A stretch of DNA of 64,000 nucleotides, taken from the NCBI GenBank assembly GCA_963790805.1, contig CAWBPL010000002.1, positions 448,696 through 512,695 of the forward strand, given 5' to 3'. The position numbers were made by a program, and so were the translations under genes. This document shows positions 1 to 64,000 of the stretch, one piece after another (within the stretch, counting starts at the first letter, position 1; every line of letters starts with the position of its first letter). Origin of the DNA: Candidatus Gottesmanbacteria bacterium (lineage in GTDB: Bacteria > Patescibacteriota > Microgenomatia > UBA10105 > UBA927). The notes beneath the pieces are model-generated. The model had not been told where the DNA came from. It searched no databases and saw only the letters and a list, made by a program, of their open reading frames with translations.

Positions 1-562
1 CTTGATAGACAATTGGCGTTGCGTAAAACCAAATCATCACCGCCGCCTGTGTGAGAAAATTTATATCCCGACTTTTTACGTCCAGCGCCGAAGTAATGAA
101 GGAAAGGCCTGCAGTAAATAAAAATAGCAGAATACTACCGACGCAAAGCGTCCACAGAGTTATATGAAACGATATGTGGGTTATGCTGACAAAACAGATA
201 AAGAGCACTAATGATGATACAAAATGGATTGCTTCACAACAAACGATTGATAATGGAATGACAACATATGGAAATTTTGCCTTTTTTATAATTGTTCTAC
301 TTCGAACTACCGACGAAGTTGCAAATTCGAGAGCACGGGAGAAAAAATTCCATATAAGTAAATTGAGAAAGAGTGAATATGTATAATTTACATCCGATTC
401 TTTATATAAATATCGAAAGATATACCCGATGATAGCTGCCTGAAGAATTGGGTAGAGAAAAGCCCACAGAAAGCCTAATGTGGTATTTTTATACCGCACT
501 TTCAACTCTTTTACAGTCATTTCCCACAGGAGGTCCATAAAATGTGTCATGGTATAATTCAT
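1..562 (-). CDS. ABC-2 type polysaccharide/teichoic-acid export permease (Wzm/TagG-like); C-terminus cut by window edge
   Basis: Not in the ORF track, probably because it runs off the edge. My manual minus-strand translation from the ATG at 562 is open to position 1: MNYTMTHFMDLLWEMTVKELKVRYKNTTLGFLWAFLYPILQAAIIGYIF... This is the typical ABC-2 permease N-terminal signature followed by hydrophobic helices. Confidence 0.7.
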   Translation of the reverse strand, partial: MNYTMTHFMDLLWEMTVKELKVRYKNTTLGFLWAFLYPILQAAIIGYIFRYLYKESDVNYTYSLFLNLLIWNFFSRALEFATSSVVRSRTIIKKAKFPYVVIPLSIVCCEAIHFVSSLVLFICFVSITHISFHITLWTLCVGSILLFLFTAGLSFITSALDVKSRDINFLTQAAVMIWFYATPIVYQ

Positions 563-644
563 GGGTGGTTTATTATACCGTATTATATAATGTATATGAA
601 TTTTGCGATTTGACGAGATAAAAACGGTAAAAATATCAGTTTTT

Positions 645-1625
645 ATGGAATATATTATTTTGGGAAAAACAAAATTGCGCGTTTCTCGGATTGGTTTTGG
701 CGGCTGGGGTATAGCTGGGGGCGCGCCGATTCATCCGTGGAAAGATATGTGGAAAGCCGACGATACGACTTCAAAACAGTCGTTACAATTGGCATATACG
801 GAAGGGATAAATTTTTTTGATACGGCATTAGTGTATATAGATGGTCATAGCGAACGGTTAATTGCACATACGTTAAAAGGGAAAAACATTATTATAGAAA
901 CAAAAGTTCCCCCGCTTGACGGTCATTGGCCGGCATTTAACAAGGACATACGTCAAGTTTTTCCAAAAAAGCACATTATCGACAAAGCGATGGAAAGTTA
1001 TGTAAATTTAGGGAGACGAACAATAGATATTCTCCTTCTGCATGGGTGGCTTGATGACTGGTATTATTCAGATGAATGGAGAGAAGCGTTTTCTGTTTTA
1101 AAAAAAGAGCGAATAGCCAGATATTTTGGCGTTTCAGTGAATGAACATAATCCCGCCTCTGCATTGTTGATTGCGGATTCAGGCGAAATCGACGTTCTTC
1201 AGGTGATTTACAATATTTTCGATCAATCGCCGTACGACGTTCTTTTTCCGATAGCACGAAAGAAGGGTGTCGGAATTATAGCCCGTGCGCCTCTCGATGA
1301 AGGGTCGTTAGCGGGCGCTTTTCATGCAAATACAGTATTTGATGATTGGCGGAAAGACTATTTTACAAAAGAGAGATTACCGCAGACCGTTGAGAGGGTA
1401 AACAAAATAAAAAAAGAAATGGAAAATAAACAAAGAACAATGACACAAATTGCTCTGAGATTTTGTTTAGAAAAAAACGGAGCAGATGTTGCTATTGTCG
1501 GGATGCGCAATCCTTTACATGTGAAACAGAATTGCCAGAGTGTCTTGGTGCATTTTACAAAAAAAGAATTGGATTTTTTAAAAAAACAGCGGTGGATACG
1601 AAATTTCTATCCCCCGATTTGGTAA
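645..1625 (+). CDS. aldo/keto reductase family oxidoreductase
   Basis: MEYIILGKTKLRVSRIGFGGWGIAG... and FDTALVYIDGHSERL match AKR N-terminal motifs. I chose the internal Met at 645 as the start of ORF 603-1625. Confidence 0.75.
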   Translation: MEYIILGKTKLRVSRIGFGGWGIAGGAPIHPWKDMWKADDTTSKQSLQLAYTEGINFFDTALVYIDGHSERLIAHTLKGKNIIIETKVPPLDGHWPAFNKDIRQVFPKKHIIDKAMESYVNLGRRTIDILLLHGWLDDWYYSDEWREAFSVLKKERIARYFGVSVNEHNPASALLIADSGEIDVLQVIYNIFDQSPYDVLFPIARKKGVGIIARAPLDEGSLAGAFHANTVFDDWRKDYFTKERLPQTVERVNKIKKEMENKQRTMTQIALRFCLEKNGADVAIVGMRNPLHVKQNCQSVLVHFTKKELDFLKKQRWIRNFYPPIW

Positions 1626-1634
1626 CTCGCTATT

Positions 1635-2981
1635 TTAGCGGTTGTTTGTTTTCTGAACCGATTGTTTGATAGAGAAAACAATATCATCAACCGCCTTTTT
1701 TGTAATATGCGGGAGAAAGAAAAACTTATATATTCTCATATTGCGTGTTTTACCGTTACTGAATACAACCGGTTTTTTCTTCGCATAAATCCAGTAGCGC
1801 TCCTCTATCTGTTTTGGTAATGCCTGATCATATTTTTTATTGAGAAGAATTCCGCATGTAAGACTGTACGGACCACTCATTATTTCTGCATTCGGAAATA
1901 TACCCAACATTGTCTGAATGAAATGATTTTTTATTTTTAATTGATTCTCAATAATTTTTTTATAGCCGGCAATACCGTTTTGATGTAGTGTCGCCCAAAT
2001 TGCAGCGACAGATGCGCCAGGACGGGAGCCCAGTAATGTATTGTCAGGCATAGAAAAGACCGGAACGGACCGTTCGATGCTTCGGCGTAATTGCGTTCTG
2101 TATATCACAGCACCGGCAGGATACGGCACTGCAGTAAATTTGGAAAAATCAACTGATACTGCATGTACATCTTTACTTATAAATGGTTGAAAATTGTTGT
2201 TAATAAAAGGTTCAATAAGGCCATCACATGCGGCATCGATGATAATTGAAACTGTCATTTTCTTATATTGTTTTTTCAGTTTTTGAATAACTGCACTAAT
2301 TGATTGAACATTGTCACTCGAACCTGTTTCCGTATATCCAAACGTGAGAGAAATGATAAATCCATAAACTCCCCGTCGTATTTGTTTCTCCATTTCAGTT
2401 TCAAGCGCGAGAGGATCCATGGTCCATGTTGTTGGATTTAACGGTATCGTTATTTCTTTTACGGAACACAGGGAACACGCCTTATCAATCGAATAGTGCG
2501 TAAGGTTTGTTTTACATAAACATATCTCATGAAGACTGTTGTGTTTCGTGACGAAGGATTTTCCAACCCAGACGCTATAGAGATTCCCCTCTGTTCCTCC
2601 TGAGGTGACATATCCTTCAAGATTTTGATCTTCTCCATGATATAAATTAATGAGCTTGTGAATAACTTCGTTTTCTAATTGTCGTGTGCCGTATTCTACG
2701 GGAGTCGTTGACCAGTTTCCGATATTATTTGGATTGGCTGAAATAAATTTTTGATACACGCGTACGGCATACCGGTTTGCTTTGGGACTTAACGAACCGA
2801 TGTTGTGTTTAAAATCACTCGTTACAATATCTGTATACGCCGCGAATAACCGTGAATTAATTTGAAATTTTGAATATCCCCGTTTCGGGAAAGACGACCG
2901 TGTTAATTCACGGTAGAAGATGGATGGATGTTTTATTTTATAGAGCGTCCCTGCAGCGATTTTTTTGATATGCAATTTCAT
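1635..2981 (-). CDS. PLP-dependent (fold type I, group II decarboxylase-like) enzyme
   Basis: SGGTEGNLYSVWVGK resembles the (S/T)GGTE(S/A)N motif. IIIDAACDGL and SVDFSKF are a candidate PLP-lysine region. The start is moved to MKLHIKK at 2981, so the gene abuts the upstream stop at 2983. Confidence 0.55.
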   Translation of the reverse strand: MKLHIKKIAAGTLYKIKHPSIFYRELTRSSFPKRGYSKFQINSRLFAAYTDIVTSDFKHNIGSLSPKANRYAVRVYQKFISANPNNIGNWSTTPVEYGTRQLENEVIHKLINLYHGEDQNLEGYVTSGGTEGNLYSVWVGKSFVTKHNSLHEICLCKTNLTHYSIDKACSLCSVKEITIPLNPTTWTMDPLALETEMEKQIRRGVYGFIISLTFGYTETGSSDNVQSISAVIQKLKKQYKKMTVSIIIDAACDGLIEPFINNNFQPFISKDVHAVSVDFSKFTAVPYPAGAVIYRTQLRRSIERSVPVFSMPDNTLLGSRPGASVAAIWATLHQNGIAGYKKIIENQLKIKNHFIQTMLGIFPNAEIMSGPYSLTCGILLNKKYDQALPKQIEERYWIYAKKKPVVFSNGKTRNMRIYKFFFLPHITKKAVDDIVFSIKQSVQKTNNR

Positions 2982-2982
2982 A

Positions 2983-3666
2983 TTATATTTTTTGGATAAT
3001 ACCCAACCCTGATTCTTTTGGGTAGGGAAATAGTATTTTCTGTTTTGTTTTGAGTTCATTCCAGAATTTCCAAACCCCGAACGACCCGAGATCCTTGGTA
3101 TATTTTACTGCAACGTCATGCCATACCATAAATCCATATTTGGTTAATTTTGGCCAGAAGAGCGTGTAGTCGAGTTTTATGCCTTCATAGGAGTGATCGC
3201 CGTCAATATAAATATACTGGTATTTTTTTTTGGGATGCAATTTTTCATAGTCGAGTGTTGTCGTAATGTATGATGTGAGCCATGTATTAACTCCTAAAAA
3301 TGAGTAATGTTCTTCCGGTTTAATTTTTTTCCACCACCCTATTCCCGACCAGTGATTTTTGTCGTCCTGATCATATCCGGCATCGACGAAATCGACATGG
3401 CCTTTCTTGTTATCTTTGCACGCCAGAGCGCATATGGCGGGAATATATCCTTTTCGAGACACGACGCAGAGAACGTGATCCGGTTTGCAATTTTTGATTA
3501 ACGCGTAATGTATATATCCAAACCCCAGATCGCCGCTTACGCGATTTGTTTGGTGTCCGCTGTCCCCGTTATAGTAGTCAATAATTTGTTTCGTTACGCC
3601 ATTGTTTACAATATTGGGATTAAACTTTGCATATACATGAGACAGTCGTTTTTTGAGATTCAACAT
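2983..3666 (-). CDS. class I SAM-dependent methyltransferase (CmcI / Methyltransf_24-like)
   Basis: YIYIDGDHSYEGIKLDYTLFWPKLTKYGFMVWHD is typical of the CmcI/cephalosporin-hydroxylase-like methyltransferase family. Confidence 0.55.
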   Translation of the reverse strand: MLNLKKRLSHVYAKFNPNIVNNGVTKQIIDYYNGDSGHQTNRVSGDLGFGYIHYALIKNCKPDHVLCVVSRKGYIPAICALACKDNKKGHVDFVDAGYDQDDKNHWSGIGWWKKIKPEEHYSFLGVNTWLTSYITTTLDYEKLHPKKKYQYIYIDGDHSYEGIKLDYTLFWPKLTKYGFMVWHDVAVKYTKDLGSFGVWKFWNELKTKQKILFPYPKESGLGIIQKI

Positions 3667-3795
3667 AGGTATATAAAAATACTGTAATTCCCCTCGTGGC
3701 TTTTTCCCCAGCAGAGTATATCAAAATTTACATACAATGCGATAGAAAAACTTTTGTGAAGATGTATTCAGGTAATTATTTTGATATGTTCCCTT

Positions 3796-4638
3796 TTACT
3801 CTGCAAATATTCCCCTGCTTTCCGTTAAAAATTTGTCATACTGTCGCATCAGTTCTTTTACTGTTGACGGAATTTCAGGAAACTTGAGGGAATCAATTTG
3901 GACTAACGGTATGATGTTTGCGCTTGTACACGTTAAAAAAGCACAGTCAAAATTTCCTAACGTTTTAACGGGAATGGGTTCTTCCTTTACACGATATCCG
4001 CTTTTTTTGGCGACTGCAATGACGGTTTGCCGCGTGACGCCCTCTAACACCTGCTCTTTTGGCGGCGTGACGAGGGTTGTTCCTTTTATGACAAAAAAGT
4101 TTGTTCTGGAACCCTCTAACACATTGTTTTGTTTATCGAGAAAGAGCGCATCGTAATGTCCGTGTTTGCTGGCTTTTGTGTAATATATATAACTTCTGAG
4201 CATATTGAGCGTTTTGGCGTTTGGTAAAAAACGCTCATAGCAAACTGTTTCTGCCGTTATCCCTCTCGTATACAATTTTTTATCCGGATAAAGAGGATTG
4301 AGAGGGAGAATATAAAGAAAAGCATCTTTGGCCTCTTTTCCGCCAATTAAGAGTATTTTCAAATTGCAGTTTTCAACACCATTTTTTTGAATGGCCTCTT
4401 GAAGAGAGAGGTTGATTGTTTGCGGTGTCCATGTGTGTTGAAGGCCAATAATCGTTGCCGATTGGAGCAATCGCTTGGTGTGTTGTTGTGTAAAATAGAC
4501 GATCCCCTTTCGGAGTTTGAGGGTTTCATATACTCCGAAACCATACTGATATGCAATATTTTCCAAAGGAATAGTTGCATGAGAGAAAGGCAAGAGTGTT
4601 CCGTTTTTCGAAAAGTATTGAATAGTCATATGGTTCAT
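3796..4638 (-). CDS. class IV PLP aminotransferase (branched-chain / D-amino-acid aminotransferase family)
   Basis: N-terminus ...ATIPLENIAYQYGFGVYETLKLRKGIVYFTQQHTKRLLQSA and EGSRTNFFVIKG are family hallmarks. Confidence 0.75.
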   Translation of the reverse strand: MNHMTIQYFSKNGTLLPFSHATIPLENIAYQYGFGVYETLKLRKGIVYFTQQHTKRLLQSATIIGLQHTWTPQTINLSLQEAIQKNGVENCNLKILLIGGKEAKDAFLYILPLNPLYPDKKLYTRGITAETVCYERFLPNAKTLNMLRSYIYYTKASKHGHYDALFLDKQNNVLEGSRTNFFVIKGTTLVTPPKEQVLEGVTRQTVIAVAKKSGYRVKEEPIPVKTLGNFDCAFLTCTSANIIPLVQIDSLKFPEIPSTVKELMRQYDKFLTESRGIFAE

Positions 4639-4779
4639 CGGTAAGTCAGAGTGATGGACATCGTTTACTATGGGAAGTATTATACCATTTGATTATCATG
4701 GGATGCCGGACAATTTTCCTTCCCACGTTCTCCTTCTAGGTTTTTTGAATATGTAGATATAAAATAGGGTACATATTTT

Positions 4780-5376
4780 ATGAAACGGGTATTCTATAGT
4801 TTTGGAATACTTATTGTATTTCTTATTTTTCTTCCCATAATGGCGATTATTGCGCTTTGTGTGGTTGTTGACAGCGGCTTACCCATTCTTTTTCGTCAAC
4901 AGCGCATAGGAAAAAGCAGCAAACCGTTTCGTCTGTATAAGTTTCGCACTATGCAAAACGGAGCCGAGCGAAAACAATCAGCCCTACGGCATCTCAACGA
5001 AGCAGACGGCCCTGCGTTTAAAATTTACAACGATCCCAGATATACAAAAGCGGGTAAATTCCTTGCACATACGGGTTTAGACGAGCTCCCGCAGTTATGG
5101 AACGTTATTCGCGGCGATATGGCGCTTATCGGTCCCAGACCGTTGCCGGTTTTCGAAGCGGCAAAACTCAAGACGTGGCAACAGAAACGTCTTATGCTGA
5201 AGCCCGGCATCATCTCACCGTGGATTCTTGAGGGGTATCATACACAGACATTTACCGCGTGGATGAAAAGCGATATCGCCTATGCCAAAAAGAAAAACTT
5301 TTTGTATGATTTTGCACTGACGGGAAGGTCAGTGGTGTTTCTTTTCCGGCTTTTTGTAAAAGAACTTGCCCGTTGA
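4780..5376 (+). CDS. undecaprenyl-phosphate sugar phosphotransferase (bacterial sugar transferase, WbaP/PglC-like)
   Basis: N-terminal TM helix; LPILFRQQRIGKSSKPFRLYKFRTM and DELPQLWNVIRGDMALIGPRP are conserved motifs. Confidence 0.85.
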   Translation: MKRVFYSFGILIVFLIFLPIMAIIALCVVVDSGLPILFRQQRIGKSSKPFRLYKFRTMQNGAERKQSALRHLNEADGPAFKIYNDPRYTKAGKFLAHTGLDELPQLWNVIRGDMALIGPRPLPVFEAAKLKTWQQKRLMLKPGIISPWILEGYHTQTFTAWMKSDIAYAKKKNFLYDFALTGRSVVFLFRLFVKELAR

Positions 5377-5569
5377 CGAGCAGGGTTGACAAATTAGAGT
5401 GTATGGTATCATACTGAAGGTATAATGGTTGAAGTAGTTTTTTGGGATAGAATATTTATATATAAAAAATGGGTAAATGGATTGTTATATGGCTCCAAAT
5501 AGGAGCCTTTTTTATAGCTGCGCTAAAGAGCTTGACAGAGGTGTTATAGAATGATACTATAGGTTAGTT

Positions 5570-8134
5570 ATGGATGCGATAGAAAACACGGCATCGCTTA
5601 ACAACGAACAAGCACATGCCGCGGGTTACCAAGAGGAATATTTAACAGTCGCTACTCAGGATTTGCTTCCCTCGGTATCGCTCACGCTAAATGACATATT
5701 TTCCGATACGCCCTCAGCGGAAGCTCATGATATCCGTCAATCGATTACGCACATTGTTGGCGCTGAACTTCTCGGACAGGCCGTGTGGGGTACAAAAGAT
5801 TCCGAAGAATTGAAGGATCTTCTTCGAACGCGCGGTATCAATGTAGACGAGATTGATGAGCACGCAACGGCGGCTGTCGAACAGATGCTTGGCATTGATC
5901 GCTTGGGTGGTGCGGTTGAGAGGCTTCTTCAAAACAACAAAGATCCGCTTGAGGTTCAAGGCAGAGTAAGCGAAGGCGTACATAACGCTCTTTTTGCACT
6001 GGTGACAGACAATTTCGCGGCAAATTTCTACTCCGCCGCTGCGGATAGTCACTATGATGTCCTTCGCGATATTATTTCGGATGTTCGTCAAAACAAATTA
6101 AATATGCAGGATGCGATGATAGAGGCCGGTCAGGTTATTGAGGGCCTCCTGTTTACATCGGGCAAAGAAGCGCATGCAATCTCTGATGCTGTGGATAGTG
6201 CGCCGTCAGCGGTTGCCCTGCGGGACAATTTTCAATTGCTAAATGGACATCTACGTACAAATTCGATGCAATTTCGGGAATTTATCGGCGGCGCAACGAT
6301 AAAATGGGGTGCAGCAGAACTTCTAGCTCAAAAATATAAAACCGTCGTCGATGGCAAGGAAACAACTGTTCGATCGCTCGCTGATACTATTATCGGGACA
6401 ATCGACAGTTCGCTTTCCGCTGAAGAGCGCGGTGAATGGCAAAGTTTTTCAACAGAAAATAAAATAAAAGCTGCACTCCTTGTCACATATAACAAGGCTT
6501 CAATGGCCCAAAAATTGCGCATGGTAGTCGAAGATCCCGCGGTTTTGCATGTATTTAAAGCACTTCCGGACACTCTTCGGGGTGAGTTAAAGTCATGGGA
6601 GATCGTCGGAGCGGCTGTTCAAGCGATGAATAAAGCCGCTGATACATATGCGCTTCAAATGACTGGTGCGAGCGGATTAGTTGATAAAGGTGTAAAAATG
6701 TTCCAAAAAGCCCGAAGCGACGTACACCATTATTATACGGTTCCCGGTGACGAGAATCAGCCAAACGGCCCAGACAGAAAGCCGAACTGGAAACGGATAG
6801 CAATTACTGTAGGAGGTGTTACTGTTCTTTTTACAATAGCCGGAGTTCTCCTTGCCGCCTGCGGTACGAGCCCCAGTCAGCAAAAAGATAAGACGCCGGT
6901 ACCCGGAGCGGGGAATGTGAACTTGGTTACCGCGCTTCAGCCGTCCTTAGTCAGTGAGCTTTCCACTATGCATGTCGCTATCGGCAGCGGATGTACGATT
7001 CCGCAGGCTATGTACAACACGATGCTTACCTCGGGTTTATCTACTGCGATGCATAGTCAACTAACCATGCTTGAGTCTGCCGTCCAGTTACAGCAATTTA
7101 ACCAGTACAATCTTTCAAGTGACGCAACGGTTGTGTGTGTTGTTGATACGACGCAAAACAAATCGGCAATCTACGTAGAATCCGGTGGCACAATTCTCAT
7201 GCCTACAGCGGCAGGGCCTACGCCCGCCGCCCTTGAGAACGGATTTCCGATTCCCAAGGCAGAAATACAACCAACACCCACCTCAGCGCCAACCCTAGAG
7301 CCAACGCCGACTGTTGATCCCCGCCTTGGGCCGCCGCCGACGGTAGATGCAGGGTATACATTGGGTCAAAATCCGGTACGTTTGATGTATACGGAAACAA
7401 ACAAAAGTAACGATACTAAATACTGGTCGCCGGAATTGCATCAGTGGACGGACTTGCATGGCAGTTTTAATTTAATTGATAAAAATATAACATTCGAACA
7501 AATAGCCCATTCCACAGTCCCGTTTACTTTATTTGTGGATCCTGGTTTAAATTGGAGTCAAAACGTGACTCAGCGTGATGAATCTGCCTTTTTTTCAAGT
7601 CACCCAAATACAAAATTATTATCACTATCTGAACAAGTATTAATTCAATTAGCAAATCGTTCGGGTAAGGATACAAATGCGATGCTCTATCAGGATTGGA
7701 TTAGCTTTGCGTCCGATGTGTCCAGCGGAAGGGTAACTATCCCGTTTACGGTGGGGGGCGTTCAATACAATTGGAATCCAGCAGACGGCGCTGATGAGTA
7801 TTTGGTAAAGAGCGGTACGCTTGCGAAAATGGAAGGTGTGACTATCTATAATACCAACGGGACTATCTGGACCGTTTTTGAAAAGAATAAAACGCTCAAA
7901 TATATTGTTGAGGTGTCGGATTTAAGTAAGGTTGGTATAAATGATTTAGTCAATGATTTATTTGCTCCCATGTTTGAAGTAACTCTACATGGAGATAAGG
8001 GTGGAGTGATGCCAGATAAAATATCCAGTTTCTATAATGGTCAGTATAATGCCGGTAATCTGTGTGGATTTGCAGCTCCGGGAGAAGAAGACGGAATGCC
8101 AGAATCCGGTTTTGTTCAAGTAGTAAATAAGTAA
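5570..8134 (+). CDS. large hypothetical membrane-spanning protein (N-terminal ~400 aa cytoplasmic, one TM, Pro/Thr linker, C-terminal external domain)
   Basis: 854-aa ORF with a central hydrophobic segment IAITVGGVTVLFTIAGVLLAACGTS, then PTPTSAPTLEPTPTVDPRLGPPPTVD. I recognise no family. Confidence 0.5.
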   Translation: MDAIENTASLNNEQAHAAGYQEEYLTVATQDLLPSVSLTLNDIFSDTPSAEAHDIRQSITHIVGAELLGQAVWGTKDSEELKDLLRTRGINVDEIDEHATAAVEQMLGIDRLGGAVERLLQNNKDPLEVQGRVSEGVHNALFALVTDNFAANFYSAAADSHYDVLRDIISDVRQNKLNMQDAMIEAGQVIEGLLFTSGKEAHAISDAVDSAPSAVALRDNFQLLNGHLRTNSMQFREFIGGATIKWGAAELLAQKYKTVVDGKETTVRSLADTIIGTIDSSLSAEERGEWQSFSTENKIKAALLVTYNKASMAQKLRMVVEDPAVLHVFKALPDTLRGELKSWEIVGAAVQAMNKAADTYALQMTGASGLVDKGVKMFQKARSDVHHYYTVPGDENQPNGPDRKPNWKRIAITVGGVTVLFTIAGVLLAACGTSPSQQKDKTPVPGAGNVNLVTALQPSLVSELSTMHVAIGSGCTIPQAMYNTMLTSGLSTAMHSQLTMLESAVQLQQFNQYNLSSDATVVCVVDTTQNKSAIYVESGGTILMPTAAGPTPAALENGFPIPKAEIQPTPTSAPTLEPTPTVDPRLGPPPTVDAGYTLGQNPVRLMYTETNKSNDTKYWSPELHQWTDLHGSFNLIDKNITFEQIAHSTVPFTLFVDPGLNWSQNVTQRDESAFFSSHPNTKLLSLSEQVLIQLANRSGKDTNAMLYQDWISFASDVSSGRVTIPFTVGGVQYNWNPADGADEYLVKSGTLAKMEGVTIYNTNGTIWTVFEKNKTLKYIVEVSDLSKVGINDLVNDLFAPMFEVTLHGDKGGVMPDKISSFYNGQYNAGNLCGFAAPGEEDGMPESGFVQVVNK

Positions 8135-8214
8135 TTCAGCGATATTATTTTTACCTGTAATGCACGTTGATGCTGTCTTGTTTTTTCCTCTTATTTCCTC
8201 TACGCTGAAAATAT

Positions 8215-8883
8215 ATGCGGCAAACTCCGGCATGGGCAAAGGTACTCCTCATAGCGAGTCTTATTGTCGCGGTTTTGTTACCCCTTGCGATGAGTGCGCT
8301 TTCAAATCCCATGATTGCGACTTTTTTACCGCTCCCGAGCGGCTTGAAACCGGCGACAAAGATATCATCTCGTTATAGCGTCCAAAATGACCTGTCCGGA
8401 TATACGCTTACTTTAAGCGATACACAGTTTCTCGATTATCTTACCGCAAAGTATAAAATTTTTGGTCAGAAGGCGATCGCAGATCGACGCATATACAAAG
8501 GATTTAACGATATAAAACTCCGGTACACTGTCTCTAAAGTACAATTTGTTTTAACCGGCGATCTGGAAAACCCAATTTATGCTGTAATGGTGCCGAACGT
8601 AAAGCCTCTATCATTTCTCGCAAAGTCCGAATACGACGTAACAGGAGATACGCTCATCGTGCGGGTTTCCCTTAACATGGACAAGATTACCGGCGGCGTA
8701 CTGGTCCCCAAGTTTGCACTGGAAAATCAATTTTTGCAGATGGTTTCTTTTGCTCTTTATTATGCAGAGGGCAATTCATATTTAGATGTAAATGCGCAAA
8801 CAATGGGAAATATAACTATGGATATTCAGAGTTATTTATATAGCGGTATATTCCCATGGCCGTTTCGGATTGTAAAAAACTAG
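8215..8883 (+). CDS. hypothetical membrane-anchored/secreted protein
   Basis: 222-aa ORF with an N-terminal hydrophobic helix (KVLLIASLIVAVLLPLAMSAL). Only 4 nt separate it from the next gene. Confidence 0.45.
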   Translation: MRQTPAWAKVLLIASLIVAVLLPLAMSALSNPMIATFLPLPSGLKPATKISSRYSVQNDLSGYTLTLSDTQFLDYLTAKYKIFGQKAIADRRIYKGFNDIKLRYTVSKVQFVLTGDLENPIYAVMVPNVKPLSFLAKSEYDVTGDTLIVRVSLNMDKITGGVLVPKFALENQFLQMVSFALYYAEGNSYLDVNAQTMGNITMDIQSYLYSGIFPWPFRIVKN

Positions 8884-8886
8884 CGT

Positions 8887-10410
8887 ATGAAGAAAATAAT
8901 TATAATTTTAGGTATTATAGTGCAGCTTCTCTTTATGCGGCCGACAGTAGTATTTGGATGCGGGGCTGATGAGCAAAGTTGTACAACATATACCACAGTG
9001 TGTCACAGAGATTCGTATAACAATAATATTTGCGCAACACGAACTAATACAGGTGAATGTTGTCCGGTTTATATTTGGCCAGATGGTACACACAGTTGCT
9101 GCGATACTACGGTAAACGGGTCACAAGTTTGTCATACTGGCAATACGGGGTGTAGTGGCTCAAATGGAAATGGCAATAATAACCAAGGTAATACAGCGAC
9201 ATGCGGAGACGGAACGTGCAACGGCTCGGAAACCTGCGGTTCATGTCCACAGGACTGCGGTGCCTGTCCGGTGGGAAATGTACAGATACGGGCGATAGTT
9301 ATACCTTCGAGTATCTCGACGTGTTCGCAGGTTAACAGTGCAACGAACTATATTGCCGAATCCGTAGCACTATCGAGTAATCCTGCGGCACCACAAATGA
9401 CGCCTACTGACGGTACATATGCCACATGGACGGATGTTGAAGACGGTACGATTGATTATATTGACAACCCGCCCGCGGGAGACGTACTGAAACTTGCCTG
9501 TTACACAACCGACGGCGGGTTAACGTGGGGTACGGGTTACGAGGCGACATTGGGAGCAGGACAAACACTCACATGGAATTTAGGGTATACGGTCGGAGCT
9601 CCATGGATACAGACAGGCGGCGGCGGAGACGTCTACGGAGCAACGAACGTTCAATCTTATATACCCGCCGGTGCAGTACCGCGATATTTTGCGTTGGACG
9701 GCGCAGGTGGAACACCCGGTGTCGTTACGTACGGAGCGGGCTATGATTTCGATTCAACTCTTTTGGGCTTAGGGGAAGCATATGTTTCTTCTCAGGGGTG
9801 GCTCGTCAACGAAACCTATCCGGCGACGGATTATTATGCCGTAATGTATCACCGTTTCGGTTCGCCAGCTGACGCAGATGCGGACTATACGGGCGAGACG
9901 ACGCTCACAGCTATTCCGTCGCAGCCTCCGAAAAACGGAAATGCCTATTACGTGAGCGGGGACCTGACTATCGGTACCAACCCGTGGGTCGTAGGAAGCG
10001 GGCAAAGCATTGTTATTTTGGTGAGCGGGAATTTAACCATTAACGAGCCCATTAACATAACACCGGGCGGATTTATCGCATTTATCGTTAACGGCGATGT
10101 CACGGTCGATCCATCCGTCGGCGTCCCCTACTCTTCCAGTGCGCCGGTTGTTGAAGGGGTCTATATCACATCCCCGACCGGCACATTTCATACAGGACTC
10201 AGTAGCGGTGTCGGAGTTGAACGGTTTGTCGGGAAAGGCACATTCATCGCAGGCAATTTTTCGTTCGAGCGAAATTTGGAAAAAGCAAATAATGTAAATC
10301 ACAACGGAGATACCTCAGCAAACCTTTTTATCTATAATCCGCAGCTTCTTCTTACCATGCCCGATATGATGAAAGACATCCCCATTACATGGCAAGAAGT
10401 AGCGCCGTGA
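8887..10410 (+). CDS. secreted Cys-rich surface protein, probable beta-helix C-terminal region
   Basis: Signal-peptide-like N-terminus MKKIIIILGIIVQLLFMRPTVVFG. Cys-rich block including CGDGTCNGSETCGSCPQDCGACP. Repetitive G/N/T-rich C-terminus. Confidence 0.5.
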   Translation: MKKIIIILGIIVQLLFMRPTVVFGCGADEQSCTTYTTVCHRDSYNNNICATRTNTGECCPVYIWPDGTHSCCDTTVNGSQVCHTGNTGCSGSNGNGNNNQGNTATCGDGTCNGSETCGSCPQDCGACPVGNVQIRAIVIPSSISTCSQVNSATNYIAESVALSSNPAAPQMTPTDGTYATWTDVEDGTIDYIDNPPAGDVLKLACYTTDGGLTWGTGYEATLGAGQTLTWNLGYTVGAPWIQTGGGGDVYGATNVQSYIPAGAVPRYFALDGAGGTPGVVTYGAGYDFDSTLLGLGEAYVSSQGWLVNETYPATDYYAVMYHRFGSPADADADYTGETTLTAIPSQPPKNGNAYYVSGDLTIGTNPWVVGSGQSIVILVSGNLTINEPINITPGGFIAFIVNGDVTVDPSVGVPYSSSAPVVEGVYITSPTGTFHTGLSSGVGVERFVGKGTFIAGNFSFERNLEKANNVNHNGDTSANLFIYNPQLLLTMPDMMKDIPITWQEVAP

Positions 10411-10449
10411 CGCGCGAAATACGGTATTAGGGGTTTCGTATTAGGCAGT

Positions 10450-10821
10450 ATGGATGACAGGATTACTTCGTTTACAAAACTCGACGCTTGGAGAGAAGGT
10501 CATATACTTGTTCTTCTTGTTTACAAATATACGAAATTGTTTCCCAAGGATGAGATATTCGGATTGATAAGCCAAATGAGAAGATGTTCTGTGTCAATTA
10601 CATCAAATATAGCAGAGGGATTTAGCCGGAATTCGTGGAAAGAAAAGCTGCAATTTTATTCTATGGCGCTTGGGTCTTTAACTGAATTGCAGAATCAGTT
10701 CATTATTTCTCGGGACGTTGGATATCTTACAACGGAGAAGTTTAAGGAAGCTGCGTGGCATACGATAAAGGTGAGTAAAATAGTTAACGGGTTAATAAAA
10801 AAATTTCGGAGTATGATTTAA
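10450..10821 (+). CDS. four-helix-bundle protein (23S rRNA intervening-sequence protein family)
   Basis: FTKLDAWREGHILVLLVYKYTKLFPKDEIFGLISQMRRCSVSITSNIAEGFSR...LGSLTELQNQ matches the family signature. Confidence 0.8.
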   Translation: MDDRITSFTKLDAWREGHILVLLVYKYTKLFPKDEIFGLISQMRRCSVSITSNIAEGFSRNSWKEKLQFYSMALGSLTELQNQFIISRDVGYLTTEKFKEAAWHTIKVSKIVNGLIKKFRSMI

Positions 10822-10894
10822 AGTATTTCCCTAATACCAAATACAGTTTCCCTGCTACGAAATAAGAGTGGTGTGCTACCATAGGATCACAAAT

Positions 10895-12220
10895 ATGCGT
10901 TTTATGAGGATTATGTTGTTTTTTTGCGTGGCGGTTTTAGCCCTCTGGCGCATCGTTCCGGATTACAAAAATCATCCGCTTTTCATTGATGAGCATGAAT
11001 TTATCAGAAAAACGTATTATTTTGACCTTCTGTTTCTCAAGCATTCTCTTGGCGACAAACGATGGTACGATGGAAAAGAAGACGACGTTGCCCAGCCGAA
11101 ACTCGGACCGTATATTTATGGATTCAGCCTTCATATTGCCGGCATCCGAGACATAGAATCGGCGCTTGCAAAAACGCGGTTTAATACGATAAAGATCAAC
11201 GGAAATGTGTGGTGGTCTGAGCTTTGGCTTAAAAATCCAGATACATTTCCCAAAGAGCTTGCTGAGAGCATGAAGCTTATTTTTATCGGGCGCCGCGTCG
11301 CGATGGGATTTACGGTGGGATCGGTCTTGCTTCTTTACATTCTTTGCGCCTTGGTTGGCTCCGTAGAATGTGCCTATGTGGTTTCGCTTCTTGTTCTTAT
11401 TAATCCTTTATGGAATTGGGAGGGCCGATTTGCCATGACCGATACGATGCAAATATTTTTCTTTATCTTAGGACTTATTATTCTGGTTTTCTGGCACAGG
11501 GCATGGCAAAAGAAAGAGACACGCATGATGTTTCTCCAAAGCGCGGCATTAGGAGTCGTTTGCGCTCTCGCCACAGGGGTGAAGGTGACGGGAATCATGT
11601 TGGTGTTTTTTATTCTTCTGTATCATGTGATTCTTTTTGTTTTCGATGCGTCCGAGAGAAGCCGCATACATGAATTATTGTGGAGCGCTTTTATCGTAGT
11701 CACTGTGTTTTGCGGGTTGTTTTATGCCATGAACCCGTTTTTGTATGCTCACCCCATTACCAATTTTATATACATGTTTCAGCATCGGCTTGAAGCGGCA
11801 AGAACGTATTACGTTAAACTGTACCCCGGAAGCGCCTTGAAAACGAGAAGTCAGGCACTATGGTTTATTCTGGTCCGAACGTTACTTCCCGGCGCATGGT
11901 ACGGAAATTTTTCAATGACCACACTCCCTGCGGACCTTTTGTTGTTTTTGGGCGGCATAACAATGCTTCTGCGTCGAAGTGTCCTTATGTTTCGGTCATC
12001 AAAAAGACTGCAACCGTTTGCAATATTACCTCTGTGGATCGGATTTGTCTTTTTTTGTTTATCGTTGTATTTGACGAACGACTGGTCGCGTTATTATCTT
12101 CCGTTTGTTTACAGCATTTGTATTGCGGAAGGATATATGATGTATGTTGTGATGATATCGGTGATCAATGCGATGATATCGGTATTTCAAAAGCCGGTGC
12201 CACCCCGCGAGGAACGGTAA
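10895..12220 (+). CDS. polytopic membrane glycosyltransferase (GT39/ArnT/PMT-like)
   Basis: About 10 predicted TM segments over ~440 aa with an extracytoplasmic loop after TM1. The family call rests on topology only. The start is ambiguous (10868 GTG or 10895 ATG). Confidence 0.4.
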   Translation: MRFMRIMLFFCVAVLALWRIVPDYKNHPLFIDEHEFIRKTYYFDLLFLKHSLGDKRWYDGKEDDVAQPKLGPYIYGFSLHIAGIRDIESALAKTRFNTIKINGNVWWSELWLKNPDTFPKELAESMKLIFIGRRVAMGFTVGSVLLLYILCALVGSVECAYVVSLLVLINPLWNWEGRFAMTDTMQIFFFILGLIILVFWHRAWQKKETRMMFLQSAALGVVCALATGVKVTGIMLVFFILLYHVILFVFDASERSRIHELLWSAFIVVTVFCGLFYAMNPFLYAHPITNFIYMFQHRLEAARTYYVKLYPGSALKTRSQALWFILVRTLLPGAWYGNFSMTTLPADLLLFLGGITMLLRRSVLMFRSSKRLQPFAILPLWIGFVFFCLSLYLTNDWSRYYLPFVYSICIAEGYMMYVVMISVINAMISVFQKPVPPREER

Positions 12221-12282
12221 ATACCGCGTTCTAACACTATTTGTGCGTAGACTTTTTATGAATAATCTTCTATACTACGCTT

Positions 12283-12420
12283 ATGCCAAAACGAGTATAT
12301 CAACCCAAAAAACTCAAACACAAACGCGTACACGGTTTTCGGGAGCGCATGAAAACAATAACCGGTAGAAGAGTGCTTAAGCGAAGACGTTCAATCGGTA
12401 GAGTTCGATTGACCGTCTAA
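12283..12420 (+). CDS. rpmH: 50S ribosomal protein L34
   Basis: Below the ORF-track size cut-off. Manual translation: [45 protein letters not shown] (45 aa), directly upstream of rnpA. Confidence 0.95.
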
Positions 12421-12429
12421 TTATCTATC

Positions 12430-12765
12430 ATGCTTTCGCGGCCACTTCGTATCCCCTCTTTCGAAATATCATCTGTTATCCGTGGCGGGCGAAGGATCAC
12501 GGCAGAGAAGTTTATATTGGTGACCAGAAAAAACACATCAGACATCAACCGGTTTGCTCTCATTGTTTCAACAAAGATTGACAAGCGCGCGACAAGAAGA
12601 AACAGAATAAAACGTATTATAAGCGAATCGCTTACCCATATCATTCCCCTACTTCACGGATCCGCCGATTGCATCGTTATCGCTCGCTCGGATACGAGTC
12701 TTCTTTCCCAACGCAGCGTCGAACCGATGATTCGCGAGCTATTCGCCAAGGCGCACATGATATGA
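12430..12765 (+). CDS. rnpA: ribonuclease P protein component
   Basis: [27 protein letters not shown] motif, and position between rpmH and yidD. Confidence 0.85.
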
Positions 12766-12998
12766 AACGACTTATTTTAGCTTCTATTCGTTTTTATCAA
12801 CGGTATCTGTCACTTGATACCGGATGGGCAAAACACCTCTATATTACAGACAAAGTATGCCGGTTTAGCCCAACCTGCAGCGAATATACATATCAAGCAA
12901 TCGAGCGCTATGGTATAATCTATGGATCGTGGTTAGGACTTAAACGGATCGTACGGTGTCATCCATGGAATGAAGGCGGATACGACCCTATTCCATGA
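12762..12998 (+). CDS. yidD: membrane protein insertion efficiency factor YidD
   Basis: [17 protein letters not shown]...[19 protein letters not shown]...RCHPW. ATGA overlap with the rnpA stop. Confidence 0.9.
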
Positions 12999-13054
12999 TT
13001 AACTCAAAGCACAAAGCTCTAAATTAGGATTATATTTACGATTTTAACGCTCTT

Positions 13055-13879
13055 ATGAATACTCCGAATCTTTGGAATCAAATATTGGTGTGGCCCATTG
13101 TGAATATTCTTATCGGTTTGTACAAAGGATTCACCGTGCTGCACGTTCCCGGTGCCTTGGGGTTTGCGGTTATCGGGCTTACCATCCTCATCCGTTTACT
13201 TCTCTACCCTCTCATGCAGGCGCAGCTTCGAAGTGCCAGAAAAATGGCAGCGCTCAAACCCCATCTCGATGAATTGAATGCAAAACATAAAAATGATAAA
13301 CAGGCGCTTCAGCAGGCGCAGCTCGCGCTTTACAAAGAGCACGGCGTCAACCCTGCAGCTGGGTGTCTCCCCCTTCTTATTCAGATGCCGGTACTTATCG
13401 CTTTGTACAGTGTGTTTTATCAGGTGCTCAATAACGGGAATCTGACGAAAGAGCTCGCGATTATCAATAAAGTCCTCTACAGTCCGGCGCTTAAAATTAC
13501 CACGCTCGACCTTTCGTTTTTTGGCGTGAATCTGGCCGTTAAACCGGCGTCTTGGCAAACGCACGGATGGTGGCTTTTGTCTATACCTGTTATTACTGCG
13601 GCGCTTCAGTGGTATCAAAGCAAGCTGATGATGCCGCAGATGCCGCAAAAAATTGCCCCTCCAAAAGTCGAAAACAAGATCGTAAAAAAAGGTGAGGAAA
13701 AAAAGGAAGCAACGCCGGAAGATACGGCTATGGAAATGCAAAAACAGATGGCAATCATAATGCCTCTGATGTTTGGATGGTTTGCCCTGCAGTTCCCTGT
13801 CGGACTCGCGCTTTACTGGAATGTTTTTGGACTTTTTGGTATCATGCAACAACTTCGTATAAACGCAGAGAATAAATAA
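13055..13879 (+). CDS. yidC: membrane protein insertase YidC (short, Gram-positive-like form)
   Basis: LTILIRLLLYPL...KMAALKPHLDELNAKHKND...YKEHGVNPAAGCLPLLIQMPVLIALY are YidC/Oxa1 motifs. Confidence 0.9.
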   Translation: MNTPNLWNQILVWPIVNILIGLYKGFTVLHVPGALGFAVIGLTILIRLLLYPLMQAQLRSARKMAALKPHLDELNAKHKNDKQALQQAQLALYKEHGVNPAAGCLPLLIQMPVLIALYSVFYQVLNNGNLTKELAIINKVLYSPALKITTLDLSFFGVNLAVKPASWQTHGWWLLSIPVITAALQWYQSKLMMPQMPQKIAPPKVENKIVKKGEEKKEATPEDTAMEMQKQMAIIMPLMFGWFALQFPVGLALYWNVFGLFGIMQQLRINAENK

Positions 13880-13887
13880 AAAACAGT

Positions 13888-14340
13888 ATGGATCAACTCA
13901 AAACAGTTCAGGCAGTTACCGAGGATCTTCTTACCCGTTTGGGCATAACAGGAACCGTTTCTGTTGATGTTGATGAAACAGAAGCATTTCGGGTACACAT
14001 CGAAACAGAAGAAACAGGACTTCTTATCGGGTTTCATGGAAAGACGCTTGAGAGTTTGCAGATTATTTTAGGTCTTATCGTTTCTCATCAATTGGACGCG
14101 TGGGTGAAGGTCTATGTGAACGTCGGTGATTACCGCGAAAAGCGCGAGGAAGCGCTCATGCTTATGGCGCAGCGTGCCGCCGAACGGGCCATCACCATGG
14201 GAAGACCGGTGGAGCTTGCGAATTTATCCGCATCAGAGCGAAGGGTAATACATCTGACGTTAAGCGGGGACGAGCGGGTGGAAACCGAATCAATCGGCGA
14301 AGGGTCTCACCGCGTGCTTCTCGTGAAACCGAAAAGTTAA
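13888..14340 (+). CDS. jag: Jag/KhpB-type RNA-binding protein (KH + R3H domains)
   Basis: GLLIGFHGKTLESLQ (KH-like) and SASERRVIHLTL (R3H). Conserved position after yidC. Confidence 0.8.
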   Translation: MDQLKTVQAVTEDLLTRLGITGTVSVDVDETEAFRVHIETEETGLLIGFHGKTLESLQIILGLIVSHQLDAWVKVYVNVGDYREKREEALMLMAQRAAERAITMGRPVELANLSASERRVIHLTLSGDERVETESIGEGSHRVLLVKPKS

Positions 14341-14389
14341 CTTCGCTTCCCCGTTTGCATTTTATTCCTATTCCTGATACATAGACCTC

Positions 14390-15682
14390 ATGCGCGTATT
14401 TCGTCACCAGTATTTTTTTTATCTCACGCTTATGTTTCTTCCGACGCAACTGGGGTATCATCTGTGGCCACAGTGGGCGATGGTGTTGGGGCGTCGCGTG
14501 GATTATCTGTCCCCTACTCTATTTTTTACCGATATACTTATTGCCCTAACGCTTATCAGTTGGTTTATTGAATATTGTTTTGTTGGGCGGAAAACACTTA
14601 TTAAACCTCACGTCCCTTTCGTCGTTGCCATCGTTCTTTTCGCACTCGTGAATATTTGGTTTGCCGCCAGCAAGCCGGTAGCGATTTCTGGATGGATAAA
14701 AGCCGGTGAATTATTGCTATTCGGCTGGTATATATGGAAGACGCAAACAAATTTCAGCCGGCTTGTTCCGTGGCTATCCATCGGCATTCTGTATTCATCA
14801 ATCCTTGCGATCATTCAGTTTATTTTTCAGCGATCGGTGGGCGGGGTTCTTTGGTTTTTGGGAGAGCGGACATTTACGCTCGAAACGCCGGGGATAGCAA
14901 GAATTCCTTTGTGTGTTACGGGTATGAACAATTGTCCGCTTATCCTTCGCTCCTACGCCACGTTCCCCCACCCTAACGTGCTCGGAGGATTTTTAGCAGT
15001 AACTATTCCGCTCCTATTTCTTCCCTTCACAAAACAAAACAACCCGTATTCTCGGTTGTTTTACCTCACAACTATTCTATTGGGGATTATCGCTCTTGCG
15101 GTAACATTCAGCCGGAGCGCTTGGGTGATTGGTATCGTCGGATTCATTTTTGCGTTTGTTTGGACGAAACAATTAAGTACAAAACTGCATGCAAAAAAAA
15201 AGAAAAGCTTTCCGACCCCGCTTGTAATATCAATAAGTTTTTTAATGATTATTTGTTTTTTGCTGGTGTCCCAGATTCACGATACTGATGAATCCGTCGT
15301 TGTCCGGCAGCAACTCAACACATCGGCCATCCATTTATGGCGAGTATCCCCTATCGTTGGCATTGGTCTTGGAAACTTTCTCGTAAAACTACCGGAGGCA
15401 CTCCCCATTCGCTCGGTTTATTTTTTGCAACCCGTTCACAATATTTATCTCCTTCTTCTTTCGGAAACCGGAGTTGTCGGATTGGGTGTCTTTTTGGCGT
15501 GGTTCATTTGGATGGTTCGCCACGTTGATAAATGGAACATAAGTCAATGCACATTGTGTATATCTTTTTGTTTGCTTCTTCTATTGGGGTTTATTGATCA
15601 CTATTCCCTTACGCTTCAGCAGGGCAGGCTTCTTTTTGTACTCATGGCGGCACTCGCCTCAAATCCGCGCCTCGCATGGTAG
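14390..15682 (+). CDS. O-antigen ligase (Wzy_C) family membrane protein
   Basis: Polytopic, with the FSRSAWV motif typical of the O-antigen ligase family. Confidence 0.65.
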   Translation: MRVFRHQYFFYLTLMFLPTQLGYHLWPQWAMVLGRRVDYLSPTLFFTDILIALTLISWFIEYCFVGRKTLIKPHVPFVVAIVLFALVNIWFAASKPVAISGWIKAGELLLFGWYIWKTQTNFSRLVPWLSIGILYSSILAIIQFIFQRSVGGVLWFLGERTFTLETPGIARIPLCVTGMNNCPLILRSYATFPHPNVLGGFLAVTIPLLFLPFTKQNNPYSRLFYLTTILLGIIALAVTFSRSAWVIGIVGFIFAFVWTKQLSTKLHAKKKKSFPTPLVISISFLMIICFLLVSQIHDTDESVVVRQQLNTSAIHLWRVSPIVGIGLGNFLVKLPEALPIRSVYFLQPVHNIYLLLLSETGVVGLGVFLAWFIWMVRHVDKWNISQCTLCISFCLLLLLGFIDHYSLTLQQGRLLFVLMAALASNPRLAW

Positions 15683-16998
15683 GATCAAATATCCGTGATA
15701 CAATGGGAAACATGGAAACCCCGAATATCGTAAACCAGTCGCTTCATAAAAAACTTTTTTTTAATACATCGGCGCAAATTATCGCCCGGGCAATTAGCGC
15801 ATTAACGACATTTATCATGACGATTCTCATTGCCCGCCGATTTGGGGCAAACGGATTTGGTGATTTTGTCAAAATTACGACGTACGCCGCGTTTTTTTAT
15901 TTGCTTACGGATTTTGGATTTAATGCGATTTATTTACAACGCAGTCCCCCGCACGCGTCAAAAAACGGAACTGTTTCTGATCGATCATGGGAAGATTTAT
16001 TAACGCTTCGTATCGTTGTCAGCTGTGTTCTTGTTCTTTTGGCCAGTGCAATTCTTTACATTATTCCGCAAGGGACGAGTCAGGGATATACGGATTTCGT
16101 CCGTTTAGGAATTTTACTTTTTGCCCCCTCAATAATTTTTCAGGCGCTCATCACGACCGCAAACGGATTGTTTCAAAAATATTTGCGGTATGATTATGCA
16201 ACAATCGCAGTCGCGGTGGGTTCGTTTGTTTCATTGGTGTTGGTCGGCCTCGTAACGTTTAATATTATTTCTTCACAAAATATTATTTCCACCACAACAG
16301 CTCTTCTTGTCGGGGCAGCAGTAACCGCAGCAGTTTCTTTGTATTTGACCAGAAGACTTGAGCAAATGACGCATCCGCAAATCTCACTTACTCGTATGTG
16401 GTCTTTGTTTGCATCAAGTATTCCATTGGGATTAACACTTCTTTTTAATCTTGTGTATTTTCGGGTTGACAGCATTATTTTGACGCTTACACGATCAACG
16501 TCAGAAGTTGGTATTTATGGACTGTCGTATAAAGCGTTTGAACTGACACTCGTTTTACCGACCTTTTTTATGAATGCGCTCTATCCCGTTCTGTTAGGAA
16601 GCGATAATAAGAAATTTAAGTCACTTATCCGGCAATCGTCCGTGTTATTATTTGTTGGTTCGTTTGTCGTCATGGGGTGTCTTTGGCTCGCTGCCCCGAT
16701 TATTTCGCTGGTTCGCAGTGATTTTATTCCCGGAATACCGGCACTTCGCGTTCTTTCATACGGGCTTCCGTTTTTTTTCCTTTCAAGTCTCACGATGTGG
16801 ATACTTATTGCCCGCAAAAAACAGACCTTTCTTGCCGGCATTTATGCGTTGAGCATGGTGTTGAATATTGTTTTGGATGTCGTCTTTATCCCGACGCGCG
16901 GGTATATGGCTGCAGCATGGATTACTGTGGTATCTGAGGCGGTTGTATTATTTATGAGTGGAGGAGCAGCTCTTAAAGAGTTGTCAAAAAAAGAATGA
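15676..16998 (+). CDS. oligosaccharide flippase (Wzx / MOP superfamily)
   Basis: About 12-14 TM protein with N-terminus ...FFNTSAQIIARAISALTTFIMTILIARRFGANGFGDF, typical of polysaccharide biosynthesis flippases. Confidence 0.65.
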   Translation: MVGSNIRDTMGNMETPNIVNQSLHKKLFFNTSAQIIARAISALTTFIMTILIARRFGANGFGDFVKITTYAAFFYLLTDFGFNAIYLQRSPPHASKNGTVSDRSWEDLLTLRIVVSCVLVLLASAILYIIPQGTSQGYTDFVRLGILLFAPSIIFQALITTANGLFQKYLRYDYATIAVAVGSFVSLVLVGLVTFNIISSQNIISTTTALLVGAAVTAAVSLYLTRRLEQMTHPQISLTRMWSLFASSIPLGLTLLFNLVYFRVDSIILTLTRSTSEVGIYGLSYKAFELTLVLPTFFMNALYPVLLGSDNKKFKSLIRQSSVLLFVGSFVVMGCLWLAAPIISLVRSDFIPGIPALRVLSYGLPFFFLSSLTMWILIARKKQTFLAGIYALSMVLNIVLDVVFIPTRGYMAAAWITVVSEAVVLFMSGGAALKELSKKE

Positions 16999-17438
16999 AA
17001 CTACGAATTCACACCGATGGGGGCGCTCGAGGAAATCCGGGGTCCGCAGCGGTTGGTGTTGTTATTGAAGAAGTATCTGATGCGGGGGAAAGCACCATTG
17101 CGTCATTTGGAAAAACGATAGGGGAGACAACAAATAACGTCGCAGAGTACACCGCTGTCGTTGAAGCATTAACATGGGTGCGAGACCATTTGAGCAAACG
17201 AACAAACAATAAAAAGAATCAACCGATATTCATACAATTTTTATTGGATTCACTTTTGGTGGTCAACCAACTCAATGGAAAATTTAAAATTAAGGAACCG
17301 CATTTACGTGAGCTCTTAACGAAAGTTCGTATACTTGAACAGGAAATTGCCTGTACAGTGGAATATGGTTCCATACCCCGCGAACAAAATAGACGCGCTG
17401 ATTTGCTCGTGAATAAAGCACTCGATGAGCAACTGTAG
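16995..17438 (+). CDS. ribonuclease H (RNase HI-type)
   Basis: IHTDGGARGNPGSAAVGVVI, NNVAEYTAVVEAL and NRRADLLVNKA carry the DEDD-type catalytic motifs. ATGA overlap with the upstream gene. Confidence 0.8.
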   Translation: MKLRIHTDGGARGNPGSAAVGVVIEEVSDAGESTIASFGKTIGETTNNVAEYTAVVEALTWVRDHLSKRTNNKKNQPIFIQFLLDSLLVVNQLNGKFKIKEPHLRELLTKVRILEQEIACTVEYGSIPREQNRRADLLVNKALDEQL

Positions 17439-17567
17439 ATGTGTATTCGTCGTGTATAATCTCCTCATGTTGGGTGGCGTGTATAATACATGAATACTGT
17501 CAATAATTTTTAGTTGTTTTCGGGCAATCTATTTGCCATAATACGATAACGACAATGCCCGCATTGT

Positions 17568-20222
17568 ATGAACCCTGCCGATCTTCCATCATGGATTGAC
17601 GAAACCTCATCGCTTCCGATAGCGCGCATTGATGCGCAGGAGGAAGAATTTGTCGGACCCCTGCGGGAATACCTTGAAACCAACGGCTGTCAGGTGTTTA
17701 CCAACAAACCACTTGAACAATCCGTGGCATATCATATTGTTACCGGCGATGTCGGATATGTGAAATCTATTCTTTCAAAATCTTCAAATGTCGACATTCC
17801 GACACTCGCGATTATTCTTGGTTCTTCTTCTGATGACGTGCCAAACGATGTACTTGCGTCGTGTCGAATTGTTGTTGTTGATCCCGTTCATTTAACAAAT
17901 GTTGACGTTTCTGAAATATTTTCATTTTTCTTTGCGGGGAATGAAACCGTCCTTGATAAAAGACGAAACATACATGAGCCAGCTCCATATGGAGCGACTC
18001 CGGAATCTCGTCAATCATCAAATCAGCATGATCAACGGGCAGAAGTTTCTTTTGCTCCAATAGCTTCGGAAGCATCATTTCGTAAAGAAGTCACGAATCA
18101 ATCATTATTAGATGAAAAAGTATTGACTGATTCTGATCGGGCACGAATCGGCAACATCATATCGGATGTTTTTCAGGGAGATGAAAATAAGAAGCATGAA
18201 GATAAGGAGATGAAACAAAAACGACGAAGGAAAAGAAAAATGAAAATTGGTTTAGGGGTCATTCTCGGTTTTGTTTTTCTTGTATTTATTTTTCCCTTGA
18301 TTCTTTATGGAATAAGTATGACCGTTGCCACCGCCTCGTTTGTTTTTTGCGGGACTCAGTTAAAAAAAGGTAACATAACTGAGGCGCAACAAATAAACGG
18401 GATGGGGGAATATTGGTTACATCAAGCGCAATTTTCTTTTTTGTTTGTGGCAGCCCCATTTCGTCTAATGGGAATTGATCAAGTTGTCCGAGGACAAGAA
18501 CGACTTGTTTCATTGTTATCTGATGTATCGTCAGCATTTGATGATACACTCGCCATCGCAACGACAGGCAAAGATGTCGCAAATAAACTTCTTGCGAGTA
18601 ACGGGGGCACCGGCTCTACAGAGTCACCAGCGTCCGACGTCAATCAGTTGCACATACAGGTGATATCGGTTTTTGGAACGCTTGGATTAGCACAAGCAGA
18701 ATTAACGACTCTCCTGCGGGATCAGCCGTTTCCGTTTTCGATTCCGATTGTTTTAAAACTTGCGAGTCAGTCAGAAAATACATTAGAAACTCTGAGGGGT
18801 ATTCTTTCGTACGTTGATGAATTGTTAACGTTGTATCCGAGACTTGCAGGGTATAAAAACCCGGTAACATATTTGGTGTTATTACAAAATAGTGATGAAC
18901 TTCGCCCGACCGGAGGATTTATCGGAAGTGTCGGCACTGTCACATTTCAAGACGGAGTCGTTAACGATTTTTCCCTACAAGATGTTTATGCGCTTGACGG
19001 GCAGTTGAAGGGACATGTTGATCCGCCTGGTCCGTTAAAAGATCTGATGGGTACCGAACATTGGTATTTACGTGACAGCAACTGGGATCCGGATTATGAG
19101 AAAAGCGCAACACGCGCTGCGTGGTTTTATCAAAAAGAATCAGGGAATCAAGTTGATGGGGTAATCGCGATTAACGTACCTGTCGTTATCGATATATTGT
19201 CAGCGATAGGTCCGATTTACCTTCCTGATTATAACGATCGGATTTCCGCGGATAATTTTTTTGGCAAGTCGTTTTACTATACGCAAAATAATTTTTTTCC
19301 CGGCTCGACACAAAAAAGTGATTTTCTGGGTACGCTCTCACGAGCAATGCTTGCTAAGTTGACGCAGGAAAAAAGTGTCAGCCCTATTGAGGTTTTCCGC
19401 GCGATTGCGGCCGGACTTATGCGGAAAGACATACTGTTTATGTTTAACGATCCTGACACAGAACAGCTGGTCGAACATTTTGGATGGGGAGGTCAAATGT
19501 TTATGGAAACAGGTTGTGAGGGAGTGGACAAAGACTATTGTTCCTTTGATCCCTTAGCAGCAGTTGAAGCGAATGTCAGCGTCAGTAAAGTGAATTATTT
19601 TATCAAACATTCAGCTGTTCGGGATATCTCCATTGAACCGGACGGTACGCTAACTGAATCCCTTTCTTGTACACTTCGAAATACAGCGAACGTCTTGCCT
19701 GCAAGTCAGGTACGCGGAGTGGGTGGCGCCTATATATCCTATATCAGATTTTATATGTCAAATGATTCATCCGTTGACGACGTGACGCTTGACGGTCAGC
19801 CAATTCCAACACGGAATTCAAAGCAAAAAGGTCCACCGACTGTGCCTTATATAGAAAATACGGATTCTTCCGTGAATGCTCGTGCTATAGGGGTTGCCGT
19901 AAATATTCCAGCCGGAACCGAGCATACAATACGAGTGACGTTTAAGCGGGGGAGTAAGATATCATTCGGTAGAGGCGGATCTGTGTTGGACCTTTTGTAT
20001 TACAAGCATCCTGGAGTGAGCGATCAAACAATGAAGACGCTTATTCATTATCCTTTATATTGGACAGCGTCGGATGAAAGTAAGGATTTTGGGCGCGGGG
20101 TCATGTCTGCCGTTTCCTTGCAAGGTCAAACGGGCCAATCATTCCTTGCAAAAGAAGGTCAACTCGAGTACAATAACACAATCTTACAGGATCAAGTTAT
20201 TCGCGTTCGATTCGTACAATGA
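17568..20222 (+). CDS. DUF4012 domain membrane protein
   Basis: LLQNSDELRPTGGFIGSVG is the DUF4012 signature. Single TM after an N-terminal cytoplasmic region with a K/R-rich stretch. Confidence 0.65.
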   Translation: MNPADLPSWIDETSSLPIARIDAQEEEFVGPLREYLETNGCQVFTNKPLEQSVAYHIVTGDVGYVKSILSKSSNVDIPTLAIILGSSSDDVPNDVLASCRIVVVDPVHLTNVDVSEIFSFFFAGNETVLDKRRNIHEPAPYGATPESRQSSNQHDQRAEVSFAPIASEASFRKEVTNQSLLDEKVLTDSDRARIGNIISDVFQGDENKKHEDKEMKQKRRRKRKMKIGLGVILGFVFLVFIFPLILYGISMTVATASFVFCGTQLKKGNITEAQQINGMGEYWLHQAQFSFLFVAAPFRLMGIDQVVRGQERLVSLLSDVSSAFDDTLAIATTGKDVANKLLASNGGTGSTESPASDVNQLHIQVISVFGTLGLAQAELTTLLRDQPFPFSIPIVLKLASQSENTLETLRGILSYVDELLTLYPRLAGYKNPVTYLVLLQNSDELRPTGGFIGSVGTVTFQDGVVNDFSLQDVYALDGQLKGHVDPPGPLKDLMGTEHWYLRDSNWDPDYEKSATRAAWFYQKESGNQVDGVIAINVPVVIDILSAIGPIYLPDYNDRISADNFFGKSFYYTQNNFFPGSTQKSDFLGTLSRAMLAKLTQEKSVSPIEVFRAIAAGLMRKDILFMFNDPDTEQLVEHFGWGGQMFMETGCEGVDKDYCSFDPLAAVEANVSVSKVNYFIKHSAVRDISIEPDGTLTESLSCTLRNTANVLPASQVRGVGGAYISYIRFYMSNDSSVDDVTLDGQPIPTRNSKQKGPPTVPYIENTDSSVNARAIGVAVNIPAGTEHTIRVTFKRGSKISFGRGGSVLDLLYYKHPGVSDQTMKTLIHYPLYWTASDESKDFGRGVMSAVSLQGQTGQSFLAKEGQLEYNNTILQDQVIRVRFVQ

Positions 20223-20962
20223 AAAAATATTCTCTCAGCGCAGAACACAGAGACGTCGTTGGTAAAAAGGTTAAAAACCTTCGTAAAGAGGGCAAAATAC
20301 CAGCAACCATCTACGGAAAAACAGTAAAAAGCGTTTCTATTAGTGTGGCGGGTGATACATTTGATCAGATATACAAAAAAGCCGGAGAAACAGGACTGAT
20401 CGAGCTTCAAGTCGGCAAAGACATGCATCCGGTACTTATTCATTCACTTCAGGTAGATCCGGTTTCCAACAAACCGCTTCACGTAGAGTTTCATCAGGTT
20501 GATCTCAAGGAAAAGGTGCACGCAAAAGTGCCGATTGAGCTTGTGGGCGCGAGTCCCGCCGTTGCCCAAAAATTGGGCGTTCTTCTTACCATACTTGATG
20601 AAATTGAGGTTGAAGCGCTTCCGGCTGAGTTGCCGGAAAAGATCACGGTGGACATATCAAGTCTTGCAGAAGTTGATCAGGAGTTTAAAGTTAGCAACAT
20701 TAATCTCCCGACAGGTGTTACTCTGTTAACAGACAGCACGCTTACCGTTGTCAAAGTTGGGCCTCTGGTTACTAAAGAAGCAGAAGCGCTTGCAGCCGCA
20801 GAAGCAGCCGCAGCCGCAGAAGCAGCCGCAGCCGCAAGTGCTGCAGCAGCGCCCGCCGAGGGAGCTCCCGCGGTTACTCCAACTGAAGGACAGACGCCCC
20901 CAGTACCAGCAGAAGGCGCAAAGCCAGCCGCCGCTCCGACAGAAAAGAAGTCAACTTCCTAA
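20219..20962 (+). CDS. rplY: 50S ribosomal protein L25/Ctc with Ala/Pro-rich C-terminal tail
   Basis: GKKVKNLRKEGKIPATIYGK...HPVLIHSLQVDPVSNKPLHVEFHQV. C-terminal AAAEAAAAAEAAAAASAAAAPAEGAP... low-complexity extension. Confidence 0.9.
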   Translation: MKKYSLSAEHRDVVGKKVKNLRKEGKIPATIYGKTVKSVSISVAGDTFDQIYKKAGETGLIELQVGKDMHPVLIHSLQVDPVSNKPLHVEFHQVDLKEKVHAKVPIELVGASPAVAQKLGVLLTILDEIEVEALPAELPEKITVDISSLAEVDQEFKVSNINLPTGVTLLTDSTLTVVKVGPLVTKEAEALAAAEAAAAAEAAAAASAAAAPAEGAPAVTPTEGQTPPVPAEGAKPAAAPTEKKSTS

Positions 20963-20970
20963 AGTTTTGA

Positions 20971-21540
20971 TTATTGCGATATCCGTTGAAGAAGATTTGT
21001 GGTTGGTGGATAATTTGGATCCATTGCATATGCGTGTTGTAAAAGTGTTTTGGCTTCTTCCCGTTTTCCGAGATTGTAGGCGTTCATAGCTGTCATGATA
21101 TACCCATCCCGATAATCCGGTTTTTGCGCGATAACTGATTTCCAAAATTCATACGCTTGGGTTAATTCTTGTGGTTGTGATTCCCATTGGGATAAAAGCG
21201 TCGATGGGTCGGTAGAAGCGCCCAACACGTTACCAGAATTTTCATTATATAAATCTTGGGCGAGAAGAAGCTCGTTTTTGGCAATCGCGTGATAACCCTG
21301 GTCCCAAAGATTGATTGCTGTTTGTTTGTGAATTTCCGCTGAAAAAGGGTGGGTAAGAGATGGGAGTGTGATGGACTGTGTGGGATTCGATTTGTGCAAC
21401 ATCCATGATATATTCATATAAAAAAGTGCGATCAAAAGGGCCCACAGAGTAATTCGTTCTGCCCAAAAAAACACGCCGGTAAAAAAAGATGCGGAGAATA
21501 ATCGGGAAATTTGCGGGAATGTAGACTTTGCTTGGGCCAT
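20971..21540 (-). CDS. membrane-anchored TPR-repeat protein
   Basis: TM helices, then TPR-like AYEFWKSVIAQKPDYRDGYIMTAMNAYNLGKREEAKTLLQHAYAMDPNY. Start moved to MAQAKS to avoid overlapping nth. Confidence 0.45.
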   Translation of the reverse strand: MAQAKSTFPQISRLFSASFFTGVFFWAERITLWALLIALFYMNISWMLHKSNPTQSITLPSLTHPFSAEIHKQTAINLWDQGYHAIAKNELLLAQDLYNENSGNVLGASTDPSTLLSQWESQPQELTQAYEFWKSVIAQKPDYRDGYIMTAMNAYNLGKREEAKTLLQHAYAMDPNYPPTTNLLQRISQ

Positions 21541-21579
21541 GTGTGGTATATTGTAGGGAGCCAAAAGGGGAAATGCAAC

Positions 21580-22299
21580 ATGGACAATGCGAATAAAACG
21601 AAACAACAGCAGGCCTTGAATGTTATTCAACTTCTTCGCCAAGCTTATCCGAAGGCAAAAATAGTCTTACACTATTCCAACACATGGGAACTACTGGTTT
21701 CCGTCATTCTTTCGGCGCAGTGCACCGATGTCATGGTAAATAAAGTGACGGAGAAGCTGTTTGCGAAATACAAAACGCTCGACGAGTATGTAAAGGCGGA
21801 TATCAGAGAATTTGAAAAAGATATAAAATCCACAGGGTTTTACCATAACAAGGCAAAAAATGTTTTGGCCGCCGCCAAAATGGTAAAGGAAAAATATAAT
21901 GGAACGGTACCCCGCACAATGGATGAAATTTTAATGCTTCCTGGGGTTGCGAGAAAAACCGCAAATGTAGTACTCGGAAATGCATACGGTGTGGTTGAAG
22001 GAATTGCGGTTGACACCCATGTTCACCGGTTGAGCCAGCGGTTGCGGCTTGTTGATCTCACCAAAATCGGCGGCAAAAAACTCATGGTGTTTGAGCGGGA
22101 TAATAAACCGGTCATCGATTACACGAAAGACGCCGATCCGGTAAAAATTGAGGATGAGCTTATGATGGTGTTACCCAAAGACAAATGGTTTCAAACAACG
22201 TATCTATTGATCGATCACGGGCGCGCTGTTTGCAAGGCGCAGAATCCAGACTGTTTACACTGCGTTCTTAATAAACTCTGTCCAGTGTCGCGACTCTAA
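21580..22299 (+). CDS. nth: endonuclease III
   Basis: ELLVSVILSAQCTD, LPGVARKTANVVL (HhH-GPD) and the C-terminal 4Fe-4S ligands CKAQNPDCLHCVLNKLC. Confidence 0.9.
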   Translation: MDNANKTKQQQALNVIQLLRQAYPKAKIVLHYSNTWELLVSVILSAQCTDVMVNKVTEKLFAKYKTLDEYVKADIREFEKDIKSTGFYHNKAKNVLAAAKMVKEKYNGTVPRTMDEILMLPGVARKTANVVLGNAYGVVEGIAVDTHVHRLSQRLRLVDLTKIGGKKLMVFERDNKPVIDYTKDADPVKIEDELMMVLPKDKWFQTTYLLIDHGRAVCKAQNPDCLHCVLNKLCPVSRL

Positions 22300-22303
22300 T
22301 GTC

Positions 22304-22891
22304 ATGAATCAATCTATCGGTATTAAAGTCGTTCCTTTTAGTGTCATTGACGGCAAACTGAAAACTTTTGCGCTTGGCGGTCATCTGCCGTCGAAGGTGT
22401 GGCGCAGGGGAATGGTTCTTGATGCTGAGGTCTCACACACCATTACAACCTCCATAGGTTTATCCCTACAAAAAGGATATATAGAACAGCTTTATACAGT
22501 TTCGCGCCCCGAAGAAAAAGATTTTGATATCGCCATTGTGTATTATTTTTTGGTGCCCACTATTCATATAAAAAATTATGAAAGGTGGGTTGATGTGAAT
22601 GAGTCGCCAGATCGAACGCTTGTCGAATATGCCTTGCAACGGCTCCGGTGGAAAATAGAATATACCAATGTTGCATACGCGTTGTTGCCGGATGAGTTTG
22701 TTTTCGGAGATTTACAAAAAGTGTACGAGGCGATTTTAGGCAGATCTATTGATAAACGGAATTTCAGGAAAAAAATTTTTTCGCTCAATATTCTTAAAGA
22801 TTCCGGAAAAAAACGAACGCTCGGACGTGCAAGACCCGCAGAAGTGTATACATTTAAAGAGCGAAAGCTTTCGATCGTCGAAATCCTCTAA
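22304..22891 (+). CDS. NrtR-like regulator (degenerate Nudix fold + C-terminal winged helix)
   Basis: The C-terminus LLPDEFVFGDLQKVYEAILGRSIDKRNFRKKI resembles the NrtR wHTH. No intact Nudix box is visible in the N-terminal half. Confidence 0.45.
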   Translation: MNQSIGIKVVPFSVIDGKLKTFALGGHLPSKVWRRGMVLDAEVSHTITTSIGLSLQKGYIEQLYTVSRPEEKDFDIAIVYYFLVPTIHIKNYERWVDVNESPDRTLVEYALQRLRWKIEYTNVAYALLPDEFVFGDLQKVYEAILGRSIDKRNFRKKIFSLNILKDSGKKRTLGRARPAEVYTFKERKLSIVEIL

Positions 22892-22971
22892 AACGCCTTA
22901 TTTTCCGTTTGACTGACAGAGCCTGTTAGTGTATAGTGAGCACTATCTATTAAGTGTAAATAGTACACTAA

Positions 22972-23967
22972 ATGACTATGGACAGTGAGCTTGGTATTTT
23001 TCCTGATAAGGATTTAGAACATTTTTCAGTTGCACCCGCATGGAAAATCTGCGGTGAGATGCTCGCGCAAAATCTATTTGAAAAACCAGGAGTTCTTATT
23101 CTTGATTGCGATGGTGTCATTTTTCTATCAGACAGCCTTGATGCTGTACGCGTTACAACGCCGACGATCATTTCCACTCTTTTAGCGGTAGAAGAAGAAG
23201 GCGGGAAGATTGGGCTTGCAACCGCAAGATCGAAGGGAGTACGAAAAGTCCTGCGCGAGTACGGTTTTCGCCTTGATGGACCTTTGATTCTTGAAGGAGG
23301 ACACGTCATTATTGACGGGGGCAAGAAGACTGTTTTAGCACCAGATTCGTATCAGAATTTTGTTGCTCATGTAAGAGAAAATCTTGGTACGTACGTAACA
23401 GTCAGAGATACTTGGCAGGAAGTTGTTGATAGGCCGTACGATGATCGCGGCACCATTTCGATTTGTCACGGCGACGGGCAATGGAATGGTATTTGTCGGG
23501 CGACTTTCTGGTATAACACGAGAGGGGAAGCGACTCTTGGAGACGCCGATAAGGAAGTGGAAAAAAACGTCATACCGCATCTTCAAAGAATTGCGAGTCT
23601 CTCACATTTAAGCAAAGATGACTATGATATTAAATTAACGCATATGGATAACGGTTTAGGGATTATCCGTCTTGCTGCAAAAATTGAAGGATACCCCGTG
23701 AATAAAGGAATGGCTGCCCAGTTTATTTGGGATGGTTTTATCCCTATTTCTATTGCTGATGGAGAAGGAGATGCGGAGTTTGAAGCCGCTGTTCAACAAC
23801 ATAACGGGAAGGTTATTGCGGTGGAAGGAAGCCACGACCTCACTCCCGATGTCCCTCAATTTATTTCGCGTGCCGATTTTCGAGTCAGAAACCCTGACGA
23901 ACTAGAACTGGCATTGACGTATGCTGTAGCAATTAAACGGCACAGATTAAATTTTCAAAAAAATTAA
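22972..23967 (+). CDS. HAD-superfamily hydrolase (Cof/MPGP-like)
   Basis: Motif I LILDCDGVIF, and a late acidic motif IADGEGD. Confidence 0.5.
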   Translation: MTMDSELGIFPDKDLEHFSVAPAWKICGEMLAQNLFEKPGVLILDCDGVIFLSDSLDAVRVTTPTIISTLLAVEEEGGKIGLATARSKGVRKVLREYGFRLDGPLILEGGHVIIDGGKKTVLAPDSYQNFVAHVRENLGTYVTVRDTWQEVVDRPYDDRGTISICHGDGQWNGICRATFWYNTRGEATLGDADKEVEKNVIPHLQRIASLSHLSKDDYDIKLTHMDNGLGIIRLAAKIEGYPVNKGMAAQFIWDGFIPISIADGEGDAEFEAAVQQHNGKVIAVEGSHDLTPDVPQFISRADFRVRNPDELELALTYAVAIKRHRLNFQKN

Positions 23968-23978
23968 CTACGTACGGT

Positions 23979-24764
23979 ATGAACAATATAAACTCACCAA
24001 TAATAGCAAAAAATCTTATTACGTTTATTGGTTCATCTTTTCAAAGGGAGGGTTATACAGTGGCTCTTGTTGCCGTATCTGGAGGCATTGATTCGGCAAC
24101 AAGCTTGATGCTTACCGTCAAAGCGCTGGGACCAACGCGCGTCCATACCGTGCTATTGCCGTATGGGCAACTGAATGATGCGGGAACGAAAGACGCAAAA
24201 AAGATTATTGCGTCGTTGAGTATTCCCCCAAAAAATATTCACCTTGTTGACATACAGCCGATGGTCGACGCCGTGGTTGCCTATGATAAAGAGATGGATG
24301 AAGGACGGCGGGGGAATGTGATGGCGCGGATGCGGATGGTGGTACTCTTCGATTTTGCAAAAAAAATGGGAGCATTGGTTGTTGGGACGGAAAACAAAAC
24401 GGAACACCTGCTTGGGTACTACACGCGATTTGGTGATGAGGCAAGCGATATTGAACCTCTCCGTGAGTTGTATAAATTTCAGGTGTATGATTTGGCGAAA
24501 TATCTTGGTATCCCCAAATACATCATACAGAAAGCCCCAAGCGCCGGTCTCTGGCTGGGACAAACCGACGAGGGGGAGTTCGGGTTTACGTATAAAGAAG
24601 CTGACGAAGTTTTGTTTCTCATGACGGAAAAAGGATATACGCAAAAGCAATTGCTCGCGAAGGGATATCCTCAGTCTCTTTTAAAACGATTGCAATGGTG
24701 GATAGATAAAGGTTCTTTTAAAGCGCGTTTGCCAAAAGTCATTGCGAAAGACACACCCGTGTGA
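23979..24764 (+). CDS. nadE: NH3-dependent NAD+ synthetase
   Basis: PP-loop VAVSGGIDSA; VVGTENKTEHLLGYYTRFGDEASDIEPL. Confidence 0.9.
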   Translation: MNNINSPIIAKNLITFIGSSFQREGYTVALVAVSGGIDSATSLMLTVKALGPTRVHTVLLPYGQLNDAGTKDAKKIIASLSIPPKNIHLVDIQPMVDAVVAYDKEMDEGRRGNVMARMRMVVLFDFAKKMGALVVGTENKTEHLLGYYTRFGDEASDIEPLRELYKFQVYDLAKYLGIPKYIIQKAPSAGLWLGQTDEGEFGFTYKEADEVLFLMTEKGYTQKQLLAKGYPQSLLKRLQWWIDKGSFKARLPKVIAKDTPV

Positions 24765-24812
24765 TATCCTTTGCAGGTATTAATCGTACTGCCAATTTAA
24801 AAGGAGAAGACT

Positions 24813-25529
24813 ATGCCGCGAAAATCCAAAAAATCCAAAACAACCCGTCAGGCCAAAACAGCCGCAGCGCGTCACGAAATGATTGACACAAAAACAGAAA
24901 ATTTGATGCCGGTTTCTCCGTCACATCCCTCTGATATGCTTTTGGATCCAAGTAAAGCGGCGTCGTTTCGTTGGGGGGTATTTGTCGTACTTCTTGTTCT
25001 TATTGGCGCCGTGTATCTTGCGACGCGGGGATTGATTGTTTCCGCAATAGTTGACGGAAAGCCGATTTTCGGATGGGACGTTGCAAGTACCGTTATGTCG
25101 CAATACGGCCAGCAAACACTGCAAAGCATGATCAGTCAACAACTCATTACTGAGACTGCGCAGAAGCAGAAAATTGTTATTTCAGATGCCGATGTAAAGA
25201 ATAAAATTGATCAATTGGTAAAATCATTGGGGCCAAACGTGACGCTTGATGACCTTTTGAAATATCAGGGTGTAACGCAAAGTCAGTTTAACGATCAGGT
25301 TCGACTGCAACTTACGGTCGAAAAGATTTTAGGAAAAGATATCACCGTGAGTGATCAGGAGATTTCTGATTATATAGATAAAAACAAAAGCACCATGACG
25401 TCAACCGATGATGCATCGCTTCAGGAAGAAGCGCGACAGGCGGTTTTTTCGCAGAAATTGAGCGCGAAGATTCAACCATGGTTTGATGCCCTGAAGCAAA
25501 AAGCGAAGATTACGCTTTTCTTGAAGTAA
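24813..25529 (+). CDS. membrane-anchored SurA N-terminal-domain chaperone-like protein
   Basis: Single TM, then ...QLITETAQKQKIVISDADVKNKIDQL..., SurA_N/PpiD-like. No parvulin domain is evident. Confidence 0.5.
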   Translation: MPRKSKKSKTTRQAKTAAARHEMIDTKTENLMPVSPSHPSDMLLDPSKAASFRWGVFVVLLVLIGAVYLATRGLIVSAIVDGKPIFGWDVASTVMSQYGQQTLQSMISQQLITETAQKQKIVISDADVKNKIDQLVKSLGPNVTLDDLLKYQGVTQSQFNDQVRLQLTVEKILGKDITVSDQEISDYIDKNKSTMTSTDDASLQEEARQAVFSQKLSAKIQPWFDALKQKAKITLFLK

Positions 25530-25539
25530 CCCGAGAGTC

Positions 25540-26232
25540 ATGAATAAAGTTTTTTTGGCAATCGTATTTGTGGTGGCGTTGGCGGGAATAAGCTTTTTGG
25601 TGTTTTCTCGTTTTCCCAATCCGCCAGAGGAGAAACAACCGGTAGAGAAAGAGACACAATCTATGAATTCACCAACGGCAAGCCCGTCTGCAACAGTCAA
25701 CCCGAAGACATTTACGAGTCCTCCTCCTATGACGATTGATGTGAACAAAACGTATAAAGCAAAGCTTGTTACATCAAAAGGCACGATGATTGTAACGTTA
25801 TTTTCCAAAGAAACGCCGATAACAGTCAATAATTTTGTTTTTTTGGCGAAAGCGGGATTTTACGATCAGACAACGTTTCACCGGATTATCAAAGGGTTTA
25901 TGATTCAGGGCGGCGATCCCAAGGGTGACGGAACGGGAGGGCCGGGGTATTCATTTGCTGACGAGCCGATTACCCGTGATTACGCCCGCGGGACGATTGC
26001 GATGGCCAATTCAGGTCCCAATACCAACGGGAGCCAGTTTTTCATTATGCACGCCGATTATTCGCTTCCAAAAAATTACGTAATTTTCGGTGCCATTGAT
26101 CCCACGGACTCAGCAAGTATGGCAACGCTTGATGCGATCGCCAATACTCCGGTGGAAGATAACGGTATGGGGGAGGACAGCAAGCCACTTGAACCGGTGA
26201 CCCTCACGTCTGTTACAATAATTGAGGGGTGA
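25540..26232 (+). CDS. cyclophilin-type peptidyl-prolyl cis-trans isomerase (membrane-anchored)
   Basis: FHRIIKGFMIQGGDPKGDGTGGPGY...GTIAMANSGPNTNGSQFFI. Confidence 0.9.
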   Translation: MNKVFLAIVFVVALAGISFLVFSRFPNPPEEKQPVEKETQSMNSPTASPSATVNPKTFTSPPPMTIDVNKTYKAKLVTSKGTMIVTLFSKETPITVNNFVFLAKAGFYDQTTFHRIIKGFMIQGGDPKGDGTGGPGYSFADEPITRDYARGTIAMANSGPNTNGSQFFIMHADYSLPKNYVIFGAIDPTDSASMATLDAIANTPVEDNGMGEDSKPLEPVTLTSVTIIEG

Positions 26233-26237
26233 TATCT

Positions 26238-26498
26238 ATGCCATGGTTTTTAGGCAATAATCGTGCGTGGGGTTTCAGAGGATTTTGGCCGATAGGTGGT
26301 TTGCTCCCGCTTGTCATCTGGTCGGCAATCTGGACAGGGCTCGCATTGTGGCACGCCGCCAAACGGGGGGAAAAGTGGTGGTTTATTTTTTTCCTTTTAG
26401 TCCATACGGCCGGTATTGTTGAAATATTGTATCTCATCTTTGTTGCAAAAATTTTTGCAAAAACCACAAAACCCGCGCGAAAACGTAAACGGTCATGA
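26238..26498 (+). CDS. small two-TM membrane protein (DUF5652-like)
   Basis: WSAIWTGLALWHAAKRGEKWWFIFFLLVHTAGIVEILYL. ATGA overlap with epmA. Confidence 0.5.
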   Translation: MPWFLGNNRAWGFRGFWPIGGLLPLVIWSAIWTGLALWHAAKRGEKWWFIFFLLVHTAGIVEILYLIFVAKIFAKTTKPARKRKRS

Positions 26499-27541
26499 AG
26501 ACGTGGAAAAAACTCAAGGATAATCCTGATTTGTGGGATCGGTATCTGGTCCGCGAAAAAGTTACACAAGCGATCCGTGCGTTTTTTGAGACTGAACGCT
26601 TTCATGAGGTGGAAGTGCCTACCATTGTTGCTCACCCTGCTGCCGAGTCGTACATTGACGTTTTTGAAACAACGCTTCTTAACCGCCAGCGCCGCCCCAC
26701 CAGCGCCTATTTATCTACGTCTCCCGAAGTTCCGTTAAAAAAACTCCTTGTTGCCGGCATCGGCAACTGTTATTCCCTGACGAAAAGTTTCCGCAATATG
26801 GAAACGCAAAGCGCCTTGCATAATCCAGAATTTACGATTCTTGAATGGTATCGGGTGGAAGCCGATTACACCGATACCATGCGCGACTGCGAACGGCTGG
26901 TTTACCATATTTGCAAAACACTCAACGCTGCTGATACGTTTGTGTATCAGGGAAAAATGATAACGATGACACCGCCGTGGGATCGGATGTCGGTAGCCCA
27001 AGCATTTAAAAAATATGCGGATATCAATTTTGACGAGTTTTTCTTTGAGGTGAAAGCCAGAGAAATAGCGGCAAAAAAGGGGTATAGAGTGGAACGGAAA
27101 ACCACATGGGAAGAGCTGTATAATCAGATCTTTTTAAACGAGATTGAACCGCATTTGGGAATGGTGAAACCCGTACTTCTGTATGATTTTCCGGCAATCA
27201 CAGCGGCACTTTGCAGGAAAAAGCCTTCAGACCCGCGGTATAAAGAACGATTTGAATTGTATATCGCCGGATTGGAGCTCGGTGATGCCTATAGCGAACT
27301 GACTGACTGGAAAGAGCAGGAAAAAGAATTTAAAAAAGAGCTCGAGGGAATTAAACGCACTGGTAAAACGCAGTATGAATATGATCGTGATTTTATTGAA
27401 GCGCTGAAAGCCGGTTTGCCGGTGTCAAGCGGCATGGCGCTGGGCGTTGACCGGTTGATAATGCTACTCACCAATGTCACAAATATTGCCGACATACTCT
27501 TTTTCCCTGCGAAAGAGTTATTTGAGGATGGGAACGTATGA
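26495..27541 (+). CDS. epmA: EF-P lysyl-(beta-lysyl) ligase EpmA/GenX (truncated class II LysRS paralog)
   Basis: Class II motifs FRNMETQSALHNPEFTILEWY and GLPVSSGMALGVDRLIMLL. At 348 aa there is no anticodon-binding domain. It sits next to efp. Confidence 0.75.
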   Translation: MKTWKKLKDNPDLWDRYLVREKVTQAIRAFFETERFHEVEVPTIVAHPAAESYIDVFETTLLNRQRRPTSAYLSTSPEVPLKKLLVAGIGNCYSLTKSFRNMETQSALHNPEFTILEWYRVEADYTDTMRDCERLVYHICKTLNAADTFVYQGKMITMTPPWDRMSVAQAFKKYADINFDEFFFEVKAREIAAKKGYRVERKTTWEELYNQIFLNEIEPHLGMVKPVLLYDFPAITAALCRKKPSDPRYKERFELYIAGLELGDAYSELTDWKEQEKEFKKELEGIKRTGKTQYEYDRDFIEALKAGLPVSSGMALGVDRLIMLLTNVTNIADILFFPAKELFEDGNV

Positions 27542-27618
27542 TGCGGGAACAATCGTAAAGACTAGCATGGCGCGACGTTATCATTATTGCTGTTCCAAAA
27601 CATTTCCCTTCGATTAGG

Positions 27619-27647
27619 TTGTCAATGCCTTATAAATTGATTATAAT
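27619..27647 (+). promoter_or_regulatory. sigma70-like promoter upstream of efp
   Basis: TTGTCA (27619-27624), 17-nt spacer, TATAAT (27642-27647). Confidence 0.55.
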
Positions 27648-27688
27648 AGCTTTAGTCCCCACAAAAACGGGGGTTTTCTTTTTTCTTT

Positions 27689-28252
27689 ATGTCAACGATT
27701 ACGACAGCAAATTTTTCCAAAGGCATATTTATCGAGTTCAAAGGTGAAGCGCACCAGATTGTGGATTTGACGTTTGTCAATCCCGGCAAAGGGTCGGCGT
27801 TTGTGCGAACGAAATTAAAATCTCTCAAAACCGGAAAAGTGCAGGAATTTACCTACAAATCCGGTGAATCGGCTACTGAGATTGCCATTAATACGCGTGA
27901 AATGCAGTATCTCTATAAAGAAGGGGATAAATATATATTCATGGACAATCAATCGTATGAACAATTTCCGATTTCTGAGATTATGCTTGGGAATTATGTC
28001 CATTACCTGAAACCCAACGATATTTATCAGATCCTCGTAAACGAAGATGATGCGGTGGGCATTCGATTTCCCAAAAAAGTACACCTTCGTGTAACAGAGG
28101 CTGATACGGGTGCCAGAGGCAATACTGTTGCAGGCGCAACAAAGACAGTCGTTGTTGAGACGGGAGCTGTTATTACCGTACCGCTTTTTATTAAACAGGG
28201 CGAAATGATTGCCGTTGATCCTGAAACCGGCGAATACATCGAGCGCGGATAA
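27689..28252 (+). CDS. efp: translation elongation factor P
   Basis: FIEFKGEAHQIVDLTFVNPGKGSAFVRTKLKSLKTGK, with the modifiable Lys in the PGKG loop. Confidence 0.95.
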   Translation: MSTITTANFSKGIFIEFKGEAHQIVDLTFVNPGKGSAFVRTKLKSLKTGKVQEFTYKSGESATEIAINTREMQYLYKEGDKYIFMDNQSYEQFPISEIMLGNYVHYLKPNDIYQILVNEDDAVGIRFPKKVHLRVTEADTGARGNTVAGATKTVVVETGAVITVPLFIKQGEMIAVDPETGEYIERG

Positions 28253-28273
28253 CGTTTGGAGTACAATATCCAC

Positions 28274-29026
28274 ATGGAGGAGAAACGCATTGTCTTGTCT
28301 TCAGGATCCATAACATATCTTCAGCACGGGAATGGGCCCACACTTCTTTTTCTTCACGGAGGTTTCGCAACTCCCCGAGGATATACACCTCTTATTGAAC
28401 GTTTGGGACAAAACTATACGGTGATAGCACCGACGCACCCAGGACACGGAGATTCCTTTGTGATACCCAGCGGGTGGACGCTTACTGATTTCGGCGTCCT
28501 GTATAAAGAATTTTTTGAGGCGCTGCACTTATCGCCAATGACCATCGTCAGTCATTCGTTTGGCGGAGCCATTGGATTTCTTCTTGCTTCGTACGGACTG
28601 GCGACAAAACTTATTGCTTTTGACTCTGTCGGGCTTCCAATTCCGTTATCGCCAGAACAATATGTTCGGGCACTGACGGGAGAAGCCAAATCGACGCTAG
28701 TTGAAATAAAAAAACTGAAACAATTTAACGAAATGGTTTCTTCAGCGTCGACAGTTCTTTATACCACCATCAAACATCCTGAAAATCATTTCTGGCTCCT
28801 GCAAAACTGCTCAACGATGGATTTAACCTCACTTCTTAAAACCATTACGATACCCGTTGTTTTATTTTGGGGAGAGGATGATGCAATTGTGCCTGTGTCG
28901 GTTGGGAAAAAGCTTCAAGCGTGTTTAGCGCATGCGACGCTTACCATATTTCCCGGAAAGGGGCATGCATATATTGCCACAAACCCCGAGTTTTCATATC
29001 AGGAGATTATGAAAGTGCTTTCATAA
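28274..29026 (+). CDS. alpha/beta hydrolase
   Basis: LLFLHGGF oxyanion region, nucleophile elbow SHSFGG, late GKGH histidine. The track start at 28256 is TTG; I took the ATG at 28274. Confidence 0.7.
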   Translation: MEEKRIVLSSGSITYLQHGNGPTLLFLHGGFATPRGYTPLIERLGQNYTVIAPTHPGHGDSFVIPSGWTLTDFGVLYKEFFEALHLSPMTIVSHSFGGAIGFLLASYGLATKLIAFDSVGLPIPLSPEQYVRALTGEAKSTLVEIKKLKQFNEMVSSASTVLYTTIKHPENHFWLLQNCSTMDLTSLLKTITIPVVLFWGEDDAIVPVSVGKKLQACLAHATLTIFPGKGHAYIATNPEFSYQEIMKVLS

Positions 29027-29074
29027 AACGGCACGCTGATTGTCGTTGTCTATAAATCCCGCTACACTATTCGT

Positions 29075-30262
29075 ATGAAGATAAAACTGCCCAACAAACC
29101 GTTTCAGCGGTTCACGGCCGTCGTTGTCGGAAGCGTTGTTTTTGGTTTTAGTGCACTTGCACTTTTCCTTGCGACATGGATCACTCTTCAAAAGAAACTC
29201 ACAACAACCATGGGGGAGCGCACAGTTCTTCAAAAGTCAGTGGCTTCCATATCAGCAGAATTAACGAGATTAAAAGATGAAGATCAATATAAGAAAAATC
29301 AGACGCTTCAAAGTGACATCGGGAACATTGAATCGACGTATGCAAAAACTGTTGCCGTTTATGAAGATCTTCTTCGTCTGAAAGAAAACGAGAAAGATAC
29401 GCAAAAATTTGACGATGCCTTCGCTAACGTGCTTACCCTTTTGTCGAAACGCGAGTATGAACAGGCGGAAACGGCCCTTTCAACGCTTCAGAACGATATA
29501 GCCACAGAGCAACAAAAACTCACTTCATCCTTTGTCATACCCAGTGATGTTGCGGCAAGCAATACGCCGCCGACTAACGGATTTTCAAGCCAGAGCGTAC
29601 AAACGGATATCGGTACGTTTCTTGTCGACATGATTGCCGGTGATCTTTCAACCACCCGCGTCCTTGTGGATACTGCATCGGATGCGACGTGTACAAACAA
29701 TTGCCCCGCATTGCCACTTGGTGATTACGTATCGCGGACCGGTGCGTATGCCGGCGTCAATGGGGGATATTTTTGTCCGCCGGAATATCCAAGCTGTGCC
29801 GGTAAGACCAATTCGTTTGATACGCTTCTTATGAATAAAAATAAAGTTTATTTTAATTCCGACAATAATAAATACAGCGTTGTGCCCGCCGTGATTTTCG
29901 GCAGCGGATTCATCCGGTTTGTCGGGCAGTCGCTTGAATGGGGGAGGGATACGAGTATCGACAGCATGATTGCCAATCAGCCGCTCGTTTTGTCAGGGGG
30001 AACAATTAATTTTAACGGCAACAGCGATCCCAAAATGAGCAGTAAAAGTACGCGCGGGTTTGTTGCGAATCATGGCAACACCGTGTATATCGGTATGGTT
30101 TTTAATGCGTCGGTTGCCGATATGGGTCATGTGATGAAAACGCTCGGGATGGATAACACGTTGAATCTTGATGATGGAGGTTCGGCTGCTCTTTGGTTTG
30201 GCGGGTATAAAGTGGGTCCCGGCCGAAATATTCCCAACGCTATCGTGTTTGTGAGAAAATGA
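29075..30262 (+). CDS. phosphodiester glycosidase (NAGPA/DUF2233) family protein, membrane-anchored with coiled coil
   Basis: N-terminal TM, coiled-coil segment, C-terminal ...GVNGGYF... and LNLDDGGSAALWFGG. Confidence 0.6.
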   Translation: MKIKLPNKPFQRFTAVVVGSVVFGFSALALFLATWITLQKKLTTTMGERTVLQKSVASISAELTRLKDEDQYKKNQTLQSDIGNIESTYAKTVAVYEDLLRLKENEKDTQKFDDAFANVLTLLSKREYEQAETALSTLQNDIATEQQKLTSSFVIPSDVAASNTPPTNGFSSQSVQTDIGTFLVDMIAGDLSTTRVLVDTASDATCTNNCPALPLGDYVSRTGAYAGVNGGYFCPPEYPSCAGKTNSFDTLLMNKNKVYFNSDNNKYSVVPAVIFGSGFIRFVGQSLEWGRDTSIDSMIANQPLVLSGGTINFNGNSDPKMSSKSTRGFVANHGNTVYIGMVFNASVADMGHVMKTLGMDNTLNLDDGGSAALWFGGYKVGPGRNIPNAIVFVRK

Positions 30263-30302
30263 AACGTTGACAAGAGGTCTATAAGAATGAAAAAATGTCT
30301 AT

Positions 30303-31295
30303 ATGGATGAACCTGCCGTACCGCCAACAAATCCACCGTTACAACCAGCACCCCAAGAACCGGCGCCGCAACCCGTAACGCCATCAGTGCAAAACGCACC
30401 TTCACCGTTGCCCATTGAGGAAACACCCGAATTATCGCCGATTGTTGATGCGCCACAAGGTGCTTCGCCGATAAGCCCGAGTCCAATTCCTTCTTCGCCT
30501 CCGCCATCGTCGGCGAAACCAGTAACTTCAGCGACAAAAAAATCGGGTTCAGTTCTCAAAACGGTAGGAATTATTCTTCTGTTTGTCGTTCTTTTTGTGG
30601 CGGGAGTATGGCTCAGCAGCTTTGTCCGGCAGTTTTTACCGGGGGCAGGATCATCTCAAAATCAAAAATCGACGACAGTCTCAACACCCACGCCCAGCAC
30701 TGTTCCTACCGATCTCTATGCTACATGGAAACTCTATACTGTTATAAGCGGCGTCACGAAAACAGCCGTGCCCGGCATTAGTTTTAAACTTCCCCCTGAT
30801 GTTCTTGCACCGATTTGCGACGGGTCCAGTTGTGTTTCGCAGGGAACGTATTTGCCCGGTGGGACGCGATTTACTGTAGCAGCGCGAGGACTCGGACAGA
30901 GCCTTCGGGATTTCCGCGGTTCGCTTATTACCGATGCTGCCGGAACGCCATTCACGACGACTCAAACAACGATAGCTGGTTTGCCGGTGATCGAATATAG
31001 CGGGACGTTTACCGGTCAGACGCTTTCCGGCTATTCATTTACCCAGATGCATGGGTTTATGATCGGAGTGACCAATAGCGTATCGTTGGAAGTAAATCAC
31101 TTTACACCGAATGGCGTTACCGCGGATTTTGCGGCTGATGATACGCTATTCACATCTATTGTTAACTCATTCACATTTGCCGGAGCCACCCCATCGGCAA
31201 CGATTACACCGATTGTAACGCTTACTCCATCGGCTAGCGCTACCGCGTCTCCCACGCCGACACACGCGTCAACAGCAACTAGCTCAGGATATTAA
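30303..31295 (+). CDS. hypothetical Pro-rich membrane-anchored surface protein
   Basis: PPTNPPLQPAPQEPAPQPVTP low-complexity N-terminus, TM (VGIILLFVVLFVAGVWL), T/S-rich C-terminus. Confidence 0.45.
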   Translation: MDEPAVPPTNPPLQPAPQEPAPQPVTPSVQNAPSPLPIEETPELSPIVDAPQGASPISPSPIPSSPPPSSAKPVTSATKKSGSVLKTVGIILLFVVLFVAGVWLSSFVRQFLPGAGSSQNQKSTTVSTPTPSTVPTDLYATWKLYTVISGVTKTAVPGISFKLPPDVLAPICDGSSCVSQGTYLPGGTRFTVAARGLGQSLRDFRGSLITDAAGTPFTTTQTTIAGLPVIEYSGTFTGQTLSGYSFTQMHGFMIGVTNSVSLEVNHFTPNGVTADFAADDTLFTSIVNSFTFAGATPSATITPIVTLTPSASATASPTPTHASTATSSGY

Positions 31296-31298
31296 CTC

Positions 31299-33476
31299 TT
31301 ACGGCCACGAGGCAATGATAAGCGGTTTTCCATCCCACCCCAGAATTTTTTGATAGAGAGATTCTGTGACAAACGGCATAAACGGATGGAGAAGTTTCAA
31401 AATATTCATAAAAATATGCCGAAGTACGGCGAGCGCCTGCGGGTCGCCCGTTTTAAACCGCTCCTTGTTTTTTTCAAGATGCACATCGGCAATTCTGTGC
31501 CATGTAAAATCATAGAGTTTTTTGGCGGCATCGGAATACCGGTAATTTTCCATATTTTTCGTTACCGCCGCCTTCATCATGTTGAATTCCGAAATAATCC
31601 GTTTGTCATGGGCGTCCTTCAGTTTGGCGTGCATAGTAGCATCGTACCACGGGACATCTTCGTTCTTTGTTTTTTTGTATTCTTCAAAATTCATCGTCAA
31701 AAATCTCCCGATATTCCACAATTTGTTGGCGAAATTCCTCATGCCACGGATTTTATCTTCAGACAGCGACTGGTCGTTGCCGGCTGCAGTTCCAAATATC
31801 AGCGCCATGCGAAGGGCGTCAGCGCCATAGAGGTCAACCATTTTTAGAGGGTTAATGACATTCCCTTTACTTTTGCTCATTTTCTGGCCTTTAGCATCCC
31901 GTACGAGGCCATGAAGGTAAACGGTTTTAAAAGGTACCTTTCGGGTCATGTAAAGCCCCAGCATGGCCATTCGGCATACCCACCAAGGGAGTATGTCATA
32001 TCCTGTCTCCATGACGCTTGTAGGGTAGAAGTACTCATAGTCTCCTTCAAAGGGACTTGCCTGAAGCGTCGCAAACGGCCACTGGCCGGAGGAAAACCAT
32101 GTATCAAAGACATCCGGATCCTGTTGCAGGTTGGAGCCGTGACATTGAGGACATTGAGTGGGTTTCGTTCCGTCTGTGACGATCCAGTCTTCTTTTTTTC
32201 CATCAAAGCAATCGACGCAAAACCACGCCGGTATTTGTATGCCCCAAACAATTTGTCTTGAAATGTTCCAGTCATGAAAATCAGTAAGCCAGCGCAAGCC
32301 ATGTTTCTCGAACCGTTTCGGGACAAATGCAATTTTTTTCTCTTTTATTGCCTGCTTTGCGGCGTCGGTCAACGGTTTTACTTTCACGTACCATTGTTTG
32401 AGTGGTAACGGTTCGATTGCTCTGCCGCATTTGTAACAGGAGGCTTTCACCATCGCGTGCGCGCTGTCGATATGATCCAATGCATTAATTTCCGGTTTGG
32501 ATAAATCAGCAACCACCGCTTCGCGTGCATTGACGACCGAGAGGTTGTGGTAGCTAACAGGCACTTCGGAAATCGCCATCATTTTTCCGTTGAGACCTAT
32601 GACTTGTATGACGCGAAGCCCGTGTTTTTTGCCGGTTTCAAAATCATTGTGGTCATGGGCCGGAGTAATCTTAACGGCGCCGGTACCGAAATCCTTTTTT
32701 ACCACCGAGTCGGCGATTATTGGAATTGGCCGGTTGGAAAGGGGAATGAGTGCGGTTTTTCCGATGAACGTTTTAAATCGTTTATCTGTCGGATGAACGG
32801 CTATTGCTTCGTCGCCGAACATGGTTTCCGGTCGGGTGGTAGCGACAGTGATGGAATTGTTTTCGCCCGTTATGGCATACCGGATATAGTAAAGCTTGCC
32901 CATTACATCTTCATGTTTGACTTCAAGGTCGGAAAATCCTGTACCATCCTTGGTACAGTAGTTGACGAGTCGTTCTCCGCGATAGATAAGCCCGTCGTCG
33001 TACAGCTTTTTAAACGTTTTATAAACAATCGCGACTATTTTGGGATCCAGCGTAAAGATATTTCGCGACCAGTCAAGCGAAAATCCGAGTCTCCGGAGCT
33101 GGTTTTCCATGTTACCGCGATTATTTTGCACAAAATCCCAGATATTTTTATAGAGCGTTTCGCGGTCAAAATCAAAACGGCTTTTGCCTTCTTTTGCCAA
33201 CTGTTTTTCGTAGACATATTGTGTCTCAAACCCCGCGTGATCGGCGCCCGGAAGCCAGAGCGTCGGGTCTCCCTTCATGCGGTGGTAGCGGATCATAATA
33301 TCCTCTACCACGTACATCGCATGACCCAAATGCAAATCGGCATTGGCATTGGGGGGAGGGAGGATAACAGTAAATGGAGTTTTGGTTTTATCAATTTTCG
33401 GCGCAAAATATCCACCCTGTTCCCAGAGTTGGTACATATCACTTTCCGTTGCGGCGGGATTATATGCTTTATCCAT
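31299..33476 (-). CDS. valS: valine--tRNA ligase (short form, no C-terminal coiled coil)
   Basis: PPPNANADLHLGHA (HIGH), KMSKSKGN (KMSKS), a CP1 region with a Cys cluster. Start set at MDKAYNPAATE. Confidence 0.9.
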   Translation of the reverse strand: MDKAYNPAATESDMYQLWEQGGYFAPKIDKTKTPFTVILPPPNANADLHLGHAMYVVEDIMIRYHRMKGDPTLWLPGADHAGFETQYVYEKQLAKEGKSRFDFDRETLYKNIWDFVQNNRGNMENQLRRLGFSLDWSRNIFTLDPKIVAIVYKTFKKLYDDGLIYRGERLVNYCTKDGTGFSDLEVKHEDVMGKLYYIRYAITGENNSITVATTRPETMFGDEAIAVHPTDKRFKTFIGKTALIPLSNRPIPIIADSVVKKDFGTGAVKITPAHDHNDFETGKKHGLRVIQVIGLNGKMMAISEVPVSYHNLSVVNAREAVVADLSKPEINALDHIDSAHAMVKASCYKCGRAIEPLPLKQWYVKVKPLTDAAKQAIKEKKIAFVPKRFEKHGLRWLTDFHDWNISRQIVWGIQIPAWFCVDCFDGKKEDWIVTDGTKPTQCPQCHGSNLQQDPDVFDTWFSSGQWPFATLQASPFEGDYEYFYPTSVMETGYDILPWWVCRMAMLGLYMTRKVPFKTVYLHGLVRDAKGQKMSKSKGNVINPLKMVDLYGADALRMALIFGTAAGNDQSLSEDKIRGMRNFANKLWNIGRFLTMNFEEYKKTKNEDVPWYDATMHAKLKDAHDKRIISEFNMMKAAVTKNMENYRYSDAAKKLYDFTWHRIADVHLEKNKERFKTGDPQALAVLRHIFMNILKLLHPFMPFVTESLYQKILGWDGKPLIIASWP

Positions 33477-33539
33477 GAGGCTATTGTATCGCAGAAGATC
33501 GCGACGGAGCAAGCTGAGATCGAAATTAGTTTCTGAAGT

Positions 33540-34400
33540 TTACAGTTCGTCTAATTTGACGTTATCGGTTTTCTGGTCTTTGACGAGCTCAAGATACCGC
33601 TCGGTTGTGGAAAGGCGCTTATGACCGACGAGTTTAGAGAGCGTCGTAATCGGCGTTCCCGCCATCAGATGATGGGCAATAAAGGTATGGCGAAGGTCGT
33701 TGACCTTGGCTCCCTCAATGCCGGCAATTCTGAAATACCGGTCAATGGCGGTTCTGATGTTTCGAATAAGAAGCGGCCGGCCGGTTTTGGTAATAAACAA
33801 TGCCTTACTCGTTGCGTTATTGCCGCGTACTTCTATATAGCGGTCCAGCGCTTCTTTAGCAGCTTTATTCAAAGGCACGTTTCGTTCTGCATGACCTTCC
33901 TGCGCTGCGACATGAAGTTCGGTCGGTTTTATATCATCAAGCGTTAACGCGGCAAGTTCGCCGATTCGGACGCCGGTTTGTAAAAAGAGCTCAACGATGG
34001 CATAAATCCGGAGGTCTCCGCGGCACGCATCACGAAGCGCCCGATATTCAATTTTCGATAAAATTCTCGGAGGCTTGACCTCGTATTTCGGATGTTCAAT
34101 TTCGATCGCCGGATCGGAAGTGATGATTCCTGCGGCCTTTAGGAATCTAAAAAAGGTTTTAATGGAATTAATCTTTCGTGAAATTGACTTAGGGGTATAG
34201 TTGTCGCTTGCGAGCTTTTTTAAGAACGCATCCAACTCGTCACGGGTAATGTCCGTAATCGTCTTTTTACCCATGTTGCCCAAAAACAGGGTCAACTGTT
34301 CAATGTCTTTTCCGTATGCTACGATGGTAGCGCGCGCACGTTTGCGGCTTTCGAGATACTCAGTAAATTGTGTATGGGCATCTTTCAATGTAACGGCCAT
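33540..34400 (-). CDS. tyrosine recombinase, XerC/XerD family
   Basis: N-terminal SAM-like core-binding domain (ARATIVAYGKDIEQL). Catalytic box LRHTFIAHHL...LVGHKRLSTTERYLEL. It could be the chromosomal dif recombinase or an integrase, and lies about 0.8 kb from the island edge. Confidence 0.8.
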   Translation of the reverse strand: MAVTLKDAHTQFTEYLESRKRARATIVAYGKDIEQLTLFLGNMGKKTITDITRDELDAFLKKLASDNYTPKSISRKINSIKTFFRFLKAAGIITSDPAIEIEHPKYEVKPPRILSKIEYRALRDACRGDLRIYAIVELFLQTGVRIGELAALTLDDIKPTELHVAAQEGHAERNVPLNKAAKEALDRYIEVRGNNATSKALFITKTGRPLLIRNIRTAIDRYFRIAGIEGAKVNDLRHTFIAHHLMAGTPITTLSKLVGHKRLSTTERYLELVKDQKTDNVKLDEL

Positions 34401-34499
34401 GGTATTTTAGTTTTGGGCAGGTTTAGAGCGAGATATCACTCTAAATGGTTTAAGGATACCCTATAATATCACGAAAAAAGTCGCATTGCAAGTGGGAAT

Positions 34500-34853
34500 A
34501 TGAACCGTTTTATAGAGAATCCGATTATCCGATGGAGCATCATTCTCGTAAGTTTTTTCATCAGTATCGAGCTCATAAGCTCAATTATCGGCAATTTACA
34601 CCGTAACGATACACTTTCGCAGCGCCAAATGGTGCTTCATGAGGAACAATCCCAAAATCAGACATTAAAGAAAGAACTAAAAGAGGCGACCAGTGCCTCG
34701 TTTATTGAACGAATAGCACGCGACAAACTGGGGCTGGCGCGTGAAGGTGAGACAATTATTTTTATGGCCAAACCGCAGGTTTCCGATAATCAAACAGAGT
34801 CTTTAGGGCCACCACAATCGTTATGGGAGCGCTGGTGGAAGTTGTTTTTTTAG
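34500..34853 (+). CDS. septum formation initiator (FtsB/DivIC-like)
   Basis: N-terminal TM, then coiled coil ...QNQTLKKELKEATSASFIERIARDKLGLAREGETI. Confidence 0.65.
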   Translation: MNRFIENPIIRWSIILVSFFISIELISSIIGNLHRNDTLSQRQMVLHEEQSQNQTLKKELKEATSASFIERIARDKLGLAREGETIIFMAKPQVSDNQTESLGPPQSLWERWWKLFF

Positions 34854-34887
34854 AGTTTAGCTTGCGCTGATGAGTGAAGCGACGAAG

Positions 34888-34959
34888 TGCCAGCGGCAGG
34901 AATCGGACCTGCTGCCCATGCCTTATGAAGACACTGCTCTACCAATGAGCTACGCTGGC
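34888..34959 (-). tRNA. tRNA with CAT anticodon (elongator Met or lysidine-modified Ile2); CCA not encoded
   Basis: The reverse complement folds by hand. Acceptor GCCAGCG/CGCTGGC. D arm GCTC-ATTGGTA-GAGC. Anticodon arm GTGTC-TTCATAA-GGCAT. Variable GGGCA. T arm GCAGG-TCCGATT-CCTGC. Discriminator A. 72 nt. Confidence 0.85.
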
Positions 34960-35009
34960 CTCTGAGACAGAAACTACGTTTCTTTCCCAGCGATACTTTC
35001 TACCAATGA

Positions 35010-35048
35010 ATTGCGACGGGTTCAGGTCATAAAGCACACCGTCGCAAT
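35010..35048. repeat. perfect 10-bp inverted repeat with 19-nt spacer
   Basis: ATTGCGACGG (35010-35019) and CCGTCGCAAT (35039-35048). Confidence 0.8.
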
Positions 35049-35131
35049 GGATTTTAGCCTTTTATGAACCCGTTTATTTTATCGGTTTTGAAATCAAAAG
35101 GCAATGAAGCTTTCCGCGTCAGTATTTCAGA

Positions 35132-35161
35132 TTGACCATCAGGATGCTCTCCGAGTATAAT
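35132..35161 (+). promoter_or_regulatory. sigma70-like promoter aimed at the tRNA-like gene
   Basis: TTGACC (35132-35137), 18-nt spacer, TATAAT (35156-35161). It ends 24 nt before position 35185. Confidence 0.55.
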
Positions 35162-35167
35162 GATCAT

Positions 35168-35184
35168 GTTCTGATTTCAAGAAC
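35168..35184 (+). repeat. diverged copy of the island repeat block (palindromic ends GTTCT/AGAAC)
   Basis: GTTCTGATTTCAAGAAC directly abuts the tRNA-like gene. It shares GTTCTnAnTTCnnGnAAC with the copies at 45788, 46589 and 47730. Confidence 0.5.
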
Positions 35185-35254
35185 CGCGGGGTAGTGTAGA
35201 GTAGCACAGAAGGCTCATAATCTTCTAGACCAGGCGCGACTCCTGGCCCCGCAA
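35185..35254 (+). tRNA. non-canonical tRNA-like gene, anticodon CAT (possibly an element-borne or hybrid tRNA)
   Basis: Hand fold. Acceptor CGCGGGG/CCCCGCA (C1xA72 mismatch plus 6 bp). D stem GTGT/GCAC with loop AGAGTA (no GG). Anticodon arm GAAGG-CTCATAA-TCTTC. Variable TAGA. T arm CCAGG-CGCGACT-CCTGG (no TTC). Discriminator A. 70 nt. Confidence 0.5.
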
Positions 35255-36970
35255 CAAGCTAGGAATTGAAGCAAACATTTCGTCCGTTTGAGCCGTTGGA
35301 ATGCTCTGTTTATCGGGTGCGAGTAATTCCTGAAGTATTGGTGCTTCTTTTTTCATCTTCTTGATCACAATAAACGGCAACGGGCTTTCAATACGCAGTG
35401 TTTTATCTTGTAATTTTAGGTGCGAACCTAACTTTGATAATATCTCCCGTTTCACTCCGAGGTCGGGTTCTGCGAACCGCTCACGTGCATGAGCGGCAAA
35501 ATTGAATTTCTCGTTTATCTCGTCTGCGGCTTGGAGCATACGTTCGTCTATACTGCCCATCTGCTTCCCTAATCCTTTAATTTCAGCTTCCAGTTTGAGT
35601 TTCTGTTCCTTGAATTGTTCGTCAGATAACATGCTTCCATCACTATTGAGTGGTGAAATTTTGAGTTTGACGAGATTATCAAGTTCTTTCCGGGCGTCAG
35701 AGTGGGCACGAGTCACCGATTGTATTGCTTCCTCTCGGAAATCCCGCTCACCGTCATTCATTACATTGATTTGTCTGATAGACCAATCTACGAAGCACTG
35801 TGGTATTTCAAGAGATGAAATTTCAGCATCAATCTGCTTTTCAAATAGATCAAGTCGTATGCCTTTTTGTGTACACCGTAGGTCTTTCCGGCGTTTACAG
35901 CGATAGTAAATGTAATGCAGGATTTTTGGCTCTTTCATTTGGTCAATACGAGTTTTGCACTGTGGACACGCTTCTTTATTTTTCTTCGTTAAAGAAAACT
36001 TGAGCTTACAGGTACGGCAAATACACTGCCATTTCTCCTCTGCGGTGATCGTGGAGCCACAAAACCCGCATTTTAGCAGTGACGTATATGCCCACTCGTG
36101 ATTTTTGAGATGATATTTGCTTTTATGACCGAGTATTACCTGCACTTCTTCAAATAACTCATCACTGATGGCGGGTTCATGTTTTCCTTCGTGCCATTCT
36201 CCGCTCCCTTCGGGGTACTCAAATTTGCCTGTGTAGAAGGGATTGCCGAGGATTTTATAGATATTGCTGATAGACAACGGTCGCCCCCCCATTCGTTTTT
36301 GTTGCCTTGTCCTGTAGCCCCATTCCTTTTCCGCTAACCGGTGTATCTCAGTCACCGGCGTACCTTTTCGGAATAGCTCAAATATCCTTTGAATGAACGG
36401 GAGCCGTTCTGGATCGGTTAAAACACGCCTAAAACCGCTTTCCGTGCCTTTATCATTGAGATACCCCTGTGGTGCAACACCTGGACGCCACCCATCACGG
36501 CATTTTTTATCAAGACCACGTTTCACTACAATCGCCTTATCATCACTGTCTTTTTTGGATAATCCAAACTCCAAAGTTAGCATAAACTTATCTTCCGGCG
36601 TGTTGTGATATGTCCGGGATGGTGTACGGACTTCAAGCAATTTTCCCATATCAAACAGGTCAATAATTCGTCCGCCGTCAGTCATATTACGAGCTAATCG
36701 GTTAGGATGCCACGTGACTATCGCATTCGCTTCACCCTGTTCTATCCGCGTAATCATTGATTCAAAAATAGGACGTCCTTTTACATGGGCTGATTGTGAT
36801 TCATCTAACACTTCGATAACTCGCAGATTATGGCGTGATTTCAGACCTTCAAGGATATAAAGTTGCTCCGGGAGAGAAGCAGCCTGCCGTTCCTTGTTAT
36901 CCTCGCTAGACTTGCGGGCATATCGAAGTATTTTAGTTGAACAGTTTTGAATCCATAATAAAGCCCCCAC
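35225..36970 (-). CDS. large serine recombinase (resolvase/invertase N-domain + recombinase domain + zinc ribbon + coiled coil)
   Basis: N-terminus ILRYARKSSEDN (catalytic Ser region), NAIVTWHPNRLARN, and a Cys-rich zinc-ribbon block CGFCGSTITAEEKWQCICRTCK...CPQCK. The 3' end overlaps the tRNA-like gene by 30 nt on the opposite strand. Confidence 0.85.
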   Translation of the reverse strand: MGALLWIQNCSTKILRYARKSSEDNKERQAASLPEQLYILEGLKSRHNLRVIEVLDESQSAHVKGRPIFESMITRIEQGEANAIVTWHPNRLARNMTDGGRIIDLFDMGKLLEVRTPSRTYHNTPEDKFMLTLEFGLSKKDSDDKAIVVKRGLDKKCRDGWRPGVAPQGYLNDKGTESGFRRVLTDPERLPFIQRIFELFRKGTPVTEIHRLAEKEWGYRTRQQKRMGGRPLSISNIYKILGNPFYTGKFEYPEGSGEWHEGKHEPAISDELFEEVQVILGHKSKYHLKNHEWAYTSLLKCGFCGSTITAEEKWQCICRTCKLKFSLTKKNKEACPQCKTRIDQMKEPKILHYIYYRCKRRKDLRCTQKGIRLDLFEKQIDAEISSLEIPQCFVDWSIRQINVMNDGERDFREEAIQSVTRAHSDARKELDNLVKLKISPLNSDGSMLSDEQFKEQKLKLEAEIKGLGKQMGSIDERMLQAADEINEKFNFAAHARERFAEPDLGVKREILSKLGSHLKLQDKTLRIESPLPFIVIKKMKKEAPILQELLAPDKQSIPTAQTDEMFASIPSLLRGQESRLV

Positions 36971-37120
36971 CGGGTGGACTCAGATCGGTGAAGACCTGTC
37001 CCAATGGGGGCATTAAAAATCTCCACCTAAATCTCTGAGTCCATATTTATTATATGACCAGTCATAAAGTTTTATCAAGTTTTTGAAGCTATTTTTAATA
37101 CATAGACTTTTCGGCAAATG

Positions 37121-37681
37121 TCAGTGCGTGCATAGTTTTATTGCTTTTTTTAAGGAAGATTCGATATTTTTTCGCATCTTGCCCGCATACCATTTCCGCT
37201 TCAATTTAGCTTCCATTTCATCCAGTTCTGGTGCACTCGTAACGTTTCCGAACGTTTTCCAGATTCCGCTTAATTTTTGGCTTTCATACGTGAGGTTGTA
37301 ACAGTGTCTACAGGCGAAGTGTTTACCTCCGAGATATAGAACGCCTACTCTCCTGCCGCAATAGACACCGTTGGCATACCAAGGGCACTGAAACCAGTAG
37401 CGAAAGCCCCCAAAGTGACAAGGAGTCGTAATTAACGGAACTTTATAGTCGAAGTCCTGTTTCTCGCCTGTATCACGGTCAGTTTGAGTATAGGTAAATC
37501 GAATGTATTGCTCGCTGTCATCTATGTTCGATTGAATACCAGTGCTTCCTGTTTTTTCCCCATTTCTCGACCATGTCATTGTTCCTGATATCCCGCTACT
37601 AAAGTAGCCGTGTTTTTTAAGAAAATACACACTTACTTGTTTGAGGCTATCTGCTTCTTCTTTAGATGACCATCTACTCAT
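37121..37681 (-). CDS. hypothetical zinc-ribbon protein
   Basis: CHFGGFRYWFQCPWYANGVYCGRRVGVLYLGGKHFACRHCYNLTYESQ (a CxxC-type four-Cys arrangement). Family not recognised. Confidence 0.45.
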   Translation of the reverse strand: MSRWSSKEEADSLKQVSVYFLKKHGYFSSGISGTMTWSRNGEKTGSTGIQSNIDDSEQYIRFTYTQTDRDTGEKQDFDYKVPLITTPCHFGGFRYWFQCPWYANGVYCGRRVGVLYLGGKHFACRHCYNLTYESQKLSGIWKTFGNVTSAPELDEMEAKLKRKWYAGKMRKNIESSLKKAIKLCTH

Positions 37682-37898
37682 ATATTCTCCTACATACCGA
37701 AATCATTAGAGATTCTCATAATTTAGCCTCAACTACATGTTACAAAACCACCATTTATTCATCATTTTTCTGGTTTTATAGCCTTTGTAGATCATGTAGA
37801 GGGTGTTTCCGGTACTGCCAACAAGGATTTTTGAGCATCAAGGTTATTTTTTGATACGCCTGACGCTTCCCTAGGAAACTCTACATCCTCTACTACCT

Positions 37899-39173
37899 CT
37901 ACTTGTTTATCTTGCGGGATGCCGTAGCGCTCGCAGAGCGTGTGTCCCTTATATTATCCCACAGAATTTCGGTAACTCCATTGATTCGCCGGGTATTGAA
38001 GTTAAATAGTGATGAGTTTATCTTTCCAATTTTTGCCGGTGATACAAGATATTCTCCCTGTTCTCTGCTGCGTTCGCTGTTTATACGCTTGGCGATTTCT
38101 TTACATCTCAACTCAACGCTTTCGGTTATCATCGCAATCATTGTCCGAAGCACCTGCGCCGGTAGCTCATCGCTCCTCTGTGAAGTCAAATTATCTGCAT
38201 ATCCTTTGACAAACCGTATAATTTCGTCCCGCGCTACATTATCTTCGGCAATACTCAATATCGGAAGAATAATTTGATTGATTCTTGGTTCTACACCCGA
38301 TAATGCAAGTTTTAGATCAACCTCAAGTTGTCCGTAGTGTTCTAGGCGAAAGCCTAAAAGGATATTTCTAAGCTCTAACGCTTCTTTATTAAACACTTTG
38401 GGTAAGTGGATAGGAATATCACTCCGGAGCTTATTTGACATAATTTCAGTGAGGCAACGACTTTCTAGCGCTGAATCATCGAATCGTTTTCTGGTACTGA
38501 TGAGCTTGGGACCGTAGACGATATAGCTTGTCGGCACCCTATCTTTGGCGTCTCCTTCTGTCCGAAGGATTGGTATGCCCTTACAGTAGCCACAGTTGAG
38601 TATTTTTATGATCTCTGCGGACGCATCCGAAAAGCGAAAATCCGCCTCATCAATGATGAGTGTCCCACGATAGAGATTGATAATGCGGAAAATGGGGGAT
38701 GGTGTCGTTGCACCGGCTACAAACATCGGTTTATAACAAAGGCTCCCTATAACCTTCTGAAACCGTGTTTTGCCGGTCCCGTAGTCTCCTAGCGCCCGGA
38801 GATAAGGGAGCACCTCGAAGCAGTCATAGACCCACGTGAGAAGCACGTAATAACTTGCGAGCTTGCGGTAGGAATCGGACACATCGAGGTATCGGTAGAT
38901 AAAATCCTCAATTTCATTGACCAGGTCAGCTACGTTTGCTCCAAACTTCGGGTATTCTGGAAGTAAGATGGTTCCGTTGGCAGTCAGATCGTCTTTTGGC
39001 GGGATGTACGTTACATCTCCAAACTCGTATTTATCCGTAACCTCGTTTTTTTGGGTTAGCAAGTTATAAACCACAAACATTGATGCCTGGTTATTGCCGA
39101 TAAGCTCCACGACATCACCGTTGCCGGGATCGAGAAAACTGGTCTGCTTGAATTTTGTTTTTTGGTCTGTCAT
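37899..39173 (-). CDS. P-loop NTPase, putative element replication (primase/helicase-like) protein
   Basis: Walker A GDYGTGKT and Walker B TLIIDEAD. 4-nt overlap with the upstream small gene. Confidence 0.45.
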   Translation of the reverse strand: MTDQKTKFKQTSFLDPGNGDVVELIGNNQASMFVVYNLLTQKNEVTDKYEFGDVTYIPPKDDLTANGTILLPEYPKFGANVADLVNEIEDFIYRYLDVSDSYRKLASYYVLLTWVYDCFEVLPYLRALGDYGTGKTRFQKVIGSLCYKPMFVAGATTPSPIFRIINLYRGTLIIDEADFRFSDASAEIIKILNCGYCKGIPILRTEGDAKDRVPTSYIVYGPKLISTRKRFDDSALESRCLTEIMSNKLRSDIPIHLPKVFNKEALELRNILLGFRLEHYGQLEVDLKLALSGVEPRINQIILPILSIAEDNVARDEIIRFVKGYADNLTSQRSDELPAQVLRTMIAMITESVELRCKEIAKRINSERSREQGEYLVSPAKIGKINSSLFNFNTRRINGVTEILWDNIRDTRSASATASRKINK

Positions 39174-39385
39174 ATAGGTTTAGGTTGAGATAAAAGCTTG
39201 CTCACTCGTTCGGTTTGCTGTCTTATTTTGTTATCGATGGTCGGCAAGATGCGCTCGTTGATAAACTTAGCCTTGTTTTTATCGCCGGTTCGCATAAAAT
39301 CTAGTCGTTTACAAAATAAGTCAGTGCTTTCGTCCAAATAAGCAACAAGCGTGTCTAGTTCAGCCAGTAATTCTTTTTTGTCCAT
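39170..39385 (-). CDS. hypothetical small protein
   Basis: 71-aa ORF in operonic overlap with the P-loop gene. Confidence 0.35.
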   Translation of the reverse strand: MDKKELLAELDTLVAYLDESTDLFCKRLDFMRTGDKNKAKFINERILPTIDNKIRQQTERVSKLLSQPKPI

Positions 39386-39542
39386 AAACCCCTAGTTTCG
39401 TTAATCGCTTTGGGAAATACACCACTCTCACCAAATCCACTAGCCTCGTGCCTTCCTCAAGCGCTTTTTCGTAGGATATTTCTTTCCCGAACGTTTGTTT
39501 ATAAAGTTTTTGATATTCCATAATGGCTTGTTGGGATAACAT
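39360..39542 (-). CDS. hypothetical small protein
   Basis: Start placed at MLSQQAIMEYQKLYKQTFGKEISYEKALEEG, which abuts the stop of the DUF5659 gene at 39545. Confidence 0.35.
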   Translation of the reverse strand: MLSQQAIMEYQKLYKQTFGKEISYEKALEEGTRLVDLVRVVYFPKRLTKLGVYGQKRITG

Positions 39543-39544
39543 AT

Positions 39545-39796
39545 TTACCCCCCATAAATGCGTGATTTTGCCTCTCGTAATGCGTAAAAATACTTTTTGG
39601 GGGTAACTGTTCCCGTGTCGTTCCAATACGCCTGAATTGCTTTTTGAAGCTCCGTGGTATTGGAAAAAACGAAGGTAACTTTTCCGGGATTAGATTTGTT
39701 GATAGAAACAAGAGGAAAATTCCATGCAATAAGCGCCGCAATTAGCGAAAGCTCTTGTGAAACAAAAACATTTTCTCGTAATTCTTTCTTAATCAT
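39545..39796 (-). CDS. DUF5659 domain protein
   Basis: SLIAALIAWNFPLVSINKSNPGKVTFVFSNTTELQKAIQAYWNDTGTVTPKKYFYALREAKSRIY resembles the DUF5659 pattern seen in phage or CPR mobile elements. Confidence 0.5.
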   Translation of the reverse strand: MIKKELRENVFVSQELSLIAALIAWNFPLVSINKSNPGKVTFVFSNTTELQKAIQAYWNDTGTVTPKKYFYALREAKSRIYGG

Positions 39797-39897
39797 GAAT
39801 TCACTAAGGCTTGATTACGAGACCCTGTCAAGCGCAATTTTCGTAGCTAATTCGTGAGAAGTATATGGTATGCCGTAATATGAAGTTGGATTACGAC

Positions 39898-40422
39898 CTA
39901 TGTTATCTTAAAAATCCAGTTTTTCTTTTTTCTGTTGAACGTCAAAAATAATCGCTCTTCTAACTTTGGTTTTTGTCTGTGTCGTTTGCGGATAGCTGTA
40001 GTACAACGCGATATAGGGGCATCTGGTCTGTTTTTGTGGAGCTCAATATAAATACTCATAACCTCTTCTGGAGTAAATTCTGTTTTCCCAGGGTTCCTTA
40101 TCCGCAAATTCCAAAAGGCTTCAAAGACTTTTCGTTCTTGAGGCGCAGAGCTAAAGTTGATTACATCGGACGATCCGTCTCCGAGCTTGAAAAATACTAC
40201 TCCATTTTGATACATCACCCTCTGCCCTGGAAGAAATTGTACAATCTTTCCAGTGTCTCTGAATTGTTGCAATAAGGGGATGTTGACGCCATTGAAGATG
40301 ATCTCGGCTTGATAAACGTCTTTGTACGGATTTGTAGACCAACCACGCAAACAGCCAGCAGCTTTCAGCTTATTTAGAAAAGCGCTAAATAATCGCCATT
40401 CCCCAAAATAATAATTGAACAA
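39898..40422 (-). CDS. hypothetical protein
   Basis: 174-aa ORF with a basic C-terminus (RKRHRQKPKLEERLFLTFNRKKKN). Family not recognised. Confidence 0.4.
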   Translation of the reverse strand: MFNYYFGEWRLFSAFLNKLKAAGCLRGWSTNPYKDVYQAEIIFNGVNIPLLQQFRDTGKIVQFLPGQRVMYQNGVVFFKLGDGSSDVINFSSAPQERKVFEAFWNLRIRNPGKTEFTPEEVMSIYIELHKNRPDAPISRCTTAIRKRHRQKPKLEERLFLTFNRKKKNWIFKIT

Positions 40423-40471
40423 ATTGTATTTATTGTTCCACTACCTGCTTCTGTCCATTGAAAAGTCATAT

Positions 40472-40672
40472 TTATTCCATGCGTTTCCTATCTTCTTGAG
40501 TACTTGCAATTTTTCGTTGGATAACAAGATCGTAATCTTTTTGTTTTTGATCAAGTTGGTTTTGATGAAGATTGATCGCCTTGTTTATATTTTCAATGTT
40601 ATCCGTGAGAGTATCAGGTATAACTGTCGGATAATAGATTTGTTGCGGTAACTGCTTTGATTTCTTTTTCAT
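40472..40672 (-). CDS. hypothetical small protein
   Basis: 66-aa ORF, first gene of the minus-strand module. Confidence 0.3.
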   Translation of the reverse strand: MKKKSKQLPQQIYYPTVIPDTLTDNIENINKAINLHQNQLDQKQKDYDLVIQRKIASTQEDRKRME

Positions 40673-40775
40673 TTTAATTTTAATAGTGAGCCTATTATAT
40701 CAGGAAAAACGACACGGTGGCTTCCAAAGTTATTCTATTTCTGGTATCGTACAGGGGACAATTTAATTGCCTAAA

Positions 40776-40880
40776 CTACCGAAAGGTAGCATGGCAGAAA
40801 AACCGGTAAAGAGCTGTAAGCTCTCGTCAGAGCATCTTTACCGGTCATGCAAGGAAACTTGCATGGGTGACGCAAGTCAT
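40776..40880 (+). ncRNA. candidate structured RNA leader (four consecutive hairpins, three with GNRA tetraloops)
   Basis: CTACC-GAAA-GGTAG (40776-40789). 11-bp helix ACCGGTAAAGA...TCTTTACCGGT (40802-40845). CATGCAAG-GAAA-CTTGCATG (40846-40865). TGAC-GCAA-GTCA (40868-40879). The GNRA loops exist only on the + strand. Confidence 0.45.
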
Positions 40881-40900
40881 CACTGGCGGGAGCTTTCTGT

Positions 40901-41269
40901 GTGAAATACATATCTAATTTATTCAAAGGTAGGCTGGGTGTAATTAACTACTGGATTGGTTGGATTATTCCAATAATACTATTTGGCGTTCTAGGCAACG
41001 CAATAATAGGGATTTCAAAGACCCCGGTTGGATTCATAGTTTTGATGTTTGTAGAGCTCGTATTATTTATATATTTCTTTTCTCTCTTTGTAAGGAGACT
41101 CCATGATAATGGCAAGAGCGGATGGTATCTGTTATGGAGTTTTGTTCCGTTGGTAAACTTATATCTCCTTGTGTTGCTATTTTATATTCCCGGAAACAAA
41201 AAAACTAACAAATTTGGTTCTCCTAATAATAAGGCTCGTTTAAGAAATATATTCGCATTAGAATCTTAA
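40901..41269 (+). CDS. DUF805 family inner-membrane protein
   Basis: RRLHDNGKSGWYLLWSFVPLVNLY is the DUF805 hallmark. GTG start. Confidence 0.7.
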   Translation: MKYISNLFKGRLGVINYWIGWIIPIILFGVLGNAIIGISKTPVGFIVLMFVELVLFIYFFSLFVRRLHDNGKSGWYLLWSFVPLVNLYLLVLLFYIPGNKKTNKFGSPNNKARLRNIFALES

Positions 41270-41299
41270 ACACGGAAGTGGGCTAAAATTTACATAAAA

Positions 41300-42055
41300 A
41301 TGAAAAGAATAATTTTAATAGTAATACTTCTTATAGGAGTTTCCCTTATAGCTATAGCGTTGAGCTATCCGATCAGAGAATACATCTTCAAAGAACAACA
41401 ACTTGGAGACCTCAATACCAAAGGTGGTGCAGAAATCACATTTCAATTTGACATGACAAATATACCAGAGGCTGAAAGAAATAAAGTATTTAATGAAAGC
41501 AAGGGTATTCTCTCTAGACGGATAGAATTCTTCGGACTCTACCCTTTTATGCAAGATTCTTCTAACTACGAAGTGGTTGTTCGGCTTGCTAATGTCAGGA
41601 ATCTTGATTTATTAGCGACTTTATTGGGAACTACAGCACAGTTGGATTTCCGTGAGTATACAAACCCGAATGCTTCAATCAGCGCGACAACAACAGTTGC
41701 GGATCTATTGAATATGACAAAATCCGTCGGTATAACCGGTAACGATTTGACGCATGCGCAGGTTACGTTTGACAATACAACTGGCGCACCGCAGGTAGCA
41801 ATCACTTTTAATGCTGCGGGCACAACAAAGTTGGCTAACGTTACACGACGTCTTGTTGGAAAGCCACTTGCTATATTTTTGGATAACAAATCTATTACTT
41901 CCCCGGTGATAAAACAGGAAATTACTGATGGATCTGCGGTTATCAACGGACAATTTACCCAGGATCAGGCAGAAACACTTGCTCTGCAACTTAATGCTGG
42001 CGCTCTCCCTACACCCGTTTCAATCCTTGAAAAACATATCATTAAAGCAAAATGA
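41300..42055 (+). CDS. SecD-like protein consisting only of TM1 plus the periplasmic P1 head/base domain
   Basis: GDLNTKGGAEITFQFD, LLGTTAQLDFRE and GKPLAIFLDNKSITSPVIKQEITDGSAVINGQFTQDQAETLALQLNAGALPTPVSI match SecD N-terminal motifs. The protein ends before the 5 C-terminal TM helices. Confidence 0.6.
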   Translation: MKRIILIVILLIGVSLIAIALSYPIREYIFKEQQLGDLNTKGGAEITFQFDMTNIPEAERNKVFNESKGILSRRIEFFGLYPFMQDSSNYEVVVRLANVRNLDLLATLLGTTAQLDFREYTNPNASISATTTVADLLNMTKSVGITGNDLTHAQVTFDNTTGAPQVAITFNAAGTTKLANVTRRLVGKPLAIFLDNKSITSPVIKQEITDGSAVINGQFTQDQAETLALQLNAGALPTPVSILEKHIIKAK

Positions 42056-42369
42056 AAACGATTTTAATAATCATCGCCTGCATATCCCTGATCACTATTT
42101 CTCTATCTGCTTCTTACTATTTTGTTATCTTTCTTCCTAAACAGGAGCGCGTTAATACCGCAACGCTTAAAAGAATTGAACAATCAACGGTAAATACTGA
42201 GGGGAATACCCAACCAATTATAGATACAACTGATATTCAAAATAAGCTAGACGATATAAATAACTCGTTACAAGAACAGCAAAGAGATACCGAATTGCGG
42301 AATAATTGTGAATCAAACGGAGGGGTTTATAGAGGGAACGGCGTATGTTGTCTTACCAACTGTCAATAA
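42052..42369 (+). CDS. hypothetical membrane-anchored protein with Cys-rich C-terminus
   Basis: N-terminal TM and C-terminal CESNGGVYRGNGVCCLTNCQ. ATGA overlap with the upstream gene. Confidence 0.4.
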   Translation: MKTILIIIACISLITISLSASYYFVIFLPKQERVNTATLKRIEQSTVNTEGNTQPIIDTTDIQNKLDDINNSLQEQQRDTELRNNCESNGGVYRGNGVCCLTNCQ

Positions 42370-42404
42370 AAAATAATTGGTGTCTGTGATTTTTTGAGTA
42401 ACCC

Positions 42405-43184
42405 ATGACTAAAACTTGTCCCTTTTGTAAAAAGCACGTAGATAAATCAGCGGCAGAATGTCCTCACTGTAAACGGGTACTGATTGAGTACATCGGTAAC
42501 CGTTCTTCTGTACCGAATCCTCATAAGACTACGATACTGGAAAGCATCAAAAAGCGCTTAGCTACCTTCCATAAACGTATACATAATACCCATATTAGGC
42601 TTCACAAGCCTTCTTTCAATAAGAATTATCTATGGATCATTCCGGTTATCATTTTTCTTGTTATTCTTGCGTCCGGGCACACCGGCAATCTCACAAGTAC
42701 GGATAGTTCTGAAAATATCCCGACCAGCACAACGGAAAACTCATTACCCACGAACTACAACAGACTATCAAACGGATCGGTACTGTCTTCCCGTATTGTT
42801 AGCAGTTCGGGGTTAGGTACCTTTGAGATTGATAACGGCACAGAAGATGATGCCGTTGCAAAATTAGCGAATACAAAAATAGGTGTATCGGTATTTACCG
42901 TATTTATCCGAGCAAACTCAAAGTTTACCATTACGAAAATACCCGATGGAACGTATATGCTCTATTTTCAAACGGGAAAAGATTGGGACAATACCGCGAA
43001 GAAGTTTTTGTACTACCCGTCTTTTTCACAGTTTACCGATGATTTTCAGTACACGACGACCCATATAGAGACGTACGATGCCATCAATACGAGATACTCA
43101 ACCTATCAAGTGACGCTCAACCCTGTAGCCGGTGGAACAGCGAAAACGAACGCCGTTTCAGAGAGCGAGTTTGAAAAGTATTAG
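42405..43184 (+). CDS. zinc-ribbon / TM / extracytoplasmic-domain protein
   Basis: CPFCKKHVDKSAAECPHCKR, TM (LWIIPVIIFLVILASG), C-terminal beta-rich domain. Confidence 0.45.
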   Translation: MTKTCPFCKKHVDKSAAECPHCKRVLIEYIGNRSSVPNPHKTTILESIKKRLATFHKRIHNTHIRLHKPSFNKNYLWIIPVIIFLVILASGHTGNLTSTDSSENIPTSTTENSLPTNYNRLSNGSVLSSRIVSSSGLGTFEIDNGTEDDAVAKLANTKIGVSVFTVFIRANSKFTITKIPDGTYMLYFQTGKDWDNTAKKFLYYPSFSQFTDDFQYTTTHIETYDAINTRYSTYQVTLNPVAGGTAKTNAVSESEFEKY

Positions 43185-43198
43185 CGCGATCAATACGT

Positions 43199-43498
43199 AT
43201 GTACCAATTTGATAAATATGCACGTCCCTATTGCACAACTTGTAAGTTGTTTTGGGGAAAACAGAATATAGGAACCCTCTTGAGTTGTACGAAGTTCGGT
43301 CGACGGTTGATCTTAAAATCTTTTAATCCCTTTGCCCAATGCGTGAAGGGGTTAGGAATAATGAGCTTAGGCGGATTATCTATGGTACTCGGGCTTCCCA
43401 TTATTTGGATCGGTGGTTTCCTATGGGGAGGTCAACAGATCCTTCACGCATTTAAGCAATGGGGCGACGTAAAGGCGTTGGATAATAAGACGTTATGA
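43199..43498 (+). CDS. hypothetical small membrane protein
   Basis: 99-aa ORF with a Cys pair near the N-terminus and a G-rich TM hairpin. Confidence 0.35.
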   Translation: MYQFDKYARPYCTTCKLFWGKQNIGTLLSCTKFGRRLILKSFNPFAQCVKGLGIMSLGGLSMVLGLPIIWIGGFLWGGQQILHAFKQWGDVKALDNKTL

Positions 43499-43654
43499 TG
43501 CCTTGCTTGAAACTGATTGATCATGCGTTATTCGACGAATTTTACCACTCAGGATAGGGATTACATCCCTAAGGGCAATCCTAGCTACAGCTGAGGCTGT
43601 GTAATGCCGTAAAACGATCGGAAAGGTGAGAGGTGACGTTATATAGCTTCAATT

Positions 43655-43683
43655 TTGACAAGCTGCCGTGTGACTGTTAGTAT
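43655..43683 (+). promoter_or_regulatory. sigma70-like promoter upstream of the NUDIX gene
   Basis: TTGACA (43655-43660), 17-nt spacer, TAGTAT (43678-43683). Confidence 0.45.
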
Positions 43684-43793
43684 AAATATAGCTTTAGCGA
43701 TTCGAAAGAATGTCCATTGCAGCTACCAGTATTTTGGGGCTGCATTTTTTGTGTTAAGCCCCAAAAATATAAACAGTAGATTGGAGGTGGAAT

Positions 43794-44192
43794 ATGGAAA
43801 ACAAAATTTATGTATCAGTCTATGCGCTGATAAAAAACACTAACGGGCGTTACCTGTTTATTCAAAGGGCAAATAATGATTCCATGCCGGGCGTCTGGGA
43901 AGTGCCCGGGGGTAAAACGGAGTATGGTGAAGACCCGAAAGAATCCTTAAAAAGAGAGGTGATGGAGGAGGTTGGGTTAAACATTGAGCCATTAAACCCC
44001 TTTTGTGTGGTCTCCCATATAAGTCTGGAGAAGCAAGCCGTAAGAATTGTTTATACGGCTAATTTAATAAAATCCGGTGATGTTAAGCTAAGTTCGGAAC
44101 ACGCAGCGTTTAAGTGGGCTGATTTCTCTGATCTCGAAGTTAGCAGCTCGCTTTTTTTACAGCAGGTATATAAAAATTTGAAGGAATCTTGA
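43794..44192 (+). CDS. NUDIX hydrolase
   Basis: Nudix box GVWEVPGGKTEYGEDPKESLKREVMEEVGL. Confidence 0.85.
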   Translation: MENKIYVSVYALIKNTNGRYLFIQRANNDSMPGVWEVPGGKTEYGEDPKESLKREVMEEVGLNIEPLNPFCVVSHISLEKQAVRIVYTANLIKSGDVKLSSEHAAFKWADFSDLEVSSSLFLQQVYKNLKES

Positions 44193-44294
44193 TTGATTTT
44201 ACCCTTGGGATAGAGAAGCCTTGAATAATAATCTTTTCCCTATCAATCAGGTTAATCTAAACTTAATTGATAGGCGTTTTTGGTGAGATAATAG

Positions 44295-44316
44295 GTTCTG
44301 ATTTTTTAGATCTGGG
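44295..44316 (+). repeat. diverged copy of the island repeat block
   Basis: ATAATAG|GTTCTGATTTTTTAGATCTGGG shares ATAATAGGTTCT with copy A and GTTCTGATTT with the copy at 35168. Confidence 0.4.
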
Positions 44317-44322
44317 AATGCT

Positions 44323-44352
44323 ATAAAAACAAAGACCCCGGCTTTCGCCGGG
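44323..44352 (-). terminator. rho-independent terminator of the NYN gene
   Basis: GC hairpin CCCGGC-gaaa-GCCGGG on the minus strand, followed by GTCTTTGTTTTTAT. Confidence 0.6.
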
Positions 44353-44454
44353 TGAAGTAATTAACTGCATCTTATATCATCAAAAACTGTTTGTCAAGAG
44401 ATAGCCCATTCTGACCGCTAAAACAGCATATTCCGTCATTTACGCAGGGCAAAT

Positions 44455-45177
44455 TCATGCCGATTTTTTCTCGTATTTCAATATTCTTTCCAAATCCTCA
44501 AGCCGGGTATATGTTACATAGGGGGACTGGAATGCAAGCACCTTAAGCTCATGTGATATTCTAGTTTCAAAACTGAAAATATGAACAGGCTTCCCAATAC
44601 TAGTTGTTTGTTTTACGAGTTTTTCAAAGTCTGAATCCCCAGCGAAGAGAATAAGTTCGTTCCATTGCTGCTGTTCTATTATGGCGTCAATCATCAGGTC
44701 ACCATCAGTCTTATTGGATGGTTTATGCTCGTCCCCCAAGATAAACTTCAATGGTTTGGAAACGACGCGTATACCGATGCCTCTTAATCCGTTCTCAAAT
44801 CTTAATGCCCCTTCGTTCAAAATATAATTTCCTTTAGCATCTTTTTGGTATTTGCCGTTTGCGTCCTGCTTGTAGCCAGTGCAGTTATAGTAACTGATAA
44901 TCGCAATTGAGTATTTTCGTTCGATGAATTGACGAAGACTCGCGTAGTTTACTTGCCAACCCGCTATTTTCCCTCCATGGTAAACGTTTGACCCATCAAT
45001 ATACAGGCCCACCTTGGACTTCACCTTTCCGGTAATCGAAGCGAACGGGACAAGCCAAGTTTTCCCTTTTTTAACAGCACCGGGTATCTGGTCGTTTTGG
45101 CAACGTTTTTTCAATGTTTCTTGATCTATTTCTGAGAGCTGTTCAGCCTCGATTAAGGTAATTAGAGAATCACTCAT
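44455..45177 (-). CDS. HTH (excisionase/MerR-like) + NYN (LabA-like) ribonuclease-domain protein
   Basis: N-terminus LITLIEAEQLSEIDQETLKKRCQNDQIPGAVKKGKTWLVP (HTH_17-like). Then VGLYIDGSNVYHGGK...LILFAGDSDF, the acidic NYN motifs. Confidence 0.6.
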   Translation of the reverse strand: MSDSLITLIEAEQLSEIDQETLKKRCQNDQIPGAVKKGKTWLVPFASITGKVKSKVGLYIDGSNVYHGGKIAGWQVNYASLRQFIERKYSIAIISYYNCTGYKQDANGKYQKDAKGNYILNEGALRFENGLRGIGIRVVSKPLKFILGDEHKPSNKTDGDLMIDAIIEQQQWNELILFAGDSDFEKLVKQTTSIGKPVHIFSFETRISHELKVLAFQSPYVTYTRLEDLERILKYEKKSA

Positions 45178-45325
45178 GAATATATTTTACCGGTATCGGT
45201 AATTGTTGTCAAGTAACATGCTCAAATTCTCTGTTCGTGTCAGAAAATGATTATAGTTATTATGTGGAAAATATCATCAAAATCGACTAAAATAGCCATA
45301 CTCCAAGAGATAGAAAGAGAAGGAT

Positions 45326-45736
45326 ATGGATACTTACAAATACATCGGAACAGTGAGCTATACGGTGTTAGATAGTAATTTTGGCACTGCTCAGTGGCAA
45401 CCAAAGACTTTTTATGGCGCACCTTTGGGAACCATAATCACTCTCCCGCCTATGTTTCTGAGTGCATTCGGTTCCGCCGGTACATCTTTACCCACCATTT
45501 CTTCATACGGGCAGCCGTACGTGGCTGCGGTGAATATAGTGAGGCAAGATTATGAGTTTGGTAAACCAGTTTTTGACTTGGATCGTTACATTGTTAAGCC
45601 GACAAATTACTACGGAATCGTGTTGAAGGAGCGACCAGATAGTCAACATCATCTAAATCCCGAAAGTAAGCTTATAGATTTTCTTGAGCCGAGGTTACAA
45701 GTTAATATTAAAAAAACGCTTAAATCGAACAGGTGA
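45326..45736 (+). CDS. hypothetical protein (cassette 1)
   Basis: 136-aa ORF followed by repeat copy A. No recognisable family. Confidence 0.4.
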   Translation: MDTYKYIGTVSYTVLDSNFGTAQWQPKTFYGAPLGTIITLPPMFLSAFGSAGTSLPTISSYGQPYVAAVNIVRQDYEFGKPVFDLDRYIVKPTNYYGIVLKERPDSQHHLNPESKLIDFLEPRLQVNIKKTLKSNR

Positions 45737-45780
45737 TGAAATCAACTGATAGATTGATATTGCTTGGGATGTATAATCAA

Positions 45781-45814
45781 ATAATAGGTTCTAACTTCTT
45801 GTAACCCCCGCAAC
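45781..45814 (+). repeat. island direct repeat, copy A
   Basis: ATAATAG GTTCTAACTTCTTGTAACCCCCGCAAC (core 45788-45814). Confidence 0.85.
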
Positions 45815-45981
45815 TTAAGATAAATAGTCCGTCAATACAGACCATATTACAGCTGCCCTCCTCATCCTATTAAATTAGTGGATTAACTTATGTCACTAAT
45901 TTAATAAAAGTTGTTAGCCTAACCATTGTCGTTAATAATGTTTGAAGTATAATAGCTTCAAATAAGGTAAATAAATTTACT

Positions 45982-46449
45982 ATGGTTGAAGACGTTAATA
46001 ATCCCACTCCAGAACAGGAAGTTGGTACTATAGAGACGGATATTATTAAATTAGTTAATCAATTAGAGCTAACAGATCAACTAACTGATGTTAGTCAAAC
46101 CGGTCTTTTCAAACAAACACGGTCATACCAGCATGATGTAGGTGAACGTATATCTGCGGGATTATTTGTTGAAGCGGAAACACTTAATCAAGTAGTTGGT
46201 GGCCTTTTGGGGAAAGATATAGCTGATAAAACAGTCGGAGAAGATTTAGTCACAGAAGTTGGAATTTGGCTTAACGGTGAAAAAGGTGCAGAACAGTATG
46301 TTATTCGATCAGGTGATCTTTGGCTTCAAAAAAATGGAGGAAAAAATAAAAAAATTATCCCAACCACAGATGACACGTTGAACATAAGAAATATATTGGA
46401 AACTATTCGTGCAGAGATCCCACGAGAAACATTAAGCCAAAATTCTTAG
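45982..46449 (+). CDS. hypothetical acidic protein (cassette 2)
   Basis: 155-aa ORF. A TATAAT at about 45948 lies upstream. Followed by repeat copy B. Confidence 0.4.
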   Translation: MVEDVNNPTPEQEVGTIETDIIKLVNQLELTDQLTDVSQTGLFKQTRSYQHDVGERISAGLFVEAETLNQVVGGLLGKDIADKTVGEDLVTEVGIWLNGEKGAEQYVIRSGDLWLQKNGGKNKKIIPTTDDTLNIRNILETIRAEIPRETLSQNS

Positions 46450-46588
46450 CTTCATATTGCTTTTTGTACGTTACCATTATCCATCGTTTTAATATAAAAT
46501 TTTAGTAGCTCTGCGTTATTTGAATTATTGTGTTCCACGTTCGTAGCTGGTTTTCAAGGTATTTTAGATTTATATTGTAAGCAAATAT

Positions 46589-46633
46589 GTTCTAACTTCT
46601 TGTAGTCCCCGCAACCAAAATTAGTTTAGGCTG
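46589..46633 (+). repeat. island direct repeat, copy B
   Basis: GTTCTAACTTCTTGTAGTCCCCGCAAC CAAAATTAGTTTAGGCTG. Confidence 0.85.
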
Positions 46634-46700
46634 TAAATACCTTCTATTTAATGTGTCATCGCCTTGATCAAAATCCCAACTAGTCCTATAATACCAATTT

Positions 46701-47360
46701 ATGGCGACTCCCTATCTGGAGACGGGACGATTTCGTCCTGACGTTTTATCATTTGTAAACGTGGAATTCCGTCATGGCGTGAAAGATGATAGTTACGGCT
46801 ACCATGGAACAAGCATTTACGCACTTCTTACCATGCTTCGCACCGGAGTTATTCCATGAAGGACAAGACCTGAAGCGCCTCGGATTGCTGGACATCCCCG
46901 CGAGGGTGATCTCTATATTTGGAAAAGCGACCCGTCGGATTATCGCTCTAAAGACGCGATTCATTACGCGACAACGTACGCGAGACTTGCCGCTCAAAAG
47001 CATAGTTTTATGAGTGAACTGGGTTTATCTTTCGATGATGAGAGCAATATGTATGCTGCATTGCAATTAACCGATCCATACGGTCAGGGTAACGATCGGG
47101 ACCGCCAACTTGAATTTCTGGAGCAAAAGGGTCTATCCGAAGCTCAGATTAACAAAGCGGTTACACATGCACGCGGGATGAAAGGGGTGCTTATCGGGTT
47201 ATCTGCGAGCGTAGCTACTCAATTTCCTATCGTTGATTGTTCCCCTGACGATGGATGGAAAATTGAAACACAGAACGGTCTACCGTTCCAGTTTGTTGAA
47301 GGCATTCGATTTTTAGGTCATCAGGACGAACAATTGTTTCGTCAAAACCTAACACAATAA
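46701..47360 (+). pseudogene. 219-codon reading frame interrupted by one in-frame TGA (cassette 3); the track shows only the distal 116 aa
   Basis: ATG at 46701, TGA at 46857-46859, and the same frame stays open to the TAA at 47358-47360. TTGATC-17-TATAAT promoter at about 46662-46690. The N-terminal part contains YGYHGTSIYALLTMLRTGVIP. Confidence 0.5.
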
Positions 47361-47375
47361 TTATTAAGGCAATAG

Positions 47376-47410
47376 ATTCCAAGTTTTTTTGTAACCCCCG
47401 CGACGAGGCT
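47376..47410 (+). repeat. island direct repeat, copy C (more diverged)
   Basis: ATTCCAAGTTTTTTTGTAACCCCCGCGAC GAGGCT. Confidence 0.75.
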
Positions 47411-47412
47411 AA

Positions 47413-47439
47413 ATGGAGCGTACTAACGCTCCATTTTTT
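47413..47439 (+). terminator. rho-independent terminator
   Basis: ATGGAGCG-tactaa-CGCTCCAT followed by TTTTT. Confidence 0.75.
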
Positions 47440-47456
47440 GTGATACACTGTAGTCA

Positions 47457-47729
47457 ATGATTAAAACAAAAAAACAGGTCGTGGTTGGTGGCATCTATAG
47501 ACATTGTCACGGGCTTCATTATCGCATTAATTCAATTGGTCTTAATGTTACCAACTATGAGAAAGGCAACAAAACGTTTCCCCGATTTGTTGTATATACG
47601 CAGCTTGAAGCGGGAAAGTTTCCCGCAGGAACGATATGGGTTTGTGATGAACACGATTTTTTGGGAACAACCAAAGGGGAAAAAGGTCAAGTGGTAAACA
47701 TATTTGAGCTTGTTGAAGATAAAAAATAA
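47457..47729 (+). CDS. DUF1653 domain protein (cassette 4)
   Basis: GGIYRHCHGLHYRINSIGLNVTNYEKGNKTFPRFVVYTQLEAGKFPAGTIWVCDEHDF fits the DUF1653 pattern (YRHyKG..Y...VvY..l...W.R....F). Confidence 0.6.
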   Translation: MIKTKKQVVVGGIYRHCHGLHYRINSIGLNVTNYEKGNKTFPRFVVYTQLEAGKFPAGTIWVCDEHDFLGTTKGEKGQVVNIFELVEDKK

Positions 47730-47770
47730 GTTCTAAGTTCTTGTAACCTCCGCAACCAAATTTGAGGCTG
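47730..47770 (+). repeat. island direct repeat, copy D (starts the nucleotide after the stop codon)
   Basis: GTTCTAAGTTCTTGTAACCTCCGCAAC CAAATTTGAGGCTG. Confidence 0.85.
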
Positions 47771-47774
47771 ATAT

Positions 47775-47803
47775 TTGACAAAAGAGCCTATAAATGCGAT
47801 ACT
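47775..47803 (+). promoter_or_regulatory. sigma70-like promoter of the T-box leader
   Basis: TTGACA (47775-47780), 17-nt spacer, GATACT (47798-47803). Confidence 0.6.
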
Positions 47804-47809
47804 TTTACC

Positions 47810-48127
47810 CTAAGTGAATACAGGCGATGTGGAGTGAGGATGGAGCCCACTTCATGAAAGAAATGTCGAACTTTCATGACGCTGACCCTAATCAGGTACG
47901 GAGGCGAAACCGTAAAAAGTCTGTCAACATATGTCGCAAGTAGCGGAGTATGTCATAAACAAGACTTCTTACATGACGTGCTTCCTTAAAGGGAAGCATT
48001 TTTTGTAGGCAAGTGAAACCCTCTTTCGTTGAAACTACGGAGGGTAAACAAGGTGGCACCGCCCTCAATAAGAGAGCCCTTGTAAGTCTTTCAGGACTTT
48101 TTCTGGGAGATTTGCAAGGGTTTTTTT
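47810..48127 (+). promoter_or_regulatory. T-box riboswitch leader (transcription attenuation type)
   Basis: T-box sequence AACAAGGTGGCACCGCC (48047-48063). Antiterminator: A1 CAAGG/CCTTG, 7-nt bulge TGGCACC, A2 GCCCTC/GAGAGC. Competing 13-bp terminator CCCTTGTAAGTCT...AGATTTGCAAGGG (48077-48120) plus T7. Stem III ACCCTC/GAGGGT. Upstream GCGATG/AGTGA elements. Confidence 0.8.
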
Positions 48128-48222
48128 ATAGCGATAGTTCAGTTGGCAGAACGCGTGTGCGGAATGCGTGAGCGCTACGCGGTTGGGGCTTGAATCGCCG
48201 GTTCGATTCCGGCCCCGCCTGC
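48128..48222 (+). ncRNA. tRNA-like element of unclear status (canonical D arm and T arm, no foldable acceptor or anticodon arm)
   Basis: TA-GTTC-AGTTGGCA-GAAC (48135-48152) and GCCGG-TTCGATT-CCGGC (48197-48213), followed by CCCGCCT-G. The 44 nt between them gave no 5-7-5 anticodon arm with U33, and no AGGCGGG 5' strand is present. Confidence 0.35.
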
Positions 48223-48257
48223 ACGGTAAAAATTATTTGATACAATAAGGAGGTTGT

Positions 48258-50123
48258 ATGAAAGATCGAATAGTTCAAAAATATAGTGAAGAGTTAACGA
48301 AACTCGGAATTCATCACGAGGTATTTGAGCATCCGCAACTTATTTCTGTTGAAAAAGTGCAAAAGTATCTGGGGTATGGAATGGATGATTCTGCGGCAAC
48401 GCTGGTGATGAAAGCAGGGGATCGATTTGTCGCAATTATTCGTAGGGGAGACACGAAGCTCGATAGCGAAAAAGTCAAAAAATTATTAAACGTTACGACG
48501 CTTCGTATGGCGACGGAAGAAGAATTTTCCGATGTTACGGGTGTGCCAAGTGGAGCGGCGAGTGTGTATATTCCCAATATTCCAACGTTTATTGATAAGC
48601 GGATTTTTGAAAAACAATACATTAATGCAGGATCCGGCAGTCTTTTATATACCATTCGATATAAAGCAGAAGATTTAAAAAAGATTCCAGGGATAACCGT
48701 TGTTAATGTAACAAACGCAGATAACGCTTTAACCCCTGTAGAAAAATTAGAGGTGCCTAAGGGTAAACGGCTCTATTCTGCTATTACGCCCAGTGGTGAT
48801 GGGACACTCCATATCGGCAACTATCTCGGTGCGGTGCGGCAGTTTATTGAACTTGCAAAATACAATGAGTGTTTTTTTCAGCTGGCGACCATTCACGGAC
48901 TCACAACCATTCAGGATCAAAAGCAACTGGCTGGAAACATCGAGCGGTTAACTCTCAACGAACTGGCGCTTCTTGGAGAAAATCCTAATATTTATTTCTG
49001 TTATCAATCAGATATTCCCTATCACACCGAGCTCCAATCGATTCTCAATAATGTGACACCCTTGGGACTGCTTAAGCGTGCGCATGCGTATAAAGACAAA
49101 CTTGGTAAAGATGTCATGGAAGATGATATAAACGTCGGTTTGTTTAGTTATCCTATGCTCATGGCTGCTGACATATTGATTTATAAAGCCACGCTCGTGC
49201 CGGTGGGGAGGGATCAAAAACAGCACGTGGAAATAACGAGAGATATAGCAGAGCGGTTTAATAGGATTTATAAGAAGAAAGTATTTCCGCTTCCTGATCC
49301 TTATATACCCGAAGAAGTAGCGGTCATTCTCGGTACCGATGGGCAGCGAAAAATGAGTAAAACGCTTGGAAACATCATAAGTATTTTTGAAGATGAGGAA
49401 GTTATTAGAAAACAGGTAAACGGAACGTTTACCGATCCGACCCGGAAACACGTGACTGATCCTGGTCATGTTGAGGGAAACATGGTATTCACCTACCTCG
49501 ACTTTTTTGGTGAAAAGGAAAAAGTCAGTGAACTCAAGGAGCTCTATAAAGCAGGTAAAGTAAGCGACGTCGAAGTGAAAAAATATTTATTCGAAGCACT
49601 TATGAAGACATTCGCTCCCGCGAGGGCCCGGTATGCGGATCTCGTTGCCAACCCTGAAAAAGTGAAAAAGATTTTAGATCGGGGACGTGGGCACGCACTA
49701 GAGGTAGCATCCAAGACGATGGCAGAAGTGCGTGAGGCGGTCGGGTTTACGAATCGATATTCATTGGGACAACCATCAACGCAGGTTACTGGTAATAGCA
49801 AAATCACAATCGATGATTTTGCCAAAGTAGATGTACGGGTAGGAAAAGTTGAGGCAGCGGAAAATGTCGAAAAGAGCGAAAAACTCATCCGGCTGCATGT
49901 GGATTTCGGGAGTGGCGGCAAGCGGATTATTTTTACCGGCGTCCGGCAGTTTGGCTATACGGCGGAATATTTTACCGGTAAACAATTTTTCTTTGTGTTT
50001 AACCTTGAGCCGCGAAAGATGATGGGGGAGGAAAGTCAGGGAATGATTGTTGCGGTTGATGGCTCTCAAAAACCCATCTTCTTGTCAGGTGAAGGAATGC
50101 CGCTGGGGGCACGAATTCGATAA
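48258..50123 (+). CDS. trpS: tryptophan--tRNA ligase fused to an N-terminal YbaK/ProX-like editing domain and a C-terminal Trbp111/EMAPII-like tRNA-binding domain
   Basis: aa 1-165: ATLVMKAGDRFVAIIRRGDTKLDSEKVKKLL...GVPSGAASVY (YbaK-type). Core: ITPSGDGTLHIGNYLGA (HIGH), VPVGRDQKQHVEITRDIAERFN, KMSKTLGN. C-terminus: IDDFAKVDVRVGKVEAAENVEKSEKLIRLHVDFG (OB-fold tRNA-binding). AGGAGG RBS at 48249-48254. Confidence 0.8.
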   Translation: MKDRIVQKYSEELTKLGIHHEVFEHPQLISVEKVQKYLGYGMDDSAATLVMKAGDRFVAIIRRGDTKLDSEKVKKLLNVTTLRMATEEEFSDVTGVPSGAASVYIPNIPTFIDKRIFEKQYINAGSGSLLYTIRYKAEDLKKIPGITVVNVTNADNALTPVEKLEVPKGKRLYSAITPSGDGTLHIGNYLGAVRQFIELAKYNECFFQLATIHGLTTIQDQKQLAGNIERLTLNELALLGENPNIYFCYQSDIPYHTELQSILNNVTPLGLLKRAHAYKDKLGKDVMEDDINVGLFSYPMLMAADILIYKATLVPVGRDQKQHVEITRDIAERFNRIYKKKVFPLPDPYIPEEVAVILGTDGQRKMSKTLGNIISIFEDEEVIRKQVNGTFTDPTRKHVTDPGHVEGNMVFTYLDFFGEKEKVSELKELYKAGKVSDVEVKKYLFEALMKTFAPARARYADLVANPEKVKKILDRGRGHALEVASKTMAEVREAVGFTNRYSLGQPSTQVTGNSKITIDDFAKVDVRVGKVEAAENVEKSEKLIRLHVDFGSGGKRIIFTGVRQFGYTAEYFTGKQFFFVFNLEPRKMMGEESQGMIVAVDGSQKPIFLSGEGMPLGARIR

Positions 50124-50187
50124 TTGACTATTCAGCCTTTGTACCGTAATCTAGTGCTAGAAGGGAAATCATTTCCCATCTTATTCT

Positions 50188-51030
50188 ATGGATTCCGTTC
50201 CTTCATCAGTTGTGCCTCCAGCGAGCTCTTCCACCTCATCGCCGCCGGCTGATATGCCGACGCCTCCTGTCCCCCCCACACCGTCGGATTCTTTGGTGGT
50301 CCCCCCAGAACCCCCTCCGGCGCCCGCTGAAGCAACAAATCAACAAAGCTTTTCAGTATCACGTGGAGGAAAAAGAATTGGCAAAAAGCCGTCAGTCGGA
50401 GTAATTCTCACGATTATCTTTCTTCTTTTTGTTACGTTACCCTTAACGGTCATGTTTGTGGGAAATAAAAATCAATCGACTGATGTGCGAAGTAGAGCGG
50501 CGTATGCCCTTGGTCACACCTGTGATCCTTCAGCCGGTTCGGATGGCGGATGCGGGTCAGGAGAAGGATGTTCCTGTAGAAACGGTTCGTGTGCGTGTGG
50601 TCTTACCGGCGGACAGCAACCGTGTTATCACACGATATGTCCAGTAAACTATTCGTGTAATGGTTCGGGCGATGGTTCATATTGCAGTCCGAATACTCCG
50701 ACATCTCCTAACAATCCTCCGTCAGGCAGCACATCAACTCCGACTCCCACGTCCACTACAGCGCCCTCTTGTCCGGCGGTACAAGTGTATAGAAATAATG
50801 TCTTAGTAACTGATTTAAACACCTTGGCGGTCGGGGATACTATAACGGTTGTAATACCGGGTGGCACCGCAACACAGGCGCAGGTTCGTCTCAATGGCGG
50901 AGGGTGGAATGTTCAAACGACAAAAGATGCAAACGGAAATTTTGACATCACCTTCCCGATTTTAGTAAACGCCGGTGTTACCACAGGTACCATCGAATAT
51001 CAGGTGTATATCAATGGAACGTGGTATTAA
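50188..51030 (+). CDS. hypothetical Pro-rich / TM / Cys-rich surface protein
   Basis: PPADMPTPPVPPTPSDSLVVPPEPPPAP, TM (VGVILTIIFLLFVTLPLTVMFV), then a Cys-rich segment. Confidence 0.45.
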   Translation: MDSVPSSVVPPASSSTSSPPADMPTPPVPPTPSDSLVVPPEPPPAPAEATNQQSFSVSRGGKRIGKKPSVGVILTIIFLLFVTLPLTVMFVGNKNQSTDVRSRAAYALGHTCDPSAGSDGGCGSGEGCSCRNGSCACGLTGGQQPCYHTICPVNYSCNGSGDGSYCSPNTPTSPNNPPSGSTSTPTPTSTTAPSCPAVQVYRNNVLVTDLNTLAVGDTITVVIPGGTATQAQVRLNGGGWNVQTTKDANGNFDITFPILVNAGVTTGTIEYQVYINGTWY

Positions 51031-51041
51031 GCTATTTGTGG

Positions 51042-51437
51042 TTAGCTATTGAGGTATTGTTTCACTTTATTCACTACCTGATCCGGGGTCTGATCGCTTT
51101 TGATCATATAGCCTCTGGCCCCGAGTGCTATGGCCCGAACGACTGCGGAGTCATGATCCATATTGGATAAAATGACGATAGATTTGTTGGGTTTCATTGG
51201 TGGCGTTTCCTCTTTAAGTTTTTGAAGAATCTTTAAGCCGTCAATTTTTGGAAGCATAATATCCAAAAGCACCAGATCATAGCCTCCTGCAAACATTTTT
51301 TGATATCCTTCTTCGCCATCTGCCGCATGGTCAACGTCTAACCCTTCAGATTCGAGAATTTCGATATAGAGATCACGCAGGAATTGATCGTCTTCAACGA
51401 TAAGGATTTTTTTTGCGGGTATGGGTTGATCAGTCAT
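51042..51437 (-). CDS. single-domain response regulator (CheY-like receiver)
   Basis: ILIVEDDQFLRD..., phospho-acceptor region DLVLLDIMLPKIDG, conserved K in GARGYMIKS. Confidence 0.85.
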   Translation of the reverse strand: MTDQPIPAKKILIVEDDQFLRDLYIEILESEGLDVDHAADGEEGYQKMFAGGYDLVLLDIMLPKIDGLKILQKLKEETPPMKPNKSIVILSNMDHDSAVVRAIALGARGYMIKSDQTPDQVVNKVKQYLNS

Positions 51438-51489
51438 GGAGCTATTGTTAGTGTAGCGTACTTATTTTGTAGTGTAAAGGAATATACAG

Positions 51490-53637
51490 TTAACCAACCG
51501 GTAACGTAACGGTAAACGTTGATCCCCTCCCGAGCGTTGATTGAACGGATATCGTTCCGCCATGAAGCTCGACATATTGTTTTGAAATATATAATCCCAG
51601 TCCCGATCCGCTTCCGGTGATAGTCACATAAGAGCCTTCAAGTCGACCGAATTTGGAAAATAATTTCGGCATATCATCGGGATGAATTCCTCGGCCAGTA
51701 TCGATGACAGAAAATTCTATGAATTTATCCCTGGGTATAATCCGTAGGGTTACCACTTGATTCATCGGAGTAAATTTAAAGGCGTTTCCGATAAGGTTTT
51801 CCAATACCTGATGGATTTTTTCCCGATCCATCGATATGAGAGGTAATACGTCGGGGACTTCGAGAGACCATGAAAGGTGTAGTTCGGTGGCTTTCGCCTG
51901 AAATTCGTTTTCTATATCACGGCCGAGCTGTACTACATCAACCGGTTCTTTTTTGAGTTTTACCTTGCCGCTTTCGATTCTTGATATATCAAGCATTTCA
52001 TTGACAAGATGAATGAGGCGTTCCGTAGAAATATAGACGCGGTTAAGATATTCTTTTGCTTTAGGTTCAAGAGGGCCAGCTTTATCGTTTAACACAAGCC
52101 ACGCATAGCTTTTGATTGCGGTCATGGGCGTGCGAAGCTCGTGGGAGGCAAGTGACACAAACTCGTCTTTGAGTTTATCGACAAGCTCGAGTCGTTCGTT
52201 GACTGTTTTGAGTTCGCTGGTTGCCTTGTCGATTTCCTCTTTTAAGGTGACATTAAATCTTCGAATTTCCTCAAACGCAAGCGCATTTTCAATGGCAACT
52301 GCGACTTCGGGAGTAAGTATTTCAATTACGTCTAGATCCTGAACAGAATATATATCACCGGACGATTTTTCTCCGAGAATGAGAATTCCAACTTGTTTGC
52401 CTTCTGTTCGAAGATGGGCCACCACTGAAACATGGAGTTTGCGCAATATATCTTTTTCCTGTCCTTCTTTTAATTCTTCAAACACCAGCATGTTTCTTGT
52501 TTGGCTGATGATTTTTATTTCTTCCTCGTCGAGAGTGGGCGGTGTTTCAAATCCTTCACTTTTTACGTCAGCAATAAGATCGTCTTCAAAAAGAATAAAG
52601 GCAGATTTTGTAATGCGAAGATGACTGTTTAATTCCTGAAGAACCCCATGGGTGACATCATCAAGGCGGAGCGTAAATGCCATGATTTTACTAAGATTTC
52701 CCAATAAATCATCGGTGTTATAGCGATTTTTGAAAAAAATTCTATCAGTGATTCGTTCCAGAAAACGTTGGAGCGGGTGAAATGAAAAACTTGCCGTAAT
52801 TGTGATAAGAGACAGAATGATAAATTGAGAAATTGTCAGATTGAGCTTGGCAAATTTATCGCCGATGGTAAATAAAAGCCCGATATACGCACTGATCACC
52901 AAAAAAAACAAAAGTGTGTACGAAGCGGTTCTTGCAACCAAAAACCGAACATCCATGAGCCGATGCTTGATGATTGCATATGAGGTGAGCCCGAGAAACG
53001 CGAGCGCATAGAGCGGGGCCAACGGTTCGAACGATAAATTATTGGCTACCATAACAGGGATAAGAACCGTAATCGTCAGAAGTCCGAGCATGGTAAGAAT
53101 ACCAAGCATGACATAGCGAAGTTGTTCTTTGACTATTCCCGTTGTTTGTCTCCATCGTTTTAGGAGTATATATATTGCACACACGCTGCAAAAAAGCGCA
53201 TAGAGCGCAAAAAGTCCCATACCCCAGCCGGGAACGGGTATTGCTTTGCCGCCTGTCGTATCGACCGCTATGAACGTAAAGGGCGAAACAGCAAGAGGAA
53301 GAAGTAAGATAGCAATAAAAAGAAGTACGGTAAGCGCCGATTTTTTTAAAGGAATCTTATCATTCGGGAGCGTGTGAGCAAGAAGAAAAAAAAGCGTTAC
53401 CTGCGGCACCGCAAAAAATATACTGAGTCTGCCCAAGAGGAGGCTGTAGCGAAAAAAAATAGGGACGACGCCGAGAATACTGACAATTAACCATATTGAG
53501 GTAATCCATGAAAGTGCGCTTAATAATTTATTGCTGGCGCTTTTGGGGTTGTTTTTTGTAACGATGATCGCAACAAATGAGTTAGCTCCAACGACAAAAG
53601 CGAGGATGATTAATTGTAGGGCAGTTAAGACATTCAT
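51490..53637 (-). CDS. sensor histidine kinase (polytopic N-terminus, GAF-like, HisKA, HATPase_c)
   Basis: About 8 N-terminal TM helices. H-box SHELRTPMTAI. N/G boxes NLIGNAFKFT, DTGRGI, GSGLGLYISK. Confidence 0.85.
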   Translation of the reverse strand: MNVLTALQLIILAFVVGANSFVAIIVTKNNPKSASNKLLSALSWITSIWLIVSILGVVPIFFRYSLLLGRLSIFFAVPQVTLFFLLAHTLPNDKIPLKKSALTVLLFIAILLLPLAVSPFTFIAVDTTGGKAIPVPGWGMGLFALYALFCSVCAIYILLKRWRQTTGIVKEQLRYVMLGILTMLGLLTITVLIPVMVANNLSFEPLAPLYALAFLGLTSYAIIKHRLMDVRFLVARTASYTLLFFLVISAYIGLLFTIGDKFAKLNLTISQFIILSLITITASFSFHPLQRFLERITDRIFFKNRYNTDDLLGNLSKIMAFTLRLDDVTHGVLQELNSHLRITKSAFILFEDDLIADVKSEGFETPPTLDEEEIKIISQTRNMLVFEELKEGQEKDILRKLHVSVVAHLRTEGKQVGILILGEKSSGDIYSVQDLDVIEILTPEVAVAIENALAFEEIRRFNVTLKEEIDKATSELKTVNERLELVDKLKDEFVSLASHELRTPMTAIKSYAWLVLNDKAGPLEPKAKEYLNRVYISTERLIHLVNEMLDISRIESGKVKLKKEPVDVVQLGRDIENEFQAKATELHLSWSLEVPDVLPLISMDREKIHQVLENLIGNAFKFTPMNQVVTLRIIPRDKFIEFSVIDTGRGIHPDDMPKLFSKFGRLEGSYVTITGSGSGLGLYISKQYVELHGGTISVQSTLGRGSTFTVTLPVG

Positions 53638-53645
53638 AATTGATG

Positions 53646-55595
53646 CTACGTATCAAGAAACGAAATAACAAGTTTATTGAACTGTTCGCTTTGTTCAATG
53701 GAGGGTATGTGGCCGGCATCGGGGATAATGACGAATCGACTATGAGGAATACGACGTACCACCGGTTGAACGATGTCAGGTGACGTGAGTTTGTCATATT
53801 TGCCCCAGAGAACGAGTGTTTTATTCGAAAGACGTGGTAATGCGTCAGCCATGTCGAGCTCTTTCGGTATGCCGGTGAAACCCGAAAGCCGGCTGATAAA
53901 TAACAGATTGTGAGAGGTTTTCATGGTTTCGTAAAAATATTCTATAAACTCCTGAGGGAACGGAAATTTTGGATTATGGAAGACATCTCGCATAAACATT
54001 TCGACGTTTTTATTGGAACGCACGGGGTTCAGCATAGTTTTGGCCATGATTCGGGCAAATGCATGGATCCCCATAATGCGATCGGGAATTTTCAGGCGAT
54101 TGGTAAATCCAATAGCGTCAACGAGGACCAGTTTATCAATGAGTTCTGGGTGTTTCAGTGATACATTTATTGCCGTCCAGCCTCCTATCGACGATCCCAC
54201 GATGTGCGGCTTTGTAATATTTAATTTTTGGACAAACGCATCAACAACATCGACAAGATCTTTTTGAAGATCCATCGATGCAAAATCAATGTGGGATGAC
54301 CTTCCAGCGCCGGGAAGGTCAATTGCATACACCAGAAAGTGCTTTGCGAGTTCTTGAATATTTGGATACCATTGTCCCCACCCGATATTGCCGCCGTGGA
54401 TAAGAAGAAGAGGCTTGCCCTTGCCGGCGATTGCATAATTGATGACGTGATTGTCGATATTCATGTGTCTGGTCGCAATGGGCGTTTGAATAATTTCTCT
54501 AAGCGCCTGTTCGGTGTTTGTGGGTTCAATCACATGTTCAACAGGTCTTCGTGGTGTGTGATACGGCGACGTTTCACTATATCCCATACGGAAAAAGAAT
54601 CGCGCGTTCATGTTGTGAAAGTGAAAAGTCGAAGCAAGAAATTCATGTGCTTTTGGATAATAGGTGATTGAATGCATGGGTGTGCATGAAATATTGTGTG
54701 AAGTCAGATACAGGGTAACGCGTTCATACAGTCTTCCCGCGGATAAAGATGAGACCGTGGTATTACCGGTTACCGCAATGACTCCAATGGCAGGACAATT
54801 GTATAAAGCTTCATAATCTTTTTTGCCTAAAATGGTACTGATGGCCCGCAATCGAGGAATGAGAAGTTTTCCCGCAACGGAAGCAGGCGGTGGCAAACCA
54901 ACGACAAACCCCGGCATACCATCGAATGCTTTGGAATTATTGAGCTTTAACCATTGACCTAACTCGCGGCCAAACAGGGGGTGGCTCGCTTCGTTTGTTA
55001 CCGCTTCCTGTTGTAAAACGGCGGATTTATGAATGGACATCGGATTATGAGTTACGAATACCCGTGACTGGCCATTTTGCATTCGGGATAGTGCAGTAAG
55101 AATTGTTGAAGGTAAAGGTGCGGGAGAATAGAGAAGCTTATTTGAATAGCGTTTCGTGATATATGGGGCGAGCCGTGAAAGATCAGGGTTCGGTTTGCTT
55201 GTTATGTTAAAAAGAAGGCGGATAACGGGTTTTTTCGCGACGTTCGTCACGTGTATGGTTACTGCGTAATCCCATCGCGCTGCTGCCACTTCGATATTGG
55301 CAATACAACAACCGATACCTAAAAGAAGATGGCGTCCGGTGGGATCGGTATGTTTCAGCTGTCGCGTCCAGTCCGGATGTATGGTGAGCGTATTCTTGTT
55401 GATTGTAAAATTCCACGGCTGTGTGTTGTGAAGCGACGGCGCGAGTATTCCCGCTTTAACAAAAAATGCAATTTTTTCACGTGTGCTACTGGTTTTGGGG
55501 AATGCCCGATAATCCCAATTCCATGCTTCATAATTCGGTTGTTTTGCCATAATGCCCTCGATTTCTATTATGTCTATTTCATCCGGATTTCTCAA
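53646..55595 (-). CDS. fusion protein: Acg-family tandem nitroreductase-like FMN domain + C-terminal alpha/beta hydrolase
   Basis: N-terminus AGILAPSLHNTQPWNF (Acg/nitroreductase signature) over about 370 aa. C-terminus PLLLIHGGNIGWGQW, nucleophile elbow GSSIGGW, late DAGH. Confidence 0.6.
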   Translation of the reverse strand: MRNPDEIDIIEIEGIMAKQPNYEAWNWDYRAFPKTSSTREKIAFFVKAGILAPSLHNTQPWNFTINKNTLTIHPDWTRQLKHTDPTGRHLLLGIGCCIANIEVAAARWDYAVTIHVTNVAKKPVIRLLFNITSKPNPDLSRLAPYITKRYSNKLLYSPAPLPSTILTALSRMQNGQSRVFVTHNPMSIHKSAVLQQEAVTNEASHPLFGRELGQWLKLNNSKAFDGMPGFVVGLPPPASVAGKLLIPRLRAISTILGKKDYEALYNCPAIGVIAVTGNTTVSSLSAGRLYERVTLYLTSHNISCTPMHSITYYPKAHEFLASTFHFHNMNARFFFRMGYSETSPYHTPRRPVEHVIEPTNTEQALREIIQTPIATRHMNIDNHVINYAIAGKGKPLLLIHGGNIGWGQWYPNIQELAKHFLVYAIDLPGAGRSSHIDFASMDLQKDLVDVVDAFVQKLNITKPHIVGSSIGGWTAINVSLKHPELIDKLVLVDAIGFTNRLKIPDRIMGIHAFARIMAKTMLNPVRSNKNVEMFMRDVFHNPKFPFPQEFIEYFYETMKTSHNLLFISRLSGFTGIPKELDMADALPRLSNKTLVLWGKYDKLTSPDIVQPVVRRIPHSRFVIIPDAGHIPSIEQSEQFNKLVISFLDT

Positions 55596-55620
55596 TTACT
55601 CTGTTGTGCCCAGATGTGTT

Positions 55621-56703
55621 TTAGAAGAATTTAGAAAATTCAATGCGGTAGCGTCCGGAAGGAAGATGTTCATTCAGTATAATTTTCCGTGCAAAATACG
55701 CGCCTAAACCGGCGCTTACCGTGACAGTGCTTGATACTTGAGGTCTTCCAACGAGTGTTTTTCCGATGAGAGCTACAGACGAGAGTGCTTTTGCAGGGAC
55801 ATTATGTTTTCCGACGAGAGCAACCGCGTATTTGTGCTTGTCTTCTTCAGGGTGCTGTAAGATGGTTTCCGGCAGTTTTCCGATGACTCCATTAAAGAGT
55901 GAAAGATTAGGAGTGGAATCATATCGCTCAACATCAATAAGTATGCTGTCTGCGAGATTTGCCATGGAGATAACGGGTACGTTCGATGCTCTTGCGGCAA
56001 GGCGCAGTTTAATTTTCATCGCAAAATCATCGATGATTTCAAATACCACGCGCGGTTTGGGTGAGGCAGAAACGAACGATGACACATTGTTCTCGTCTAA
56101 TCCGGTGGGGAAGAGATGAAGATGAACATATGGATCGACTTCATAGATCTGTTGAGCGGCAATAGTGATTTTTGGTAAACCGACGTGATGAAGGCCCGCC
56201 CGTAATCTGTTAAGATTTGTCGTTTCAAGGCGGTCAAACTCAGCGAGTTTGATTTGCCCGCCGATTCCCTGATATGCCATGCCGACCGCAAGACTGCCTC
56301 CGACCGACAATCCAATGATACCAATGCATGAGGAATATAAACGCTGTTGTTCTGTTTCTGTAATAATATTTTTATTTCTGTTGGTCCGAAGAAGAAAATA
56401 CTCTTTCGCGTTGACGGAATGGATTAAATTGCCGTTCCAAGGGCAATAGACCCAGTTACCCCGTTTGTTAAATGGAAGATTATTTCGTCGATGGATAAAC
56501 TGTCGGCATTGTTTTTGATAATCCGATGAGTTTAACAGCGAGGGATGCGTAATTTTAAACACTTCTTCACTTTGTTGATCGTATAACTCATGCGTATGCC
56601 ACACACGATATCTGGATTTAAGCATACGAACGTCACGGTCCGTATATGTGCCCTCAAAGAGTATCAGCGGTTTCGAGTTTATTTCCGTTATTTTTTTACC
56701 CAT
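55621..56703 (-). CDS. ThiF/MoeB/E1-like adenylyltransferase-fold protein with N-terminal extension (Rv1355c-like N-half)
   Basis: IGIIGLSVGGSLAVGMAYQGIGGQIKLAEFDRLETTNLNRL is the ThiF-family nucleotide-binding motif. Confidence 0.6.
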   Translation of the reverse strand: MGKKITEINSKPLILFEGTYTDRDVRMLKSRYRVWHTHELYDQQSEEVFKITHPSLLNSSDYQKQCRQFIHRRNNLPFNKRGNWVYCPWNGNLIHSVNAKEYFLLRTNRNKNIITETEQQRLYSSCIGIIGLSVGGSLAVGMAYQGIGGQIKLAEFDRLETTNLNRLRAGLHHVGLPKITIAAQQIYEVDPYVHLHLFPTGLDENNVSSFVSASPKPRVVFEIIDDFAMKIKLRLAARASNVPVISMANLADSILIDVERYDSTPNLSLFNGVIGKLPETILQHPEEDKHKYAVALVGKHNVPAKALSSVALIGKTLVGRPQVSSTVTVSAGLGAYFARKIILNEHLPSGRYRIEFSKFF

Positions 56704-58205
56704 TTTTGTTTCCCTCCCGGCTGGAAATGCGTTGGATGTTCATACGGCCAGAATGTGAGTTTCGGTATGGTTTGTTCGGGATATTCTTCACGGGTTTTCC
56801 GATATTCGGAATTTTCCGCAACCAGCCTTCGGATAATTGCCTCTGCAGTGGAAGATCGGAGGGTCAGAGATTCTTTGGTATTTGGTCTTAATTCAATGTG
56901 AATATTGAGTTGTTGATGGGCCTTTATATCATAGGAAACAATCATGGTAAATTTGCCCGTAAGTTGTTGTTCAAACTGTTTTTCCTGAAGGGCTTTGCGT
57001 ATAGTTTCCGGATAAATCTGGAATGCAAAAAAACTTACGGAGAAGTCACTTCGTTCATAAACGTATACAAACGGAAGATTCCAGATGGTATTTGTGATGC
57101 CTGCATTTTTTGCTTCCTGATTCAGATTCACATCAAGTTGTTTCAAATTCGTTGTGACAGAATCAAGTGTAAAGACGCCGCCGTGATCCTTAAGATCATA
57201 GCGAACGAGTGGAATTCCGCTATAGGAAGAGCACAGAAGATTTTTTTCCTGGCACTCAAAATAAAACATTTCGGGCAGATATTGCGTCAGTGTCGGAAGT
57301 TTTGTGCTTTGCCCGAAGAGCGCTTCGTATATGCGTTCGTCTTCAATTGCCCGTCGCCGAAGAAGAATTGACAAGGGAGTCTCGTGAGACATAGTTCCTA
57401 AATCTACAGTTCCATAATGGTTGAGTGTTGAAGTGTATGGGTTTGTTAGACCGGCAGTTTTTATAACATAATCCCGGAATGTTTCACTGAAGCCTTCGGC
57501 GGAAAAAATAAACCCCAGATTATAGTTGTTCCAGTTGACGCCATATGTTTTTGCATCATCGAGTATATCTTTGAGAAACGGAGCGTAGCTGCCTATTATT
57601 GTTTGGTCAAAGTGAGGTCCGAGATTTTTGACTGCCTTAATAATTTCCAGCTTATTAATTCCCGGAGAAATAATAGTTAACGGATACTTTCGCTCCTGCA
57701 GTATCGAAAGCGCCTTGAATGTAAAAACGCCGCCGATCCACGCTCCCATAGGGAACCCGATGATATACAGAGTCGACCGTTTGTCGATGTGAAAATTGTT
57801 AAGAAGATACATCTCAGCCGTTGCGGCGTATTGTAAATCCTGTTCCTGTTGCCGGGGAAAGTAAAACGGTTCACCGGTAGAACCGCTGGTCGAGGCTACT
57901 GTCCAGCTTTGATCGTTCATTTTCCCGTCCCAGCAGAGGGCTTCAAGCGGGTATTTCCGAAGGTAACTATTTTTATCAACTGCCGGAATCTGTTGGAAAT
58001 CGCGTATCGTTCGGATCAAGGACGCATGAATGTTGTGTTGTTTGAGAAAGTCTTTATACGCAGGTACGCGGTCGGCCATCGAATGAAAAAGCGTGAGTAC
58101 CCGTTTTTCTCCACGGCGTATCCAATACTGTTCAGGTTTTGTTTTTAATTGTCGCAGCAAAAAAGGAACGGTATGAAGGGATGTTGGAAATGCATCGGTC
58201 CTCAT
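56688..58205 (-). CDS. PaaK/F390-synthetase-like adenylate-forming enzyme (ANL superfamily)
   Basis: VASTSGSTGEPFYFPR matches the phenylacetate-CoA ligase type AMP-binding motif. 16-nt overlap with the downstream gene. Confidence 0.6.
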   Translation of the reverse strand: MRTDAFPTSLHTVPFLLRQLKTKPEQYWIRRGEKRVLTLFHSMADRVPAYKDFLKQHNIHASLIRTIRDFQQIPAVDKNSYLRKYPLEALCWDGKMNDQSWTVASTSGSTGEPFYFPRQQEQDLQYAATAEMYLLNNFHIDKRSTLYIIGFPMGAWIGGVFTFKALSILQERKYPLTIISPGINKLEIIKAVKNLGPHFDQTIIGSYAPFLKDILDDAKTYGVNWNNYNLGFIFSAEGFSETFRDYVIKTAGLTNPYTSTLNHYGTVDLGTMSHETPLSILLRRRAIEDERIYEALFGQSTKLPTLTQYLPEMFYFECQEKNLLCSSYSGIPLVRYDLKDHGGVFTLDSVTTNLKQLDVNLNQEAKNAGITNTIWNLPFVYVYERSDFSVSFFAFQIYPETIRKALQEKQFEQQLTGKFTMIVSYDIKAHQQLNIHIELRPNTKESLTLRSSTAEAIIRRLVAENSEYRKTREEYPEQTIPKLTFWPYEHPTHFQPGGKQKWVKK

Positions 58206-59254
58206 ACAAAGGTTTGAGATATTTCCTGCGCAAGAGCATCAGCAACAACATTTGTTGATTTGTGGCTTCGTTTGCTTTTTTCAATAATCGAAGTTAAGGT
58301 TTTTTTAATCGTCGCAACTTTGCGTTTTACCCGATCGACATCTGGTCGTTTTTGTTCAAACTCGTCAACGACCGCCATGAGCCCTCCGGCATTGATGACA
58401 TAATCAGGCGCGTACAAAATGCCCATTTTATAGAGCTCGTTTCCGACTTTTTCACTTTCGAGCTGACTGTTGGCGCTTCCGGCGATGATGCGCGCATGGA
58501 TTGAATGGATGCTTGTATGATTAAGGACGCTACTTAATGCGCAGGGAGAAAATATATCAACGCGCTCTGAAATAATGGCGTCAGGTCTAACAGGTTCCAC
58601 ATCGGGAAAAGAGTGCTTTACTGTTTCAATGGCCCTATCGTTAATATCAGTTACATAGATTTTTTTGGCTTTTCCGTAGAGAAATTTCAGAAGTCCGGTT
58701 CCCGTTTTTCCCAGCCCCTGAATGGCGAACGTTCTTTCGCGAATATCTGATGTCCCGAATATTTCTTTACAGCTCACCTGTATTCCGTAAAAAACTCCAA
58801 GCATGGTAAGGTCGACAACTTCATAATGCACGCCGACCATATACGGACTGTAGCGCGCCATAATGGCAAGATCAGCGTTATTTACTCCGACATCGGCGCC
58901 GGTAATAAAATGCCCGCCCAAATAATTGACGTGTTGGGCATACGATTTAAGAAGTGCCGTGCGGGAAATTTTGTCACTTTTATTGACGATGACGGCTTTT
59001 GCTCCGCCATGATGAAGGCCGGCGAGGGCGGATTTGTACGTCATAATTTTAGAAAGCTTTAGGGCGTCCCTCAGTGCGTCAGCGTCTGATGCATATTTCC
59101 AGATGCGCGTTGCCCCAAATGCGGGTTGTTTTAACCCTCCCCGATGAATTGCAATGTATGCGGTAAGATTGACAGATTTGTCCATGATGCAGGATACAAA
59201 ATGGTGATCGTCATATTCAGGTAATTCGCTGATAGTAAGTAGATCGGGTTTCAT
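58202..59254 (-). CDS. Glu/Leu/Phe/Val dehydrogenase family enzyme (Leu/Phe dehydrogenase-like)
   Basis: GATRIWKY...KSALAGLHHGGAKAVI (catalytic Lys region) and the Rossmann motif FAIQGLGKTG. 4-nt overlap with the PaaK-like gene. Confidence 0.75.
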   Translation of the reverse strand: MKPDLLTISELPEYDDHHFVSCIMDKSVNLTAYIAIHRGGLKQPAFGATRIWKYASDADALRDALKLSKIMTYKSALAGLHHGGAKAVIVNKSDKISRTALLKSYAQHVNYLGGHFITGADVGVNNADLAIMARYSPYMVGVHYEVVDLTMLGVFYGIQVSCKEIFGTSDIRERTFAIQGLGKTGTGLLKFLYGKAKKIYVTDINDRAIETVKHSFPDVEPVRPDAIISERVDIFSPCALSSVLNHTSIHSIHARIIAGSANSQLESEKVGNELYKMGILYAPDYVINAGGLMAVVDEFEQKRPDVDRVKRKVATIKKTLTSIIEKSKRSHKSTNVVADALAQEISQTFV

Positions 59255-59358
59255 GGGCTTGAATGAATGTTTTTATAATTACATGCTTTCAAGAAGAACA
59301 CAAGCTATCGGTACCCATGTCTTCGTGATATAATTTACTCTTACACGAGAAGATTTTT

Positions 59359-61245
59359 ATGGCAGACAAACCTCAAGTAAAACCAAAGCGGGCAACCAAT
59401 GGGAAAAAGCCGACAAAAATGTTTCAGTTCCGGTTCCAATTGAACCTCAAAAACATTATTATTGGACTTTTTATTCTGTTTCTTGTTTTTTCTCTCATCG
59501 GAAGTTTTAGCGGTCAAAATACCTCATATCCTGAAAAACCCCTTTCGAGCGTCGTTGGAGATATTAAAAACGGAAAAGTAACCAATGTCGGAGTGGAAGA
59601 CACCAAGCTGACGCTTGACTATAAAGACGGCGAACATTTTACTTCCCACAAAGAGTCGCAGGATTCGATCTATACGATTCTCAAGGACGCAGGAGTCGAT
59701 CCGAGCAAAACACAAATCACCGTGAAAGACACGTCAGCCGGGCAGTTGTGGGCCGGTATCATCTCCAATGTTTTGCCGCTTGTGTTAACGGTTGTCTTTT
59801 TCCTTTTCCTATTCCGTCAGGCCCGTGGGGCGCAGGATAATATTTTCAGTTTCGGGCAAAGCAAGGCGCGTATTTTTAGCAAAGATCTTCCCAAGGTCAC
59901 GTTTGCCGATGTGGCTGGTGTCGATGAAGCGAAAAAGGAGCTGGAGGAAGTTGTCGACTTTTTAAAAAACCCCGCAAAATATAAGGCATTAGGTGCCAGA
60001 ACGCCGAAGGGAGTTATCCTTGTTGGTCCCAGCGGTACCGGAAAAACGCTTCTTGCCAAGGCCATGGCAGGGGAAGCGAAAACCGCGTTTTTCAGCATTG
60101 CCGGAAGTGAATTCATGGAGATGTTGGTAGGTGTTGGTGCCGCTCGGGTTCGCGATCTTTTTGCCAATGCAAAAAAAAGCGCGCCGGCGATTATATTTAT
60201 CGATGAGATCGATGCAATTGGCCGCATGCGAAGTGTCGGCATTATGGGCGGTCATGATGAACGCGAACAGACGCTCAATCAAATACTTGTTGAAATGGAC
60301 GGATTTGAACCAAATACTGCAGTTCTTATTGTTGCTGCGACAAACAGGGGTGATCTTCTGGATCCGGCGCTTCTTCGGCCGGGTCGATTTGATCGCAGGG
60401 TTGTGTTGGATCTTCCCGATATGGCTGGAAGAAAAGCAATTCTTGGCATTCATGCGAAAGGAAAGCCCTACGCAGTATCGGTTGACTGGGATAAAGTGGC
60501 CAAACGAACCGTTGGATTTTCTGGGGCCGATTTGGAAAATATGCTCAATGAGTCAGCAATTCTCGCGGCCCGCGAAGATAAAAAAGAAATTGATATGAAA
60601 GATCTGGAAGAAGCGGCAACGAAAGTAAAGTTGGGGCCGGAAAAGAAACGGTTACAAAGTGATCTGGATCGTAAAATGACGGCATATCATGAAGGGGGAC
60701 ACGCGGTTGTGTCGTACTTCTCTCCGAATTTGGATATAGTTCATCGAATCAGCATTGTTTCGCGCGGCATGGCATTGGGATATACATTGTCTCCTCCAGA
60801 GAAAGATAGACTTCATGAGACGAAATCCCGACTTATAGATGAAATTGCCATGACCATGGGGGGACGTGCTGCCGAACAGCTTATTTTTAATGAGATGACA
60901 TCAGGCGCTGCGAATGACATCGATCAGGCAACGCGGATTGCCCGCTACATGGTTATGGAGTTTGGCATGAGTGATCTGGGTCCCATCAACTTCGGTCCGC
61001 AGATGGATATAACCGAGTGGGGACAAAGCATAATGGATCAAAGCCCGATTTCCCAGGATATGCAGGGGGCGATTGATCGGGAAATCAAGAAGTTCTTAGA
61101 TGAGGGGTATAAAAAAGCTCTCGATACATTAAAAAAACACCGCAAATACTTGGATCTCGTTGCCGAGGCGCTTATTAAAAAAGAGACGCTCGAGAGTGAA
61201 GAATTCGAAGCACTTATGGGCGGACCAAAAGTAAAAGCGAGCTAA
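59359..61245 (+). CDS. ftsH: ATP-dependent zinc metalloprotease FtsH
   Basis: Walker A GPSGTGKT, Walker B IIFIDEIDA, SRH region, zinc site HEGGHAV. Confidence 0.95.
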   Translation: MADKPQVKPKRATNGKKPTKMFQFRFQLNLKNIIIGLFILFLVFSLIGSFSGQNTSYPEKPLSSVVGDIKNGKVTNVGVEDTKLTLDYKDGEHFTSHKESQDSIYTILKDAGVDPSKTQITVKDTSAGQLWAGIISNVLPLVLTVVFFLFLFRQARGAQDNIFSFGQSKARIFSKDLPKVTFADVAGVDEAKKELEEVVDFLKNPAKYKALGARTPKGVILVGPSGTGKTLLAKAMAGEAKTAFFSIAGSEFMEMLVGVGAARVRDLFANAKKSAPAIIFIDEIDAIGRMRSVGIMGGHDEREQTLNQILVEMDGFEPNTAVLIVAATNRGDLLDPALLRPGRFDRRVVLDLPDMAGRKAILGIHAKGKPYAVSVDWDKVAKRTVGFSGADLENMLNESAILAAREDKKEIDMKDLEEAATKVKLGPEKKRLQSDLDRKMTAYHEGGHAVVSYFSPNLDIVHRISIVSRGMALGYTLSPPEKDRLHETKSRLIDEIAMTMGGRAAEQLIFNEMTSGAANDIDQATRIARYMVMEFGMSDLGPINFGPQMDITEWGQSIMDQSPISQDMQGAIDREIKKFLDEGYKKALDTLKKHRKYLDLVAEALIKKETLESEEFEALMGGPKVKAS

Positions 61246-61272
61246 ATCGTTCCTTCTTGGTATAATACGCCC

Positions 61273-62235
61273 ATGAACCGATTGATCCTCATTGATGGTA
61301 ATGCTGTACTTCATCGGGCGTATCATGCTCTGCCTCCGTTGACTGCTCCTGATGGATCGCTGGTGAATGCGGTCTACGGTTTTGCGGCGATGCTTATACG
61401 TCTGTATTATGATTTGAAACCAACGCACATGGCAGTCGCTTTTGACAGGCCTAAGCCGACATTTCGGAAAAAACTGTTTAAAGAATATCAGGCAACACGT
61501 CCGAAAATGGATGATGAACTGGTCGCGCAAATTGATAAAGTTCACGAATTAGTGACATCATTCGGAATACCGATTTTTGAGAAAGACGGATTTGAAGCAG
61601 ATGATGTGATAGGAACGCTTACGAAAAAAGTTGCACATTCAGGTATTGATCAGGTGATTGTCGTAACGGGTGATAGGGATATTTTGCAGCTGGTTGAAGA
61701 CGATCGGGTACTTGTCTATATGCCAACTAAAGGGTTATCTGAGGCGAAACTCTATCGTGAAGCAGATGTTAAAGAGCGTTTGGGTGTAAGCCCTTCAAAA
61801 ATAGCTGATTATAAAGGCTTGGCTGGCGACGCATCTGATAACTATCCTGGCGTTGAGGGGATCGGGCCGAAAACAGCGGTCACCCTCATCGAACGATTCG
61901 GCAGTGTAGAAAATGTGTATAAAGCACTCAGGAGCAAGGATAAACAGATAGATGCATTGTCTCCTTTAACGGTAGAAAAATTAAAGGCAGGGCAAAAGAG
62001 CGCGATGCTTTCGAAAGATTTGGCAACTATTCGGGCAAATGTTGAATTATCTGTCGATGAGAAAAAATTAGAAATAGATACACTCGATAAACCAGAAGCA
62101 CTGGAGTTTCTCAGCGCAATACATTTTCATTCGCTTCTCAAACGGCTTCAAAATAAGGGAGAAAAAATCAATGTCACTAAAAAAGAAGAACAAAAAGAGA
62201 AATCAAAAAAAGGAGAACAACAACAATTGTTTTAA
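61273..62235 (+). CDS. stand-alone 5'-3' exonuclease / flap endonuclease (Pol I N-terminal domain homolog)
   Basis: LILIDGNAVLHRAYHA, FEADDVIGT, GDRDILQL, GVEGIGPKTA (H3TH). No polymerase domain follows. Confidence 0.85.
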   Translation: MNRLILIDGNAVLHRAYHALPPLTAPDGSLVNAVYGFAAMLIRLYYDLKPTHMAVAFDRPKPTFRKKLFKEYQATRPKMDDELVAQIDKVHELVTSFGIPIFEKDGFEADDVIGTLTKKVAHSGIDQVIVVTGDRDILQLVEDDRVLVYMPTKGLSEAKLYREADVKERLGVSPSKIADYKGLAGDASDNYPGVEGIGPKTAVTLIERFGSVENVYKALRSKDKQIDALSPLTVEKLKAGQKSAMLSKDLATIRANVELSVDEKKLEIDTLDKPEALEFLSAIHFHSLLKRLQNKGEKINVTKKEEQKEKSKKGEQQQLF

Positions 62236-62237
62236 CT

Positions 62238-63362
62238 ATGAAAATCGCAATCGTTCACGATTTTTTACGGGAATATGGAGGGGCCGAACGGGTGGTTGAG
62301 GCGATGCATGAGCTCTGGCCGGAGGCACCTGTCTATACATCGTTTGTCGACTGGGAATCGTTAGGCAATCAGGGGTATCGGTTTCGGGGTTGGGATATTA
62401 GGCCCAGTTGGGTGCAGAATAACTGGATAGTCAAAAAATATCATTCGCCGCTCCGGTTTTTGGCACCTGATGTGTGGGGAAGTTTTGATTTATCTGGGTT
62501 TGATGTGGTGATTTCTTCAAGCGGTTGGTTTATGTGCCGTGGTGTGAAGGTAAATAAACCGGCGGTACATATCTGTTATATTCATCATCCGCCGCGCAAT
62601 CTCTATGGATATGCGACGGGAAGTGACCTTCAAAAATACTGGATTGTCCGCGCATACGCCGTCGTTATCAATTTTTTCCTTCGCCATTACGATTTTGCAA
62701 CAGCCCAGAAAGTGGATTATTTTGTGGCCAATTCAAAGGAAACGGCCCGCCGAGTGCAAAAGTTTTACCGCAGGGATTCTACCGTTATCTATCCGCCGGT
62801 AGAGGTATCAGATGTAAGACTTAAGATGAAAGATTTTCGTAACAGAAAACAAGGATATTTTTTATCAGTCGGAAGATTAACGTACGCAAAGCGCATTGAT
62901 CTTGCTATTGAAGTATGCAATAAGCTGAAACTGCCCCTGAAAATTGTCGGAAAGGGGAAAGAAGAGGCGTATCTTCGTTCTATTGCGGGTCCGACGATTG
63001 AATTCACCGGCGGCGTATCGGATCAGCAGCTCAATCAGCTTTATGAAGGAGCAAAGGCATTTATTTTTAGCGCACTCGATGAAGATTTTGGCATTGTTCC
63101 CGTTGAGGCCATGGCGCATGGTGTACCTGTTATTGCACTCGCTGAGGGTGGTGTTTTAGAAACGGTTGTTGACGGAAAAACAGGAATTCTATTTGGCGAG
63201 CCGACGGTAAAAAATTTAGAGGTAGCGGTAAAAAAGTTTTTACGAACAAAAAAAGACTGGAGTAAAGCGTGTATTCTCCATGCAAAAAAATTCAGCAAGG
63301 CCAAGTTTCAAAAAGAATTTAAGGCGTTTGTGGAAGAAAAATATCGAGCCGCTTCACATTAG
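62238..63362 (+). CDS. glycosyltransferase family 4 (GT-B)
   Basis: MKIAIVHDFLREYGGAERV and the EX7E region EDFGIVPVEAMAHGVPVIA. Confidence 0.8.
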   Translation: MKIAIVHDFLREYGGAERVVEAMHELWPEAPVYTSFVDWESLGNQGYRFRGWDIRPSWVQNNWIVKKYHSPLRFLAPDVWGSFDLSGFDVVISSSGWFMCRGVKVNKPAVHICYIHHPPRNLYGYATGSDLQKYWIVRAYAVVINFFLRHYDFATAQKVDYFVANSKETARRVQKFYRRDSTVIYPPVEVSDVRLKMKDFRNRKQGYFLSVGRLTYAKRIDLAIEVCNKLKLPLKIVGKGKEEAYLRSIAGPTIEFTGGVSDQQLNQLYEGAKAFIFSALDEDFGIVPVEAMAHGVPVIALAEGGVLETVVDGKTGILFGEPTVKNLEVAVKKFLRTKKDWSKACILHAKKFSKAKFQKEFKAFVEEKYRAASH

Positions 63363-63456
63363 CCTCATTTTGATATATACTTTCTCCATCCCCACAGAGG
63401 TTTCCCCGTGGTTGCTGCATGGAAAGAAACTCTCGTATACTAAAGGAAGTTTTACT

Positions 63457-64000
63457 ATGGCGACAAACGTACTTGAGGTTTCCGGACTCACAAAACAATT
63501 CGGAACATTTCTGGCGGTTAATGACATATCCTTTTCAGTAGGTGAAGGGGAGATTGTGGGTTTGTTGGGGCCAAATGGTGCCGGTAAAACAACGACTATT
63601 CAAATGCTCTTGAGCCTCATGCTTCCGACATCAGGTGCTATTACCTATTTTGGTAAATCGCTTTTTACCGATCGGGAGGAAATCCTTCAGAGAGTAAACT
63701 CGTCAAGCGGGTATGCACATCTGCCATGGCGACTTTCCGCATGGGAAAATCTTGACGTTTATGGGCATTTATATCAAGTGCCCGACCGGCGTAAAAAAAT
63801 ACACGATCTTGCGAGACGTTTTGAGGCGGAAGAATTATTGCCCTTTCTGGTGCAGGATTTATCTTCCGGTCAGATGACGCGTATCATGCTTGTTAAGGCG
63901 TTTTTGAATGATCCCGACGTGCTATTGTTGGATGAACCGACCGCATCGCTGGACCCTGACATCGCGGAGAGCATACGAAGCTATATTTTGGGTGAACGGA
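63457..64000 (+). CDS. ABC transporter ATP-binding protein (C-terminus beyond window)
   Basis: Manual translation MATNVLEVSGLTKQFGTFLAVNDISFSVGEGEIVGLLGPNGAGKTTT (Walker A), LSSGQ signature, LLLDEP Walker B. Open to the window end. Confidence 0.85.
   Translation, partial: MATNVLEVSGLTKQFGTFLAVNDISFSVGEGEIVGLLGPNGAGKTTTIQMLLSLMLPTSGAITYFGKSLFTDREEILQRVNSSSGYAHLPWRLSAWENLDVYGHLYQVPDRRKKIHDLARRFEAEELLPFLVQDLSSGQMTRIMLVKAFLNDPDVLLLDEPTASLDPDIAESIRSYILGER

Follow-up and report, generated by a model that had tools for sequence, protein, structure and literature searches.

A 12.5 kb mobile element is inserted at the end of the initiator methionine tRNA gene in a Gottesmanbacteria (CPR) genome, and we attribute the insertion to a large serine recombinase (LSR) whose own gene is cut by it, which is unusual because tRNA genes are normally targeted by tyrosine integrases. 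The window analysed was a 64,000-nt stretch of Candidatus Gottesmanbacteria bacterium (assembly GCA_963790805.1, contig CAWBPL010000002.1, positions 448,696 to 512,695), and the element occupies window positions 35256-47756. We put the probability of this interpretation at about 0.8, with the exact crossover position, an excised circular replicating form and the origin of the terminal cassettes being inferred.

Insertion at the initiator tRNA gene

The flanks of the interval are housekeeping genes, as a sequence-only reading had proposed. XerC (33540-34400, minus strand), DivIC/FtsB (34500-34853, plus strand) and an elongator tRNA-Met (34887-34959, minus strand) lie on the left, and a T-box leader (weak Rfam hit, 47926-48084) and trpS (48258-50123) lie on the right. 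The junctions are at 35255/35256 and 47756/47757, placing the insertion between the last 9 nt of a genuine initiator-type tRNA(CAT) gene and the promoter and T-box leader of trpS. In the relative L100, the tRNA-fMet core is followed directly by TTGACAAAAGAGCCTATAA and the T-box leader, and the window with 35256-47756 removed in silico aligns colinearly with this empty site at 76% identity over 375 columns. No remnant of arm sequence was found in L100 by nhmmer at E<=1. A second relative, L099, also lacks the recombinase and the att sites, and a third, L101, has no LSR and only a 1 kb cassette; the alignment to L101 stops at 35256.

The 71-nt tRNA gene was called by ARAGORN and matched the Rfam tRNA model at 46.9 bits. 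It has the C1xA72 mismatch and A73, and its acceptor strands (CGCGGGG / CCCCGCA) are identical to those of E. coli tRNA-fMet, although its T- and D-loops are non-canonical. The sequence-only reading had described a tRNA-like gene supplied or overlapped by the element. The gene does overlap the 3′ end of the LSR ORF, by 31 nt, but the element does not supply it, as the same tRNA sits at the same place in relatives without the element.

Occupancy of the site is variable. Relatives with 90-93% identical XerC lack the LSR, whereas relatives with 63-94% identical LSRs carry different cargo at the same tRNA. The LSR of the related locus L003 is 94% identical to that of the window, but XerC on the same contig is only 86% identical, a sign of transfer. 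The interval is also more AT-rich than the rest, as had been noted by eye: its GC is 0.407 versus 0.442, the lowest of any 12.5 kb stretch in the window, and its tetranucleotide L1 distance is 0.186 versus 0.069-0.112 for 27 control windows. The catalytic residues of the LSR are intact, Ser21, Arg66 and Arg91/94 being invariant across the family alignment, and eight conserved Cys are present. Gene order, composition and catalytic residues, the three points on which the sequence-only reading could have been refuted, therefore all fail to refute it.

It is conceivable that the recombinase is a domesticated host enzyme, for example an invertase for the segment next to the tRNA, and that the variable genes reflect ordinary hotspot turnover. 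Indeed, the segment from tRNA-fMet to the distal site lies in opposite orientation relative to XerC-DivIC-tRNA-Met in the related loci L003 and L008 compared with the window, L005 and L011. However, the empty site and LSR-less relatives, the LSR identity exceeding host-marker identity, the tie between LSR clades and different tRNA genes, and a split LSR gene that only makes sense if the two ends are joined in a circle make this very unlikely.

Gene content of the island

The island comprises a 10.56 kb main unit (35256-45814) followed by three short cassettes. Its features, together with the tRNA, are as follows.

35185-35255 (+): host initiator-type tRNA(CAT), which acts as attB.
35247-35255 (+): left copy of the crossover core CCCCGCAAC (attL).
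35225-36970 (-): LSR, integrated form, a 581-codon ORF with Resolvase, Recombinase and (weakly) Zn_ribbon_recom domains (Pfam); its last 7 codons and stop are read from the antisense strand of the tRNA T-arm (..LLRG-QESRLV, then stop).
37121-37681 (-): zinc-ribbon protein of unknown function, 186 aa, with homologues in 9 related islands.
37899-39173 (-): SF3 (D5/primase-helicase type) replicative helicase, 424 aa.
39170-39385 (-): 71-aa ORF of unknown function.
39360-39542 (-): conserved 60-aa protein.
39545-39796 (-): DUF5659 protein (Pfam E 5.5e-12), found in 24 related loci.
39898-40672 (-): gene for a 258-aa protein, here split into 174-aa and 66-aa ORFs.
40768-40881 (+): LOOT RNA (RF03000, 87.6 bits) at the boundary between backbone and cargo.
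40901-44192 (+): cargo genes for a DUF805 membrane protein, a stand-alone SecD P1-head protein, a 105-aa ORF, a 259-aa zinc-ribbon/membrane protein, a 99-aa ORF and a NUDIX hydrolase.
44455-45177 (-): cargo gene for an NYN-domain protein (Pfam E 2e-16).
45326-45736 (+): cargo 136-aa ORF of unknown function.
45742-45814 (-): detached 3′ end of the recombinase gene (LRGLQEVRTYYLIIHPKQYQSIS, then stop), made up of the element-side arm plus the core at 45806-45814; attR of the 10.56 kb element.
45815-46615 (+): cassette 1, a 155-aa ORF (45982-46449) plus a decayed arm and core (46580-46615).
46616-47404 (+): cassette 2, a 116-aa ORF (47010-47360) plus a strongly decayed arm and a core with one change (47370-47404).
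47405-47756 (+): cassette 3, a 90-aa ORF (47457-47729) plus an arm and the core CTCCGCAAC (47722-47756); the right end of the island.

The minus-strand and plus-strand modules recognised by the sequence-only reading are present, except that the NYN gene, which it had placed on the plus strand, is on the minus strand. The two modules are one element (backbone plus cargo) and not two accreted parts as had been suggested: no attachment site or repeat separates them, the LOOT RNA sits at their junction, and relatives show the same layout of backbone, LOOT RNA and cargo. A model of the LOOT RNA that we built finds it in 8 related LSR loci, always on the strand opposite the LSR. None of the cargo genes at 40901-44192 has a homologue in the other islands. 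By contrast, the 60-aa protein is the most widespread accessory gene of the family, with tblastn hits in 40 related loci, usually directly upstream of the LSR; it may be a directionality factor or regulator, although this is an inference.

The AlphaFold2 model of the P-loop protein (pLDDT 86.8) has an SF3 helicase fold, with Foldseek hits to the NrS-1 C-terminal region (E 1.6e-8), the SaPI5 primase-helicase, PriRep1, poxvirus D5/E5 and MCM, and some homologues are fused to Prim-Pol or zf-CHC2. The element is thus probably self-replicating as well as integrative. An integrase, a primase-helicase-type replication protein and small regulators within about 10 kb, a common size for genomic islands (PMC12424338), would also fit a prophage or a phage satellite (PICI/SaPI-like) packaged by a helper phage. 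We consider this doubtful: none of ten island proteins matched a PHROG with a known function, the only matches being three weak ones (E 3e-4 to 2e-3) from the 259-aa cargo protein to families of unknown function; no capsid, terminase or packaging-interference genes were recognised; and no close LSR relative occurs in 2.9 million IMG/VR contigs, the best being 22-23% identical.

The window copy has six single-base deletions relative to L103, a 99.75% identical copy that sits intact at the same site in the same sample. All six are in backbone genes and none in cargo. Deletions at 36923 and 36947 put the canonical LSR start (MDTQTVQLKYFG.., ATG at about 36956) out of frame, the zinc-ribbon protein is 186 aa rather than 195 aa, a deletion at 37952 changes the C-terminus of the helicase, which loses about 36 residues (424 aa rather than 460 aa), and deletions at 40430 and 40486 split the 258-aa gene. 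It is possible that this copy arrived by the mechanism proposed here but is now an immobilised relic serving only as a fixed cargo island. The flanking Logan contigs are 100% identical to the window over 14.3 kb, which argues against a generally error-prone assembly; nevertheless, all six differences are deletions in the window copy and several cluster with nearby mismatches, a pattern that also fits local assembly or consensus errors in a strain-variable region. Moreover, an in-frame GTG still gives an ORF that includes every catalytic residue. The relic reading thus remains tentative.

Attachment sites and the recombinase gene

A repeat family of four copies, with cores at 45806, 46607, 47396 and 47748, is present in the interval, and none is expected by chance (0 matches in 100 shuffles). 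The sequence-only reading had placed related repeats at both ends, but the left end shares only the 9-nt core CCCCGCAAC with the right-end repeats, this being the only block identical between the tRNA end and the distal sites. Conserved ~32-nt sites that share the tRNA core lie 4-10 kb from the LSR in related loci, always in the tRNA's orientation.

The element-side arm is coding. In the LSR frame it reads LRGL[QEH]E[IVL]R[TN][YW][FY]L..P[IV]FIPDL followed by a stop; across 28 sites the peptide is conserved in frame, the summed entropy by codon position is 6.71 / 4.27 / 10.99, and the stop falls at codon 22-25. A contiguous LSR-plus-tail ORF of 591 aa exists (P0038/L097). The arm codes for the last ~21 residues of the recombinase, so the LSR gene spans attP and integration splits it. 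Recombination of attP with attB (the tRNA acceptor end plus downstream DNA) is inferred to cross over within CCCCGCAAC, which is identical on both partners. The tRNA is left unchanged, the last ~21 codons of the LSR gene end up at the far end of the element, and the integrated LSR gene instead finishes with 6 codons and a stop read from the antisense tRNA.

The link to tRNA genes is family-wide. Of 71 related CPR loci, 41 have an ARAGORN-called antisense tRNA at the LSR 3′ end and another 11 have tRNA-fMet, uncalled or split by an intron, so that at least 52 of 71 have the LSR 3′ end on an antisense tRNA gene (fMet, Asn, Ser, Trp, Gln or Phe), although 18 of 71 have no detected tRNA next to the LSR. 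No excision product was seen: the attP-type pattern gave 0 hits in IMG/VR, its only metagenome hits are chromosomal arrays without an LSR, and the Logan contigs of sample ERR11594402 show only the integrated state. In addition, the reconstructed attP and attB show no significant ungapped dyad symmetry, and neither the crossover dinucleotide nor a directionality factor was identified.

The three cassettes, each ending in a degraded copy of the element-side arm, are most simply remnants of earlier insertions at the same site, which fits the stepwise accretion proposed by the sequence-only reading. Alternatively, the tRNA site and the arms may form a gene-cassette platform, an integron analogue in which the LSR captures, excises and reshuffles single-gene cassettes. 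Arrays of 2-5 arm sites, 350-1640 bp apart and usually holding one ORF each, recur next to tRNA-fMet in several genomes, including arrays without any LSR (L092 with 3 cassettes and L101 with 1), and in L092 the right arm of one internal site repeats the sequence that follows the tRNA, as insertion of a cassette at the tRNA would produce. However, cassette ORF orientation shows no significant bias (8 of 11 co-oriented with the tRNA, p=0.23), the arms in arrays carry decayed LSR tail codons with premature stops or substitutions as expected for relics, no cassette from the window recurs in any other locus, the sites do not fold as hairpins like attC, and canonical LSRs generally do not recombine like-with-like sites without a directionality factor. 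This alternative is therefore unlikely.

Comparison with known systems

The LSR shares with phage and ICE large serine integrases (SPbeta SprA/YokA, A118, Bxb1, phiC31) the order of resolvase catalytic domain, recombinase domain and Cys-rich zinc-ribbon region, a short core shared between the attachment sites, and an integrase gene at the edge of the element next to attP. The nearest solved relative is SPbeta YokA, but sequence identity to characterised LSRs is very low (E about 1e-8, N-terminal half only). Here, the target is a tRNA gene, and attP lies inside the integrase ORF, so integration swaps its C-terminal ~21 residues.

As in tRNA-targeting islands with tyrosine integrases (P4-like, Islander-type tDNA islands), the island abuts the 3′ end of a tRNA gene with the integrase gene next to it, a direct repeat of the tRNA end marks the far border, the tRNA stays functional, and tandem arrays form at the same tDNA. 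Nevertheless, the catalyst is a serine recombinase, the repeat is only 9-16 nt whereas tDNA islands usually leave a longer displaced tRNA fragment, and the integrase gene is convergent with the tRNA and overlaps it. The SSV1-type archaeal integrases appear to offer a parallel for the partitioned gene, with attP within the integrase ORF, a tRNA target and the two parts of the gene at opposite ends of the provirus; these, however, are probably best regarded as tyrosine recombinases of archaeal viruses that split the gene into two large parts, while the CPR serine recombinase loses only its last ~21 codons and gains a short substitute tail from the tRNA antisense strand. SCCmec and composite SCC islands (CcrAB/CcrC at the 3′ end of rlmH) seem similar in that a large serine recombinase inserts elements at the 3′ end of a conserved housekeeping gene without inactivating it, and in forming tandem composites delimited by direct repeats of the integration site, including recombinase-less pseudo-elements. 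Their target is a protein-coding gene, no specific relationship to Ccr proteins was detected, and the repeats described here contain detached recombinase codons. Finally, a serine-family recombinase of the filamentous phage phiRSM probably uses the 3′ end of a tRNA gene (tRNA-Ser) as attB (Askora et al., 2011, cited in PMC7192596), but this enzyme, from a proteobacterial phage, is a small resolvase-like protein without the recombinase and zinc-ribbon domains, and its gene is not split.

Genomic context and borders of the island

On the left, the interval is preceded by a XerC gene that is conserved next to DivIC and IleS in relatives with and without the island, by a DivIC/FtsB-like gene and by two tRNA genes. 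The arrangement is as follows.

33540-34400 (-), XerC
34500-34853 (+), DivIC/FtsB-like gene
34887-34959 (-), elongator tRNA-Met
34997-35020, short sequence just upstream of the elongator tRNA-Met, resembling the 5' part of that tRNA (ctaccaatgaattgcgacgg vs ctaccaatgagctacgctgg) and followed by a hairpin; a chance match or an old partial duplication is possible
35185-35255 (+), tRNA(CAT)
35225-36970 (-), 581-codon large serine recombinase (LSR) ORF, overlapping the tRNA by 31 nt at its 3' end
37121-37681 (-), zinc-ribbon protein
37899-39173 (-), P-loop protein, followed by small ORFs
39545-39796 (-), DUF5659, followed by a 174-aa ORF
40768-40881 (+), LOOT RNA (Rfam RF03000, 87.6 bits)
then, on the plus strand, DUF805, a stand-alone SecD P1-head protein (41300-42055), three unknown ORFs and a NUDIX hydrolase
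then a minus-strand NYN protein and a 136-aa ORF
45806, 46607, 47396 and 47748, cores of four copies of a repeat, ..GTTCTAA(C/G)TTCTTGTAACCCCCGCAAC, each following one small ORF
48131-48222 (+), degenerate tRNA-Trp-like sequence
48258-50123 (+), trpS

The sequence-only reading had placed the NYN gene on the plus strand, which is not correct. Its impression that the interval is AT-rich is supported, since the GC content is 0.407 inside and 0.442 outside, the lowest of any 12.5 kb stretch of the window, and the tetranucleotide distance to the rest of the window is 0.186, against 0.069-0.112 for 27 control windows. The four repeat copies compare with 0 in 100 shuffles. To the right of the interval lie a promoter-like TTGACA..TATAAA, a weak T-box match (29 bits, E 1.4e-4) and trpS. 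In the tRNA-Trp-like sequence between the T-box terminator and the trpS start codon (21.6 bits with the Rfam tRNA model), the D-arm, T-arm and 3' acceptor strand are conserved, but the anticodon arm is replaced and the 5' acceptor strand is damaged; in the related contig L003 an intact tRNA-Trp follows the homologous T-box leader. TrpS itself is a 621-aa fusion of a YbaK-type aminoacyl-tRNA editing domain, a class I Trp/Tyr synthetase core and a C-terminal tRNA-binding domain.

The tRNA at 35185-35255 is a host initiator-type tRNA and is not supplied by the element. It has a CAU anticodon, and its acceptor strands (CGCGGGG / CCCCGCA, with the C1xA72 mismatch and A73) are identical to those of the E. 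coli initiator tRNA gene, a sequence that we verified to be present in 5426 of 5426 E. coli genomes. However, the three consecutive G-C pairs at the bottom of the anticodon stem are absent (the stem is GAAGG/TCTTC, giving A29-T41, G30-C40 and G31-T39), a variant that is conserved in relatives. The T-loop is non-canonical (CGCGACT instead of TTCAAAT-like) and the D-loop lacks GG, which together with the anticodon stem explains the modest Rfam score (46.9 bits); other Microgenomates keep a GTTCAACTCC T-arm. The same gene sits at the same place in relatives with or without the recombinase. In many of them (L003 11744-11959, L008 11741-11933, L099, L100 and nine further loci) it is interrupted in the anticodon loop, between positions 33 and 34, by a 193-250 nt insertion, which in L003 is called a group I intron by Rfam (58.4 bits). 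The window, L005, L011 and L101 lack it, and its presence therefore varies among close relatives.

To define the borders, we used the XerC protein to find close relatives and retrieved three of their contigs. L100 (XerC 90% identical) has no recombinase and no repeats. Its tRNA-fMet core CCCCGCAAC is followed directly by ..TTGACAAAAGAGCCTATAAGTG.. and the T-box leader, the same sequence that follows the last repeat core in the window, and the window with 35256-47756 removed aligns colinearly with L100 across the junction, at 76% identity over 375 columns. L099 likewise lacks the recombinase and the repeats. L101, the most syntenic relative, in which TrpS (624 aa) has the same fusion to an editing domain whereas other relatives have 350-492 aa versions without it, carries the tRNA followed by a single 1 kb unit that ends in one repeat, and no recombinase. 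The interval is thus an insertion with junctions at 35255/35256 and 47756/47757, close to the 35132-47770 of the sequence-only reading. The core CCCCGCAAC occurs at 35247 and again at 45806 and 46607, with one-mismatch copies at 47396 and 47748. A search for direct repeats of the whole tRNA 3' half within the window showed that only this 9-nt core recurs.

A recombinase family associated with tRNA genes

By domain content and catalytic residues the enzyme is a large serine recombinase. It contains a Resolvase domain (PF00239, E 3.8e-15), a Recombinase domain (PF07508, E 5.3e-12) and a weak Zn_ribbon_recom match (PF13408, 20.5 bits, below its cutoff of 25.3). Y17, R19, S21, R66, R91 and R94 are invariant in 20 homologues that are 43-93% identical to the window protein, as are eight Cys in four CxxC-like pairs (C301/304, 318/321, 335/338, 358/366). 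Its nearest solved relative is SPbeta YokA (E 7e-9).

Homologues of the LSR are abundant in Microgenomates-type CPR genomes. A scan of one genome per species found 158 chromosomal loci, of which the best 80 were examined. Of the 71 loci with at least 120 nt of sequence beyond the gene, 41 have an ARAGORN-called tRNA on the opposite strand overlapping or abutting the LSR 3' end, and 11 more have tRNA-fMet that ARAGORN missed, nine of them split by the intron; 18 of 71 show no tRNA next to the LSR. The closest clade (52% identity or more) uses tRNA-fMet, while more distant clades use tRNA-Asn, Ser, Trp, Gln or Phe, so that different clades are matched to at least six different tRNAs. The conserved C-terminal peptide ..ASIPTLLRG(R/Q)ES.. 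of the family is simply the antisense reading of the tRNA. The islands differ in content: only the LSR, a ~60-aa protein (40 loci), DUF5659 (24 loci) and the zinc-ribbon protein (9 loci) recur, and none of the window's cargo or cassette genes does. The LSR of L003 is 94% identical to that of the window, while XerC on the same contig is 86% identical, and hosts with 90-93% XerC identity lack the element. This pattern indicates gain, loss or transfer.

A profile of the distal repeat finds it in nearly all loci of the fMet clade, always in the orientation of the tRNA, 4-10 kb from the LSR and often in two to five copies. Other clades have 10-16 nt direct repeats of their own tRNA end at comparable distances. 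Reading the repeat on the LSR strand, in frame with ..LLRG, gives a conserved peptide, LRGL[QEH]E[IVL]R[TN][YW][FY]L, which in many loci continues as ..P[IV]FIPDL followed by a stop at codon 22-25; this continuation lies outside the region used for the profile. Variation is strongly 3-periodic (summed entropy for codon positions 1/2/3 is 6.71 / 4.27 / 10.99), and Leu is encoded by TTA, CTC, TTG or CTA in different copies. One database protein, P0038 (591 aa), has this tail contiguous with the LSR body (..SIPSLCRHLEEIRTYFLTSPTPAFIPDLR and a stop). It is encoded on L097, a 7128-bp JGI contig (Ga0438325_0014302) on which two different recombinase genes of this family lie in tandem, each contiguous with its tail-coding arm; the core there is TGTCGGCAC, which resembles the tRNA-Phe end used in the related locus L019. 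L097 may be a tandem array or a replicating form of a ~6 kb element.

We conclude that attP lies inside the LSR gene; that the enzyme recombines attP with attB is inferred from comparative evidence only, namely the 9-nt shared core, the empty site and the split gene. Integration leaves the last ~21 codons at the far end of the element, at window 45742-45813 (LRGLQEVRTYYLIIHPKQYQSIS and a stop), and the integrated gene ends instead with QESRLV and a stop, read from the tRNA T-arm. The crossover is inferred to lie within the 9 nt shared by both sites, which leaves the tRNA sequence unchanged. The reconstructed attP would read ..GGTTCTAA[C/G]TTCTTGTAACCCCCGCAAC joined to AAGCTAGGAATTGAAGC.., while attB would read ..GACTCCTGGCCCCGCAAC joined to CAAATTTGAGGCTGATATTTGACA.. 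after loss of the whole island and ..CCTGGCCCCGCAAC joined to TTAAGATAAATAGTCC.. after loss of the 10.56 kb unit only. Dyad symmetry of the reconstructed attP and attB was not above shuffled controls. No excision or circular junction was observed in the collections searched. An attP-type junction gave 0 hits in IMG/VR, and a metagenome scan returned four contigs with identical sequence at and around the site, which are chromosomal arrays without an LSR, holding a 17-nt LSR remnant, and not free circles. Neither L097 nor the 10.6 kb contig L103 has a terminal overlap, L103 being simply window 35227-45825 from a second strain. Breaks in the Logan contigs at 35211, 35227, 45825 and 47892 do not coincide with the attachment cores and look like strain bubbles, so they are not evidence of excision.

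The system works like a tRNA-targeting genomic island, but those (in the Islander definition) are defined by tyrosine-family integrases, and tRNA genes have been regarded as the province of such enzymes, although the small resolvase-like integrase of phage phiRSM may be a serine-family exception. Splitting of the integrase gene by integration appears to have a counterpart in the archaeal SSV1-type tyrosine integrases, and tandem composites bounded by site repeats probably have one in SCCmec and CcrAB. In the literature searched, we found no paper linking serine recombinases, tRNA targets and CPR bacteria, whose mobile elements are barely described. This locus defines a widespread family of large serine recombinases in CPR bacteria that is systematically tied to tRNA genes, with exact borders, attachment sites and a conserved backbone, and whose gene spans attP and is cut by integration. 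As large serine integrases are used for genome engineering, a family whose natural target is the near-universal acceptor end of tRNA genes could offer ready-made landing sites.

It is possible, although in our view unlikely, that the swap of the recombinase C-terminus on integration is functional. In this hypothesis, the full-length enzyme (..LLRG-LQE[IV]RTY[FY]L..) would be made only from the circular form and would favour integration, and the integrated form, with its tRNA-encoded tail, would be inert or biased towards excision, giving a serine integrase a built-in directionality switch. Together with the repeated arm sites, this would make the initiator tRNA a serine-recombinase cassette platform in CPR bacteria and, because the 9-nt core equals the end of the E. 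coli initiator tRNA gene, it would also offer natural attB sites across bacteria.

Backbone, cargo and terminal cassettes

The first distal site (45780-45814) has an intact tail, and no site occurs between it and the tRNA. The unit 35256-45814 (10.56 kb) is therefore one element. Its P-loop protein, with GDYGTGKTR and IIDEAD motifs, is predicted to be an SF3-type replicative helicase (D5 / primase-helicase type). The AlphaFold2 model has pLDDT 86.8 and pTM 0.82, and the best Foldseek matches (E 1e-8 to 1e-4) are the NrS-1 primase-polymerase C-terminal region (E 1.6e-8), SaPI5 primase-helicase, PriRep1, poxvirus D5/E5 and MCM. TM-scores are only 0.3-0.4, so the assignment is at fold level. Some homologues are fused to Prim-Pol or DnaG-type zinc-finger domains. 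We infer from this that the element may replicate autonomously after excision.

None of the ten island proteins tested matched a PHROG of known function, the only matches being three weak ones to families of unknown function, and Pfam and NCBIfam found no capsid, tail or terminase. IMG/VR holds no close relative. We therefore read the element as integrative and plasmid-like rather than as a prophage. Searches of PHROGs, NCBIfam, Pfam and PDB sequences with the unannotated island proteins yielded nothing else useful. The cargo includes the stand-alone 251-aa protein at 41300-42055 (+), which is made of an N-terminal membrane anchor plus the SecD/F P1 head domain (PF22599, E 8.9e-33), without the rest of SecDF.

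The LOOT RNA sits at the boundary between backbone and cargo. A covariance model built from five copies finds it in 8 related LSR loci (L018 7461-7607, L030 7610-7750, L042 8522-8677, L054 6011-6161, L057 6729-6884, L058 2887-3039, L071 3844-3982 and L072 21223-21367), across clades that target fMet, Ser and Asn. It is always on the strand opposite the LSR and usually lies between the backbone (DUF5659, 60-aa protein) and the cargo, and it contains an invariant AAGCTC(N)TCGTCAGAGC segment. LOOT is an orphan motif, which is not discussed and is given no function in the main text of the paper that introduced it, and as far as we could find it is placed here in a defined genetic context for the first time. 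Its position supports treating the plus-strand genes, which the sequence-only reading had listed as a separate module, as the cargo of the same element.

The three terminal units (801, 789 and 352 bp) each carry one small orphan ORF and end in a progressively degraded arm, with premature stops in the tail or core changes. Similar arrays occur beside tRNA-fMet in other genomes, some without any LSR. L092 (9283-11050) has three cassettes, carrying a 259-aa ORF, a membrane ORF and a GIY-YIG nuclease, and one of its sites keeps a 17-nt remnant of a recombinase 3' end; L101 (reverse strand, 2982-4034) has one cassette. The simplest interpretation is repeated insertion at the tRNA followed by decay of the older elements, in agreement with the stepwise accretion proposed from the sequence alone. 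An active cassette system remains possible but lacks support, as ORF orientation is not significantly biased (8 of 11), no cassette recurs elsewhere, and the sites do not fold as hairpins. Nor is the array an integron, because there is no IntI and the four sites fold no better than shuffled sequence (z +0.9 to +2.0).

Sequence state of the window copy

L103, from sample ERR11594402, is 99.75% identical to the window. The 26 differences include six single-base deletions in the window copy, at 36923, 36947, 37174, 37952, 40430 and 40486, all in backbone genes of the island. In L103 the LSR begins with the canonical MDTQTVQLKYFGYARKSS, the zinc-ribbon protein is 195 aa, the helicase is 460 aa (the typical family length), and a 258-aa gene is intact, whereas the window has 66-aa and 174-aa fragments. 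The flanking contigs from the same sample match the window perfectly over 14.3 kb. Either the window copy is decaying, or the assembly is locally faulty in a strain-variable region; the catalytic residues of the recombinase themselves are intact.

The region is also a rearrangement hotspot. The whole segment from tRNA-fMet through the island to the distal site lies in opposite orientations relative to the XerC-DivIC-tRNA-Met backbone in different Gottesmanbacteria (the related contigs L003 and L008/L013 versus the window, L005/L012 and L011), and the backbone genes between DivIC and TrpS (RRM, DprA, ComM and others) also differ.

What the first reader, a model, noticed from the sequence alone, without database searches (positions are those of the whole stretch)
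45781..47770. Conserved direct repeat follows every small ORF: a cassette-array-like structure without an integron integrase
Four same-orientation copies of one motif:
- A, 45788-45814: GTTCTAACTTCTTGTAACCCCCGCAAC
- B, 46589-46615: GTTCTAACTTCTTGTAGTCCCCGCAAC
- C, 47376-47404: ATTCCAAGTTTTTTTGTAACCCCCGCGAC
- D, 47730-47756: GTTCTAAGTTCTTGTAACCTCCGCAAC

B, C and D extend into a second shared block ending AGGCTG or AGGCTA. Each copy lies 0-140 nt after the stop codon of a small + strand ORF (45326-45736, 45982-46449, 46701-47360, 47457-47729). The 2.5 kb therefore reads ORF-repeat-ORF-repeat.

Weaker copies of the first block lie at three places:
- 35168-35184 (GTTCTGATTTCAAGAAC), abutting the tRNA-like gene at the left island junction.
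- 44295-44316, after the NUDIX gene.
- Possibly 40732-40748 (ATTCTATTTCTGGTATC), at the divergent junction.

All sit at module boundaries. The terminal CCCCGCAAC of the repeat is identical to the 3' acceptor strand plus the following bases of the tRNA-like gene (35247-35255).

The layout recalls integron cassettes, Xer-dependent pdif modules, or serial accretion at a tRNA att site. The known models fit poorly:
- The repeat is not an attC-like or dif-like imperfect palindrome.
- At least two cassettes carry their own promoter.
- The only recombinases nearby are a large serine recombinase (35225-36970) and a Xer-like tyrosine recombinase (33540-34400).
Basis: partly seen in the sequence, partly recalled or inferred. 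Interest (0 to 1): 0.8.

Follow-up and report, generated by a model that had tools for sequence, protein, structure and literature searches.

The report
Recombinase scars downstream of initiator tRNA
The four repeats are junction sites left where mobile DNA, inserted by a large serine recombinase, joined the 3' end of the initiator methionine tRNA gene of a Gottesmanbacteria-like bacterium, so the small genes between them are stacked insertions. This resembles staphylococcal SCC islands rather than a new kind of system.

Summary
Four co-oriented copies (A, B, C, D) occur where chance predicts none. A fifth, left-half-only copy lies at 44286-44305.

The repeat is a hybrid. An element-side arm of about 27 nt (consensus ARAWAATAG-GTTCTRANTTCTTGTAAY) is fused to CCCCGCAAC, the 3' end of the initiator tRNA-fMet gene at 35185-35255. 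A tRNA-trailer-like flank follows.

- In seven of seven genomes carrying this large serine recombinase (LSR; 52-100% identity), its gene lies antisense with its 3' end overlapping the tRNA-fMet 3' end.
- The repeat lies 6-11.4 kb away at the far end of the variable DNA in six of six loci that are long enough.
- Empty-versus-occupied comparisons place the breakpoints exactly at CCCCGCAAC.
- One environment shows the same element end joined to four unrelated right flanks, and an 843-nt cassette present or absent between identical flanks.

Best reading: serial accretion of LSR-integrated elements and LSR-less cassettes at tRNA-fMet. It works like SCC composite islands. It is not an integron, not dif/Xer modules and not a REP element. 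I rate it a new variant of a known kind. Whether the LSR moves the small cassettes in trans is untested.

The parts
35185..35255 (+). Initiator tRNA-fMet gene (C1:A72). Its last 9 nt, CCCCGCAAC (35247-35255), form the core shared with every repeat. This is the attL-side target.
   Evidence: ARAGORN and Rfam; sequence.
35256..35290 (+). Element-side flank of attL (P' arm), AAGCTAGGAATTGAAGCAAACATTT. It is conserved after tRNA-fMet in all LSR-bearing loci and encodes the LSR C-terminus on the other strand.
   Evidence: Consensus CAAC-A[AT][AG]G[CGT]TAGGAAT[TAG]GA[AG]GC in the window, L106, L108 and L110. Related versions occur in L112, L113 and L114. Remnants occur in L096 and at the second copy in L097.
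35225..36970 (-). Large serine recombinase, 581 aa. Its last 31 nt overlap the tRNA-fMet 3' end.
   Evidence: Pfam Resolvase, Recombinase and Zn_ribbon_recom. NCBIfam gives weak CcrB and XisF hits, far below cutoff. 753 homologues, named Gottesmanbacteria or Microgenomates where a name exists.
36971..45778 (.). Variable cargo of the tRNA-proximal, LSR-bearing element. It holds unknown ORFs, LOOT RNA (40768-40881), DUF805, a SecD-head-like gene, NUDIX, NYN and c1 (45326-45736).
   Evidence: Apart from the LSR, only three small or medium ORFs have relatives in other LSR elements.
44286..44305 (+). Left-arm-only copy of the repeat (AGATAATAGGTTCTGATTTT) without the tRNA-derived right half. It may be a truncated older junction.
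   Evidence: Left-arm matrix score 22.3 against a 95% null of 13.1. A similar half-copy lies 79 nt upstream of the repeat in L089 and L086.
45779..45814 (+). Repeat A: attR-type junction of the LSR element. It is followed by a degenerate trailer hairpin (45815-45847), a diverged relative of the one that follows tRNA-fMet itself in L101.
45815..46615 (+). Cassette 2: promoter-like site 45926-45953, ORF c2 45982-46449 (155 aa, ORFan), repeat B 46580-46615.
46616..47404 (+). Cassette 3: trailer-like block ending AGGCTG (46616-46635), promoter-like site 46664-46692, ORF c3 46701-47360 with an in-frame TGA at 46857-46859, repeat C 47367-47404 (2-nt insertion, the most degenerate copy).
47405..47756 (+). 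Cassette 4: GAGGCT block plus terminator hairpin 47411-47436, ORF c4 47457-47729 (90 aa, ORFan), repeat D 47721-47756.
47757..47803 (+). Flank of D, with a trailer-like GAGGCT...AGCCT stem and a promoter-like site at 47775-47803. Sequence conserved with relatives resumes at 47881.

Best explanation
The repeats are site-specific recombination junctions at an integration hot spot, the 3' end of the initiator tRNA-fMet gene. Elements that carry an LSR integrate by crossing over within or next to CCCCGCAAC. The tRNA stays intact, because the element supplies a new CCCCGCAAC plus its own flank (P', which encodes the LSR C-terminus). The displaced tRNA 3' end and its trailer end up at the far end of the insert, fused to the element's conserved arm of about 27 nt. 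That fusion is the repeat.

Repeated insertions at the tRNA push older inserts outward. This gives tRNA-fMet | LSR element | A | c2 | B | c3 | C | c4 | D | chromosome.

Shown by comparison:
- the hybrid make-up of the repeat;
- the fixed positions of the LSR and of the repeat;
- insertion breakpoints exactly at the core;
- gain or loss of single cassettes at the repeats;
- horizontal spread of the LSR and of one element end.

Inferred:
- that the LSR catalyses these events;
- that the crossover lies in the C-run;
- that the small LSR-less cassettes are older inserts, either decayed or mobilised in trans.
For: 1. Hybrid structure. Conservation runs from -9 to +26 and drops abruptly after CAAC. 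The left arm matches the equivalent tRNA positions at only 5-6 of 27 nt. The right flanks resemble tRNA-fMet trailers.

2. Position relative to the tRNA. In 13 of 13 loci holding both, the repeat lies downstream of tRNA-fMet on the same strand. All copies within a locus are co-oriented.

3. LSR linkage. In the window, L106, L108, L110, L112, L113 and L114 (LSR identity 52-100%), the LSR 3' end overlaps the tRNA-fMet 3' end by 13-31 nt where I computed it (31 nt in the window, L108, L112 and L113; 13 nt in L114); for L106 and L110 the overlap rests on the called LSR ends lying beyond the tRNA 3' end placed by homology. The repeat lies 6.0-11.4 kb away in all six loci with enough sequence. Loci without an LSR have only 0.4-3.5 kb between the tRNA and the first repeat. 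Repeat similarity to the window type falls broadly as LSR identity falls: 60.2, 57.5, 57.9, 48.6, 42.5, 19.3.

4. Empty versus occupied site. L088 (tRNA 3' end, trailer, GIY-YIG gene) aligns with L108 (first repeat, trailer, GIY-YIG gene), and the alignment begins exactly at CCCCGCAAC. In L108 the 9.2-kb LSR element sits between the tRNA body and that point.

5. Polymorphism. L080, L083/L098, L086, L090 and L089 share an identical 110 nt up to the end of the repeat. They then have four unrelated right flanks (22-37 of 90 identical). L090 carries an 843-nt cassette that L086 lacks, between identical flanks (94 of 94). At least five contigs end within about 125 nt of the repeat, one of them exactly at CAAC.

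6. Cassettes as units. The Fic cassette is bounded by repeats on both sides in L049 and L108 (75% nt identity over 1366 nt), with homology ending at the repeats.

7. Horizontal transfer. Between the window and L106/L100, the LSR is 93% identical in amino acids, against Xer 86%, TrpRS 70% and LeuRS 49%.

8. Decay. Remnants of an LSR C-terminus follow tRNA-fMet in L096 and the second repeat copy in L097. c3 carries a stop codon. tRNA-proximal copies score higher than distal ones in 10 of 13 multi-copy loci.

9. Core length. A 9-bp common core fits serine integrases (5-8 bp). tRNA sites used by tyrosine integrases share 25-76 bp (PMC8092301).
Against: - No recombination was observed directly. No excised circle or restored empty site was found for this genome, and no attP form was found in viral contigs.
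- The reconstructed attP shows no significant ungapped dyad symmetry: best 8-11 of 22 pairs across the four elements, against a null maximum of 10.7 +/- 1.1.
- Nothing is strongly conserved to the right of CAAC. [TG]AGG occurs in 8 of 40 flanks against 2.7 expected. A canonical LSR half-site on the host side is therefore only partly defined.
- Canonical LSRs do not integrate into attL, so serial accretion needs either Ccr-like promiscuity or cassettes whose P' mimics the native trailer.
- D, the outermost copy, is nearly perfect, which blurs the age gradient.
- The proximal-versus-distal trend is partly biased, because loci were found through an exact match to one copy.
- A conserved Xer-like recombinase gene lies within about 1-12 kb in most loci and cannot be excluded for the LSR-less cassettes.
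Confidence: 0.78

Rival explanations
1. Integron-like gene-capture platform run by a serine recombinase. The single-gene, LSR-less cassettes (c2-c4 and their counterparts elsewhere) would be autonomous units. The LSR would excise and re-insert them in trans at the tRNA-fMet site, and the repeat would be kept by selection as their recombination site.
For: - Cassettes are compact (0.3-1.3 kb). Most hold one ORF co-oriented with the repeat, and the window's cassettes also carry promoter-like and terminator-like sites.
- The arm stays 85-100% conserved next to unrelated cargo in genomes whose intergenic DNA no longer aligns.
- A single cassette is present or absent between identical flanks.
- The Fic and GIY-YIG cassettes recur in different array positions.
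- There is a precedent in SCC, where Ccr recombinases excise recombinase-less tandem cassettes in all combinations (PMC11470126).
Against: - Most loci with cassettes have no LSR in the sequence available.
- The left flanks of cassettes are trailer-like and differ from the LSR-type P'.
- Distal copies are more degenerate and c3 is a pseudogene, as expected of scars.
- Cassette loss could occur by homologous recombination between 27-36-nt repeats.
- c2 and c4 have no relatives anywhere, so their movement cannot be traced.
Confidence: 0.3
2. The conserved neighbouring Xer-like tyrosine recombinase (33540-34400), not the LSR, acts on the repeats. This would resemble IMEX elements or pdif modules.
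For: A Xer-like gene lies close to the repeat in most loci long enough to show it. The 9-bp shared core would also suit a tyrosine-recombinase overlap region.
Against: - Xer belongs to a conserved LeuRS-Xer-DivIC-tRNA-Met block that is present whether or not inserts are present.
- It scores as XerC/D/A, not as an integron or phage integrase. TIGR02249 gives 70.6 bits against a cutoff of 265.
- I saw no 11-6-11 dif-like dyad by reading the repeat. The ungapped dyad-symmetry scan was run on the reconstructed attP and was not significant, and the repeat does not fold.
- All copies are direct, not alternating.
- Cumulative GC skew rises across the window with only minor local dips and no sustained reversal, so this is not the replication terminus.
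- The size of the variable DNA tracks the presence of the LSR, not of Xer.
Confidence: 0.07
3. The repeat is a functional RNA or transcription signal in 3' UTRs rather than a recombination site. Candidates are a processing site that mimics the tRNA-fMet acceptor end, or part of a terminator.
For: The repeat usually sits between an ORF and a terminator hairpin, so it is probably transcribed. It contains the tRNA acceptor 3' strand.
Against: - It has no stable fold. z-scores are -0.01, +1.91 and -0.58, and -2.09 only where the separate terminator is included.
- There is no Rfam match.
- It occurs at one locus per genome and only downstream of tRNA-fMet.
- Strain-to-strain breakpoints fall exactly at its end, which an RNA signal does not explain.
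Confidence: 0.05
4. The repeats are inert remnants of tandem duplications of the tRNA-fMet gene region, that is, decayed tRNA pseudogenes.
For: Each copy carries the tRNA 3' end plus a trailer-like flank.
Against: - The left arm matches the tRNA body at only 5-6 of 27 positions, yet it is highly conserved across genomes.
- Unrelated genes lie between the copies.
- LSR linkage and clean insertion polymorphisms point to recombination.
Confidence: 0.03

Closest known systems
Staphylococcal cassette chromosome (SCC/SCCmec) composite islands, mobilised by the Ccr large serine recombinases
   Same: - A large serine recombinase is the enzyme.
- Integration is at the 3' end of a conserved housekeeping gene, which stays intact.
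- Tandem cassettes are separated by direct-repeat att sites.
- Only one cassette needs to encode the recombinase.
- Cargo includes defence- or toxin-type genes. Here these are Fic, NYN, NUDIX, DruA/NurA/HerA and PycTM in the window or in relatives (PMC11470126).
   Different: - The target is the initiator tRNA gene, not rlmH.
- The LSR is not a Ccr orthologue: CcrB scores 63 bits against a cutoff of 900.
- There is one LSR gene, not a ccrAB pair.
- Cassettes are far smaller, 0.3-3.5 kb and often a single ORF.
- The host is a Microgenomates (CPR) bacterium.
- Mobilisation in trans has not been shown here.
Tandem accretion of genomic islands, prophages and cis-mobilisable remnants at the 3' ends of tRNA genes by tyrosine integrases
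   Same: The target is a tRNA 3' end, which is regenerated by the element. Displaced tRNA 3' fragments mark old junctions. Newer inserts lie closest to the tRNA, and old ones decay.
   Different: - The enzyme family is serine, not tyrosine.
- The shared core is only 9 bp, against 25-76 bp (PMC8092301).
- The junction keeps a conserved element arm of about 27 nt.
- The integrase gene overlaps the tRNA on the opposite strand.
Integrons (IntI plus attI/attC cassette arrays)
   Same: An ORF-site-ORF-site array of co-oriented small cassettes with diverse, often ORFan, cargo next to a recombinase gene.
   Different: - There is no IntI-type integrase.
- The site is not a folded imperfect palindrome.
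- Cassettes carry their own promoter-like and terminator-like signals.
- The platform is a tRNA gene.
Xer-dependent elements (IMEX, pdif modules)
   Same: Small modules bounded by short recombination sites, with no dedicated integrase in most modules and a Xer gene nearby.
   Different: I saw no dif-like 11-6-11 dyad by reading the repeat, and the repeat does not fold. The sites are all in direct orientation. The locus is not at a sustained GC-skew reversal. Boundaries track an LSR.

Membership tests
LSR (serine integrase) integrative element with attL/attR | Encodes a large serine recombinase with a resolvase catalytic domain, a recombinase domain and a zinc ribbon | tested here: met
   PF00239 3.8e-15, PF07508 5.3e-12, PF13408 6.5e-4. 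YARKSS motif at the N-terminus.
LSR (serine integrase) integrative element with attL/attR | The integrase gene lies at one end of the insert, and a short common core is repeated directly at both ends | tested here: met
   The LSR abuts attL in 7 of 7 loci. The core CCCCGCAAC is present at the tRNA and at the distal repeat.
LSR (serine integrase) integrative element with attL/attR | Related genomes show an unoccupied site with breakpoints at the core | tested here: met
   L088 against L108. L086 against L090.
LSR (serine integrase) integrative element with attL/attR | attP and attB are quasi-palindromic pairs of half-sites around a central dinucleotide | tested here: inconclusive
   Ungapped symmetry of the reconstructed attP is no better than shuffles. 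Only a gapped, hand-made resemblance exists (CTTGT/ACAAG, TTCTAA/TTCCTA).
LSR (serine integrase) integrative element with attL/attR | The recombinase catalyses attP x attB recombination | not testable with these tools
   Needs a heterologous or in vitro assay.
SCC-type composite island | The recombinase belongs to the Ccr family (CcrA/B/C) | tested here: not met
   CcrB 63.4 bits, CcrA 53.7 and CcrC 33.1, against cutoffs of 700-900.
SCC-type composite island | Tandem cassettes are separated by direct att repeats, and most lack a recombinase | tested here: met
   The window has 4 full copies and a half-copy. L108 has 3, L081 has 3, L097 has 4.
SCC-type composite island | Recombinase-less cassettes are excised by the recombinase in trans | not testable with these tools
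   Only presence/absence polymorphism is seen.
Integron | IntI tyrosine integrase next to the array | tested here: not met
   The only tyrosine recombinase is Xer-like. TIGR02249 scores 70.6 against a cutoff of 265.
Integron | attC sites: imperfect palindromes that fold as single strands | tested here: not met
   No significant fold. z-scores are -0.01, +1.91 and -0.58.
dif/Xer modules (pdif, IMEX) | A site of about 28 bp made of two inverted 11-bp arms around a 6-8-bp spacer | tested here: not met
   Reading the repeat shows no 11-6-11 dyad. It is a hybrid of an element arm and the tRNA end. The ungapped dyad scan of the reconstructed attP was not significant.
dif/Xer modules (pdif, IMEX) | A chromosomal dif lies at the replication terminus, and pdif sites alternate in orientation | tested here: not met
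   Cumulative GC skew rises across the window with only minor local dips and no sustained reversal. All copies are co-oriented.
REP-like or terminator-like dispersed repeat | Many copies scattered genome-wide behind unrelated genes | tested here: not met
   Within the 64-kb window it occurs only at this locus. Each of six genomes with a true hit has a single locus. The whole 1.22-Mb source genome could not be scanned.
tRNA-targeting island using a tyrosine integrase | A phage-type tyrosine integrase inside the island and a long identity segment with the tRNA | tested here: not met
   No tyrosine integrase was found among the island ORFs scanned against Pfam. The core is 9 bp, against 25-76 bp for such islands.

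The most novel reading that the evidence does not exclude
The tRNA-fMet locus of Microgenomates works as a cassette platform driven by a serine recombinase. It would be a functional analogue of an integron, built on an LSR and a tRNA gene. Single-gene cassettes that lack a recombinase, many of them ORFans, would be captured, shuffled and lost in trans through the conserved 36-nt site.
Probability: 0.3. Interest if true: 0.8.

Novelty: new variant of a known kind. Interest (0 to 1): 0.55.

Why it matters
- It defines a widespread LSR family in Gottesmanbacteria, Levybacteria and Daviesbacteria, together with its inferred natural target (the 3' end of initiator tRNA-fMet) and a sharply delimited element-side site. 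My literature search of the held library found serine integrases described as inserting inside ORFs, with tRNA sites the domain of tyrosine integrases. It turned up no report of a tRNA-targeting LSR in CPR bacteria.
- It offers ready-made parts for a site-specific integration tool: the LSR, an attP of about 60 bp, and a universal essential tRNA target. CPR bacteria have almost no genetic tools (my own knowledge, not checked in the library).
- It identifies a hot spot where accessory, defence-like and ORFan genes accumulate and turn over in very small genomes.
- It extends the SCC-style tandem-cassette logic well beyond staphylococci.

Tried and rejected
- The genome-contig scan with a degenerate 19-mer returned 79 loci, but about 69 are expected by chance. 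Only six carried the full 27-mer.
- The viral-contig scan for the core returned nothing, so no free attP form was found.
- RNA folding of each copy showed no structure.
- Rfam at a permissive threshold returned nothing relevant.
- An ungapped dyad-symmetry scan of four reconstructed attP sites was not significant.
- A search for a conserved half-site right of CAAC found only a weak [TG]AGG enrichment.
- PHROGs and NCBIfam scans of island and cassette ORFs gave no phage or defence assignment for c1-c4.
- Homologue searches for c2 and c4 returned only the proteins themselves, so their movement could not be traced.
- The tRNA 5' leader at 35168-35184 was rejected as a repeat copy. It is a leader hairpin whose loop happens to match in this genome.
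- 40732-40748 was rejected as a copy.
- I considered that the left arm derives from the anticodon and T-arm region of the tRNA. The ungapped match is 5-6 of 27, and the ATAAT/TTCTA resemblance is not general.
- I checked whether contig L107 could be an excised circle. Its left end carries chromosomal flank, so there is no evidence for that.
Full report
**1. Observation**

Reading 45200-48200, the repeat finder and a mismatch search (4 hits, 0.00 expected) confirm four co-oriented copies at the stated places.
- ORFs end 51, 139, 15 and 0 nt upstream of A, B, C and D.
- ORF 46701-47360 contains an in-frame TGA.
- The window holds an elongator tRNA-Met (34887-34959, minus strand) and a second tRNA-Met (35185-35255, plus strand). 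The second has a C1:A72 mismatch, so it is an initiator tRNA. Its 3' end is CCCCGCAAC.
- A 581-aa large serine recombinase (LSR) lies antisense at 35225-36970. Its last 31 nt overlap the tRNA 3' end.
- The Xer-like gene, DivIC and LeuRS lie to the left. A TrpRS lies to the right of the array.

**2. The repeat elsewhere**

A degenerate scan of 185,579 species genomes gave mostly chance hits, but six loci carried the full 27-mer. An exact scan of metagenome contigs gave 26 loci, about 24 of them real.

I compared 40 distinct copies.
- The conserved unit is ARAWAATAG-GTTCTRANTTCTTGTAAY-CCCCGCAAC.
- Information content drops abruptly right after CAAC.
- A terminator hairpin usually follows.
- All copies in a locus share one strand.
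- Several loci have 2-4 copies spaced 0.3-3.3 kb apart.

The neighbourhood is conserved: LeuRS, Xer, DivIC, tRNA-Met, then tRNA-fMet and the repeats, then tRNA-Trp and TrpRS. The repeat is therefore specific to one locus and is not dispersed.

**3. What the repeat is made of**

- In L073, the tRNA-fMet 3' end plus its terminator is duplicated 1.5 kb downstream, directly after the conserved arm.
- In L088, the flank after the tRNA and the flank after the repeat are paralogous double hairpins with compensatory changes.
- The left arm matches the tRNA body at only 5-6 of 27 positions.

The repeat is thus a hybrid: a foreign arm, the tRNA 3' end, and a tRNA trailer. That is the make-up of an attR junction.

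**4. Link to the LSR**

The LSR has 753 homologues at E <= 1e-20. Those that carry a name are Gottesmanbacteria, Levybacteria, Daviesbacteria or Microgenomates. I fetched seven contexts at 44-94% identity.

| Locus | LSR identity to window | LSR 3' end overlaps tRNA-fMet 3' end | Distance to repeat |
|---|---|---|---|
| window | 100% | yes (31 nt) | 10.5 kb |
| L106 | 94% | yes | 11.4 kb |
| L108 | 75% | yes (31 nt) | 9.2 kb |
| L110 | 63% | yes | 6.2 kb |
| L112 | 58% | yes (31 nt) | contig ends |
| L113 | 56% | yes (31 nt) | 8.1 kb |
| L114 | 52% | yes (13 nt) | 6.0 kb |
| L115 | 44% | no tRNA nearby | none found |

 Overlap lengths were computed only where shown; for L106 and L110 the overlap is read from the called LSR ends against the tRNA 3' end placed by homology.

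- After the tRNA, the LSR loci share a flank, A[AT][AG]G[CGT]TAGGAAT[TAG]GA[AG]GC.
- About 40 nt of that flank, still encoding an LSR-like C-terminus, survives after tRNA-fMet in L096 and after the second repeat copy in L097. Neither locus has an LSR gene, so LSR elements decay in place.
- Apart from the LSR, the elements share little cargo.
- Between the window and L106, the LSR is 93% identical in amino acids, against 86%, 70% and 49% for Xer, TrpRS and LeuRS. This indicates horizontal transfer.

**5. Breakpoints**

- L088 has tRNA-fMet, then a trailer, then a GIY-YIG gene. L108 has tRNA-fMet, then a 9.2-kb LSR element, then a repeat, then the same trailer and GIY-YIG gene. The alignment starts exactly at CCCCGCAAC.
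- In one set of samples, L080, L083/L098, L086, L090 and L089 share an identical 110 nt up to the repeat end, followed by four unrelated right flanks.
- These contigs come from different genomes. Their Xer proteins are 77% and 56% identical to the window's, and their synteny differs.
- L089 ends exactly at CAAC.
- L090 differs from L086 by one 843-nt cassette between flanks that are identical at 94 of 94 positions.

The Fic cassette is bounded by repeats in both L049 and L108, and the homology stops at the repeats.

**6. Mechanism**

The best-supported model is LSR-mediated integration at the 3' end of tRNA-fMet.
- The common core is 9 bp, typical of serine rather than tyrosine systems (PMC8092301).
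- The tRNA is regenerated, and its old 3' end and trailer are displaced.
- Repeated insertion stacks older inserts outward.
- Proximal copies are closer to the consensus than distal ones in 10 of 13 multi-copy loci, although ascertainment biases this.
- c3 is broken.

Staphylococcal SCC islands behave in the same way. Ccr LSRs excise tandem recombinase-less cassettes in all combinations (PMC11470126).

Three things remain unproven:
- catalysis by this LSR;
- the crossover position;
- whether the small cassettes are scars or are mobilised in trans.

**7. Weak points**

- The reconstructed attP has no significant ungapped dyad symmetry.
- There is no strong host-side half-site beyond CAAC.
- No free attP was found.
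- Canonical LSRs do not use attL as a target.

An inverted copy of the left arm occurs just after the repeat in L049 and at the first copy in L097, and after the GIY-YIG gene in L108. I cannot explain it.

**8. Rivals**

- An RNA role is unlikely: the repeat does not fold and has no Rfam match.
- Xer/dif is unlikely. I saw no dif-like dyad by reading the repeat. All sites are direct. Cumulative GC skew shows no sustained reversal.
- A true integron is excluded.
- A dispersed REP element is not supported by the data available.

**9. Verdict**

The structure is an SCC-like composite island built by a tRNA-fMet-targeting LSR family in CPR bacteria. That makes it a new variant of a known kind, of moderate interest.

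Noticed in passing
L106 11755-11971 (minus strand); also L092, L101, L110: The tRNA-fMet gene is interrupted in its anticodon loop by a group I intron of about 200 nt. In L106 this is Rfam RF00028, 58.4 bits, E 2.3e-14. The intron is inferred from split blastn matches in L092 and L101, and from non-tRNA sequence following the anticodon-loop CTCA in L110. The window's tRNA-fMet has no intron.
   Followed up: partly
window 47881-48008: A terminator-ended stretch is conserved (79-93% nt over its first 39-57 nt) in L106, L110, L092, L066, L049 and L096. It lies just upstream of tRNA-Trp where that gene is seen. It has no Rfam family and is a candidate small RNA or leader.
   Followed up: partly
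window 48139-48240: This stretch aligns to the tRNA-Trp gene of L106, but the anticodon arm is replaced by about 38 unrelated nt. ARAGORN calls no tRNA here, and Rfam tRNA scores only 21.6 bits. It is either a disrupted tRNA-Trp or one with an unusual insertion, sitting just before TrpRS.
   Followed up: partly
window 40768-40881 (+): A LOOT RNA (RF03000, 87.6 bits) lies inside the LSR-bearing element at the junction of divergent genes. Its function is unknown to me. This suggests the RNA travels on mobile DNA.
   Followed up: no
L073 about 2170-2272 (minus strand): A 13-nt 5' fragment of tRNA-fMet (CGCGGGGTAGTGT), with its promoter, lies about 100 nt upstream of the intact gene. An insert of about 90 nt with inverted ends separates them. 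It looks like a small insertion with a 13-bp target duplication.
   Followed up: no
L049 751-790; L097 just after the first repeat copy; L108 (reverse complement) 19613-19640: An inverted copy of the repeat's left arm (GGGGAACAAGTTAGAACCTAG) lies 8-12 nt after the repeat in L049 and L097. In L108 it lies at the 3' end of a GIY-YIG gene inserted between the two arms. This is unexplained. It may be a true palindromic site, or a target of the GIY-YIG gene.
   Followed up: partly
window 48258-50123: The TrpRS carries an N-terminal YbaK-type editing domain and a C-terminal tRNA-binding (EMAP/MetG-C-like) domain. This is an unusual three-domain architecture.
   Followed up: no
window 45982-46449 and 47457-47729: Cassette ORFs c2 and c4 have no relatives other than themselves among 5.8 billion proteins. 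c1 (45326-45736) has 22 homologues of similar length and no known domain.
   Followed up: yes
L113 3667-7772; L114 6159-6695: Related LSR elements carry defence-type cargo: DruA plus a NurA-like gene plus a DUF87/HerA-like gene in L113, and a PycTM-domain gene in L114.
   Followed up: no
L116 (equals window 45796-47844): An independent assembly of run ERR11594402 is 100% identical to the window, and the contig starts inside repeat A. This fits an assembly-graph branch at that junction.
   Followed up: partly

Follow-up and report, generated by a model that had tools for sequence, protein, structure and literature searches.

What is a segment with two perfect tRNA arms, the D arm and the T arm, doing between the terminator of a T-box leader and the start of trpS, the gene for tryptophanyl-tRNA synthetase (TrpRS)? 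The question is raised by positions 48128-48222 of the window, the 64-kb stretch of DNA analysed here as a whole. The element could be a working tRNA gene, the remains of one, a tRNA-derived module put to another use, or a chance resemblance. These readings are weighed below against the fold of the element, the leader that precedes it and the corresponding loci of related bacteria.

Layout of the element and of the trpS locus

The sequence-only reading had described two textbook tRNA arms joined by a middle that does not fold as a tRNA, and direct reading recovers all of its sequence details within 48128-48222. The parts of the element are as follows.

48128-48134 (+): remnant of the 5' acceptor strand, ATAGCGA (ancestral AGGCGGG), which no longer pairs with 48214-48220
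48135-48152 (+): D arm TAGTTCAGTTGGCAGAAC, in textbook, consensus form
48135-48158 (+): intact block made of U8-A9, the D arm TAGTTCAGTTGGCAGAAC, G26 and the 5' anticodon-stem strand CGTGT
48153-48196 (+): 44-nt middle without CCA
48159-48191 (+): disrupted core, with GCGGAAT for the anticodon loop CUCCAAA, GCGTG for ACACG and a 21-nt insertion, AGCGCTACGCGGTTGGGGCTT
48165-48181 (+): hairpin TGCGT-GAGCGCT-ACGCG
48192-48213 (+): remnant of the variable loop, GAATC, and the intact T arm GCCGG-TTCGATT-CCGGC
48197-48213 (+): the T arm alone, GCCGGTTCGATTCCGGC
48214-48222 (+): 3' acceptor strand CCCGCCT (48214-48220), discriminator G73 (48221) and then C, the same as in the related locus L087

The element is not an assembly artefact, since an independent Logan assembly of run ERR11594402 matches positions 47892-51623 without a single difference. 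The trpS gene starts 36 nt past it, with the following features.

48238-48246 (+): possible extended -10 box TGATACAAT, from direct reading
48247-48253 (+): ribosome-binding site AAGGAGG, before trpS
48258-50123 (+): trpS, encoding a YbaK-like editing domain, the TrpRS core and a C-terminal tRNA_bind (Trbp111-like) domain

The TrpRS is affiliated with those of Microgenomates/Gottesmanbacteria-like bacteria of the candidate phyla radiation. Downstream of trpS, a response regulator and a histidine kinase lie on the minus strand, in the same synteny as at the related loci L083 and L084. The sequence GATACAAT is common to the window and to the two closest trpS loci, L081 and L168. Because TGATACAAT is similar to the extended -10 boxes in the promoters of the leaders, and because it is shared with these two loci, trpS may have a promoter of its own at this site, downstream of the element; a consensus promoter scan does not call TGATACAAT, and a -35 box is absent.

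The upstream leader is a divergent T-box

The element directly follows a leader with the parts listed here.

47775-47803 (+): promoter-like site, TTGACA-17 nt-GATACT, TG-extended, with 10/12 consensus matches
47822-48127 (+): Trp-specific T-box leader, divergent, with an ultrashort stem I
47823 (+): K-turn-like start of the leader, GGCGAUG
47841-47843 (+): specifier UGG, followed by A (47844), in the terminal loop of the first short hairpin
48048-48053 (+): antiterminator strand ACAAGG
48051-48062 (+): T-box sequence AGGUGGCACCGC
48054-48060 (+): T-box bulge UGGCACC
48077-48127 (+): intrinsic terminator, with a stem of ~20 bp (48077-48120) and a T-run (48121-48127)
48078-48083 (+): antiterminator partner strand CCTTGT

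The Rfam T-box model (RF00230) scores this leader far below its cut-off of 93 bits, with 29 bits (E = 1.9e-4) in the window and 41.5 bits in L083. The alignment to the model collapses in the stem I region, where neither a full-length stem nor a distal elbow-docking platform is found. The decoding and switching parts are nevertheless conserved among relatives. All 14 full-length leaders examined (from 16 loci, L084-L086 being one sequence) keep the UGG specifier followed by A in their first hairpin loop, and the genes downstream of the leaders (trpS, tRNA-Trp and trpB-like genes) agree with a tryptophan specifier. The 6-bp antiterminator helix around the 7-nt UGGNANN bulge covaries among relatives, with the variants ACAAGG/CCTTGT, GCAAGG/CCTTGC, GTACGG/CCGTAC, GCAGGG/CCCTGC and TCAAGG/CCTTGA. 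Moreover, base N of the bulge fits the discriminator, with UGGC or UGGU where the tRNA has G73 and UGGU where it has A73, as in L083; G73 of the window element matches the UGGC bulge of its own T-box. The terminator stem and the antiterminator helix share sequence, the 5' strand of the former overlapping the 3' strand of the latter, and sites of the type TTGAC-N17-TATACT are found equally far upstream of the relatives' leaders. Judged from these sequence features, the leader is a real T-box, though a divergent one whose stem I is ultrashort.

T-box-controlled trpS genes and trp operons are known in Firmicutes, for example the trpS leader of Bacillus subtilis, and ultrashort-stem-I T-boxes have been described for actinobacterial ileS. 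Like the Firmicutes T-boxes, the leaders of this clade have a UGG specifier followed by a purine, a UGGN bulge complementary to the discriminator and CCA end, mutually exclusive antiterminator and terminator structures, and a tryptophanyl-tRNA synthetase gene under their control. Unlike them, they have a stem I that consists only of a K-turn-like start and a short hairpin carrying the specifier in its terminal loop, reach only 29-41 bits in Rfam against the cut-off of 93, and often have the gene of their ligand, tRNA-Trp, first after the terminator.

The element cannot function as a tRNA

The absence of a canonical cloverleaf at 48128-48222, as claimed in the sequence-only reading, holds: ARAGORN is negative for the element in its default, intron and pseudogene modes, and across the window it finds two tRNA-Met genes only. 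When its thresholds are cut to 70-80%, mutually contradictory folds are produced (Asn with a 5-nt "intron", Val, Tyr reaching across the terminator and Leu reaching across the trpS start), which were taken as noise. The Rfam tRNA model (RF00005) gives the element a sub-threshold score of 21.6 bits against a cut-off of 29. Its alignment runs from model positions 8 to 63, from the D arm to the T arm, leaving out the acceptor and placing a 35-nt insert where the anticodon hairpin should be. Other Rfam families were also considered. With E-values up to 10, only two further families overlap the element: Plastid-ycf2, on the minus strand and at chance level (14.3 bits, E = 8.6), and tmRNA_permuted, which covers the T arm with 11.8 bits (E = 5.5). 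A tmRNA was rejected, the tmRNA mode of ARAGORN also being negative.

The damage is confined to specific parts of the molecule. In the D and T arms, U8, A14, G18, G19, A21 and a T loop of the TTCRANY consensus are all present. In the acceptor stem, ATAGCGA and CCCGCCT pair at only 2/7 positions, so that no 7-bp stem can be formed, and a covariance model of the clade's own tRNA-Trp (R1, built on 13 tRNA-Trp genes of relatives, alignment A2) shows the acceptor pairs as non-canonical or deleted. In the anticodon arm, no CCA occurs within 48153-48196, the loop position is occupied by GCGGAAT, and the covariance models need an insert of 29-35 nt at the anticodon position. Alignment with the tRNA-Trp genes of relatives places the loss of both the CCA anticodon and U33 in the disrupted core (48159-48191). 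The element cannot function as a tRNA.

A working molecule could in principle be hidden behind a short intervening sequence at the anticodon or an unusual acceptor, to be processed into a functional non-canonical tRNA or tRNA-like product. The perfect D arm, T arm and G73 would suit such a gene. According to PMC13011429, patescibacterial tRNA genes have been missed by standard tools owing to group I introns, and group I introns are present in two loci related to the window. However, the insert of the element, at 21-34 nt, is far too short for a group I intron, and no Rfam intron is found here. Furthermore, the 44-nt middle holds no U33-containing 7-nt anticodon loop of any kind, the intron mode of ARAGORN finds nothing, the low-threshold folds disagree on the amino acid and the 5' acceptor strand stays largely unpaired. 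A functional non-canonical tRNA is thus very improbable, and in its intron-containing form it is effectively excluded.

Relatives carry tRNA-Trp behind the same T-box

The window was compared with ~60 related Gottesmanbacteria-like trpS loci from genomes and metagenomes. With the window leader (47800-48128) as a query, nhmmer finds the same leader in ~20 distinct relatives (E < 1e-6), and at least 10 of the loci have an intact tRNA-Trp(CCA) gene downstream of the homologous leader, on the same strand. The distance from the end of the leader, or from the terminator T-run, to tRNA-Trp falls into three ranges.

~5-25 nt: L087, L097, L112, L113 and L007
~100 nt: L118 and L008
~440-550 nt: L082, L083 and L002 (two tandem copies)

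A separate promoter would not fit into the short spacers, and read-through of the T-box is therefore the simplest inference for how the tRNA-Trp of these relatives would be transcribed. Not every locus is arranged in this way. In L084-86, L005, L009, L016, L017 and L003 the T-box directly precedes protein genes, without a tRNA, and in L169 tRNA-Trp heads an operon with no T-box detected in the upstream DNA covered.

A further regularity concerns the junction between the tRNA and the next gene. In 9/14 tRNA-Trp copies or relics, the ATG of the following open reading frame (ORF) stands exactly 4 nt after the discriminator. These junctions precede four different ORF families, and no Shine-Dalgarno sequence is present there. 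Because the spacing of the ATG is fixed, it suggests that leaderless mRNAs may be released by 3' processing of the tRNA in these relatives. The junction is lost in the window, where trpS has a Shine-Dalgarno sequence of its own.

The closest leader to that of the window is the one in L082 (E = 1.8e-39), where the order is T-box, two small ORFs, tRNA-Trp, a racemase-family gene and trpS. Compared with L082, the window lacks the two small ORFs and the racemase gene, and the element adjoins the terminator. The particular order of the window, T-box, relic and trpS, was not found in the closer trpS relatives P0002, P0008 and P0016, which have either short upstream DNA or a different upstream gene. 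The closest trpS loci, L081 and L168, have neither a T-box nor a tRNA in their short upstream DNA, and neither is found right before trpS in L169.

The same degenerate element was not found in any of the ~60 loci by blastn, nhmmer or model R1, which detected only true tRNA-Trp genes and the relics in L008. The latter locus has an intact tRNA-Trp (1430-1501) flanked by two decayed copies, identified with the covariance model.

L008, 1322-1370: decayed 5' half, immediately 3' of the T-box terminator
L008, 1507-1563: decayed 3' part, with an anticodon loop lacking CUCC and with the T arm and 3' acceptor strand intact

In L002, one of the two tandem tRNA-Trp copies has an aberrant C33 in place of U33. 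Together, the relics of L008 and the tandem copies of L002 point to a recurrent duplication and loss of tRNA-Trp, which by this comparison is a feature of the lineage at this locus. The label of an orphan, under which the element was first described, is therefore misleading, as clear intact homologues exist in sister lineages. The idea that its D- and T-like hairpins might be conserved in homologous leaders also has to be recast: they are not merely conserved, since the homologous leaders carry complete tRNAs in their place instead of the isolated hairpins.

Block-by-block homology to the tRNA-Trp genes of the clade

In the clade, tRNA-Trp is of the type AGGCGGG...CCCGCCT-G. The correspondence with the element is seen when the gene of L087 and the window are written block by block, in the order 5' acceptor strand, D arm, position 26, anticodon 5' stem, anticodon loop, anticodon 3' stem, insert, variable loop, T arm, 3' acceptor strand, discriminator and tail.

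L087: AGGCGGG, TAGTTCAGTTGGTAGAAC, G, CGTGT, CTCCAAA, ACACG, no insert, AAATC, ACTGG TTCGATT CCAGT, CCCGCCT, G, then CC-T-ATG
Window: ATAGCGA, TAGTTCAGTTGGCAGAAC, G, CGTGT, GCGGAAT, GCGTG, AGCGCTACGCGGTTGGGGCTT, GAATC, GCCGG TTCGATT CCGGC, CCCGCCT, G, then CA

From U8 through the 5' anticodon stem (48135-48158), 23 of the 24 bases are those of the tRNA-Trp genes of L087 and L082. The T loop is the same as in both, and the T stem differs from theirs in two fully compensated pairs (in only one pair from that of L118). The 3' acceptor strand and G73 are identical to those of L087. The 5' acceptor strand, by contrast with this close match, differs from that of L087 (AGGCGGG) at 5/7 positions without gaps, and can be derived from that of L082 (AGGCGGA) by three lesions: an added T, a G-to-A change and the deletion of one G. 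In terms of the general bacterial tRNA-Trp(CCA) (RF00005), the element shares the D arm, G26, the 5' anticodon stem, the T arm, the 3' acceptor strand and G73, and differs in its unpaired 5' acceptor strand, in the new sequence that stands in place of the anticodon loop CUCCAAA and of the 3' anticodon stem, and in its 21-nt insertion.

Model R1 recognizes positions 48131-48218 with 27.1 bits (E ~3e-6 for 64 kb, both strands). This is the third-best match in the 64 kb, after the two real tRNA-Met genes, and the next match outside tRNAs reaches 9 bits. Homology to the orthologous tRNA-Trp genes is thus found both in the model score and in the identity of the 24-base block and the 3' end, and the orthologous position is found in the intact tRNA-Trp that stands behind the homologous T-box in relatives. 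Since both the blocks and the position match, the element is a positional and sequence homologue of the T-box-linked tRNA-Trp of the clade.

These data also bear on the view that a G+C-rich 5' UTR happens to contain two accidental tRNA-like hairpins. Short motifs resembling a T arm or a D arm do arise by chance, and the fold energy of the element is unremarkable. However, the gap between the R1 score and the next non-tRNA match, the near-identity to orthologous genes over the 5' block and the 3' end, and the real tRNA-Trp at the same place behind the T-box in relatives all speak against coincidence, which is extremely improbable and effectively excluded.

Among the possibilities raised in the sequence-only reading, a decayed tRNA-Trp gene is the one strongly supported, by the intact tRNA-Trp(CCA) genes at the same position in relatives and by the block-by-block alignment. 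Its other possibilities, an RNase P/Z signal or a mimic that would bind TrpRS or the T-box, are neither backed nor contradicted by the present evidence. The element is probably a tRNA-Trp(CCA) pseudogene, situated in what would be the T-box read-through 5' UTR of trpS.

A proposed course of decay

In the proposed order of events, an ancestor would have had tRNA-Trp directly behind a Trp-specific T-box, as the first gene of a trp-related operon with trpS at its end, and the tRNA would have been transcribed by read-through of the riboswitch. In the genome of the window, the genes between the tRNA and trpS (in L082, a racemase-family gene) would then have been lost. The tRNA would have been inactivated by the small lesions in its 5' acceptor strand, by the rewriting of its anticodon loop and 3' anticodon stem and by the 21-nt insertion, with the D arm, the T arm, the 3' acceptor strand and G73 left nearly unchanged. 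The relic can no longer be aminoacylated or decode; today, it would have no residual function and would form the first ~95 nt of the trpS 5' UTR on read-through transcripts, which would arise when uncharged tRNA-Trp lets transcription pass the T-box terminator. A working tRNA-Trp would be expected elsewhere in the 1.22-Mb genome. Apart from the element, neither ARAGORN nor model R1 finds a tRNA-Trp within the 64-kb window.

The distribution of the damage is uneven. Three events fall in the 7-nt 5' acceptor strand and the anticodon loop is fully rewritten, while only ~1 change is seen in the ~50 nt that comprise the 3' acceptor strand and the elbow, formed by the D and T arms. Such a pattern is not obviously the product of uniform neutral decay and counts against the pseudogene reading; it would be expected either if the gene died very recently through a few discrete events or if the elbow and T-arm hairpin stayed under constraint.

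As to the origin of the inserted 21-34 nt, no match that would indicate a duplication, an inverted copy or a mobile sequence was found in the window or in the fetched loci, and the internal repeats of the insert do not exceed 5-6 nt. The segment made up of inserted and rewritten sequence has a high G+C content, and part of it can pair with the T stem and the 3' acceptor strand. This complementarity, with the long hairpin 48179-48222 to which it corresponds, was counted against the pseudogene reading, as was the lack of a second tRNA-Trp within the 64-kb window.

Possible reuse of the relic

The alternative to simple decay is that a tRNA-derived module has been kept in use, with the elbow, or a minihelix resembling a T arm and acceptor (48179-48222), still being recognized. 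In one variant, RNase P or RNase Z would cut the T-box leader from the trpS mRNA at the element; in another, the Trbp111-like C-terminal domain of the adjacent TrpRS would bind it, providing autoregulation.

The pattern of preservation is what such a module would require: the elbow nucleotides (U8, A14, G18, G19, A21, G26, C48 and TTCGATT) are intact, and the parts needed for decoding and charging are destroyed. The intact tRNA of relatives seems to act as punctuation, and processing by RNase P and RNase Z is plausibly ancestral because of the fixed distance between discriminator and ATG. The TrpRS bears a tRNA_bind domain suited to the second variant. However, this domain is also found in relatives with a normal upstream tRNA or with none, and the element does not form an acceptor stem, on which both RNase P and RNase Z depend.

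A substrate of RNase P or RNase Z, or a tRNA-like minihelix, would call for a coaxial helix of ~12 bp, made of acceptor and T stem, with the discriminator left free. The alternative helix pointed out in the sequence-only reading, between 48179-48188 and 48213-48222, is indeed part of the minimum-free-energy fold of the element, but it is not thermodynamically special, as the stability of this fold is no better than that of shuffled sequence (z = -0.79). Moreover, the helix takes the closing pair of the T stem, and the imperfect hairpin predicted at 48179-48222 takes the place of the T arm instead of stacking on it. The lack of the same element in a second genome among the ~60 loci means that there is no covariation to support the fold.

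In L081, a 9-bp hairpin precedes the shared TGATACAAT box at the equivalent position, which speaks for reuse. As a homologue of the T arm and acceptor of the relic it is at best a candidate: the similarity is marginal, with a score of 24 against a shuffle mean of 15.4 and maximum of 27, and the alignment covers the TGATACAAT promoter region only.

On balance, reuse of the module in any form is unlikely. The more specific proposal, that the relic is still alive as a processing or autoregulatory module, acted on by RNase P/Z or by the Trbp111-like domain, and uncouples the T-box leader from the trpS mRNA, is quite unlikely. If it were true, the relic would represent the final step of a system peculiar to this lineage, in which a T-box drives its own ligand tRNA and this tRNA punctuates leaderless mRNAs.

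Comparison with known systems

If the element is a tRNA-Trp pseudogene, as preferred here, the relic itself is ordinary. Pseudogenes of tRNAs are uncommon in bacteria but not new, and this one is of a known kind.

Two known systems offer parallels to the locus. In mitochondria, tRNAs act as punctuation, with RNase P and RNase Z releasing the flanking mRNAs, many of which are leaderless. The tRNA-Trp of the relatives resembles this arrangement in standing between a non-coding leader and an ORF whose AUG lies at +4 in 9/14 cases without a Shine-Dalgarno sequence. It differs from it in belonging to a bacterial, riboswitch-controlled operon with putative processing of the transcript; in the window, the junction has given way to a normal ribosome-binding site for trpS. 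The second system is the thrS operator of Escherichia coli, which mimics the anticodon arm of the tRNA, the identity element. In both cases, the 5' UTR of a synthetase gene contains a structure resembling a tRNA. Unlike the operator, the window element has its anticodon destroyed and is derived from a real tRNA gene.

What appears to be new is the arrangement in the relatives, with a T-box followed by tRNA-Trp and, in 9/14 cases, a putative start codon exactly 4 nt after the discriminator. In full-text literature searches, neither a T-box preceding a tRNA gene nor tRNA-punctuated leaderless mRNAs in bacteria turned up. The pairing of a T-box with the gene of its own ligand is not in the TBDB paper either, TBDB describing downstream protein annotations only. 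A T-box riboswitch placed before the gene of its own tRNA ligand thus appears to be unreported.

Biological meaning

The textbook T-box regulon comprises synthetases, biosynthesis genes and transporters. In a group of candidate-phyla-radiation bacteria, a tRNA-Trp gene stands directly behind a Trp T-box, and the production of the ligand would therefore be governed by the riboswitch that senses it. Such a feedback loop lies outside the textbook regulon. It has been invisible to standard annotation because these T-boxes escape the Rfam threshold. In addition, the fixed junction suggests that tRNA processing may create leaderless mRNAs in these bacteria, much as in mitochondria. The lineage context of the relic is thus a variant of T-box regulation that deserves follow-up.

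tRNA-Trp genes behind Trp T-box leaders

Among the related trpS loci fetched from Gottesmanbacteria-like genomes and metagenomes (L-numbers, each with its own coordinates), ten carry an intact tRNA-Trp(CCA) gene downstream of a divergent Trp T-box leader on the same strand. In five of them, about 5-25 nt separate the leader, or its terminator T-run, from the tRNA gene. The literature search found no published description of a T-box leader directly ahead of a tRNA-Trp gene.

T-box leader plus tRNA-Trp spans, and 4-nt tRNA-Trp/ATG junctions
L087:296-605, leader and tRNA-Trp; junction L087:603-609
L097:286-638, leader and tRNA-Trp; junction L097:636-642
L112:1404-1703, leader and tRNA-Trp
L113:299-576, leader and tRNA-Trp
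L007:1239-1527, leader and tRNA-Trp; junction L007:1525-1531
L118:639-974, leader and tRNA-Trp; junction L118:972-978
L008:1141-1501, leader and tRNA-Trp; junction L008:1562-1568
L082, leader and tRNA-Trp; junction L082:2290-2296
L083, leader and tRNA-Trp; junction L083:1035-1041
L002, leader and tRNA-Trp; junction L002:2191-2197
L001, junction L001:398-404

The ATG of the next ORF begins exactly 4 nt past the discriminator in 9 of the 14 tRNA-Trp copies or relics, in the pattern N73-C-C/T-T-ATG. Four ORF families follow this junction; one is a racemase, two are ORFs of 130-133 aa and 293 aa, and the fourth is a small Trp-containing ORF. The fixed spacing, combined with the absence of a Shine-Dalgarno sequence at these junctions, suggests that tRNA 3' processing yields leaderless mRNAs.

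A conserved small ORF

A 26-aa ORF rich in Tyr codons and with two Trp codons (M.YTFWKS.GREYWRN..P.YYV.YY) is conserved in two loci, just ahead of a PALP-family (TrpB-like) gene of 436 aa. It may encode a leader peptide that senses Trp, or else a small protein.

Small ORF and related sequences
L007:1529-1609, small ORF
L118:976-1056, small ORF
L016 ~1513-1620, related sequence
L009 ~1514, related sequence
L008:1566-1625, related sequence

Decayed copies and hairpins

In L008, the intact tRNA-Trp is flanked by two decayed pieces, a 5' half (L008:1322-1370) and a 3' part (L008:1507-1563), each similar to the L097-type gene; a newer copy appears to have split or taken the place of an older one. 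L002 has two tRNA-Trp(CCA) genes in tandem, of which the first (L002:1980-2054) may be heading toward decay: C33 replaces the universal U33, the 5' acceptor region has 8 nt, and the Rfam score is only 43 bits.

Immediately 3' of the T-box terminator, a long hairpin (GATGGYTGCTTRGCGAG ... CTTAGCARCC-ATCAATCC) is conserved in three relatives without an adjacent tRNA.

Long post-terminator hairpins
L010:1061-1105
L012:2647-2700
L083:522-575

In L081, the closest trpS relative, a perfect 9-bp hairpin, GCGGGCTGG/CCAGCCCGC (within L081:50-80), occupies the site of the predicted T-arm/acceptor hairpin of the decayed tRNA-Trp gene ahead of trpS (compared over window 48179-48246). It lies directly upstream of a possible promoter box, GTAAAAA...TGATACAAT, common to both sequences, outside which homology is marginal.

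trpS and other RNAs

The trpS gene (window 48258-50123) encodes a three-domain fusion of a YbaK-like aminoacyl-tRNA editing domain, the TrpRS core and a Trbp111-like tRNA_bind domain, and every combination of these domains is found among the relatives. L083 and L169 carry a second TrpRS-family paralogue (367-376 aa) just upstream.

Other RNAs
Window 40768-40881 (+), full-length match to LOOT RNA (Rfam RF03000), score 87.6 bits (cut-off 46.4)
Window 34887-34959 (-), tRNA-Met(CAT)
Window 35185-35255 (+), tRNA-Met(CAT), with the C1/A72 mismatch typical of initiator tRNA
L012:410-615 (-), group I intron match (Rfam RF00028), 62 bits
L015:692-900 (-), group I intron match (Rfam RF00028), 53 bits

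The two tRNA-Met(CAT) genes form a divergently oriented pair, and the same pair lies close to the trpS locus in L008 and L014. The intron matches, both in related Gottesmanbacteria loci, may sit within tRNA genes, an arrangement recently reported for Patescibacteria (PMC13011429).

Implication for the relatives

Since the tRNA-Trp(CCA) gene stands behind a Trp T-box, the sequence arrangement implies that in these relatives the riboswitch would control the transcription of its own ligand.
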